DNA from: Hydrurus foetidus
Lineage: Eukaryota
Direction of reading: 5' to 3'
Length of the DNA: 64,000 nt
Assembly (NCBI GenBank): GCA_900617105.1
Contig: UYFQ01000312.1
Coordinates: 1-64,000, forward strand
The translations under genes and the position numbers were made by a program. Below the pieces are notes generated by a model. That model saw only the letters and a program-made list of their open reading frames with translations, ran no database searches and was not told the origin of the DNA. The first letter of the stretch is position 1; each line of letters begins with the position of its first letter. Of the stretch, positions 1-64,000 are shown piece by piece.

Positions 1-18
1 CACAATTTTTCAGGAGAA

Positions 19-1131
19 ATGGAGAGATTAGTGTTGAACAACTTCGATGGTGGTGACATTATTGTCTTACTGGCAGATGAAGCGTCAGAGGCGATTACGA
101 GTTGGGCAACAATTGCTGAAAAGTACGAGCAAAAAACCGAGACAACTCTGAACATTCTTGGACGCTATTTCCTTACTAGGAACCAATTCGTGGCGTATGA
201 ACCCGAGATAAAGTTCTACATTTCTCGAGGCCTGACAGAGAGCGATAGAGCGATTTTGGAAGAAAGTGCCTTATACCTCCATATGCATAACAGGACTCCT
301 GAACAGAAAAGGGCTGGGGAGTTGAGAATTATCGTCAAGAGAAAGATCACCAAGATTTTCAACCGATTACTGATAGAGCTATTTCCATCATTCAAACCGA
401 CCGAGGAATCCGTTCGTAAAGTTGTCACGCCTACCCGTGTCAGACCCGTTGTGACTGAAGATGAACAGACGGTTGCCTACAATGAACCGAAGGAGGACGA
501 TGCTACCACCGTTGACGAAGAGTATGTCTATGACGAAGAATTACCAATCAACATCAGTTTACTGACACTTCAAGAACCAGAAGTGGAGATTCCCCAGCAA
601 ATCCGCCGTCCCAGATATAGTGGAGCGACGAAGGCACAACAGCAAGACCTATTTGAAACGCAGGACAATGCCATTATGCTACTGGACCCTATTCTGGAAA
701 CATTGAAGGGTAAAATTATCTATGAACCGTGCTGTGGTAATGGAGCGATTGTGAAATATCTGGAGAAGAAGGGATTCAGTGTCATTGCGAGAGACCTTTA
801 CACAACGGAAGAGAAGCACGATTATCTCGTGGAGGAAGACCCCGAGTATGACGTGCTGATTACCAACCCCCCGTTCTGTATCAAGCATCAGTTTTTTGAG
901 AAGGCGATGTTGAGTGGCAAACCGTTCATCTTGCTATTACCACTGCAATTCCTTATTCCAAAACGCTCCTATGATAATATCAAGAAATGTGCTATTGATA
1001 TGATCATCATGAACCCGAGTCCAAAATTTCTGAATGAGAATGCTGACCGCCAAGTCGGTGAGTGTGCGTGGTTCATCGTGAACCTGACGGAGGGCGGACG
1101 CTTCACAGTGGAGCGTTTACCTGATATTTAA
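19..1131 (+). CDS. DNA amino-methyltransferase (N6-adenine type) with long N-terminal extension
   Basis: C-terminal domain has motif I-like YEPCCGNGAI and motif IV ITNPPF. Confidence 0.85.
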   Translation: MERLVLNNFDGGDIIVLLADEASEAITSWATIAEKYEQKTETTLNILGRYFLTRNQFVAYEPEIKFYISRGLTESDRAILEESALYLHMHNRTPEQKRAGELRIIVKRKITKIFNRLLIELFPSFKPTEESVRKVVTPTRVRPVVTEDEQTVAYNEPKEDDATTVDEEYVYDEELPINISLLTLQEPEVEIPQQIRRPRYSGATKAQQQDLFETQDNAIMLLDPILETLKGKIIYEPCCGNGAIVKYLEKKGFSVIARDLYTTEEKHDYLVEEDPEYDVLITNPPFCIKHQFFEKAMLSGKPFILLLPLQFLIPKRSYDNIKKCAIDMIIMNPSPKFLNENADRQVGECAWFIVNLTEGGRFTVERLPDI

Positions 1132-1649
1132 TTATACTTTGAACACAATCTCACCCACGTATTTTTCTTTTTATTTTTCATTATAGTATCGTATTGCTTA
1201 TTAATACCATCAAGTGAGAATTCGTGTAAAATTCCACCGTAGTCAGTTTGAACCTTTCTAAAGGCTGTTTGTAAATCATCGTAATCAGTATAAAACCACT
1301 CAGACCGCTTACTTGGTCTCGAGGGGAATAACATCATTTTAGCATCAGTTTCTTTTAAATAAGTAATTAGTTTTTTTTCCATCTCACGATACAACTTCTT
1401 TTTATCTTGTCCTTCATTTACCCTTGGATATGATAAAAAAAAACATATATACATTCCGAGAGGGTAGTAAGAATGATAGTTCTCAATCCTTGACGCTACG
1501 TCCTGTGAAGTCATGCCTACTTTAAAAATTGCTTTTTTCTTCCTGTCTAATTTTTCGAAAGGAAGCAGACAGTAAAGACCATTCTTTCCTTTCAAGAAGA
1601 GCTCATCGTGTGCCACGTTGTATTTTTTAACTGTAACCTTCACTGGCAT
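1128..1649 (-). CDS. T5orf172/MUG113-like (GIY-YIG superfamily) putative nuclease
   Basis: GLYC...FKVGMT...RI..Y...EKKL...SEWF pattern; its stop codon overlaps the MTase stop (TTAA at 1128-1131). Confidence 0.7.
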   Translation of the reverse strand: MPVKVTVKKYNVAHDELFLKGKNGLYCLLPFEKLDRKKKAIFKVGMTSQDVASRIENYHSYYPLGMYICFFLSYPRVNEGQDKKKLYREMEKKLITYLKETDAKMMLFPSRPSKRSEWFYTDYDDLQTAFRKVQTDYGGILHEFSLDGINKQYDTIMKNKKKNTWVRLCSKYN

Positions 1650-1716
1650 ATAAGATAATATAACATTTTTTAATAAGTTTTGTATCTCTTATTTTATTTT
1701 CTATATTTAGTATAAT

Positions 1717-2199
1717 ATGCCAAGAAAAGTCGTTGATAAATTAGAATCTTTAGTAGAAGAAGTCCCCGTAATGGTAGATATTCCGGAAGAGAGTGAAGAT
1801 AGTGAAGAACCAAAGACGATAGAAAAGAGTAAGAAACCCCGTACGGAAAAACAGAAAGAGGCGTTTTTGAAGGTCATCGAGAAACGAACGGAAGCGAGAG
1901 CTATACGAGCAAATAATAGAGAGAAGGAGGCGAAGGAGAAAGCAGAAAACGATGCGAAGGAGGCACTGGAGAGAAAGAAGTTGCTGGAGAAAAAAATTGT
2001 GAAAAAAGCAAATATTATTGCGAAAAAGGAATTGAAGAAGCATATTGCCCTTGATGATATTAGCAGTGATGAAGATGAGAGTGACTCTGAAGTAAAAAAG
2101 GAACTTGTGCGGTTCAAGAGGTCTGTTGTAGAGAAAGTGATGAAAACAACAGTCCCAGCAGTTCCAGTTCCAGTTGTACCAAAATACAGATTCGTGTAG
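1717..2199 (+). CDS. Lys/Glu-rich hypothetical viral protein
   Basis: 160-aa ATG ORF, charged coiled-coil-like, co-oriented directly upstream of the ATPase. Confidence 0.7.
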   Translation: MPRKVVDKLESLVEEVPVMVDIPEESEDSEEPKTIEKSKKPRTEKQKEAFLKVIEKRTEARAIRANNREKEAKEKAENDAKEALERKKLLEKKIVKKANIIAKKELKKHIALDDISSDEDESDSEVKKELVRFKRSVVEKVMKTTVPAVPVPVVPKYRFV

Positions 2200-2224
2200 A
2201 TAAAATAGCAGTATACTACATAAA

Positions 2225-2992
2225 ATGTCAATAAGTTTAAAACATAATATACGTCCCGCTTTTCCAATAGCACGAATGAATTGTGACGATGGTCTTGATT
2301 CACGATTGAATATGTACTCACTGACAAGTTTGATGAATTCACATGAATGTACGGTTTTATGTGGTGCACCAAAGAGTGGTAAAACAAGTTTATTATGGGG
2401 TTTTTTTAAACACCCGAAATTATTAAAAAAAGTGTTCCATAATATTTACATTTTTCAACCAACTGTAAGTGGTGAATCAATGAAGGACAATATCTTCAGT
2501 TGTCTTCCAGATAATCAGCGTTTCGATAAATTGAATTACGATGATTTAAGTGATGTTTTAGAACGAATTACCAATAGCGAAAAATGGGAGGAAAACTGTG
2601 TAATTTTCGATGATCAGGCTGCATATTTAAAGCAAAAAAGCACACGTACTCTATTTGAAGAATTGGTGTACAATCGTAGGCATCTGAGGACAAATATTTT
2701 CTTCTTAACACAGGGATGGAAGAAAATCCCTTTAGATCTCCGCAAGGTATTTTCTAATATATTTTTATTCAAGGTTGCCAAGAAAGAGTTGTATACAATC
2801 TGGGACGAAGCAATAGAGGAGAATGTGGATTTAGTGCCAAAAATAAGTAAATTAGTTTTTGATAAGAAGCATAATTTTTTATTTGTGAATGTGGAGAGTA
2901 AGAGAATGTTTAAAAACTGGGACGAAATTCTAATTTCCGATCCAGACGATGACGATGATGTTGATGTTGATAAGGAGAAAATATGTGCATAA
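2225..2992 (+). CDS. A32-like (FtsK/HerA) genome packaging ATPase
   Basis: Walker A GAPKSGKT, Walker B VIFDD, RRHLRTNIFFLTQ arginine-finger/Q-sensor region typical of PLV/virophage/NCLDV ATPases. Confidence 0.92.
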   Translation: MSISLKHNIRPAFPIARMNCDDGLDSRLNMYSLTSLMNSHECTVLCGAPKSGKTSLLWGFFKHPKLLKKVFHNIYIFQPTVSGESMKDNIFSCLPDNQRFDKLNYDDLSDVLERITNSEKWEENCVIFDDQAAYLKQKSTRTLFEELVYNRRHLRTNIFFLTQGWKKIPLDLRKVFSNIFLFKVAKKELYTIWDEAIEENVDLVPKISKLVFDKKHNFLFVNVESKRMFKNWDEILISDPDDDDDVDVDKEKICA

Positions 2993-2998
2993 TATATT

Positions 2999-3118
2999 AT
3001 GGATAAACTACCGAACGAACTGGGATATAGAATTATTATGAAAGAAAAAGTGAAATTGAATACTCTGGAAAAGCCAAAACCAAAAACAAAAGTAAAGACG
3101 GAGACAAAATTCATTTAA
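2999..3118 (+). CDS. Possible 39-aa basic protein (MDKLPNELGYRIIMKEK...)
   Basis: Fills the gap between the ATPase and the next gene in a gene-dense element; no motif support. Confidence 0.35.
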   Translation: MDKLPNELGYRIIMKEKVKLNTLEKPKPKTKVKTETKFI

Positions 3119-3736
3119 ATATCTAATAGTATGTTAACTAATGTCAATTAAGATACTACTCAACTCAAAAGATAGGGTAAATAGTGCTACTTCAGCAAAT
3201 GATTGTGAGTTTCGTGTCAATTGGGGTGCGATATTGGACGATGGAAAATACCGTGTAAGTTATAGCATTTGTAAGCAGTTAATTCCCGTAATACCAGAAA
3301 TACCTTGGGTTTTTAGAGTGCAGAGTTCAACATTGACAGTCCCGACAACAGTAGATGGTATAACATTAAATAATACTAATGTGTCTATGATTAATGATAC
3401 AATACGTGGTAGTGTATTTAATTTTACAGGTGCAAATTTTTTATCATTAATTAAACCGACGCCCGTGAATTCGACGAAGACATTTTGGCTCAAAATGCCT
3501 ATTTTTACGTTAGGTGCTAATAATGCATACAGCACCACTAAAATGCCCATATGGTTTGATGGTGGCACATTTTTAACTGTGGCAGTAAATTTTGGTCAAG
3601 GTGGTAGTGGAGATGTCGTATCGACAGTAGCTCAGACATCAGGTGCATGGATATTTTACGCAATAACAACAACAGCATCAGAGACGCTTTTGTATGTAAA
3701 TGGAGTGCTTGTAAGAACAGGTAATTTATCATGGGG

Positions 3737-3943
3737 TGTGGTCGGACCGGCTATACCGGGCCTACGGGCCGTACCGGACCTAGTCCCGATCCATCCGATC
3801 CTACCGCCTACTGTACACATACATCTCTAGCGCAGCTGCTAGCTAGCTCTAGCCTACTCGTAGAAGTTTATCCTAGCTTCTAGCTTAGACTGTAACTAAC
3901 TAACACCTCCACTCTATCGACCTACTTTCCTATCCGGACTACA
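3737..3943 (+). repeat. 5' LTR
   Basis: TGTGGTC...GACTACA; identical by eye to 9300-9506. Confidence 0.95.
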
Positions 3944-4846
3944 ATAGCGCTATTAGTCCACCCTTTTCTCTTCTACTTCTCAGTCCATCTACCTGTCCCA
4001 ACCTGTAGATACGACTTCTGAGCTACTGCTCGTCGACTTTAAGCCGACTTCTCTTGCAGCCTTTGGCTCAGAGAACCCTAGTCTAAGTTAGAGAAAGTCA
4101 GACTACCTGCTTTCTTGGAATCCCCGTGCTTGGGCTCTTCCAAACTTGACATTCTTGGTCGAAGTTGATTTATCCTTCCCAGAAGTCATCTAAGACTTGC
4201 TCCGCTGGTAGATTGAATCACAGATTCATCACCAGAGACACAAAGTTAGTCTACAGACTTCTTTTCGTCGACGTAGAGCAACGTCTTCTACCTTTAAGGT
4301 ACCATACATTTTCTACCACTCTAAATTTGGCTTTCACGCCATAGAACTTTTCAGTTCAAGAGTTGGTTAGAATCACTCCATTCGTTGTTACTGACGTTAC
4401 AGTACCCGTTCGTGAACGAGGCGAAGCTCTGGAAAAATTTTCCTGAGCAGGGCTAACCTCTTCACAGAGATACAGCCATTTTTCTTCGGAGAAATATCTC
4501 GAGCGAATAAACGATTTCTGCTCATCTTTTGACAAGAGATACACAGAGAATTCGCATGCGGACATCATTGTCCCTTCGGATAATGATCTCTAGTATCCTA
4601 TAGAATCGTTTACACCGAGTTCTGGTTGAATTCGAGATCATCCTGCTGAGTTATGGACTTAGCACGACATCGTCGTTCTCGACTGATTTTTATCAGGTTT
4701 TGACCCAGAAAAGGTCACGACCTATAGAAAGATGCCTAACAGTCATATAAACATGATCTGAAGCTTCTAATCTCTCGAATCGCTCTCAGTAGAGAGATAT
4801 CGACGATTAAAGAAAATATCCTCCAAGGATTACTGACCATCCTGAG

Positions 4847-5872
4847 TTCGGGGTTCGAGCCCCAGTAGGGGTGGGTCACCTTTTCGTACATTTGAAAATG
4901 TCGTATTTTTTTTTTAGTTTTCAATATGTGGGCACACATTTTGTAACAATTTAACAACAGATTTAAAGTCTTTACAAGATTTTGAGACTGCAAACATTTC
5001 AAAAAAAAAAGAGTGTTCCTCCAGCTTTAAGCCAAACTTTTTCATTGTAATATTTCTCACATTGGAAATGTTCTGTTGCTTTGCAACATGAATCAAAAGA
5101 TCGTTAGTATGAAACGCTCTTTTCGTTCACGCTATCACGTTTCTCACACAGCTCTATGCTGAGTAAAATTATTGCAATGCAATATTATGCATTGATTGAA
5201 AAAGTGATCGTAAGTGCAATCAACCTTTTGCCTGCACACAACACCGGCTAGCCATCAGAGCGCCGCTGATCAATCTGTGTGGGGTACAGCGAATTCATCA
5301 AGGGTTTTATTTCATTTTACATGATAAAAATTCTTAACGTTATACACCTTTGTTATCCTGCCCGTAGGGCCATAACGGTGTGTAGCGGTCGCGACGATCA
5401 ATATAAAACTTGCGATTTTACAATCCTTTTTCATTCTTACAATGGTGAATGCAATTGCATCAGCCTGCCCATAAGGGTATATCGACAGATTAATTTGCCG
5501 AGACAACACTCAGCCGGGACAAAACCAAGGTACATCCTTGCCCAGGACTGCGTGGCTGTCACTTTCGATAATGATGTCTTTAATCTGACTGATGATCATC
5601 TCGAAGTGCAGCCAGATGTACCTATTCAAAAACGAATATCAACATATTATTCAGCCGAGACAACACTCAGCCGGGACAAAACCAAGGTACATCCTTGCCC
5701 AGGACTGCGTGGCTGTCACTTTCGATAATGATGTCTTTAATCTGACTGATGATCATGTCGAAGTGCAGCCACATGTACCTATTCGGAAGACGGAAATTGG
5801 CATATTATTTAGCCGTGATACGGTAAATAAGTATGACATTTAAACGTTAACTCCATTTGCTTTCGGCATTTC
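4847..5872. other. AT-richer insertion inside the LTR element's gag region
   Basis: Flanked by TCCTGAG direct repeats (4840-4846, 5873-5879); no TIRs or recognisable ORF. Confidence 0.45.
5497..5784 (+). repeat. Tandem duplication, ~131-bp unit with 157-bp period
   Basis: 5497-5627 vs 5654-5784, two mismatches seen. Confidence 0.9.
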
Positions 5873-6457
5873 TCCTGAGCTTAGCGCTGAGAATATGAGA
5901 AAGAGTGATGCTCGCATGCGAATTCGATAAGAAATACGCATCGGATAAACTCGACCCATTGTTTCAACACAATATACGCGTCGTATGATAGCGTTGGGTG
6001 CCGAACCTGATACAGCCGTAGTCGAGTCTTTTACACCTCATTACGACAAGCTGAAATATCCAGGCGGCAAACCATCCTCTGATAAGAGAGAAACATATGG
6101 ATTGTACGAGTATCCGAATAGGAAGAGCATATTGCATGGTCAATCTTCTTCGAAGAGCAACGTCTCTTGTGTCCATACAATGTCGACATGTAACGATACT
6201 CAGATGGAAATCGAGGGAGTCATGACCCAAGATCCCTGTGGTGTTGTAGGTTGTGAGCGACTGAATAGTGTCACTACTATTCTCGCAAAACGTACGGGTG
6301 ATACACCGCACCTAGGTGGCGACCAGATTCCCACCCCTACAAACACTTCTGAGGACTCTGATACCTTAGACTATGTCACTGAGCCTTTATGGCCCAGTGG
6401 TGTCGCACTCTCAGTTGACGAGATTGACGATGGCAAGATAGATACGTTTGCCCCTTC

Positions 6458-7419
6458 TTGGCGGAGAAACCTAGTCAAGATGACTTGCCCAAAGGGCCAG
6501 AGGATTTCCTCAAAGAGATTACCTTTGAAGGAGATGAAAGCTTTCAAAGGAAGCTCCGAGAGCTCTGTTCTGAATATTCAGACATCTTCAGTGATCAATT
6601 AGCTGAGAAACCAGCGTCACTTAAACCCTTTGAGATTAACATCCCACTTGAGTTGTGGGAAAAAGACGAAAACCGTACGCCGGTACGTCCCCAATCATCA
6701 ACAAAAGAGGTTGCTCTCAAAGAAAACCTTGACGAGATGCTTGCATCAGGGGTTATAGAGCGATCAGATGCCGCTTATTACAGTCATCCTGTAATAGTAA
6801 CTAAGTCACCCGGTAAATTTCGAACCTGCATCGATTACCGGCCACTTAATAGGTGTCTTAAGCCGGCCTCATTCCCGTTGCCTAATATCAAACACCTCTT
6901 TGAGAGGATCGGTAATAAAAAACCGGATATTTTTGGTGTGATGGATTTAACCGCAGGTTACCATCAAGCACCGTTACACCCCGCACACCGCATTTTTACG
7001 GCATTCATATGCTTTGCGGGGGTATTTCAGTTTACGAGACTGCCCTTTGGTCCGTGGCGTGCCCCCTCTTACTTTCGAGAGCAGATGGTAACGGCGGTCC
7101 TCTATGGCCTTGTACATCATTGTTGTGAGATGTATCTCGGCAATTGTATTGTATCTGGCAAGGGTGAAGCAGAGTTTTTACAACTTGAAACCAATGTAAA
7201 ATATGACAGATCGTTCTGTTCTAAAGAGCTCCACTGTCTTATGGACTCGAAAGAGTACCAACCACTTTTAGACACGCAATCGCTTTCACAAGCAAATAGT
7301 TAAGACCCACACAAATAAAGTGGTCAACGACACAAAAAGAGGCTTACGCTATCTTCTATTGTTGTATACAACTCGATTATCTAATCAGAGATCGTACGTT
7401 CACTATCCATACGGATCAG
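6458..7419 (+). pseudogene. Gypsy reverse transcriptase / RNase H, inactivated and partly deleted
   Basis: RTCIDYRPLN, MDLTAGYHQ, RLPFG motifs; catalytic YxDD reads YLGN. Thumb/connection is missing, and the RNase H remnant AIAFTSK*LRPTQIKWSTTQKEAYAI has a stop. Confidence 0.88.
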
Positions 7420-8952
7420 TTGAACATTACATATATGAAACAAAATCTTACCTCAATGGTGGCGAGATGGTTCATTGCTATGCAAGAACTAGATTTTACC
7501 GTGGTATTCGTACCCGGTACTTCGAATGTTTTGGCAGACGCACTGTCAAGGCTTTGTCCTAATCTGACAGAAATTGCTCTGCCATTACGAACAGAAGAAT
7601 TGGAATTACTTCCTACTTCATCATCGTCTTTCACTGTATCAGCTCTGACGGTCATAGAACCAGCTTCAGACGATCAGTTAGAATACATTCAAATGTGCCA
7701 CAATGCAATTGTCGGTCACAACGGCGTAGACCGTACCCTTACTCGGTTGTTTAGTTTACAACAAGTATGGAAACACATGAAACAACATGTACGTACGTTC
7801 ATACAGAACTGTCCGTGTTGTCAAAAGTTGAGTGCAAAAGATCCTAAGATCAATGCGTCTCATTTTGCAACTTCAAATTATGCTATCTTCGATACGCTAA
7901 ATGTTGACTATATTGGTCCATTTCCTGACAAAGGTTATATCCTAGTCATCATCGATACATTCACACGATGGACAGAATTGTTCTGGTGTGCAGACGCAGA
8001 TGCTAAATCAGCAGCTGACTGTTTGCTTGCGCATTTTGGTCGATTTGGATCACCAAATATGATTAGATCTGATCGAGGATCACATTTCGCAAATGAATTG
8101 ATCAAAGAATTCTTAGATCTTTGTGGAACACCACATAATCTCACCCTTGCTTACTCGAAACAAGAGAATGCAATTGTTGAAAGAGTCAACAAAGAGGTGA
8201 ATAGACACTTAAGAGGTTTAGTTTTTGATAAACAAACCCTTGAGGGATATGCTAAGTCAATCCCTTTCGTGCAACGTATCATTAACGGTTCAGTTAATAG
8301 ACGCACAGGTGTCTGCCCCGCTCATTTATTGTTCGGAAACAAACTTGATTTGAATCGTGGTATTCTCACTCCACACTTAAGTGTTGGAACACATTCAAGA
8401 TCAACGTACATATCAGATTTGATAAGTGTACAAGACAAAGTACTTGAAACTGCGGTTCAAACTTTGTTAAAAGCGGATGCTAAAAACGCCGCGTCAGCTG
8501 AATCAGCGACTGTGTTCCCCGTGGGGTCATATGTCTTATGCCGATACACTGATCGACCTCCAACTCGATTACATACTAAGTGGCATGGCCCTTACTGTAT
8601 TGTCTCCTTTAAGGGGTCCGAGTACGTTCTCGCTAATCTTGTAAATCACAAGACACGAAGTGTTCACGTCAAGAATTTGAAAATATTCAATTATGACCCA
8701 GAGGTAGATATACCTGCTGACACTGCTCGTCGCGATTACATGGAGTTCGTGGTTGAGAAAGTTCTGGGTCACGCTGGTGACACCAAGAAACCGACTACAA
8801 TGTCGTTCCATGTTAAATGGCTCAACTACGATGACTCTCATAATACATGGGAGCCGTGGAAATCACTACGGCTCTGTGAAGCACTCCATGATTATTTACG
8901 GGATAATAAAATGAAACATTTCATTCCCAGAAACATTGAGACATCAGCCTAA
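7420..8952 (+). CDS. Retroviral-type integrase with GPY/F motif and C-terminal chromodomain (plus RNase H tail)
   Basis: HHCC (CHNAIVGH...CPCC), D-D-E core (VDYIGP, SDRGSHF, VERVN), WHGPY, chromodomain FVVEKVLGH...FHVKWLNYDDSHNTWEP. Confidence 0.93.
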   Translation: MNITYMKQNLTSMVARWFIAMQELDFTVVFVPGTSNVLADALSRLCPNLTEIALPLRTEELELLPTSSSSFTVSALTVIEPASDDQLEYIQMCHNAIVGHNGVDRTLTRLFSLQQVWKHMKQHVRTFIQNCPCCQKLSAKDPKINASHFATSNYAIFDTLNVDYIGPFPDKGYILVIIDTFTRWTELFWCADADAKSAADCLLAHFGRFGSPNMIRSDRGSHFANELIKEFLDLCGTPHNLTLAYSKQENAIVERVNKEVNRHLRGLVFDKQTLEGYAKSIPFVQRIINGSVNRRTGVCPAHLLFGNKLDLNRGILTPHLSVGTHSRSTYISDLISVQDKVLETAVQTLLKADAKNAASAESATVFPVGSYVLCRYTDRPPTRLHTKWHGPYCIVSFKGSEYVLANLVNHKTRSVHVKNLKIFNYDPEVDIPADTARRDYMEFVVEKVLGHAGDTKKPTTMSFHVKWLNYDDSHNTWEPWKSLRLCEALHDYLRDNKMKHFIPRNIETSA

Positions 8953-9276
8953 GTTGCTGATCTCGAACGTATTATCTTTTGAAGATTTTTCCTAATTTTT
9001 CCCTCTATGAGGTTTTTTATGGTTTTAGTCAGTAAAAATCTGACATAATTACGTATCGAGGTCTCGTGCGCAAGTACATGGTACTAGGCACCCACCTTAT
9101 CGCCTCGACCGACCCACCACCAAGTCTATTTGTATAAATTTATATTTTTATACATTTCAATGTATTATTAGATTTACATATTTGTAATCTTTTTCTTTAT
9201 TCTTCCTTTAGTTAGTTTTAGCCTTATTAGATTTTTGTACAAAACGTGGTGGTCGCGTCATAGGTTCTTTTTCTTC

Positions 9277-9299
9277 AGAAAAAAGATAAGTGGGGGTGA
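9277..9299 (+). promoter_or_regulatory. Polypurine tract
   Basis: AGAAAAAAGATAAGTGGGGGTGA immediately 5' of the 3' LTR. Confidence 0.75.
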
Positions 9300-9506
9300 T
9301 GTGGTCGGACCGGCTATACCGGGCCTACGGGCCGTACCGGACCTAGTCCCGATCCATCCGATCCTACCGCCTACTGTACACATACATCTCTAGCGCAGCT
9401 GCTAGCTAGCTCTAGCCTACTCGTAGAAGTTTATCCTAGCTTCTAGCTTAGACTGTAACTAACTAACACCTCCACTCTATCGACCTACTTTCCTATCCGG
9501 ACTACA
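9300..9506 (+). repeat. 3' LTR
   Basis: 207 bp, identical to the 5' LTR, followed by GGGG TSD. Confidence 0.95.
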
Positions 9507-9667
9507 GGGGTGGCGATACTGCAGCCATAAATTTTGGTGCATATAGGGGGTCATCGTTTTTAACGGGTCGTCTGGACGATATGAGGTTATATTCCAGCAC
9601 TCTCACAGCATCAGACATAAATGCATTATATACAAGAACATTATTATAATATACCTATTATTGTATA

Positions 9668-9922
9668 ATGTCAAATATAACATTGCATATAGATTTGGGT
9701 CAAGATACAGTTACAACAACATCACCGACACAAGTTGTATCGAGAAACACTAGAGAATTAGGCAGATTTATACCCCGTATAGATGTGAATCAGACAATTG
9801 AATTACGCAGCAGACCACAGAATAACACTTTTAGTGTGAAGTTAATAGACAATCTTACAAATTTAGTATCAACTTTAAATTACAAATATATCATACAACT
9901 TCAATTTGAAAAGATAGAATAA
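9668..9922 (+). CDS. C-terminal half of a penton-like protein (paralog of the C-terminal part of 9944-10399)
   Basis: IDLGQDTVTTTSPTQ / NTFSVKL / YIIQLQFEKI align with INLGQSSVYTASPTN / NEFTVKI / YLLALNFEKI. Confidence 0.7.
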   Translation: MSNITLHIDLGQDTVTTTSPTQVVSRNTRELGRFIPRIDVNQTIELRSRPQNNTFSVKLIDNLTNLVSTLNYKYIIQLQFEKIE

Positions 9923-9943
9923 TTTCTTAATATAGATTATATC

Positions 9944-10399
9944 ATGCCAATTTACAATGTACTAATCAATAGTAGGAATAGAGTGCCAACACTTACATCA
10001 TCATCAAATTCAACATACTATTTTAATTGGGGGGGTGTGCTTCCTGAAGGGCAGTATTTACTTCGTTGGGGTTTTACGTGTTCAGGAATCGATACAACAG
10101 TAAATAGTGTTGGTTTAGTATCAATTAATTTAGGTCAGAGTAGTGTGTATACAGCATCACCAACAAATGTGGGAGCATCAACGACAAATATAATTGGTTC
10201 TATTATTCCAAACGAAAATGATGCGAACAGTTTTTTGTATGGCGATTCCAACACGAATAATGTGATTTTTCTCGGTAATGCCCCGTCAGTAAATGAATTT
10301 ACAGTAAAAATAACATTTTTAGATGGTTCTCTATGGACTGATTCGAGAGGTCTCGAGATTCCTGAATACTTACTTGCTTTAAATTTCGAGAAAATATGA
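9944..10399 (+). CDS. Small penton-like (putative single jelly-roll) virion protein
   Basis: Beta-rich 151 aa with N-terminal INSRNR motif resembling the I(D/N)SxDR start of NCLDV/PLV penton-like proteins; fold is inferred. Confidence 0.6.
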   Translation: MPIYNVLINSRNRVPTLTSSSNSTYYFNWGGVLPEGQYLLRWGFTCSGIDTTVNSVGLVSINLGQSSVYTASPTNVGASTTNIIGSIIPNENDANSFLYGDSNTNNVIFLGNAPSVNEFTVKITFLDGSLWTDSRGLEIPEYLLALNFEKI

Positions 10400-10415
10400 A
10401 TAGGTATAGTATAGA

Positions 10416-11144
10416 ATGTCATCTTTTACATACAACCTACAGACAATGGCAGGACTGGAGAGTGTCAGTGATGGTGTTGCAACCTTGGAAAATGGAGTAT
10501 TAGAATGTGATAGGGTAATAGCAGATGATATTGAGACAAATAGTTTAAATACAATAAATTTGAGTGTACTGAATAACATTACAGCTGGTCAATCGGTTGC
10601 GATAGGGCGTGACGTAGCAGTCGGAAATAGTATTGTCTCTCCGAATTTGTACACAACAAAATTAGTATCAAGTATTTTGGAATGCAAAAAGTTAAAAACA
10701 GAAAATATTCATTTGTATAATAATTTACAATCATATGATGATACAAATGTGGGATATATAAAAACAGCAGTAACAGCATCATCATCATTATTATTTACAA
10801 ATACAAGTAAGAGTATCGTCTCTTTACCTTTACCAATAGGTGTATATACCATATCATATTGTTTTACTCTGGGATTATCAGGTGTGTCACTTCCATCACT
10901 ACATAGTTTATCTCATGGACTTTCTACAGATAATCAGAATTTTAATGTGATACAAAAAAAGAATTATCAAAACTTGGTGTATAACGACAGTTTATCTTAT
11001 GTAACATTTTACGAAACGGGATTTTTCCATATTACAGATTATAATAGTTTCTTGTATCTATTGATAAGACATAATACGGCAGTAAATACCTCGAGTAGAA
11101 TGCTTATAGAGAACGCCAAAATATCAGTATTACGAATAGCATAA
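10416..11144 (+). CDS. Putative virion structural/fiber-associated protein
   Basis: 242-aa ORF in the structural cluster with beta-rich C-terminal domain ending ...ISVLRIA; function inferred from context. Confidence 0.55.
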   Translation: MSSFTYNLQTMAGLESVSDGVATLENGVLECDRVIADDIETNSLNTINLSVLNNITAGQSVAIGRDVAVGNSIVSPNLYTTKLVSSILECKKLKTENIHLYNNLQSYDDTNVGYIKTAVTASSSLLFTNTSKSIVSLPLPIGVYTISYCFTLGLSGVSLPSLHSLSHGLSTDNQNFNVIQKKNYQNLVYNDSLSYVTFYETGFFHITDYNSFLYLLIRHNTAVNTSSRMLIENAKISVLRIA

Positions 11145-11176
11145 GTAATATTATTATATAACCTTATAGTAACATT

Positions 11177-12636
11177 ATGTCAAATATTTCAGCACTAAAT
11201 TTGGCAGTAAGCGGGACTTGTGGAATAAGTGGTGGTGTTAGTTTATCATCACCTCTAATAAGTGGATCATCTTGTTCTTATCAAGGTATTACAACAAGTA
11301 CATTGACTACAACAGGTGCCGTTCTTCATAACTCTCTACCAATATGCAATATATTGCCATCATTACCGAATCAATTAGTATCGAAAGGATATACTGACAC
11401 ACAGAATAATGCACAGTCAACTTTAATTCGTGATTTAGAAATACGAGCAACAGCAATAGAAGATTTAAATATAGTCCAAGATGATCGATTAATAGCAATA
11501 GAAGAATTGAATATAATCCAAGATACACGTCTCACAGATGTAGAAAACGAAAATATATCGCAAAATATATCAATAAGTGATATTCAGACAATTAATGATA
11601 ATCAAAATGCTAATATTACTGCGTTACAGATAGGAATACAGACACGTGCTACAGCAATTGAAACTGTGAATGCTAATCAGGCGACATCAATAACAGCAAT
11701 TGAGGGGGTCAATACCACACAGAATACGAATATCACTGCTCTACAGACACGTGCTACAGCAATAGAGGGGGTCAATACCACGCAGAATACGAATATTACA
11801 GCGTTACAGACACGTGCTACAGCGATTGAGGGGGTCAATACCACGCAGAATACGAATATTACAGCGTTACAGACACGTGCTACAGCGATTGAGGGGGTCA
11901 ATACCACGCAGAATACGAATATTACAGCGTTACAGACACGTGCTACAGCAATTGAGGGGGTCAATACCACGCAGAATACGAATATCACCGCTTTACAAAC
12001 ACGTGCTACAGCAATTGAGGGGGTCAATACCACGCAGAATACGAATATCACCGCTTTACAAACACGTGCTACAGCAATTGAGGGAGTAAATACGACTCAA
12101 GGGACAAATATCACTGCATTACAGACACGTGCTACAGCAATAGAGACAGTAAACACTAATCAAGACGCAGTAAATACCACTCAAAATACAAATATCACGG
12201 CTTTGCAACAGAAAACGACTCCTATTGTATACACAACCCCCGTAGCGGGTGCATTAACATCATTAACGTCATCATTAGACATACTACCTTATGTATCAAG
12301 TACATTCTTAAAAGTTTATAATATTAACAATCAAGCGATTACTTGTTTAGGACAGGCGATTTTTGGTGGCTTAGGTCTCATAACATCACGATTACAATTA
12401 GGTAATTTTGGGACGATTATGACTGGAATGTCTTTTGGTAATACTTTAAGCGTCGTTGGAAATAACGTGGTGAATTTTCCAGCATCAACATTTTCAGGAG
12501 CAGTTGTACCAAGAGTGCTAATTAGTCCATCAGGGAATGGTGTTTTTTTGTAGTCAGCAGAACCCTTATATCATTTACTTATTCCGCATCAGTAGCGGGT
12601 GTGAATGTAGATTGGATCGCATTACAGTCAGTTTAA
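11177..12636 (+). CDS. Coiled-coil fiber protein with C-terminal receptor-binding-like domain (probable frameshift at T7 run 12543-12549)
   Basis: 21-aa heptad repeats. The called ORF stops at 12553, but the shifted frame continues VVSRTLISFTYSASVAGVNVDWIALQSV*, completing a V.F...F...P.V.../WIA tail-fiber or H-lectin-like tip. Confidence 0.72.
11640..12210 (+). repeat. 63-bp coding tandem repeat (TRATAIEGVNTTQNTNITALQ), ~7 core copies plus degenerate flanks
   Basis: Directly visible in DNA and protein. Confidence 0.95.
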
Positions 12637-12657
12637 ATATCAATATATCACATACAA

Positions 12658-12888
12658 ATGACACAATTCATTGAGTCATCTAATTCTATAACAGTAATAA
12701 CTCTAACATTCGGTTTTGTATCAATGGCGTTAATCACAATAACAACGTGTATTTTCAAGGTGAAGTGTCGAGAGTGTGTTTTAGGGTGTTGTAAAATTAC
12801 CCGTGATGTATCAGCAGAAAACTTGGAATTGGAGATAGAGAGCAGAACTAATCGTAAAGATAATATACCCCCGCCATCAATCGTTTAG
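12658..12888 (+). CDS. Small membrane protein with Cys cluster
   Basis: Hydrophobic segment followed by CIFKVKCRECVLGCCKITRD. Confidence 0.65.
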   Translation: MTQFIESSNSITVITLTFGFVSMALITITTCIFKVKCRECVLGCCKITRDVSAENLELEIESRTNRKDNIPPPSIV

Positions 12889-12934
12889 TTTTAGCATTAT
12901 ATTAATATGTTTTAATATAATATACACAGAAAAA

Positions 12935-13204
12935 ATGGGCTTTTGGGGTAAAATTCTCGGAAATGTTGCTGGTGGTTTAGGATCTAAGGTGCTTCCACTA
13001 CAGGGGGTAAATGGCGGTGAAATCGGTGCCTCAATCGGAAACTTGCTTCCTTTCAAGAATGGAGGTGCAGTAGGTGGAAAGAAAGGTAAGGCGAAGGTTA
13101 TTCTTGCCCATGGAGGTGAGTATGTTCTTCCAGCAAATGCTAAGCCAACAAAGGCACAAAAAGCAATTGTTGCACGAAACAAGAAAAATGCAAAAAAGAA
13201 GTAA
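12935..13204 (+). CDS. Small Gly-rich basic protein, putative virion core or membrane-active protein
   Basis: MG start, amphipathic GFWGKILGNVAGGLG, several GG motifs, Lys-rich tail. Confidence 0.65.
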   Translation: MGFWGKILGNVAGGLGSKVLPLQGVNGGEIGASIGNLLPFKNGGAVGGKKGKAKVILAHGGEYVLPANAKPTKAQKAIVARNKKNAKKK

Positions 13205-13240
13205 AGCATAACACATTATAAAATAATACATAAAAATATC

Positions 13241-13765
13241 TTATAATGTCAAACCACTTGTGTTTTTTTTTTTTTCTAACCTCTTTTCCCGTGCCTTTTG
13301 GTTACGAAGTAATCGACGTGTTTCTATCTCGTCTGGGGTTAATGGGTGTTGGGCCCGTGTTCGTCTTGCTATTGGAGTAGTAATATCATCAGGTGTTTTG
13401 TATGAGTCAGCAAGATTCACAGCAACTTTATCTGTTGTTTTTTTGCTTTGAATTGGTCTTCTTACTTTAATAAACACTGTTTCGGGATATGTTGACTGTA
13501 TTCCTATTTCATTTGTTGTTTTTACTGGAGTTATTACAGGTTCAAATGCTGGTAGTTGTACAGCAGGGGCATTAAAAATCACTGGTGGAGAAGGTTCACT
13601 TTGTAAAGTAATATACTGTGGTTGTTGGCGATAAGCCGGTTGTGGTGAAGTCCTTTTTGCCCTTGCTTTGGAGGTGTTAATATTTACTACGACGCTTTGT
13701 GATTGTTTCTGTTTCTGCTTCAACCCCTTTTTAGATGGTTTTTTGGAAATCTTCTTCTTTGCCAT
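13241..13765 (-). CDS. Basic putative core/DNA-binding protein
   Basis: Lys-rich N-terminus with KQKQKQSQSVVVNI motif; Arg/Lys-rich C-terminus. Confidence 0.65.
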   Translation of the reverse strand: MAKKKISKKPSKKGLKQKQKQSQSVVVNINTSKARAKRTSPQPAYRQQPQYITLQSEPSPPVIFNAPAVQLPAFEPVITPVKTTNEIGIQSTYPETVFIKVRRPIQSKKTTDKVAVNLADSYKTPDDITTPIARRTRAQHPLTPDEIETRRLLRNQKAREKRLEKKKNTSGLTL

Positions 13766-13781
13766 TTACAATACCAATACA

Positions 13782-14471
13782 TTAAAATAAACGACTAAAA
13801 CTGTTTTTAAAAAATTCAGGTATATCACGATTTAGTACATTATTAAACTTCATGTTGCTTGTAGAAAATAAACTATATCCAGTGCTTGGTTTTTGTAAAA
13901 GTTCATTACTTTGTATCTTATCTATTGCAGTAGTAGCAACTGCTCCGACATCAGTGGTAGTATTCACAATTTTACGGAATTGGGGATTTCCTTCAAATAA
14001 CTGTCTTGTGTCCTGTAAAACGAACTTCTCAAGAGCATCTGTATTTAACCCGTTTGATATTAAAATAGAAATAATGTAGTCCTGACAATTATTATCAGCC
14101 CCCTTATAAGAATAGTAAGACCCGCCCATTTTGCTTTTAGTTTTTGAAAGCATATCATTGAGAGTTAAACCAGCGTTTATTGGAACTGCAAGAGTTTCCG
14201 TTCCTTTACCTAATTTTGTGAATTTGTAAATTTGTATCACTTCGTTCTTCTCAACCACAAAAGAACCATTTTTAGTTTGAACAACCATAAAGAGATGATA
14301 CAAAGTGTCGTAATCAGTATTTTCCATTTTTTTCTCCAACTGTCCTCGTGATGTGATATTGAGTAGGAATTTTAATACTTTTGACAGCGGGGTTCGATTA
14401 ACCGTTATTTTCGTGATTTGGTCGTCTCCTATCCTGTTGATAATCTTCTGTACAGAGTTTAAATATGACAT
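13782..14471 (-). CDS. Permuted papain-like (PPPDE/LRAT-like) cysteine protease, putative maturation protease
   Basis: His before Cys: LYHLFMVV...VEKNEVI...Y...NNCQDYI. Start taken at MSYLNS (14471) to avoid overlap with the divergent minor capsid gene. Confidence 0.7.
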   Translation of the reverse strand: MSYLNSVQKIINRIGDDQITKITVNRTPLSKVLKFLLNITSRGQLEKKMENTDYDTLYHLFMVVQTKNGSFVVEKNEVIQIYKFTKLGKGTETLAVPINAGLTLNDMLSKTKSKMGGSYYSYKGADNNCQDYIISILISNGLNTDALEKFVLQDTRQLFEGNPQFRKIVNTTTDVGAVATTAIDKIQSNELLQKPSTGYSLFSTSNMKFNNVLNRDIPEFFKNSFSRLF

Positions 14472-14496
14472 ATTATAGTATAAGAGAACATAAAAA

Positions 14497-15441
14497 ATGA
14501 TGACAGTTGAAGATACTCGGTACATATCCATCAACACTCAACATTGTATCAAAAAACCAAGTAGTGGCTCCGGAAATACTTTATACGAATCTTCCTTTTT
14601 ATCGCAAATATCATTTGATTTAAAAAACGTTTTAAAAGATGATGATGATATACTGTATTCGCATGTTGATATAATCAATGCACAGATTCCCGTGTCATTT
14701 TACCTTATCAATTACACAACAAATGTATTAGCATATAAAATAAATAGTGGTGTGATACAACTGATGACAATAGAGCGTGGAAATTACAATATTACGTCGC
14801 TTATGAGTGTAATCAAGCAGGGGTTTTTAAACGCAGGATATGCATTTACAATAACATTTAATAAGGTTACAGGTAAATTGTTATTTGTATCACCCATCGG
14901 AACAACCTTTACGATATTATCCAGTAATTCAGGCGGAACTATAAATGAGATTATCGGTTTTGATTCTGTGTCTTCTTACATATCAACAGGTAATAGTTTA
15001 AACGCCGAACATCCTGCCAGTTTAATCGGTATTAAGAAATTAAAAATTAGTTCTTCCGCTTTACATACAAGTAGTTTATCTAGTGGTGGAGGGGGGGATT
15101 TACTCGGAATTATACCTGTGAATTCTGTAGCAACAGGATTGATACTATATGAAAATAATAGTTCAAAAAAAGGAGGTTTAATGAGAAATAAGGAAATATC
15201 AAATATTGACATTACAATTACAGATGAAAATAACCGCTATATAAACTTCAATAATGTAGAGTATAGCATTACTCTGGGAATTACAACAACACGTATTTTA
15301 AAAGAAAGAATTAATTCTCTATTTAGGGATTCAACACAACAAATACTTGATACAAAGCAACCACAAAATGTAGAAACAAATACTGGTGGAGATGAAAATG
15401 ATTTAGATTATTTTATGTATAAGCACGGGATACAAATATAA
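14497..15441 (+). CDS. Minor capsid (penton) protein
   Basis: NAQIPVSFYLIN, GNY, LLGIIPV, IDITITDE...INFNNVEYSITL pattern of PLV/Polinton minor capsid proteins; directly upstream of the MCP. Confidence 0.8.
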   Translation: MMTVEDTRYISINTQHCIKKPSSGSGNTLYESSFLSQISFDLKNVLKDDDDILYSHVDIINAQIPVSFYLINYTTNVLAYKINSGVIQLMTIERGNYNITSLMSVIKQGFLNAGYAFTITFNKVTGKLLFVSPIGTTFTILSSNSGGTINEIIGFDSVSSYISTGNSLNAEHPASLIGIKKLKISSSALHTSSLSSGGGGDLLGIIPVNSVATGLILYENNSSKKGGLMRNKEISNIDITITDENNRYINFNNVEYSITLGITTTRILKERINSLFRDSTQQILDTKQPQNVETNTGGDENDLDYFMYKHGIQI

Positions 15442-15488
15442 TGCGTTTTTATTCAAATTAATCTCTTTTGATACACTATACTTAAAGA

Positions 15489-16814
15489 ATGAGTTTAATG
15501 CTTCCAAAAGAGATTAATTACGACCTTCCTGTCTCACTTCCATCTGGCGTCCAGACATTTGATATTAACGTCCTTCCTGTGAATGGAACAAGTTTCAGTT
15601 GTGCTACGGCGGGAGCTTACGTCCAGTTCGATCTACCTGCACGTGCTGGATATATGGACGGTAAAACCCTCGCCCTCCGTTATAAATATACTTGTGTTTC
15701 TACGGGTGTGACTCGTATCCGTGCTTGTCCTTTCTTTACCCCTATTCTCCGTCTTGAAACCATCTTCGGATCTCAGCCAGTCCAGAACATAAATGAGTAC
15801 GGTCAACTTCAGAATATGCTTATTAACCTGACGCATAACGTGGCGGACAAAATTGGTAGTGTGACGGGTTACGGTTGGGCTCTCGAAGGTGCTGATAAGG
15901 TACATACATGGCAGTCGACTGATGGACGTTCTTGCGGACAAAATGAGACGGGTTCGTTTTGGGGTCCACTGAAGGGGTGTATTCTATCCGAGGCGGATAG
16001 GTATATACCAACAGGAATGATGCCAAATATCCGTATTCAACTTACTCTTGATTCCATTGCCAACATCTTTGCTCCTCCATTGGCTGCTGCAGTAACACTA
16101 AATCTTGAAACAGGTACTCCAGTTTCAAGTGCAACAGTAACGCCAACTGATTTTACCTTGAGCGATTTTGTGCTTTCTTACAGCCAAATTGACTTTGGTA
16201 CTGAAGTAGACAATGCTGTTCGTTCTATGGGTGAGAAAATTACAATTAAGAGTCAATCTTTCAATAGTTCATCTAACCCTATCAACTCAGGAACAGCAGG
16301 TCAGTTTGAGTTGATTTACTCACAGAAAATGGCATCCGTTAAATCACTTTTCCTTCATTGTGGTTCAGGTTCTCAGAACGGTAAATTTGATGCATTCGAA
16401 ATTACATCTGGTGGTGATGTTCAGTTTAGTATAGCATCTCGTCTTTATCCACAGAGTCGTCCACTTTCGTCAGCAGTAGCTTCTCGTGGTACGCTTTTCT
16501 TGGAATTGAAGAAGGCCGTGGGCAGTTTATATAACAAGCATAACAGCATGAGTATTAACCAGCAAGAGTATTTGACCCTAGGAACTGCATCAACCGTAGT
16601 AAATCCTGCCAAGGTTTATTACGCAGTGAATACCGAACAAATCCAGTCGAATTCCGTTCTTTTGAGTGGGGTTAGTACTCAAAATTCCCCCGTGACCGTT
16701 CGATTAAACATAGCTACTCCGACGGCGTTTCCCGTGTCAGCAACTCTGATAAGTGCGTTTGATGTTCTAATTGAGATAGATCCAAGTGAGAAATCAGCCC
16801 GTGTAATCCAGTAA
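15489..16814 (+). CDS. Major capsid protein (putative double jelly-roll)
   Basis: 441 aa, beta-rich, PVNGTSF...VQFDLP...GYMDGKTLALRY N-terminal pattern typical of PLV MCPs; position after the penton. Confidence 0.85.
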   Translation: MSLMLPKEINYDLPVSLPSGVQTFDINVLPVNGTSFSCATAGAYVQFDLPARAGYMDGKTLALRYKYTCVSTGVTRIRACPFFTPILRLETIFGSQPVQNINEYGQLQNMLINLTHNVADKIGSVTGYGWALEGADKVHTWQSTDGRSCGQNETGSFWGPLKGCILSEADRYIPTGMMPNIRIQLTLDSIANIFAPPLAAAVTLNLETGTPVSSATVTPTDFTLSDFVLSYSQIDFGTEVDNAVRSMGEKITIKSQSFNSSSNPINSGTAGQFELIYSQKMASVKSLFLHCGSGSQNGKFDAFEITSGGDVQFSIASRLYPQSRPLSSAVASRGTLFLELKKAVGSLYNKHNSMSINQQEYLTLGTASTVVNPAKVYYAVNTEQIQSNSVLLSGVSTQNSPVTVRLNIATPTAFPVSATLISAFDVLIEIDPSEKSARVIQ

Positions 16815-16873
16815 AAGAATGGTCTGTAAATATATGGAAAAAGGGTCTTGAAAAGGGTATATAATATAATACT

Positions 16874-17046
16874 CAATAATAAGGTAGCGGGTAACGGATA
16901 AAAGAGGTTTAAAATCAATGAACACTGAAAAATAAAATGGATACTATGAAATTTGGAAATTATAGCAAAGTATCCTAGCATCCTATAATTTACCTACGAT
17001 GGGGTTTAAACCTACCCGCTACCCGCTACCCGCTACCTTGTTATTG
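16874..17046. repeat. 20-bp inverted repeat with TACCCGC x3 iterons
   Basis: CAATAATAAGGTAGCGGGTA (16874-16893) vs TACCCGCTACCTTGTTATTG (17027-17046), one mismatch. Confidence 0.8.
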
Positions 17047-17056
17047 GGAATACTTA

Positions 17057-17433
17057 TGTATTTTTTAAACCCCCGCCAGAGTAAAAAAACGTGATTTTGC
17101 TATGTTTTTATGGCAATTTTTGGCGTTTTTACGAGAAAATGTAAGAGAAATATGATACAAAAAAATGACTGCTAAAATGGTGTAAAGATATTATGATTTA
17201 TAAGAGACATAAAAATGATATTGTGAGAAAAAAAAGGAAAAATGAAGAAGTATTTTTACTGCTAAAATGGAGTAAATATACAATATGTAAAAAATTATAA
17301 AATAGAGGCGTTATAATTATAACGTAAGAAAAGGGTATAAAAACGTTACATTTTCTCGTAAAAACGCCAAAAATTGCCATAAAAACATAGCAAAATCACG
17401 TTTTTTTACTCTGGCGGGGGTTTAAAAAATACA
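17057..17433. repeat. Perfect 88-bp inverted repeat with 201-bp spacer at the viral terminus
   Basis: 17057-17144 is the reverse complement of 17346-17433; spacer holds two ACTGCTAAAATGG copies. Confidence 0.93.
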
Positions 17434-17489
17434 CCTCAGGGAACAAGTTCCAGGTTCTTCCCGTGTGTTCCGTGTGTGATGTGTAGGAG

Positions 17490-19761
17490 TGGTGGCTAGG
17501 CTAGTTTTCCGCTAGCCCAGCCGTAGCCCATGGCTACGGCTAAATGCAGGCTGAATTCCAAAAATAAAGCTAGCCAGTCTACTAAGGCTGGCTAACTTCC
17601 TCTACTTCTCTGGCTGGCTAATATTCTTCTGACAGTTAGCCACATTTGACATATTTTGACTATCCTGCCCGTGGTTTCATATACGCATATTAATGAAATA
17701 TTCCTAAGTAATAAAAAATTGAAAGGTTGGAATCGCATCCACGATCCTGATTGATCGGACTCTCAATATTCAAGATTTTACCGGAGACAATCTCGACTAT
17801 TCACATGCACTTTGCACATTGCACATTGCACATTGCACATTGCACATTGCACATTGCACATTGGACATCGTACATCAAGGATAGCATTGAAGGACGCATT
17901 AGCAGTCCTTAAAGAGGAAAATGACGTCTTCTAGCACCAATCCAAGGCTACTAATTTGCGAAGGTCGGGATTGTTCTGACACTATTTACGACGGCTGCAA
18001 TGACTGCAACAAAGCGTTTTGTTTCAACTGCATCGATGTACACTTTTGCTCAGGTCGCTCACAGACAACGGGCTCATCAGCAGAAATGTCCACCTCCGAC
18101 ATGGCACCTGTAGAAACTCCTCCAATCCAAAAGATAAATTCGTTATTTACGCCGATAGCTTCAGTTAGAAATCCACCGCCTCAAACCAAGGCAGCATTAT
18201 ACTAAATGTGGTGCAGGATATTGTTACGAGGTGGTGGTCGACTTATGCTGTGCTTGAAACACCGAGGTCATGGTCCGTGAACAATTGCTACATTCCAGTA
18301 CGAGTCTCACAAGCGAGGAGTCGATTATTGTCGAGGACATCTGCGCAATACTTGCATCTTTCAAGTACCTGCAAAAGGCGACGGAGGGAGAGAAAAATGT
18401 CACTATCAGCCTTATTCCAGGTATAATCAGCAGTATCTTCTTTACAATTGTATGCTTGACAAAACTACGAGCTTGACTGATAGACGCCGACACTACCCAC
18501 TCTATAGGACTGATAAATCAGATGAGGATTGGACTTCAGAGCGTAATAAGCGATACGACGACAAGTCGCGCAGCATTTGCGGTAGCCTCAAAAATTAGTG
18601 CCAAATTTAAGGAGGAATTCGGATCGGAAATAGCTGGAACAGTTTTTACCGATCACATACAAGGTGGTCCATCCAAGAGATTACGTGGGTAGCAGTTCAG
18701 CCCTTGATGCACCTACAAAGAGTCTCGTCGTTAATCGTCATCATTGTAATAAAATAAAACGTTTAAATGTGTGTTCTGACTTGACTTGTCATTTAATTAG
18801 GTATACCTTCGGCGGAAGATGATCGCGATCAGGTGTGGTTAACTCTTTAGAAGCTTATGATAGATCACTGGATAGTAGATTTCACTCGGCTTTCTCATGA
18901 GCAGGCCTTCGTTGCTCAACCTGCCGCACATGTACAGCTTCCAACCGATTTCGACCCAAGGGGGGAAGAAGATGAAAATCGAGTTCCATCAGGACCTCCA
19001 TCCATCAACATGAACGAGATCCGTTGGAAGGTCGAGAAAGAATTAAAGGAATATACAGGTTCCAAGATTGGATATGAGGGTAATAGTGGTGTGGCATCCT
19101 GCCTTGTACGAACATCCTGTTCTACCATTCCGCTGCAAAAGGGAGGGCCCCCGCTTTTGCAGCGGAATGGTAGAACAGGATGTTCGTACAAGGCAGGATG
19201 CCACAGTGGAGGATGGTTCGAAAGGCGACTTCATCGATCCTCTAAAATGGTGGCAAACTCACACACTATCTTTTCCTACTTTGAGTGTAATAGCTCGGAA
19301 ATATCTATGCATTCCAGCTACTTCAGCTCCGTCTGAGAGAGTCTTTTCGGTTGCAGGGCTAGCCATATCGAAATAGCGATCTAAGCTCAACAGCGAAAAC
19401 GCATCTTGCCTTATATTTCTAAGAGGTAATTGGGACATCTACGAAAAAATTAAAGGTAACTGGGAGTCTTTTTAAGACAACTTTTCTTGTAATCTCACAA
19501 AACTCACCTTTGCTTGTATCCTCTTCTTTTTAATTTGCGATGTATCATTAACTAAAATACACAATATCTAACATATTCGTCGCTCGTTTCTGTAATTCAA
19601 TCAATTATATCGTATTTGGGCTGCCTTTGTGGCTAACTTTCCTGTGACGGAGTCGGGCTAAAGGCAAGGCTAAAACTTTCGACTGGGCTAGTAGCCTGGG
19701 CTGCGGGCTAGCCGTTTACACGGTATGTGAGGCTGACTATCAAAATGATGACTAGCCACCA
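17490..19761 (+). mobile_element. Degenerate hAT DNA transposon
   Basis: TGGTGGCTAG / CTAGCCACCA inverted ends, many GGCTA subterminal motifs, fragments QDIVTRWWSTY and dimerization domain DPLKWW...[26 protein letters not shown] with stops and frameshifts. Confidence 0.85.
19090..19205. mobile_element. 116-bp hairpin element (52-bp perfect arms, TGT...ACA, GTGG TSD)
   Basis: 19090-19141 is the reverse complement of 19154-19205; GTGG at 19086-19089 and 19206-19209. Confidence 0.9.
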
Positions 19762-20062
19762 GAGAGAGGACTAGAAAGGATACTGAAGTGATTGACACGT
19801 GTAGATCGATCGAATTGTTTTCTATAAAAATAAAAAAGAAGATCACAACCACGTTGTTTTCAAAATCATCCCTCAGGGGACGAGTTCCAGGTTCTTCCCG
19901 TGTGTGTTTCGTGTGTGATGTGTGTGTCTGTCATGCATACGTGACGAAAACTCTCTCTCTCGCTCGGAGTCGAGGCAGTCGACCGAGTTTCCCAGCCTTC
20001 TTTACAGGGAAGCAAAATACTTTCCTGGCTGAGGAATTGCGGAAAGGTGTAAGGCTGCCGTC

Positions 20063-23000
20063 ATGCTGACGCGCTTCTTGAATCCGGTCCTGAGAAGGAC
20101 CAAAACTCTCTTTCCAAAGATATCAATTAATAACGTCAAATATTCCAGTAGCGACTCCACAATTGATAGGGAGTTACAGGACTCGTACGATGGAATGATG
20201 CCTCGCATTCGGGCTATTTGGGTAAGATGCACATCATGAGCAAATCAAAGCTGTTGAGTCCCAGACACTGTCCTCTTACATCAATTATTCCACCTAACTG
20301 GCATCGACAGGGTCTTCGAGGAGACATAGATCAGGTTACAAGAATAATGAATGACGGAATCGTCGCACCTGGTGCTACCGTCTCAGCCATGGTTATATAC
20401 GCAGGTTCCTAGCAACATCTGCATATGTGTCTAAATCAACGAGCATAATTTTGAAACGCATGATAACCCGAAATGCGTGTGGATTTGAGCTAACGTGGTA
20501 GCATGTAGATTAATAATGCACTCAACTTTCGATTGCATTCGACCTCGAGAAGTAACACTGAATTAAAGATCTGCCCTTCTTCACAGACTTGCAGAACCCA
20601 CTTCTGAAAAAGTACAATTTTAGCGCGAGAGATTTTATACTTGGTTCGAAGGAAGCTTTCGCACAAGTACATCTAGCGATAGCCTCGTTGTCATTCTCAA
20701 ATTTTGTCAACGGGTACGGTAGAGTAGTGGAAGCATTTGCATGATTCCTTTCTTATTATGTGTGTAATCTGTATTAAATGCTGAAGAAAGCATGACAAGT
20801 ACTCAACCAATTCTGTAGCCAAACCTGTGTAACCTATGAAAACGCAATCATAAGCTATTGAGATAGCCTTCAACATATTCACATTCACTCTCCACATTAC
20901 AGCATACAATATTTGCGTGAAATACTGATAGTTCCTAACTTCATTCCTAACTTCTCCGAAGTATATCGACTGACGCCACAACAGCTGATTTGCTCCGGTC
21001 AGCACTGCACCCAAGACTATATGAGGCCTGCGTGTAAGTGATATGTTCGTTTGAGTGTTGTGATGTGATGTGATGTGATGCGATGTGTTGTGTTTTATTG
21101 CTTTGTGTGTTATTGTGTTGTGTTGTGTTGCGATGTGATGTGATGTGATGTGTTGTGTTTTTTGTACGGCATTGTAATATGTTGAATTGCATTGGAAAGG
21201 TAGTGATGGTGACATTGCAGTAATGTCTTCGTATCTACAAGACTAAGGTCTAGTCTGTCTGCCACCTCACCTCGTTAGAGTAGAGTAGAGTCTTGACTCC
21301 TCAGAACGCTAATATGTTCACGAGAGAGAGAAAGAGAAACATGTGTAAGTTGTGTTGGGGATGTGTTACCCCATTTGCATTCGAACTACTTCCATAAATG
21401 CTTCGTCATAGGATCTCTCTTATCAATGTTCTCTTCACCATTTGTTATTACTTATTGCTTACTAGGACAACTGACCACTCATCCGAACAACGCTGCCACA
21501 CTTCCTTGTTTCTTCACTCTCTCCCAATATTCTTTACCTGCATCATTTCCCTCTCTTTTATTCCTTTTCCTCTTCCTTCTCCTTCTCTTTCTCGTACTCC
21601 TTCCCCCTCATTTTCTCCTTCTCTTTTTTCTCCTATTTCTCATACACTGCTATTCTTACCAGCCATTATAATTCTGCTTTTTCTTCATGACTTATTTCAG
21701 CTCAGCAGGTAAAGAGTTGAAAACAAAGGGAGTCTCAACTCACATGACGAACATCAACGTGACAAGTTCTTCAATGCAGAGGATTTGCACGGAGGTCAGA
21801 TTAGTCTGATTGATTGTAACCGATTAAGCGTCACCCTCATATACTGACACAGACATGGTCAACTCGATTGTGACTGAATGAATACTTCTCTCATTAAGTG
21901 ACAAATATTCGCTGCCCAACTAACGAAGCAGTAGAATCAGTGGCCGAGTATCGCATTCGCTGACTGCAATGGACGCATGCTGCCATGTATACTGTCCTAT
22001 TCATCAACGAATCATCGCACTAATTATTGCACTGACTGATTGGGCAATATTCTTACAGATTATCTTGTTGACTGACATGCATGAGAGCACTGCATTCTTC
22101 TCATCAGTCATATCGACTGCCAGTCCATTGCAGCTCTTCTTCTCCTCTCCTCTCCCCGCACCTTACCTCCCTCCCTTCCCTCCCTTTTCTTCCATGTACC
22201 TACCCTTCTATCCCTTCCCTTCCGTCATTTTTTCTACCCAATCCTTTGTTTTGAAGATTGCTGAGAACACTCCAAGTAACATCATGTACGAAAGTAATTC
22301 AAGAGCTGTCGCTGCAGAACTGTCAAAACTTCAAAATGACATATTTAGTGAGAAGAAAAAAGTCGAGAATACTGATTCTACTGCTAGTAGTGATAATACA
22401 TCTCCGAAAAGCGAGAGTCAATCTAGCAGTAGTGCAGCTGACGATAGCACCAATGTTGAAGACGGTGTTGGAGGAGTGCTCCTAGAAAGATTCATCTATC
22501 CTCTAGGCAGCGTAGTTGCGACTGTCGACATGGAGTTCGTAGCAGAAGAGGATTACGATACTACTCTGCCAGGTAAGCTTTACAATGCCCTTCATGAAAA
22601 AACGTTTCCCTTTATTTTTGTCCGTGTGCATCTATATGTTTGGTCTGTCTGTCAACATGTCTGTGAGACTGTCTGCTAGTGCATTTTTCTGTGTGCCTCA
22701 TTACCTGTCCATCTATCTACTCATTTATCTGCGCGTGAGTGTGCCGTGCCGTCCAATGCCTCAATGCGAATTTGTCTAGCGCACAGTGCACGTACTGCTT
22801 CCAGAAAAGCTTCCTATCCACCCACATCGCAACCTACACATGATCTCACATTGCTGTCTCCGCACATTAGTATGCACACAAATCAAGTGGATCGAACCTT
22901 CGAACACATGAAAGATTGTCACACTATTGAACCTCTGCTTGTCCTGTCTAACACCGTGCATGCGTACTACAAGTATCCCCCTCTCAGCTGCAGCCTTTTT

Positions 23001-23756
23001 TTGTAATTTGTTTGCTCACTATTTCCTTCTTTCAGACATCATCTTTTTCTTCTGCTTGATCTGCGTTTTCCCCACTACCTTTTGTAATTTCTACTGCACT
23101 CGCGAATATCTCCTAACTCTTTCAGATTCCTCAGTTTTTCCCTCTATATTTACCCCCTTATCTCTCTTACAATCTTTCCTTTCCTTCCCTCGTGCAATCA
23201 CTGTGACGCCTCCATGATGCATCCTCTGACATACTATCTTCATCTTCAACACTCCACCTTCATCCCCTCTTCTCTTCCATCGAATTTAACTCCTATCAGA
23301 ACATTCCCACATTACTTATGAAGTCTCTTGACCTTCTACCTTCACCACTTACAGATGGTTCACAGAGCAAATCAAAACGCACTTCAACTTCAAGTTGGAC
23401 TTTCGTAGGATGCATTTCTGGTGAGCAACCGATTCTTGAAATCACTCTTGTACATACTTACGCACATAGAAACGTCACTGAGAATCGTGACAGTGGCCAG
23501 CTTTGAAATATGTTGATGTAGCAAAAGGCTCCATCGGTGCATTATTATTTTCTTGGATGCATTTGAAGCGACTGATTACTTGTCTGGTAGCTTCAACGTA
23601 GCGTTACATTTCACTGTATCAGGAACTCAATACGTTATATCTACCGCCTCCTTACAGTTTGTCTGAATCTGTGTCCTATCTCCATCTCTGCTGTATTCCA
23701 TTACGACAGGTCAAGACGAGTTAGACTGGAAGATCTCTTCTTTTGACGGTTACTAG
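20063..23756 (+). CDS. Spliced host gene, probable mitochondrial Tim44-like domain protein
   Basis: GT-AG exons join in phase where checked: MLTRFLNPVLRRTK (transit-peptide-like), FSARDFILGSKEAFAQVHLA, VATVDMEF, SSWTFVGCISG, QDELDWKISSFDGY*. Family call is from the motif pattern only. Confidence 0.55.
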
Positions 23757-25030
23757 TCCCCAAGGGCGGGACAGAGATCGAGTACGCACGTTCAAAGAGA
23801 GTGAGTGACATGCACAGACGCACCCGTACACACGTGACGTACGGTACTTCATGCACTCTTAAATCCACTCCATCTCTCAACACCCTTTACTCCAGAAGTA
23901 CATAACATCGACAGCACAGCCCTATTTGATACTGCTATATCTGTTGATACCTTGTTACTCAAACGTCCACTGTATAATATCTTGAAAGACATTCTCATTT
24001 CGTTCTGGTTTGTAATGTTAAAAATTTAATTGAGTCGCCATTGCTAAACTCATTCGATAACAAAACATTTGACGAACGACTAATTTTAGAGTGATATATT
24101 TTGATGAAAGGAAACCTACGTTTCTTGTGTCACACAGTTAAATAATACAAGTACTGGTGCGAGTGTGAACATGAAGAATAATAGGTAGTACCCATTAGAA
24201 ATTCTCACACTGCCATGCCACTTGCTCTGCTATTTTATTTGATTAAAAGGTAGAAAGTGTTCCAACTCTGCGTCCTAACTTTCCACTACGTGACAGCGAA
24301 GTTAACATAATTATCATGTCAAGGAAATATCTGTGAACTACTTATCCTGTGTGTATTTATATGTATGCTTCAATTCAGGTAGAGGAAAAGCAATTTCTTC
24401 TTTTTTTTCTACTAAAAATAGGCAGATTACACGTAACTAATAAACTAAAAATGCGACTTAGACGATACGAAGTCCAATATATGTAGCAAATCAATCCTAG
24501 TCTACTCTAATTTCTGTATTTTACTACATCTTATCTTTTGCAGTTATGTCGAGACATACACCTCCTACTGCAGCCACGTGCAGACATCATGACAGATTAA
24601 CTTATTTTCACAAAAAGTTACTCATAGCGTTGAAATCATTCAATAACAGATTTCTTCTTCTCTCCTTGTTCTACAATCCCTCCTACCCTTCACGCCCTTT
24701 TTATCCTTATTTAATTCTTCCTCTTCCGACTATGATATTTACTTTCTGTCAATCAAATACGTTCCGTATGCATGATGAGTATTGCGTACAATGTGTACGT
24801 GATTTCGATCTGTTGCTGATCTACCGTAACTTCCTTCATAATTCTGCTAATTAAAGCCGCATGTTGTCTACTAAATTTTCTCTCTATCATCCCAGTTTCT
24901 CCAACTTGTCGGAGCTTACATATCTATTTGATGTATTCCTTCGCTCTGCATCTTACACAGCACTGCGCTACATCATACGGTTCTGAACTATATTCCGTAT
25001 TTTGAACAGAACTCCAGCTACTTCACCATT

Positions 25031-26716
25031 TTACCATTTTAGAACTTTCCCGTGAGATCCGACATAATTATCCTGGGATTTATCGTAACTCCCGTAGCTC
25101 CCGTAACTTGTCACTCTAGTGACCTCATCGTCTTCAGGACCCCTTTGCTGTGACGCGTTCCTCCACACGACATTGTAACTTTCTCCACTGTCACGAGAGG
25201 GAAAAGGTTCATTACCTGCATATGCAAGCATTCCTAACCCTTTTAGGTATTTTCGTCCCTTAACTATTCCGACGCTATCCCGGCTGATCCCTTCTGCGCA
25301 TCGCATGAGTATGTCATGCCTCATTTTTGAAAAATTGGATAAATATCTCGTAGCCTGATAAGATTCGTTTTCGTCAAATCTGCACGACTTTCCAAAATAT
25401 TTCGACACTTCTGCAAAATTTCCTAAGAATAATGATGCGAGAATGCACTCCAATTTGATAGGAATGTATGCACTGCCGAGCTTTGATGCAATGCACTCTG
25501 CAACGAAATGTCCCCTTTCTTCGTCACTGAAATCTGGGACACGTTCATGCATAGCACCGTAATAGGAAATCCGATCCAATGTCTCTACAGTGATAAATCT
25601 CCTCGTAATCTCTGGTCGGCACCAGTCCTTGTTAGACTCCAGCTTTGGCAGATAATTCGAAGTTGCGAGGAGTGTTTGGCTGAGTGTTACTTTCTCACCG
25701 TTTAAGCCGTGTACCGGTCCCCCACCGGTTAATTCCTTTAAATTCTTCGTGTTGATTCCCACAGAGGCGTCAAAATCCAATCGACCAGTGATGCATATTC
25801 TTGATGACTCACACACGGCCACATCGGAATAAGTCAGATTCCTAGACCCCACTATCAAGTCAGGATCTATCACCGCTGTTCGGTTTTCAAATACCGAACT
25901 AATTATGTTTAATGCGGTGGTTTTACCACTCATGCTAGGGCCAGTAATTATGACCACATAGTCCTGTGACTTAGGTTCAATAATGCAGTTGCCCAAAAGC
26001 CATTTGATCGTTGATAGCGATTCCCCAAATGTTCGTCTCAACCAAACATCGATCTTGCCCATTCCACCATTTACACGAAGTTTGGAAATTTCCTGGGGAT
26101 GGTAGGGACACATCATTCCCAGAATTGATACAGATTCATCGCAATTTTTGTCATTCTCATCAGAATCAAATAAATTGCATCTGATTAACTCGTAGAATGT
26201 GCCTTGGTCCACGACGTCATATCTGTTTCTGAAGCACACTGTGGTACCGAAAGAACACTTCGTAAGATTTAGCTCCTTCAAGTACTTCCTGGCTGGACGA
26301 GTGCTCATTTCATAGTTTACTGACGATACGAGGCCCAACATGATACTGAGATAATTCATCGCTGTGTTAGACTCAAGCCAGTTCCACCCGCCGATTTCGG
26401 CGCAGAAAATAGCAACTCTGTCCCCGACCCTGACGATACAATTCTTGCTCACCAAGTTATCTCCGAGTTGTTTCAGAGCATCAGAGATGTCTTTTTTGGC
26501 ATCATCACTCATGTTGTTTTCCGCGGCCAAGAGTCTCATCGATTTTGTGTACCTCGAGTGACGGTCAGAATTGGACTTGGAGATATGATTTTCCGGCATC
26601 TTGAGGCAGAAAGTAGGTCTGTGATGAAGTGTTTGTCCGCTGCCCTGAGAGTGAGGTGATCTTAGTGAAATCTTCCAAGATTCAATGATGACAATCAAGA
26701 ACATACGACAGTACAC
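25031..26716 (-). CDS. Intronless D5-like superfamily 3 helicase (true start probably downstream, e.g. MPENHISK)
   Basis: Walker A ITGPSMSGKT, LKELTGG, motif C LATSNYLP, arginine finger ITRRFITV; Walker B atypical (ICITGRLD). Confidence 0.8.
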   Translation of the reverse strand: MYCRMFLIVIIESWKISLRSPHSQGSGQTLHHRPTFCLKMPENHISKSNSDRHSRYTKSMRLLAAENNMSDDAKKDISDALKQLGDNLVSKNCIVRVGDRVAIFCAEIGGWNWLESNTAMNYLSIMLGLVSSVNYEMSTRPARKYLKELNLTKCSFGTTVCFRNRYDVVDQGTFYELIRCNLFDSDENDKNCDESVSILGMMCPYHPQEISKLRVNGGMGKIDVWLRRTFGESLSTIKWLLGNCIIEPKSQDYVVIITGPSMSGKTTALNIISSVFENRTAVIDPDLIVGSRNLTYSDVAVCESSRICITGRLDFDASVGINTKNLKELTGGGPVHGLNGEKVTLSQTLLATSNYLPKLESNKDWCRPEITRRFITVETLDRISYYGAMHERVPDFSDEERGHFVAECIASKLGSAYIPIKLECILASLFLGNFAEVSKYFGKSCRFDENESYQATRYLSNFSKMRHDILMRCAEGISRDSVGIVKGRKYLKGLGMLAYAGNEPFPSRDSGESYNVVWRNASQQRGPEDDEVTRVTSYGSYGSYDKSQDNYVGSHGKVLKW

Positions 26717-27127
26717 CGCACCACGACTGTGATGTGTGACGCCAGCAGTATAGGGTGCGTTCGGTAAACTTAGAAAATTAAAAGTGACGCCGGGAACTTG
26801 TGCACTTGCGGATTGGGTTCTATTCCGCTCTCAGAGGTGTGTCCCTTTAGGGGGAGTCGTCCCAAGTGCGACCTCTCGCCGTTTACTTCTGCGCTCTCCG
26901 CTACACCCTAGATGCTCGAGTCGAGTAAAGCGCGATGGAAATAGAAGCGATGTTATCTTACATAATGGCTGCGCCTGCGCGCCTGGGCTCACCCGTCCGC
27001 CCTCCCCTGCTGTTCTCACTTTTGAACCAACCTCGGGTACTGGGGGCGGACCTTGGGTCAGAATTCCCTTCACCCAATATCCTACCAAGGCTCTGGCCCG
27101 GTTTGGTCTCCCCAAGGGGACAACTCC

Positions 27128-28300
27128 TTATTCCTCCACTCTCCTCGCCGGTGGTAGCAGTCTCCTCACGTCTTCAACAGTGGGCTTGTGCCCGCCGACC
27201 AAACTATTGGAAGCGAGTGGGCCGATCCCCGCGCCGTAATCGTAAGTGATGTTCATCACCTGAGAGTTCGGCGCATAATTGCCTCTATCCCTCCTGTCGT
27301 CCTCCGACGCCCCTAGCGAACGCATCTCAGTAATCGCCCCCTTACGCAAGGAGTGTGAGCTAAAGTAATTGGAGTCCAGTCCGTTCTCTTCACACTCCCT
27401 CTTGAGTGCTTCCCGTACGTCCCTTGACCGCAGCTTAACCTGCGTGTTGTCCCCGCATCGGAAACTGAACAGCTCGTCTTTCCCAGTGCTCCCGCTGTGC
27501 GCCATAAAAACCAGGAGATCATCGAGGAAACCGCTCTCCTCTACCGAACGGCGACCGACGATCTTCGGCTTGACCACCTTCTTCCCCTTAGTGGACACCG
27601 CGGTTGCCCGGCATTCGATAATGTTGAGGCTACCGACTACGCCACCCGCGGTCCTGACACCGGTTAGCTGACTACCGCAAAGGGTCCTGGTCCCGGTGGG
27701 AGACTCATCGATGAAGACTAAGTCATCCACACGGATACAGTGATCGACTCCTCTGGGCTCAGGGGCAGTGTACTCCGACACTCGGGCCCCCATCTCAAAA
27801 GCCCACATACAGCCGAGATAGGTCATCCGGTCCCGCATGTCCGCGCCTGTCCACTTGCGCCCGGTCCACATCCTGGCCTTCATGCCGACCAACATGCTCT
27901 CGCAGATCGGGAGTTTGACACTGGTCACCGCACCGCTGTCCTTCCTCTCCCGGAGCTCCTCGGGCTTGGGCTGGCATGCCGCCCTCGCTGTCGCGATCAC
28001 GGGCGAGTTCAGGAAATTGGTCGAAACTCCCTGCTGCACAAAATGCATACGGATAGATGCCGTGAACGCAGTGGCCTGCTTGCCTCGCAAGCCCTGCTCG
28101 TGCCTCCTCAGCATCATGATTCCAACGAGGGACGCCTTCTCTTCTTCCCCTGCGCTCCCCACGAAGGGATCGTCCTCATTCACCTCGCTCTTCAAAAAAG
28201 AAATCCAGTGCTCCCAATACTTATCGTACACTCGGCTGGTGTTCGGTAACACCGACCTCCCGATGAACCGGGACAGCTCCTGCCGGCTCTGCGCTGACAC
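27128..28300 (-). CDS. Tyrosine recombinase of DIRS/Ngaro type (second, oppositely oriented element; 5'-truncated)
   Basis: GARVSEY (R), STK (K), HSLRKG (HxxR), terminal ITYDY (Y); GC-rich. Confidence 0.88.
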   Translation of the reverse strand: MSAQSRQELSRFIGRSVLPNTSRVYDKYWEHWISFLKSEVNEDDPFVGSAGEEEKASLVGIMMLRRHEQGLRGKQATAFTASIRMHFVQQGVSTNFLNSPVIATARAACQPKPEELRERKDSGAVTSVKLPICESMLVGMKARMWTGRKWTGADMRDRMTYLGCMWAFEMGARVSEYTAPEPRGVDHCIRVDDLVFIDESPTGTRTLCGSQLTGVRTAGGVVGSLNIIECRATAVSTKGKKVVKPKIVGRRSVEESGFLDDLLVFMAHSGSTGKDELFSFRCGDNTQVKLRSRDVREALKRECEENGLDSNYFSSHSLRKGAITEMRSLGASEDDRRDRGNYAPNSQVMNITYDYGAGIGPLASNSLVGGHKPTVEDVRRLLPPARRVEE

Positions 28301-28679
28301 TATCCCTCCGACTCCTGTTAGGGCAACATTGAGACGACGACTTGGTTACAAGAACTAGCTGCACTAGGAAGATCGACAATTGAGCAAGTGGAGGAGTGTG
28401 GTAGACGAGTATGGGCTGAGCAGGGTCTGTTGGCGCTCCTTAACATTTTTCCACACAGGAAGGACATCACTCAGTGCGCGGGGTCGCGGTGGGGGCCATT
28501 GCAGGGCGGGATCGATGACACCCCTGATGCACGTCGCTCGCCGCTGCCCGCGTTGAAGGGGCCAATGCATAGCGGGTCCGATGATACTCCTCGTGCACCG
28601 CGCCCACCGCTGCCAACGGCAGGTGTCACTGCATGGCGACGCCTACTACCCTCCTTGCCCGAGGCGCTCACTGAGCTTA

Positions 28680-29038
28680 AATGCGGAAGAAGGTCGAAGA
28701 AAGAGCTCACTGCGAGGATGATAAGGGACCAGATAAAGGAGACGTGCGCACTGGAGAACCTACCAGCTGAGCATTTCTCAAGTCACTCATTGCGCAAGGC
28801 CGCTACGACTCACATGCGGGCGCTTGGAGCATCGGAGGAGGATATGAGAGATAGAGGAGGGTATGCATCCGGATCGAGGGTGATGACATACACCTATGAC
28901 TACTCGTCCGCGGGCCATGGGCCACTCTCCTCGAATGCACTAAACGGAGGTGCCCGCCCTGATGTTCAAGACATCCTACCACCAGCAAGGAACACGGACA
29001 GGGCTCACCTTGGACTGTTGGGTGAAGGTGATCGCTAA
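28680..29038 (+). pseudogene. C-terminal fragment of a related tyrosine recombinase
   Basis: HFSSHSLRKAATTHMRALGASEEDMRDRGGY...YDY, clearly paralogous to 27128-28300. Confidence 0.85.
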
Positions 29039-30400
29039 CCTAGACCAGAACCCAGACCCACCGGTTGGCTGAGTAAGATCGAGCCGGCGGTGTTGGAGTC
29101 TTGGGGGAGGCGCCTGGGCACACTAGTGCACCCTAAGTAGGGCAATTCAACGGTAACTAATGCAACTGCCCCACATGAAATAGTAAGTACGTACGTTCCA
29201 CTTTGTATCGACGGCCTTTTAGAGGCGCACGGACATCTTCAGTGACGTACAGACATCGCAACTGAGCATGAACGTACGTACGGACAGGGTGTGAGATCGT
29301 ACGTACGTACGTTCAAATGTGAGAATGTGAACGTACGATCCGTACGAAACGAAGATTGTGGATCCGGGTATGTACGTTCTAGACCGTACATACCCATATG
29401 CGAACCAGAGGGTCGAGACCGTGTAGAGAAAGAGAATTAAGTGACGCCGGGAACTTGTGCACTTGCGGATTGGGTTCTCTGGATCGAAGTCGGATCGGAA
29501 CCGGTGCGAGCCGCTCCTTTTCAGATCCAAAGTACAAAAGGCTTGTATACGAAATTCCTTGCGAAATTTTGAGAGGTAGAGTACAGGACAGAACACAGAG
29601 CGGATGTAGATGTAGAACACAATACAACACCTGTTTTCAGTTTTGTGTGCGCACGCATACTATACGGTTCTGTACACATCCCACTGAGTGTTTGTGGCAA
29701 ACTGTTCAGTTTGTTGCAACTTGTGGTGCAAGTCTTCGGTGTATATACTTAGTGTATTTAGGTTGAATATCATACAGTCTTAACACGTTTTCTTACTGAA
29801 TCTTTCAAGTTAAAGAGATTTTTCACCCCGTAGCCAGCCATACCTATCATTTTGTTTTGTTGTTGTTTTTTGTTATTTTGTCTTGCCCGACCACTACTGT
29901 GCCCGGGAGGGTCGAAGGTGATCGCTAACCTAGACCAGAACCCAGACCCACCGGTTGGCTGAGTAAGATCGAGCCGGCGGTGTTGGAGTCTTGGGGGAGG
30001 CGCCTGGGCACACTAGTGCACCCTAAGTAGGGCAATGCAACGGTAACTAATGCAACTGCCCCACATGAAATAGTAAGTACGTACGTTCCACTTTGTATCG
30101 ACGGCCTTTTAGAGGCGCACGGACATCTTCAGTGACGTACAGACATCGCAACTGAGCATGAACGTACGTACGGACAGGGTGTGAGATCGTACGTACGTAC
30201 GTTCAAATGTGAGAATGTGAACGTACGATCCGTACGAAACGAAGATTGTGGATCCGGGTATGTACTTTCTTGACCGTACATATCCATATGCGAACCAAAG
30301 GGTCGAGACCGTGTAGAGAAAGAGAACCTGTATTTCCGACGATTTTTGGCTAAAATCCTTCATTTCCGACGATTGAAGTTTATTTACTGAAATGAGCGTT

Positions 30401-30945
30401 CCCAGTGCTGCCAACAATGTGGTGGGATCGGAAATGTGGTGGGTTCTCTCAAAATGCCCCATTTTGAACCCCCATAAATATATTTCTCAAAAACTGAATA
30501 TTTTGTTTGAGTAATAAGAGATAAAACGTTTTAAGAGACAATGTACAGTGTTTTCCCCGAAGAATGACGTAAATTCACGGTTCTGAATCCATGAAAACAC
30601 TGTAAATTGTCTCTTAAAACGTTTTATCTCTTGAATCGTTCCGTTTTACGTTAAATCCTCAGATGTCCCCACTAATTTGACCATTTCTGACACGATAAGA
30701 TATCTAACTTACCTTGAAAATGCAGCCAGAATCAAGTTAAAAACCAGCGATATATTTCCTAAGGGAATATCTGCATTTCAAAATTTGTTTCAAATAAATT
30801 TGATTTTGGAAATGGAATCACAGCTATCTAATTACTCAAACAAAATATTCAGTTTTTGAGAAACGTATTTATGGGGGTTCAAAATGGGGCATTTTGAGAG
30901 AACCCACCACATTTCCGATCCCACCATATTGTTGGGAGCACTGGG
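30401..30945. mobile_element. MITE with ~115-bp TIRs starting CCCAG, 2-bp TT TSD (EnSpm/CACTA-like)
   Basis: 30401-30515 vs 30831-30945 inverted with few mismatches; excision restores GCGTTCGGTAAA, a subterminal copy of the host element's TIR motif. Confidence 0.85.
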
Positions 30946-31572
30946 TTCGGTAAATTTGTTGCAGCGTGAGAAATCACGGAAAGTTGTGGTTTGAAACGAT
31001 TCATGTTTTAGGTGAATCCTGAAACCTGCAAGTTTTGAGATGAAGCTTTTAGGCCCCCCAAAAAATTTGTGCGGTGGTTTGTCCGTTGTCCGACTTTTGA
31101 CCCCTCAAAAATTTCGGACCCCCCAAATTTCTGGTGTGTGTTCGGTAAACCGTTTCCAGAGGAAATCACAGTTTTCAGAAGTTGAAATCGCACCGTCATA
31201 CTCAACTTTGAAAAAAATGAAGGTTTTGCCACGAATTTTACCGAACGCACCCATAGTCTGCTGTACATTCAACATTCGATTCAGTACCGTCGAGTACCCT
31301 TTGTTTTATTTTCCATAACCGTGTACTCTGGACATAAGCATTATATCTGTCCAATTATCCTCACAACTCATTCATGCATCAGTTGCACTCACATTACAAC
31401 AGCACAACCAATATTCCACCTGTCATCATATCGAGCACTGAGAATTGTGACTGTTGCTCTGGGTTACTTGGCGTTATCGTGGCGGCACTTTCACACTTTT
31501 TAAAAGTCCGGGTAAACTCAAATTACGGTCTGGTCCGAATCCCGCATCTGAAGGCGGGTTGTGAGAACGTGA

Positions 31573-34563
<2,991 letters not shown>

Positions 34564-34957
34564 TTGATTTGATTTGAGCTGAGTTGATTTGATTTGACTT
34601 GATTTGATCTAATTTGATTGGAATTCAAATAAACCTATTTGCGAATCGATTTTTTTTGCGAAACCAATTTTTTTCTTTGGTCCATCATCTATTATGTCCA
34701 ATAAAAAAAATCTAAATCTTATTTCAAATGAATTTTTGTTTTCCAATCAGCCTTTCTAAGTGCAGTATTGAAACACTTGTAGGCAGAGTTCATAAAAGTT
34801 AAAATTTGTGCAGTCATTAGTTGACATTTGATCAGTCATGTAAAATTGTTCGATACAACTTTACCATATGAATACCGTAGGTACTGTCCGCTGTCTGTAC
34901 TGCACTCGTACTCTGTACGTGCTAAACAGTAAACAACAGTTTACAGTAGTTCATAAT

Positions 34958-37900
34958 TGGCCCTATCTATTCCAACTCGTTGGAGTTGGGAGTTGAGTAT
35001 TTTGGAGTTGGTAAAAAAGGCCGTATAATTTGTAAGGGCTTTTTTACCAACTCCATTTTCGTTTTCGGACTCCAAAATCTAAATCATCGTGGAGCTGGAC
35101 CCGCATCTTTTGAGTTGGAGTGAAACACCCAGTAAAAGAATGTAAAACTCAAATTGCCGTGGTGCACTGAAAAATCCGGTGTCCACGCGGCTGGCAAATT
35201 TTCACAGGTGTAACGAAGGGAACGTGTAGGGAAGGTGTCGGCTTTTTCTTTCCGGTATAATTCCTTCATGAAGGAAAAGTCCTTTTATGACAGAAAATTC
35301 ATTTGAAACCTTTGAAGGCGATTCCTTTTGCAAATGATTTCATATAAATTCCCTTCGAACGATCAAGCTGTCAGACCACTTGATTCTATCAAGCTATGTC
35401 TGTAGTAATATAGTTGCTAATATAGTTACATATATATACATGTACGTTATGCGGCACGTACGTACGCACGTACACTTGCAGATATGATAACATGCACACG
35501 TACACAAGTACTTACACATGTTAGTGCATACTCATTTATGCATACGTATACACATGTACTTACACATGTACGTACATAGTCAATATGTACGTACGGACGT
35601 ACGCACGTACGCACGTACGCACGCATGTAGCATAGCGTACACTTGTATGGTCACGCACACACATACATACGTACGTGCATATGTTAGTACAAATTATTAT
35701 ATGCATACGTACACACACGTACTTACACATGTATGTACATATATAATATGTACGTATGTACGATCGCCAATAGCGTAGTACATAGATGTATAGGCGTACA
35801 TACGTAAGTACCACTGTACTTACGCATGTACGTTCTTACACATACACATGCATACGTACTCCTATAATATCGCCATATAGCAGTTAGTACTCACGCATGT
35901 ACGTTCATATACATATACACGCATACGTACCCCTGTACTATCGCCATGTATCAATTAGTACGAACCCTCTGACCTCACGCAAATGAACGTTCGCCTTTCA
36001 TGATTCTTCAGTATCGCCAAAACACTTCGTTACTATAAGCATTCATGCAACGTTCCTCAAGCACATGCTATGAACAACACATCTCGCTGTGAACTTTGTC
36101 CGAAGTTAGTTTCACTGTCATGAACTGTTCCGATAGCTCTTTTGCGTGGCTATCTGTAAACTCTAATCAGAATTTAATACGTTGTACTTCACAGCTTCGT
36201 CTACTCGATAGCTCACTGAATTGAGACAGTAGCCTGCAGCTGCTTCTCCACCTTTGCTGCGAACGCTAGAAGGTGACATCTTGTATTTAGTCTTACACAA
36301 GCATTTACAAAAAAAATCTGAAAATTTCCCTCGAATGCTGGTGTTCTTCTAAATGATTTGCAGAAAAATTCCTTCGAACATTTTTTCGATCGAAGGCTTT
36401 TTTCTCCGACCGAATTATTCGGAGGAAAGACATATTAATCTCACCTAATAGAAATCAGAGATTTAAATTCAAGATACTTTGAATTAATGACAATTAGAGC
36501 ATAACAGTAATCCAGATGTCTTGTATAGTGAGGCAAACACATCTAGCAGTCTAATTAAGAAGTCGAATGATGCTTAAACGTCATTTATATCAGATTCGCT
36601 GTCATGGGCATGTGGGTCGACATCAAAATCTTGCATCTCCTCTTGCATGTCAGGGTCTCGTAGTCTGATAGGGACGTGGTCGTTGATCGTCTCCCTACTA
36701 ATTTCTGGAATTGTGCTTGGAATCAGATTATGGTTCAATTTACAAAACAGAATCATCACGATAAATCCCGCATCTAACTGTGATCGACGGCGGGTGACAA
36801 GATTAGCAAATGTGCTAAAATCGTTTTCAAGCACCCCTGATCCGGGTGGTGTCCCGAGTTGAGCCATCGCTACGACAGTCAAAACTGGAAAATCTCTCGT
36901 CCCAGTGTGCTGCCAAAAGTGAATGAATCCCTCGGGACTAGTCAGAGAAACCTGCAAAGGTGATGCTGTTTTCTTTGTCATGTAGTGTGCGAACTCCGTC
37001 GTTGCACGCTGTCGTGCCGTGAGAACCGGGACCTCGACTTCTGCATCCTCATCACCATCGGAGTCAACATCCATATAGCTGCTGGTTTTCATTGCAAGAA
37101 CTCGCTTCTTTCCAACTGCTAGAACGTCTCTAGCCTCAATACCCCTCATCCTTTTTGCCGCTGCCGGAACATAGTCCAGGACTGCGACAGCTGCGGGGGC
37201 GATCACTGCAAATGCTACATTCTTATTATTGTGTACTATGACTTTAACCATCAAATTGATGCAGTGGTTCTTGATTCTCTCTTTGTGTAAGTCTAGCCAC
37301 TCATCATCTGTGTTTGGGTCATACCCTGGTGCAGTTGCAAAGATAGAATTCATAAACTTAAGATTCTTCATGAACGGGTGAAGCACAGTTATGATGTCGA
37401 ACGCCCTGAGACATCACTCTGGTTTGCAAGATCCGGTCTTTGTATCTAGATGAAAGAATCGATAGGACCTCGATAATGCGATATTCATCCCTACCCGAGC
37501 TGCTCTACCAATGCTACGCAAGTCATCGTGATTGCGTTTTGCTTCTTCAATTTGACCTGGCGCTCCGATTTCTGCCGGAGGAAGTACGGCATTCACTTTT
37601 GTCCTCTTAGCAAGATTGAGAACTACGGGGTCAAAGATGAGAAGAGGGGAGAGAGAATTGAGAGTGTCCATTCTCAAGTCAGTAAGCATGCCCACCACTG
37701 ATGGAACCAATACTCCCTTGTTTGACTGCGCTATAACGATAATGTCCTTCACAGGTGATAGTACTGAAATAATTTTCACGATTGCAGTGCGCTCTTTCAT
37801 GTTGGTGTCCCAAAACTTCCCACGTCCCTGATAAGCTGTTCGAAGGGCATCAAAGCGCTCGATAAAGTTGATCAAGGACTTCACCAAGCTTCCCCAGCGT

Positions 37901-39976
37901 TGATGAATGGCTTGGGCAAGCTTTGAATGCGGGTTCAGTCCATGGTCCTCCACAGTTGCAGAAAGTATCTCACCGAGCAATATGAGTCCCTCTGCTGATT
38001 TGTGGAAGTACTCCACTATTTTCCTCACTTTACGTAAAAGATTTTTCAACATATCCGTGCCAACTGAATCCTCCCCTAGATGCTGCGCATCAAAAGCCGA
38101 AGCAAAGGCTGTTGATAGCATGTGACTTTTGCACCAGCTCCACGGAGATTGCAGCAAGGTATCGCAGCACCGTTTCACTTCAGGTCCAGCATCCGTCACT
38201 GTGTTTACTGTTTGAGTTTGTAACGTAACAACAAAACGGAGAACCTAACATGAAAAGTGTTAAATGTTAAAGTCATATTTTTGTTGAAAAACAAACCTGA
38301 ATCAGTCATCACATATCGTAATACTCACCATCGCAAAACTTTCGCAGACATTTATCGTTTCATCGGAGCATAATGAGTAGCCCTGAGCCGTTTTCAACTC
38401 CTCGATTGTGCGCTTCTGCTCTAGCTCATTCAGAATCGGTATGAAGCTGGCACACAAATCTTTGTTGATAGGACAATGTCCATCCTCGAAGAGCTCACGA
38501 ACCTCTGACCCAGAGTCAAGAATGTTGAAAGGCAAACCACTCTTCAATATGGCGTAGGTTACTTTCATTCTGTATGCAAGAACCTCTAACAGGAGAGTGC
38601 ATCCTGCCATAGATTTTATTGCATCACTTTCTTTTATTGAGGATGCATAGCCTTCAAGCGTTTTGCGGTTGTTACTTCTCAACTCTACTTTGCTCTTGTG
38701 AAATTTACTTTCTAAGTGTCTCTTTATCGTTGAATACTTCAATGCCAACGTCGCATCGCAAACCGTGCAAACCAAGTCACAACCTCGAACCTTCAATGGA
38801 GCATCGGGAAATTGTAGCTTCCTGTCTGTGGCTGACTTTTCTTTCATACTTCGACTATTTCGCCTCTTTTTTCTACTGTACATCCCGGCTGTTGTCTTCA
38901 GGACCCTTTTGCGAGCAAGATTGCTACTAGCTGGAAGATTGTTCATAATATCGGTCAAGATTTCTTGCTCCGGTTTGTCGTCATCGCTTTCAGCTGGTTC
39001 CGACTCCTCATCCTCATCCTCATCCTCATCATCCTCCTCATTATTACTTCCATTCTTATCGACGTAATCACTGTCATTATCACTCCTCAATCGTTGCGTG
39101 CTGAATGTACGGCTGCAAAATACGGAAAATTCATTCATTATTCCATAGTAACCATATTTTTGTTGAGGCTGTAAAGTATCTTACCACTTTTTATTACTTC
39201 GGCCGTTGCTTGGCTCCACATTTGTCGATCGCGATGGGCGGAAGAAGCTGCTGATCGCAGGACTACGTAAGGAGTAAGGTCTACTTTATATTACTTCAGA
39301 GGATGCATTCGATGCTGTTGACGAGCATGATGACGCGCCATTGTTGGCATATACGCAAAATGTGCCCGACAAAGATTTCTGGCACACTTTGTGCATTCCT
39401 TGAACGACTCCGATTGGCAAGTATGCGCCTCGTAAATGTATCCCTGTTCCATCGCTTCTCAGCAATTTTGCGTCCTCAGGAAGTATGTGCCTTCAGTTTT
39501 CAGTTGCAGCCAACAGTGATGGGTGACTGTTTATGGGTGACGGTACCGCGTATCTGCTCTGCTTTTGCTGCTACTTCTACATTCCTGCTCTATTTCTGCT
39601 GCTACTTCTACATTTCTGCTCTATTTCTGCTACTACTTTTACATTTCTGCCACCTCGAGGAATATTCTGCTGCTAAAAAATAAATCTGCTAGTAAACCTT
39701 AACTAGATTAAAATCATGCTAGCAGATGCCACTCAATATATTTGAGTGCGAATTCTGCTGAAATTCTGCTAGCCAAATCGACGAATGGCAAGTACAAGAT
39801 CCTAGTCTAATCCGGATATCCCAACATTGAAAGTCCCGAGTCGTTTTTGAAAAAAAAACCGGAATCGCAAACACTGTACATACGTACCGTAGTTGGATGA
39901 AATTTTGGCCTAAAATTTTAGTCTTTTTTTACAGCTCCCACCCAACTCCAACGAGTTAGAATATAGAATAGGGCCA
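34958..39976. mobile_element. TIR element (Harbinger-like ends, AAT TSD) enclosing a hAT relic
   Basis: TGGCCCTAT...AACTCGTTGGAGTTGGG at left, gapped reverse complement at 39941-39976; AAT on both flanks. Confidence 0.7.
36574..39138 (-). pseudogene. hAT-superfamily transposase, broken into three frames
   Basis: Zn finger CTVC...RHLESKFH, YSLCSDET, TDAG...CKSH, QRWGS, C-terminal FW...FPVL...GSGVLENDFS...RRSQL; splice donor near 38328 and frameshift near 37400. Confidence 0.85.
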
Positions 39977-40089
39977 AATATATATTAAAATAATTCAAGC
40001 TGCAAATTGCCACTGTAGAGAACTTCGTCTTCTCAGAACAACTCAACTCGAACTCTTTCACAACAAGAATTCGTAATTATCTTTGAAAA

Positions 40090-41650
40090 ATGGGAAACTC
40101 AGCTTACATCATTGTAGAGATCGAAAATAATGAAACTCTTTGTGGTGGTGCGACACTGAGAGGAAAAGTGCTGTTAGACGTCATACAAACACTTTCGGCG
40201 GACAGCTTGATCTTTCGCTTTTACGGTCATGAACGAACAAAAGTATCGGTCAGCAGTAGTACATGTTATGAAGAATCAGCGGACATTTACTCTACTAAAG
40301 TCATTTTGCACAGTTTTGACGGAGGTTCTGTTGCGGAAGGACGCTATGAGTTCCCCTTTGAAGTTCCCCTTCCGCGGGGACTACCTGGATCTCAACGCTC
40401 CAACGCGAACTCGACCCGTGAGTCATGTAGCATATTGTATCATTGCGAAGCGAAGCTGAATCGATCTGGAGTGATTAGAAAGCGGAATGTCAGAAATTCC
40501 TGCGAAGTGTTGTTGAAAGACGAACCATATGCGTCGTTCCCGACGCCGATATTTCTGGGACCCACTTTATCCAAGGTGTCTTGCATGATGGCTTAATACT
40601 TGTGGTGTCATAAAATTTGGGGGGAAAGTGAACACAACTAGCGTGTGCGCGAACGAGAAGTTTCGAGTTGACTATGGGATTTGCAACCAGTCCACGGCGG
40701 ATGTGAAAGCGTTGACGATCATGATAAAGTGCTTTATATCATTTTCCGCTAAAGGATTCGGTGCGAACATAACGCAGACAGCGTTTGAAAGGCGTATTGA
40801 AGCAGTAAATCTACTTGGTGCTGAACCTCTTCATGAAATAAGAGATGGCGAAGTTGATTATGATTACGGTACCATGTTGGAACAAATCAACGAAGGAGAG
40901 TTCGGAGTTGACATTCCGATCAGTAGTAACATCCTATCCTCTTACTATGGCACACTGATGACTATCAGATATGAGCTCTTATTGTCCATGACGACAGCGT
41001 TTGGAACGAACAATAAAACTATCTCGATTCCGATTATGATACATCGCCGCGGATTTAACTTTGCTGGTGTAGTTCCTAAGGTGGAGACAAACCACACCGT
41101 GCCTTTCCAGACTGCAGTTGAAATGCCAACAACAGTGCTGCCGAGTGAGCCGGTCTATCTGTCGTACGGGTACGACACAGTTGGTAGGTTGTACGCTATG
41201 GTGAAGGCGAGCAGGAAGTGGCAGGAGGTTACTGTGCTGAAGGACTGGCTGAGTCACTCACCCAGTAACATCAACCTGCTCACGCCAGACACGATGCTGC
41301 CGCTATTTCAATCCATCAAAAGCGACATCTCATTCTACGCGCTCTGCCAAACGCTTGGCGTTGCGATGAACGACATCAGTTCAACCAACAAATGCACTGT
41401 CGCGCACATCACCGAAGCTGCAAGGGCTGTGACACCTCCGATGAAAAGTCTGGTGTGCATTTTGCTCGCTCCTCACTGCACGGAGAGGGCGAACGCCTTT
41501 AACGCGTTCGGAGCTATTGGACTCACAGACGTCGAGATGGCGAGTGTAATGATCCACTATGTTCGACATTTCGATTTTCCATTGCCCTGTGGTGAGGAGA
41601 GGGAAACCAAGTCCTTTACCCAGCCATTTTTGCGATCTATCTTCAATTAA
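40090..41650 (+). pseudogene. Arrestin-domain protein with 1-nt frameshift near 40590 (or sequencing error)
   Basis: LRGKVLLDV, GRYEFPFEVPLPRGLPGS arrestin-N motifs; continues in another frame with arrestin-C-like SSYYGTLMTIRYEL...IPIMI. Confidence 0.75.
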
Positions 41651-42780
41651 GCTTCTAGCCTGAGCCCTTATTCAACGCCCAATGCGGCCTCAAAGTATAG
41701 AAGGGCTGGATTACCTTTCTGCACTACACTGCACTGCACTGCACTGTACAGTCGTTCATCCGTTCTATTTTTCTTCCTATCTTTTTTGCTTTGCTGCTTG
41801 ATATGATTATACTTCAGCTACTAGCTTTCAAAGCTATGAGGCACTTTATTTTTTAATTTCCGTTGAATAATTGGCTAGAATTGCCCGTAGTATATGACGT
41901 CTTTACGCGCTGTATATTTACTACGATTATCACTTTCTTTTATCTGATATTGCACATAACTCATGTGTATCATCGCAAATGATCAAATTCGTGACATCTA
42001 AATTATTACTCGTTGTATTTCAACTATTCACAAGTATAGAATTCACTGTACTTCAGGATTTTGAAATATGAGTATTCAAATTTGCTTAGATTCGTCTACG
42101 TTTTTCTCTGTCCCACACTTAATTTTATTCTCCCTGCTCTAACAACAAGTATCTTACCTCCCATCATATTGTAGTTTTGTAACTGATAATTATGTGGATA
42201 CTATTGGTGCCAACGACAACACCTTTTTTGCAGTGCTTTGAGATACACATCTCTCTCAAATGAAAAGAAAACTCAATTTTTCTTCAAACCGTGGCGCATA
42301 TGGACACAATTTAATACAATTGGAATGATGGAATAAACGTTAGTGTGAGCGTGAAAAGTCCCATTATTAGAGTGTTCGCGCAAACGGAAATATCCCGGAT
42401 TATATCCGTCGATTTTAATGGGAAACTTGAAATCTGAGGAAGAGGCAGTAAATCTACGGTACGAACCCTGGGGTTTCAGCCGGATTTGTCCGTGTGCGCG
42501 AACACTCTTCTCTCTTTCTCTACAGTACTATCAACTGTGAGAGCTGCAGCTCGAGGCTCCTCGTCTATCACAAGTTGGGCTCAGGCGGATCTCGACTGTC
42601 ATTATTTTGCAATTATTGTGTAGGGGGTGTTGGGGGGACGTGTACCCCTAGAAAAATCCGCTCTCTGTTCACGCACTAAGAATGATTTCAAAACGATATT
42701 AATCATGCCCTAACACCTATTTAATTATTAAAATCTCTATTGACACCGAGCGCTAATCTAAATATCAACGGCATCTTCTA

Positions 42781-42925
42781 CAGTGCTCGAAATTTGTTGT
42801 ACTGCAACATTAAAGATCCTTCCGTATAGTCTTCTAAAGACCGTCTCATCTGACCAATGGTGAAAGAACTCTTCAAATGAGAGATAACTCCTCCAGCTGC
42901 TGCTGATGAAGGTGTCAATGTCATG
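42781..42925 (-). pseudogene. Fragment of hAT-like transposase C-terminus
   Basis: Translates TLTPSSAAAGGVISHLKSSF...LEDYTEGSLMLQYN, a degenerate PSSAAAERVFS...LQYN motif. Confidence 0.55.
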
Positions 42926-43305
42926 TTAACCGTATTCTTCTTCTTTTTCTATTTTTCTTCCCGTTGTTAAAATCGGATTAAGTAGAATCAAATGAAACTT
43001 GAGATGAGAGATGTGATGCAGTGTATTTAAAATATTAAATACCATTCTCAAGATTTAGTCGGTGCACTGGTTGCCCATTAGATAACGATTACGATGCCGA
43101 TTATGGCGTATTAGAGATTCACGACTGCATTAAATGACGTATGAAATAAGCTATGTCGTGACGTTGCACATCTCTAGAAGTGGTGAAAATCAATAGGCAA
43201 ACAATGGAACAGATAAATAAATCAACAGCAAACCACAATAATACGAATATTAACACGAAAATAAGATTTTGTACGCATTCAAATCCGTTACTTCCTCACT
43301 TAATC

Positions 43306-54429
<11,124 letters not shown>

Positions 54430-55742
54430 TGATGATTCTGGCTGATCTGGAATGCAGCGCTCTCCTCATGAAAACAATTTGCCACACAACAGAAATAGCC
54501 AATTGCAAGACAGTCCCGATTGATTGTAGAAGCATCCTCGGGAGCGTTGAAGTGAGTTGCCCAAAGAAGTTTAAGGAGCTGCCAAATGAATTATCAAAAA
54601 GACAAGAGAGAAGAGAAGAGAGATCAATGTCGGAGCATGGGGAGGGAGGATAGAGTTGATGGACCTTGGATCCTAGATTCCACTCTTTTACGCGTACATT
54701 TGGTATTGGAACTGTAGTCCTATACATAATGAATCCTTTTATTATGTCTGATTTTTGAATCAGTTGTGAGTTGTTGATAACTGTATCATGGACTAGATGA
54801 TGTTATTGGAGAGGTGGATTCCCTATTTTGTTCGAAGTCATTACATGCGAAACATACAAAAAACGAAACCTCAATCCTCGAATCCTCAAAACACGGGTTT
54901 CCAGAATTCCTCAAATCGGTGAAACCGAACCAGCCACTTTTTCGTAATTTTGAGTTTTGAGGTTTTCAAATTCCTCGTTTTGAAGCCCTCGGATCGAGGA
55001 ATTCAAAACGAGGAATCCAAAAAAACACGAGGTCTTGGGTCCAAAAGGGCCGAGGATTTTCGGAAAACCCGTGTTTTGAGGATTTTTTACTTTGTATGTT
55101 TCGACTGTTAGTATCGTAAGTATATGGAACGACGTACGGGTTTGCAACTCGCACGTACAGTAACTACATTGTGACTTGTGGTAGAGATAAAAGATGAAGT
55201 AGCGAGTTTATTGGAGGGGTAACACTTCTGTTCAGTGGCGAAAAGCTTTGCTTATTACACTGCATTATGTACGTACTGTGGAAACGACAACTATACAGGA
55301 ATATCATATTTCCGTGCTCGAAACTGACCGCCGAGAACAACGCTGAGAGAAATTGCTATTCTGTTCTACGGTTCACAATATCTAATTCAACTGAAAACGA
55401 AAATCTTGATATCAGAAAATGAAAACGGTTCCTCGAATTATATCACTTGATCTGTGTACGTACGGGTACCTACTGCTATAAACTCAATTCAACTCGTACA
55501 TACGTACAGTGTAATCAAAATCTCATTCTCAAACTGTTCTTCTTACCGTACAAGACACTTCACTTCTCCAAAGTGTCAATCACTCACGATATGATAGATA
55601 AGAATGTGGCCAACGAAAACTGTGATCGGTTAAATTAAACAGTTCGGTTACTTACTGCACAAAAATAAATAAAGCATGGTGGGTTACGCTTGAAAAGAAA
55701 CAAGCGCCACACCGTGCGACCTAACAGCTATGAATAATATGA

Positions 55743-57695
55743 TTACACTTTTTCTGACAATTTCCAAAGAACTTTCTCTCCAGCACGAAGTGGTATCACG
55801 GTTGATGTTCCGAAAGAATATTCCGCAGGAACAATCCAACTTTCTTTTCTCAGGATTATTTTTCTCGTGTTCTTCGGAATGTTATAAAAATTCTGACCGA
55901 ATGTGCTTAGGAAAGATTCCAGTTTGTCGAGTGCGTTTACAGATTCAAATGCTTCTGCGTACAGTTCAACAGCTGCGTGACCGGTGAAGATACCTGAGTT
56001 GACAATCAAATGTAATCATTAGTTCAGTTATCATTCATGCCCGTTATCTAATAGTGATATCAATCGTGATCACATGTATGCTAAATGCAATTTCATTGAC
56101 AAGGCAATAATACGTATGTGTGTATTTATGTCGAGTAGAAAGATCTGACTTGTAACATTTCTGCAAACGATAACTTCGTATTATTTCTGTCGGACAATAT
56201 TTTACAAATAGCGATAAACCAACAAGTAATTGATGGATAGACGAAGTAGAGTCACAAGTGGTATGACACATATCATGTTCGACATTTAATGAAGAAACAT
56301 GTTTCGATAGACAGACAGATGCATACCTGCACATCCACAAGCTGACTCCTTTGATTCGACTGTGTGTGGTGCGCTGTCCGTTCCAATGAAGAACTTGGGT
56401 GTACCGGAAGTGGCCGATTTTAGCAGTGCAATCCGGTGTTTTTCTCTTTTCAGTATCGGCAGACAGAACATATGCGGACACACTCCACCTTTAAAAAGAT
56501 CATTTCTATTGTACAGCAAATGATGAGCTGTGATTGTGGCGCATAGAAGAGGATTGTGTGCGTTTTCTTCTGACACAAAAAGGGCCGCTTCTTCTGTTGT
56601 AATATGCTCCATAACAATTTTTAAACTCGGAAATTGTTTTATTAGGGGACGTAGAATAGTGTCGATGAAAAGTTTCTCTCTGTCGAATATGTCTACCGAA
56701 GGATCGGTTACTTCTCCATGCACTAGTAGTGGCATTCCTATGTCCGACATTGTCTGATATGATGATGTGTTGTGCAGTTGAGATATGTGAGGACAATCAC
56801 GACAACTCAGGCAAATAATTTAACCGAACACAAAATTTACGTAACTTTGCAACCAAACATTCTATACGAAATAGAAGCACAAAATAGAAGCACAAATGAC
56901 AAAACATGCGCAGAACACACAGAAAATGAAAACATCCTAATACCTGCAAGACTGCATGAACTTTGCTGACATCAGTGACACCGAATTCGGAATTCGTTGT
57001 TGCTCCTGCTGGGTACAGTTTGGCAGCATAGACAAGCCCAGAAAGGAAAGATCTCGTGATTTCTTCCGATCTATTATCCAGTGTGAATGAGAGCGTTATT
57101 ATTAACAGTTTGCTGTAGTCATGGCTGTCATTCTGTGCTCGTCAATTTAAATATTTGCCAATTCACATTCTGTGCTTCTTGATTTGGGGAACACATATTT
57201 GTCAAAGGTGCTAGACAGCTAATTTGTGTCAGTCAGATCGAGAATAGTCATAGGTCTCAAACGCACTACATGATTTGTGGGCAATAGCTGCCTCTTCAAG
57301 TTGATCGACATACGTTGTGAAGTCCGTCAGGTAGAGAGTCATCAATGGCTCAAAAGGCACGCTGTCCTTGGGCACATGGGACAATATTCTATCTCGGTAT
57401 GCGATCGCCTGATATCAAATCAGGTTAACATCGAAGGATGTCGTGATCAGATCGGAATCGTATGTTCTCCAAACAACATTGACATCTTCAGCAGTCATCT
57501 GGAATCACAGAACGTCATCTAAACTACACTATGCTATTCTGATACCTCATCAAGACTTCTAACAGGCGGCTTTATGTTTGGCATCACTATGACGCGACCA
57601 AAAGAGCGGGTGGCGTGATGAACGATGTTCTGAAGCACATCACCGTCTCGTAAATGGTGATGAAAGTCATCCGGAAGTGTAAGCTCGAGCTCCAT
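55743..57695 (-). CDS. pyrC: Dihydroorotase, homodimeric (type II), 5 exons
   Basis: [70 protein letters not shown]. Confidence 0.95.
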
Positions 57696-58417
57696 ATCTA
57701 TTGATATTTTCTACCCCTAACCACAGCTGCGTCGGGGAAAGAAGGCTTGCGAAATGGACTCTTGAGCGGCAAGTTGACAATGCTTCATTGGCTCATAGCG
57801 CATAGCACCATGATGGAATGGTGGCCGATGATCAAACTCAACTCAGTCTGCTGGGGCAAGATCAGAGGGAACTCGAACTCAATAACCGACAGTAAACAGT
57901 AGACTGATGTTGTTTCGTACATCAAGAATAAAGATATGTGATCTTCTTTCTTTTTGATGCCTCATCTGCGCTTCCTATTTTAATTATCGTGTCATACGAA
58001 AGTTACATGACAACAATTTCGATTCTTTCGAGGTTGAAGTGATAGTTTGTGAATATGAGAAAAAAAATTCTGGACAATATTGCCGTAATAAAATTTATCA
58101 AGATGATGACTTCATCTGATTTCATCCGAAAAATATGAAATAGTCAATCCTCACCATGACTTAACACTCTGTAGCCTGAAGAAAACTCACATGAAATAAA
58201 TCGTGGCGAAAAAATCTAATTATTTTGGGGCTCATGCATTGAAACTGTTCTCGGTTTTTGGTACAAATAAAGAAAGACAAATTTTACCGTATGATTGGAC
58301 AAACTATCTCAAATCTCACGATAAAATTCATTAACAAGTTAGAGCATATCGCAGGAGAAATCGAGGGAGGCTGCATATAGATAAGAGCAGTGTTGGCATG
58401 ACAGCGACTAATTCACA

Positions 58418-61400
58418 TTAAATGGTGCTAAATTCATCATCGAAAAAATCTCTCAATCCTTCTGCTGTGGCTGAAGTATCGTCAATATCAATATCCTCTT
58501 TCTTGATGTGTACATTGCCAGAAGGACCGCCATTTCTATGTAATTCAAATTCATTTTTGATTTTTAGTAGCGCGTTCTTCTTCACCCCTGTTGACTTATG
58601 TTTCGCTGCAGTTTTTCTTTTTCTTCCTCCGACATATTCCTCATCGCTATCTTCATCTTTTTCATCTTCCATTTCGCTGTTATCTTCATCATCGTCATTA
58701 TTTTCTCTCGTGATGATTCCTTCTCGATTGTTATTTTTGGGTTTTTTAGTACCCTTTTCAGTTTTCACCTCCACCTCATCTCTCCCTCTTTTAGTCTTTC
58801 TTGTTCCTGTCACCTTCCCACTGCTTTCAGATTTAATTTTCGATTTTTCTCCCTTATCTTTTTTAACTTTGAATGAAGCATTAATGTCATTGATGTCTTT
58901 TTCTTTTTTTGATGGCGGTATTTTTTCTTTCTTCATTTTTTCAATTGCTTTCATTTTCGTCTTGTTGTCCTTCTTCCCCTTGTTACTGCTAGAGAAAGGT
59001 TGTGTTCGTGATTTTGATTGTTTGTTATTCATCCTATCATCATCAGATGCACTGCCATCATCATCGTCGTCATTATCTTCATCATCATCATCATCATCGT
59101 CATCAATCAATTCCTCCTCCTCCTCCTCTACTTCTTCCTCTTTATCTACCTCTTCTTTCTCTTCCACCTCACTGTCAGTGTCGCTATCGCTGCCACTACT
59201 ATTCATCCATCCATTATCCATCCTCTTCCATCCTTCCCTCCCCATCATCTTCCACCATGTTTCCCTCCATCCACTATCATCATCCTTTCCATTCATCCTC
59301 TGCACTCTCATTTCTTCCTTCCCTCCCATTCCTATCATCGTCATTATCACCGTTCCTACTTCTCCCCATCTCTTTTTCTTTCCCCCGCCCCTTCTTATTC
59401 TCCCTGTCTATTTCACTCTCATTTCCTCTTTTTCTTTCTTTCACTTTGCCACTTACATTTTCATTTTTTTTCTTTCTGAATATTTCTTTTTCTTTATCTT
59501 TTTTACTGACGTTATTATTTTTGCCTCTTGAAAAATTGTTCTTTAAATTCTTTAATCTTTCCTGCGCATTCAACGCAACATTATCATCGCCACCATAATC
59601 ATCATCATCCCCAACATCTAAAAATCGCACATGACTCATTTTCATCGCTTCTGCTGGATGTTCTTTTGAATGTTCCTTGGAATCTTCCTTTGGTACGATA
59701 GCTTTTACACTGGATTTCAAAGCACTAGGATTGATCGTTTTCGTTTTATTACTTTTTGAAATCAGGCCTATCTTTGCAACATAGGTTTTTTTACTGTTTA
59801 AATTAACGACACTTTCTTCGTATGCTTTCATGACATTCTCGGCAGCCAATTTTTCAGCTTCTATTTCATTTGCTATCTCTTCTTCTTTTTTCATCTCTCC
59901 CTCTAACATTCTATCATCTTCTTCTTCTTGTAATTCAATTCTTATTCTCTCTTTTCTTTCTTCATTTTCTTTTTCTCTTATCGCTTTTTCCACATCTTCA
60001 TCATACCCGCCTCCATTCACCTCTTCCTCATCCTCACTATCGAGCTCTTCAATTTCTTCATTTTTTGCGTTTTTTGAATAGAGGTCTCCTGTGTACGTGT
60101 GGTAAGCCATGTACTTACGTGGGTAGGCGAATTCTGAAATTTCACCAGGTCTGTTATACGGTTTACAGCACAGATAAAAAGAGAAATTAAAAAAGGAATG
60201 AGAGTGTGTGCGATAATGAGAAAGGAGGGGTAAGTAGTGGGGACAAGAGAAGAGAAGGAAGTAGAAAAAAAGGAAGGAGATATAAAAAAAGAAATGAAGA
60301 ATTGATGAAAAAAAAGGGCGAAAAGAATCATGATATGCAAATGTAACAAGAAGTAAAAAAGAGCAAGATAACAGATGAGTAGAGATGAAGTAGGATGGTG
60401 CGATAATTGTGAGTTATCTAGAATGCTTTAAAACGACACTGAAATTTAAAATATGGCGTAACAACTAGGATAACTGGAAGGATCCAATCCTTACATCATC
60501 ACACCTAATATCATCACCCACCTGTGTGTGTAAGATACACTGCGCAGAGTAGGACCAAACTGATAGTCGTAAGAATCAAATTCAACAGGGGGGTCAGCGA
60601 CAAGCTTGCAACTCGAATATTCAACACTAAAAACATTGATTGCCCCTGCATTATGAGGCAATACATCGTCACTCTCATTCTCGTTATCATGATTATTTTC
60701 GATTTCATCAAACGTTGAATCAATCTGGCCGTTTTTTTCTTTCCCCTTCTCTACTTCTTTCTCTGCCTCATATTGGTTATTCTCTTCACTGTCTTTCCAC
60801 TCTTCGATACTATTTTCTCTTCTTTCCGAATTGGATGAAATTCTTTGTTCTTCAAATTCCTTTCTTTGCATCTCATTTCTGTTATTTTCATCGTTATTTT
60901 TCTTTTTCTCTTCATCTGTTACTGAGCTCCGTTCAATCTTTACATAATCCTCCCCTATTCTACTTTCTCTACTTTCTTTCACTTCTTCCCCACCGACCAT
61001 TTCATTTTTGACAATTAAATCACCATTTTCATCTATTTCGCTACCCCATATATATTCTTTATTACATCTTATTTTTCCCTCTAGAATCCCGCAAGAACCG
61101 AGATCTTTCAAAAGAGGTAGGACATAGTCTGAGTATATTTTGTATCTGTTCCTAGTCGTCCTTACATACATCGGCCCTCTCCTTTCATCAACATCAGCCT
61201 TGTAATCTTTTAATTTCGCTACGTGCAATAATGCCACTCTTCTTATCCGTCTTATCGCAGAGAACTGTTCACTGTATTCGTCTTGTTTTTGTCTGTCTAA
61301 CTTCGCATCCTTCGCTATTAGAGACGCTAGCATTTTTCTCGCGATTGAGTCAGCAGTCGGTTTGTAGTTCAAATCGTTCTCATTTATCTTTTCTGTGTTA

Positions 61401-63977
61401 TCATCTGCCATATCATCATTCCTGTCTTCATTTTCATTTTCATTTTCATCTTCATTTTCATCTTCATCATCACTTCCACCATTTTCACTTTCGTATTCAC
61501 TCCCATTCTCGTTTGCACTTTTCTCCTTCTTCTTTTTCTTATCATAAATTCTCCTCCTGTTTTTAAGTGCTTCTTTCTTCTTCGTTACATTTGCATCACT
61601 GATACTGGCGAGTGTAAGGTATTCTTCCTTATCATCGATATCACCAATCGCCTCCATATCTTCCATCACAAATATGGCATCTCTCTCCTGCACATCAATT
61701 TCTTCTTCATCCTTCCCGTAATGACTCGACTCCGCACTGCTAACACTGGTCGCCTCACTCTCTACATCACTGTGCAACACTATGTTCTCAGATGTTATGT
61801 ATTGTTGGCGCAATCTAGCTCGTTGTGTTTTTTCGTACCTCAATCGATGAATGCGTGCTATTTCTTTTCTCATATTAAATTGTCTCAACAATTTCGGTAT
61901 TTCAGATTTTGCCGCTTTTGCCTCTTTTATCATATTGTAAAATTGCGATACTTTGATTCTTCTATATCTAGTCCATTTTTTTAGTACTCTTTTTAACTTT
62001 AATCGACTAATTCTTAACTGAACGGAATTGCTTTTAAAGCCTTTTACGTTTCCCACTTCGGTGTAATTGATAATTTGCTCTTCTGTTTCTTCCAGCATCG
62101 CATGCAATATTCCTAACAAATGTAACGTACGATGCGTACGTTTATGAAAAGGTAAATAAAATAAATGTGCGATTTAATTACAGAGCGTGTGATCGATAAT
62201 AATAATAATAATAGTAATAATGATGATGATGATTATAATAATAATAATAATAATGATATTAATAATAATAATATGTATACAAATAAACAGTAAATCAATA
62301 TGAACGATTAATAATGTGTTAAAGATTGAAAAAGAAGATTACGAAGGAAATAAACGGATCATCTCTGAAGAACACTCCATCCTTCCAAATGACAAACATA
62401 ACAAGAATAAAACAATTTACACAACATCAAATATAACACTAAAAGTAGCAATAAAAGTAGTAATAGAAGTAACAATAAATATCCTCACCTGTTTTAGACA
62501 ATAAAAATTTACTACACCTTTCGAGTAAAAAAATATATCCCATCCGATAAGATCCAGTGGCATCTCCATTATGACGAACAGAAGATAAGTACTCCTTGAT
62601 TTCGTCATCGTAACGATGAGAATAGTGTCTTCTCCTAGTTTGGGTGCTCGTGAGACCATGTAGCACTTGTAAATGCCGCATGCCCTCCAAGTACGATCTT
62701 CCAATACATTTCACTGGTTTACTTCGTAGTTTATGTCGAAACTTTCCATACCTCTGTATTGCCTTTCTTTTCTTCAACATATTTCCTGCGTACAATACGT
62801 TCTCACTTAATTCTAAATCCCGAGAGTATTTTATTTTATCTCCCCATTCTATTCTACTCGAAGCACCCAAAATTCTTCCCCGAGAATTAATTTTCAGATC
62901 GGATGCTGAGTAACCGATCTTCTCAATCCTTTTCTTATTTTCGTCTGCAGGTTCTTTTGTGATTTTCGGTGTTTGTGTAACTTGAAGTTCGTTTCGGTTA
63001 ATTACGACTAGTGCTGGTTTCACGGATTTGTTGGAAGTTAACCGATTTCTCAAATCATCTTCTCTACCTCTTCTGCTGAAAGAGGTAGAGGAGAATGATG
63101 ATGTGCTCGTTTGAGAATCTGTTATACGGTTTTGAGATCCGTTATTGCTATTTTGACTGCTTTGACTGTTTTGGCTGTTATTTCTGTTTTTATTGTTGCT
63201 GCTGGTAATTACATTATCACTATCGTCACTCTCACTCTCACTCCCATTTTCATTTTGAGAACTGTGTCGATTCTTTTCTTGACTATTATCATTTCTATTT
63301 CCGTTATTACTATTTCTATTTCCGTTATTTGCACTACTGCTACTACCACCATTATTATCATTATTATTTCCATTATTTTCATAATTGTTATTTCCGTTAT
63401 TCTGGTTATCGTCATTTCCGTTTCCGTTTCCATTTCCATAGCTATTACTATGGTCGTAATTTCCATTTTTACTTGGATTATTAGAGCTACCTCCATTATA
63501 GTTATTATTGTAGTTATTATTGTCGTGAATTCTATCTTCAAAATTATTCAGTAATTCTCGATTGTCTTTTCCGTCATTTCCAAATATCTGGTCAACAACA
63601 GAACTGAACGCCAGTTGCCTCTCCCTTACAACAGTCGAAACGAATCTACGAGAAGGTACTGAATTTTGAAATTGATTTAATAGATTTCCTATGGAATCTC
63701 TGGGTACGGAGTCCACATCACTTAGTTGAGAAATTAAATGAAGTGGTGGTGTATTTATGTTTTTTGTGTTTTGATTTCTATTATTATTATTACCATTATT
63801 ATTACCATTATTGAGTTTTCTTGACGAGTTACTTAGCGGTTCCCTGAAATCCGCATAGTTAACAATTCTGTTTTCATCTTCATTATCAATTTCATTTCCT
63901 TCCTCCTCACTGTCATATCCGTGTACAAATTTGCTGATATCATTCTTCATCCTCCCTCCACTTCCATCACGTTTCAA
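58418..63977 (-). CDS. Large spliced low-complexity (Asn/Glu/Lys-rich) host protein, function unknown; begins outside the window
   Basis: Long co-oriented ORFs joined by GT-AG introns (e.g. donor ~60542, acceptor ~60153); frame change near 59300-59350. Confidence 0.65.
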
Positions 63978-64000
63978 TGACCAGTCTAACCAATGCGGAC

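What the first reader, a model, noticed from the sequence alone, without database searches (positions are those of the whole stretch)
1..17433. Endogenous Polinton-like virus with an elaborate virion module
Seen: intronless gene block with A32 ATPase, MCP, penton, two extra penton-like units, a repeat fiber, a His-before-Cys protease, small basic/membrane proteins, an MTase and a GIY-YIG-like gene, embedded next to intron-rich host genes. Known: ATPase + mCP + MCP is the PLV/virophage/Polinton morphogenesis core. Inferred: a recently integrated and possibly undescribed PLV lineage, since nearly all ORFs are still open.
Basis: partly seen in the sequence, partly recalled or inferred. Interest (0 to 1): 0.9.

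Follow-up and report, generated by a model that had tools for sequence, protein, structure and literature searches.

The report
Transposon-hit endogenous Polinton-like virus
This is the capsid-gene half of a small DNA virus lying in the genome of what is likely a golden alga; a jumping gene has broken one gene of this copy, sister copies likely remain intact, and the family likely reproduces as a parasite of giant viruses, a known kind of element.

Summary
Real, but a known kind. Window 1-17433 holds the right part of a Polinton-like virus (PLV). The 15489-16814 protein folds as a double jelly-roll capsid (pLDDT 88; Z 27), with a penton and an A32 ATPase. Relatives are common: 31 IMG/VR contigs, and a published alpine-lake PLV with the same gene kit.

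(1) A 5.77-kb Ty3/Gypsy retrotransposon (3737-9506; identical 207-bp LTRs) fills a third of the interval and splits the LamG gene. The fibre gene also looks frameshifted.
(2) The 'protease' is an LRAT/H-rev107-like hydrolase, not the capsid maturation protease.
(3) The extra penton-like units are a family trait; their fold is only weakly supported.

PLV contigs run 3.5-6 times deeper than the flank, mostly lack the insertion, and differ mainly synonymously (45 of 64), so intact sister copies likely exist. No RNA reads covered the PLV. New here: relatives carry the mimivirus early promoter AAAATTGA before replication genes (12 of 16), pointing to a virophage-like life. The left end and replication genes lie outside the window; the host junction was not bridged. 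Chrysophyte PLVs with embedded Gypsy elements are already published.

The parts
19..1131 (+). DNA adenine methyltransferase (C-terminal domain, NPPF motif) with an N-terminal extension
   Evidence: PHROG 799 E 5.5e-31; homologues in 6 of 31 relatives
1128..1649 (-). T5orf172/MUG113 (GIY-YIG-like) protein
   Evidence: Pfam 3e-5, above cut-off; 0 of 31 relatives
1717..2199 (+). Conserved charged protein of this PLV family, function unknown
   Evidence: 22 of 31 relatives; look-alike gene 8 in GKSPLV13, by eye
2225..2992 (+). A32-like packaging ATPase
   Evidence: Pox_A32 1.2e-7; 31 of 31 relatives
3141..3736 (+). 5' part of the LamG (concanavalin-like) gene; N-terminus resembles the first third of ORF 9944; broken at 3736 by the retrotransposon
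   Evidence: Laminin_G_3 2.4e-7; match to 9944 E 5e-9
3737..9506 (+). Ty3/Gypsy chromovirus-type LTR retrotransposon, internally decayed; LTRs 3737-3943 and 9300-9506 identical; GGGG target-site duplication
   Evidence: RVT_1, rve, Integrase_H2C2, Chromo; very high summed contig depth
9507..9649 (+). 3' remainder of the LamG gene
   Evidence: open frame with LamG-like C-terminal pattern
9668..9922 (+). 84-aa ORF matching the C-terminal half of ORF 9944 (half of a penton-like unit), in frame with the LamG gene behind its stop
   Evidence: E 4e-7 to 9944; same 84-aa protein on 10 public contigs
9944..10399 (+). Small beta-rich, probably penton-like (single jelly-roll) virion protein
   Evidence: family in 20 of 31 relatives; colinear but weak profile match to the penton core, E 0.002 vs controls 0.16-0.66
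10416..11144 (+). Short fibre-like protein; N-terminus resembles the fibre anchors of relatives
   Evidence: by eye; no Pfam or PHROG hit
11177..12553 (+). Fibre with 21-aa coiled-coil repeats; likely frameshifted near 12542, the neighbouring frame runs to 12636
   Evidence: TRF 63 nt x 7.2; one-base difference in X1 and X5 contigs
12658..12888 (+). Small membrane protein with Cys-rich motif
   Evidence: 5 of 31 relatives
12935..13204 (+). Small Gly/Lys-rich protein
   Evidence: 5 of 31 relatives
13241..13765 (-). Basic protein with KQKQ..Q..VVVNIN motif, likely a DNA-binding core protein
   Evidence: 4 of 31 relatives by phmmer; role inferred
13782..14471 (-). Permuted NlpC/P60 (LRAT/H-rev107-like) thiol hydrolase, likely phospholipase or acyltransferase
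   Evidence: H59, E74, Y122, N128, C129 invariant in 82 sequences; LRAT in 24 of 82 members, best 6e-4; published look-alike annotated phospholipase via 2MY9
14497..15441 (+). Penton (minor capsid protein)
   Evidence: profile hit to PBCV-1 P1v1 8h2i_bG E 2.7e-5; 30 of 31 relatives
15489..16814 (+). [quoted passage not shown]
   Evidence: AF2 pLDDT 88.3; Foldseek SGIV MCP 9e-18; VIA Z 27.3 faustovirus, 26.6 PBCV-1
16815..17433 (.). AT-rich right-terminal region, probable TIR; contains a perfect 88-bp inverted repeat (17057-17144 / 17346-17433) without a target duplication
   Evidence: summed depth 2644-6591 vs 623-877 over MCP in X1
17434..19923 (+). Flank: decayed hAT transposon between two 53-bp near-copies (17434-17484, 19871-19923)
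   Evidence: Dimer_Tnp_hAT 1e-15
20061..20404 (+). First host gene; spliced (GT..AG intron about 20221-20309) and transcribed; coordinates approximate
   Evidence: 61 junction reads in X21; sequence

Best explanation
This is the structural half of a Polinton-like virus, likely integrated in a chrysophyte-like genome as one of several near-identical copies, and this copy has a gene broken by a young Ty3/Gypsy insertion, while intact sisters would likely lie silent until a Mimiviridae-type giant virus infects the cell and switches them on. Shown: double jelly-roll MCP model, penton and A32 homology, the insertion with identical LTRs and target duplication, the deeper PLV contigs, synonymous-biased differences, no RNA reads in two runs, and AAAATTGA before relatives' replication genes. 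Inferred: integration by a tyrosine recombinase (14 of 31 relatives carry a candidate) and replication by a primase-helicase or pPolB, both encoded left of the window; early genes read by the giant virus's transcription machinery; A32 packaging of the genome into an MCP capsid whose vertices carry the penton, small penton-like proteins, a LamG sugar-binding domain and fibres; an LRAT-like enzyme acting on membranes at entry. Odds: PLV 0.97; chromosomal multi-copy 0.85; giant-virus dependence about 0.55.
For: Fold. Core genes in relatives: MCP and A32 31 of 31, penton 30 of 31. Single-contig depths, PLV vs flank: X1 555-651 vs 108-114; X3 20-23 vs 3.7; X5 316 vs 89, similar ratios in three samples from two studies. 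Contigs at the main depth leave the window at 3738 with 52 letters unlaid (X1 record 8, X3 record 13), as an insertion-free site would. 45 of 64 coding differences are synonymous vs 22% expected. RNA: zero depth over 12300-18327 (X21) and 1-3720 (X22) while the neighbouring host gene is spliced. AAAATTGA lies before 37 of 419 relative ORFs (opposite strand 9; rank 1 of 168 permutations), 12 of 16 replication genes and 2 of 109 structural genes; de-duplicated 15 of 179, still rank 1. The same motif precedes replication genes in the giant-virus-dependent PLV PgVV. Host: best organism-named DHOase hit is Mallomonas.
Against: No listed contig bridges 17433/17434 (830 pieces not shown), and X1 may be the window's own source. 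The tool warns that contig depth is not copy number. The window's PLV part has no AAAATTGA, and the relatives that carry it are only 30-41% identical in MCP; L013, L023, L030 and L031 lack it before their replication gene. The TSV-related cluster also contains an autonomous lytic virus. The RNA runs share only the species label, are oligo-dT and were read at about 6%. GC contrast with the host is small (36-38% vs 40%). Host identity rests on one gene, whose hits include many bacteria.
Confidence: 0.55

Rival explanations
1. Same endogenous PLV, but autonomous: it replicates in the host nucleus with host transcription, as TsV-N1 does, or spreads as a self-synthesising transposon, with no giant-virus helper.
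For: No AAAATTGA in 1-17433. TsV is described as a nuclear lytic PLV. 2 of 8 relative groups with a complete replication gene lack the motif there.
Against: The visible part holds only structural and accessory genes, which also lack the motif in relatives (2 of 109). 6 of 8 groups carry it before the replication gene. No RNA in two runs.
Confidence: 0.25
2. The whole family in this host is a dead, recently amplified relic, and no copy can be reactivated.
For: This copy has a retrotransposon insertion and a likely fibre frameshift. No RNA reads.
Against: Main-depth contigs appear insertion-free and carry the extra fibre base. Strong synonymous bias. Near-identical MCPs (>=90%) form a 15-member cluster in public assemblies.
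Confidence: 0.12
3. The PLV is a co-sequenced free virus or another locus, joined to this host flank by mis-assembly.
For: Junction not bridged in the listed pieces; it lies between two repeats (IR module and hAT remnant).
Against: A host-type, very high-copy LTR retrotransposon is inserted in it with a target duplication, which requires residence in the host nucleus. Stable PLV-to-flank depth ratio in three samples. A wrong join would change the address, not the endogenous status.
Confidence: 0.08

Closest known systems
GKSPLV13 (V5MERGE_NODE_3031, MCP cluster PC_0160; Bellas & Sommaruga 2021, PMC7805220 Table S2)
   Same: By eye: MCP motifs SVKSLF...NGKFD, similar penton, ATPase, charged gene ending in RFV, small 9944-like gene, fibres, small Gly/Lys gene and basic gene. 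16.4 kb with TIRs; 204-fold enriched in the virus fraction. Its MCP's best BLAST hit is Tetraselmis viridis virus S1.
   Different: Known as a free virus; pPolB and a classical lipase; no LamG, MTase or LRAT-like gene in the listed ORFs. No alignment was computed, so membership in PC_0160 is a lead.
Endogenous PLVs of chrysophytes and synurids (Bellas et al. 2023, PMC10120064)
   Same: Multi-copy EVEs; a chrysophyte PLV with an embedded Ty3/Gypsy element is described. PC_0158- and PC_0206/PC_0160-type MCPs are listed in Synura and Chromulina genomes (column reading could be off by one).
   Different: No promoter or helper inference in the sections I read. I did not test whether any published element is this one.
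Gezel-14T / PgVV (bioRxiv 2022.07.28.501842)
   Same: PLV with MCP, mCP, A32, fibre and lipase-type enzyme; AAAATTGA before recombinase and polymerase genes; giant-virus dependent.
   Different: Haptophyte host; alpha/beta-hydrolase rather than LRAT-like enzyme; a different MCP group according to the literature (not aligned here).
Tetraselmis TsV-S2/S3 endogenous PLVs and Cafeteria EMALEs
   Same: Silent integrated elements reactivated by a giant virus; about one in four EMALEs is interrupted by a retrotransposon.
   Different: EMALEs are true virophages with another MCP type and Ngaro (YR) retrotransposons; Tetraselmis is a green alga.

Membership tests
Polinton-like viruses (Aquintoviricetes) | Double jelly-roll MCP | tested here: met
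Polinton-like viruses (Aquintoviricetes) | [quoted passage not shown] | tested here: met
   profile hit to PBCV-1 penton E 2.7e-5; sequence level only, not folded
Polinton-like viruses (Aquintoviricetes) | A32-like packaging ATPase | tested here: met
Polinton-like viruses (Aquintoviricetes) | No adenain-type maturation protease or RVE integrase (Yutin 2015) | tested here: inconclusive
   None in the visible part (the rve hit belongs to the retrotransposon); left arm unseen. No adenain-like cluster noticed among the 32 largest ORF clusters of 31 relatives, not searched by profile.
Polinton-like viruses (Aquintoviricetes) | 15-30 kb genome with TIRs or circular ends, plus replication gene | not testable with these tools
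   11.7 kb visible without the insert; no genome held; 10 relative queries incl. helicases, pPolB, recombinase gave no tblastn hit in the window. Relatives: 9-18 kb, TIRs of 132-436 bp in 3 of the 13 inspected.
TVS/TSV-related freshwater PLV cluster (PC_0160/PC_0206 type) | MCP groups with these clusters in a tree or HMM search | tested here: inconclusive
   Only by-eye motif and gene-kit match to GKSPLV13; reference sequences and the 2026 HMM set were not available as tool sequences
Virophages (Lavidaviridae / Virophaviricetes) | Virophage-type MCP | tested here: not met
   No Sputnik MCP Pfam among the 12 families hit by 112 members; a true virophage MCP scored 5e-37
Virophages (Lavidaviridae / Virophaviricetes) | Adenain-type cysteine protease | tested here: inconclusive
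   The candidate is LRAT-like. In 15 of 32 contigs carrying its relatives a separate adenain-like ORF was found by motif (one of five tested hit Peptidase_C5 at 8e-4). Left arm unseen.
Maverick-Polintons and Gosseviruses (Polintoviricetes) | pPolB + RVE integrase, or core cysteine protease | tested here: inconclusive
   Not in the visible part; relatives mostly carry primase-helicases and a candidate tyrosine recombinase
Ty3/Gypsy chromovirus LTR retrotransposon (insert) | TG...CA LTRs, target duplication, polypurine tract, RT then integrase then chromodomain | tested here: met
   gag/pol region broken into several frames
Permuted NlpC/P60 (LRAT/H-rev107) enzymes | His before Cys with an NC motif; LRAT profile match | tested here: inconclusive
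   Motif met; Pfam hits below cut-off; no PDB hit; not folded

The most novel reading that the evidence does not exclude
A biofilm-associated PLV sub-lineage, so far seen only on short contigs, lives as a multi-copy provirophage in a freshwater golden alga. It would be switched on through mimivirus early promoters and decorate its vertices with a penton-like protein naturally split into two polypeptides around a LamG sugar-binding domain. The wider freshwater cluster would then be a large, unrecognised group of giant-virus parasites.
Probability: 0.35. Interest if true: 0.6.

Novelty: new member of a known kind. Interest (0 to 1): 0.38.

Why it matters
Which PLV groups depend on giant viruses is an open question, answered for only a few isolates. 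The AAAATTGA signal in this freshwater cluster predicts a Mimiviridae helper, and a host with several near-intact copies makes that testable. A chrysophyte-infecting mimivirid has now been cultured. The element itself, a chrysophyte-type endogenous PLV with a Gypsy insertion, is already a described situation.

Tried and rejected
Single-sequence fold of the MCP failed (pLDDT 33); the alignment-based fold was used.

No hits: single-protein or close-alignment locus scans, so no close relative with flanks was obtained; PDB sequence search with the MCP profile; phage records for MCP and ATPase; six MCP motifs in the Bellas 2023 supplement, which is cut in storage; earlier scan findings; ten named look-ups gave no organism. 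A 15-nt terminal pattern gave 92 single matches, about chance level by my estimate, not followed up. No RNA holder was listed.

GKS2/Alpenseevirus was considered, because some relatives carry Tet-like genes and 17 of 112 MCPs weakly hit Capsid_N. It was set aside because the printed PC_0018 MCPs lack the shared motifs by eye; not formally excluded.

A MITE reading of 17057-17433 was set aside: no target duplication, and alternative upstream sequences resemble each other; not excluded.

Full-length profile comparison of the 9944 family with the penton gave nothing (prob 1%). No oligomer prediction or Atlas result was obtained for 9944 or the hydrolase. TATA next to the start codon (100 of 131 in relatives, 7 of 14 here) is partly explained by AT content and is not used as evidence.
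Full report
ANATOMY. ORFs in 1-17433 fall into two AT-rich blocks (GC 0.38 and 0.36) around a 0.43-GC insert. The insert, 3737-9506, has identical 207-bp TG...CA LTRs, GGGG on both sides, a polypurine tract and RT, rve, H2C2 and chromo domains. It is a Ty3/Gypsy chromovirus-type element with broken internal frames and very high summed contig depth. It sits inside the LamG gene (3141-3736; remainder to 9649). Without it, 10,425 of 11,044 bases are coding.

CAPSID MODULE. The 441-aa ORF has 172 homologues among 7,880 candidates. With 112 sequences AlphaFold gave pLDDT 88.3 and pTM 0.86. Best matches are double jelly-roll capsids: SGIV 9e-18, and Z 27.3 faustovirus, 26.6 PBCV-1, 17.9 Sputnik. The 14497 family profile hits the PBCV-1 penton at 2.7e-5. 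ORF 2225 is Pox_A32. A scan returned 31 IMG/VR contigs at 30-41% MCP identity. All 31 carry the ATPase, 30 the penton, 22 the 1717 gene and 20 the 9944 family, often in two copies. ORF 9944 matches the N-terminus of the LamG ORF and, with its C-half, ORF 9668. The 84-aa 9668 protein is called identically on 10 public contigs, so the split looks natural. Penton-likeness is weak: full profile 1%; penton core without its insertion colinear at E 0.002, against 0.16-0.66 for four controls.

THE 'PROTEASE'. H59, E74, Y122, N128 and C129 are invariant in 82 sequences. LRAT is the commonest Pfam hit (24 of 82, best 6e-4; 25 of 32 families shown). A look-alike in Bellas & Sommaruga's Table S2 is annotated phospholipase through H-rev107 (by eye). 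Only 2 of 31 MCP relatives have the gene. Of 32 contigs found with it, 2 carry this MCP type and 15 carry a separate adenain-like ORF by motif (weak Peptidase_C5 in 1 of 5 tested). It is therefore likely an accessory hydrolase shared with virophages, not the maturation protease.

ENDOGENOUS, MULTI-COPY, PARTLY BROKEN. The stretch is held by cultures of organism A and by freshwater sediment and biofilm metagenomes (20 of 22 listed runs; 3 were laid). Single-contig depths, PLV vs flank, are X1 555-651 vs 108-114, X3 20-23 vs 3.7 and X5 316 vs 89. The tool cautions that depth is not copy number, and X1 may be the source. Main-depth contigs leave the window at 3738 with 52 unlaid letters, as an empty site would; the letters were not shown. 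X1 and X5 contigs have one more base near 12542 than the window, where the fibre frame stops early. This is either a mutation of this copy or an assembly error; Bellas 2023 warns of the latter. Of 80 listed differences (548 not shown) I used 64 in PLV genes, dropping 7 in the hAT, 5 in the retrotransposon and 4 beside an indel. 45 are synonymous against 22% expected. RNA runs X21 and X22 show no reads on the PLV parts laid, but 61 spliced reads on the host gene near 20220. The junction at 17433 is not bridged in the pieces listed. The terminal 600 bp are several-fold deeper than the MCP and hold a perfect 88-bp inverted repeat without target duplication, best read as a shared TIR. Host genes nearby include PRMT, arrestin, RCC1 and a DHOase whose best organism-named hit is Mallomonas, so a chrysophyte-like host is likely, on one gene.

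MECHANISM. Replication and integration genes are not in the window. Relatives carry D5/AEP primase-helicases, SF1 helicases or pPolB (17 of 31 loci), and 14 of 31 carry a gene resembling the published PLV tyrosine recombinase (identity by eye, no Pfam hit). The mimivirus early promoter AAAATTGA lies within 120 nt upstream of 37 of 419 ORFs, against 9 on the opposite strand, rank 1 of 168 permutations. It precedes 12 of 16 replication genes and 2 of 109 structural genes. With one locus per MCP group it is 15 of 179, still rank 1, and 6 of 8 groups with a complete replication gene have it there. The window's part has none, as expected for structural genes, but this also means the inference is borrowed from distant relatives. 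I put giant-virus dependence at about 0.55.

COMPARISON AND NOVELTY. The profile finds 320 clusters (50% identity) at E<=1e-30 and 2,772 at 1e-3. In a tree of 92 of 142 sequences the window lies in a 35-member clade (support 0.99) without any of the 31 IMG/VR contigs. GKSPLV13 (PC_0160) shares motifs and gene kit by eye. PC_0160 and PC_0206 recur in Korean freshwater viromes, and such MCPs are listed in Synura and Chromulina genomes. Placing them in the TVS/TSV cluster is my inference from the TVS1 BLAST hit and the text. A chrysophyte PLV with an embedded Ty3/Gypsy element is published. Searches listed no paper applying AAAATTGA to this cluster; the library is partial and bioRxiv supplements are closed.

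PAPERS SEEN. PMC10120064: passages, sections 7 and 9, supplement 2 parts 1 and 28 plus searches. PMC7805220: text parts 2-3, supplement parts 24-25 plus searches. bioRxiv 2026.06.19.733378: parts 1-3 of 5. bioRxiv 2022.07.28.501842: passages and section 9. PMC4642659, PMC11161782, PMC8547959, bioRxiv 2025.10.09.676808 and 2025.06.17.660233: passages only. LRAT/PPPDE and adenain motif patterns and hAT end features are recalled.

VERDICT. A real, well-supported endogenous PLV copy, damaged by a retrotransposon; new member of a known kind; interest 0.38.

Noticed in passing
window 25034-30213: A separate GC-rich (47-59%) mobile element: a D5-like primase-helicase ORF (25034-26830, PHROG primase 6e-7), two tyrosine-recombinase-like ORFs on opposite strands (27131-28345, 28322-29035) and a perfect 300-bp direct repeat (29024/29914). 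Unrelated by tblastn to the PLV relatives' replication genes.
   Followed up: partly
L001-L031: Mimivirus early promoter AAAATTGA before replication genes of free PLV contigs, and in tandem inside the TIR of L013.
   Followed up: yes
L007:3893-4441, L015:13379-13924: Tet/JBP-like dioxygenase genes (weak Pfam hits) in a cluster of 7 of 31 relatives, a trait reported for the GKS2 group.
   Followed up: partly
window 19090-19205: 116-bp near-perfect palindrome inside the hAT remnant; very high depth and absent from other hAT copies (skip 19084-19205), so likely a small MITE.
   Followed up: partly
window 36577-39180: Larger hAT-like transposase remnant on the minus strand.
   Followed up: no
window 5470-5783: 157-bp tandem duplication inside the retrotransposon.
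   Followed up: no
window 1-930: The MTase gene has lower depth (207 in X1) than the structural genes (600-1100), so only some copies carry this variant.
   Followed up: no
L032-L063: The LRAT-like gene is shared with virophage-like contigs that carry their own adenain-like protease.
   Followed up: partly
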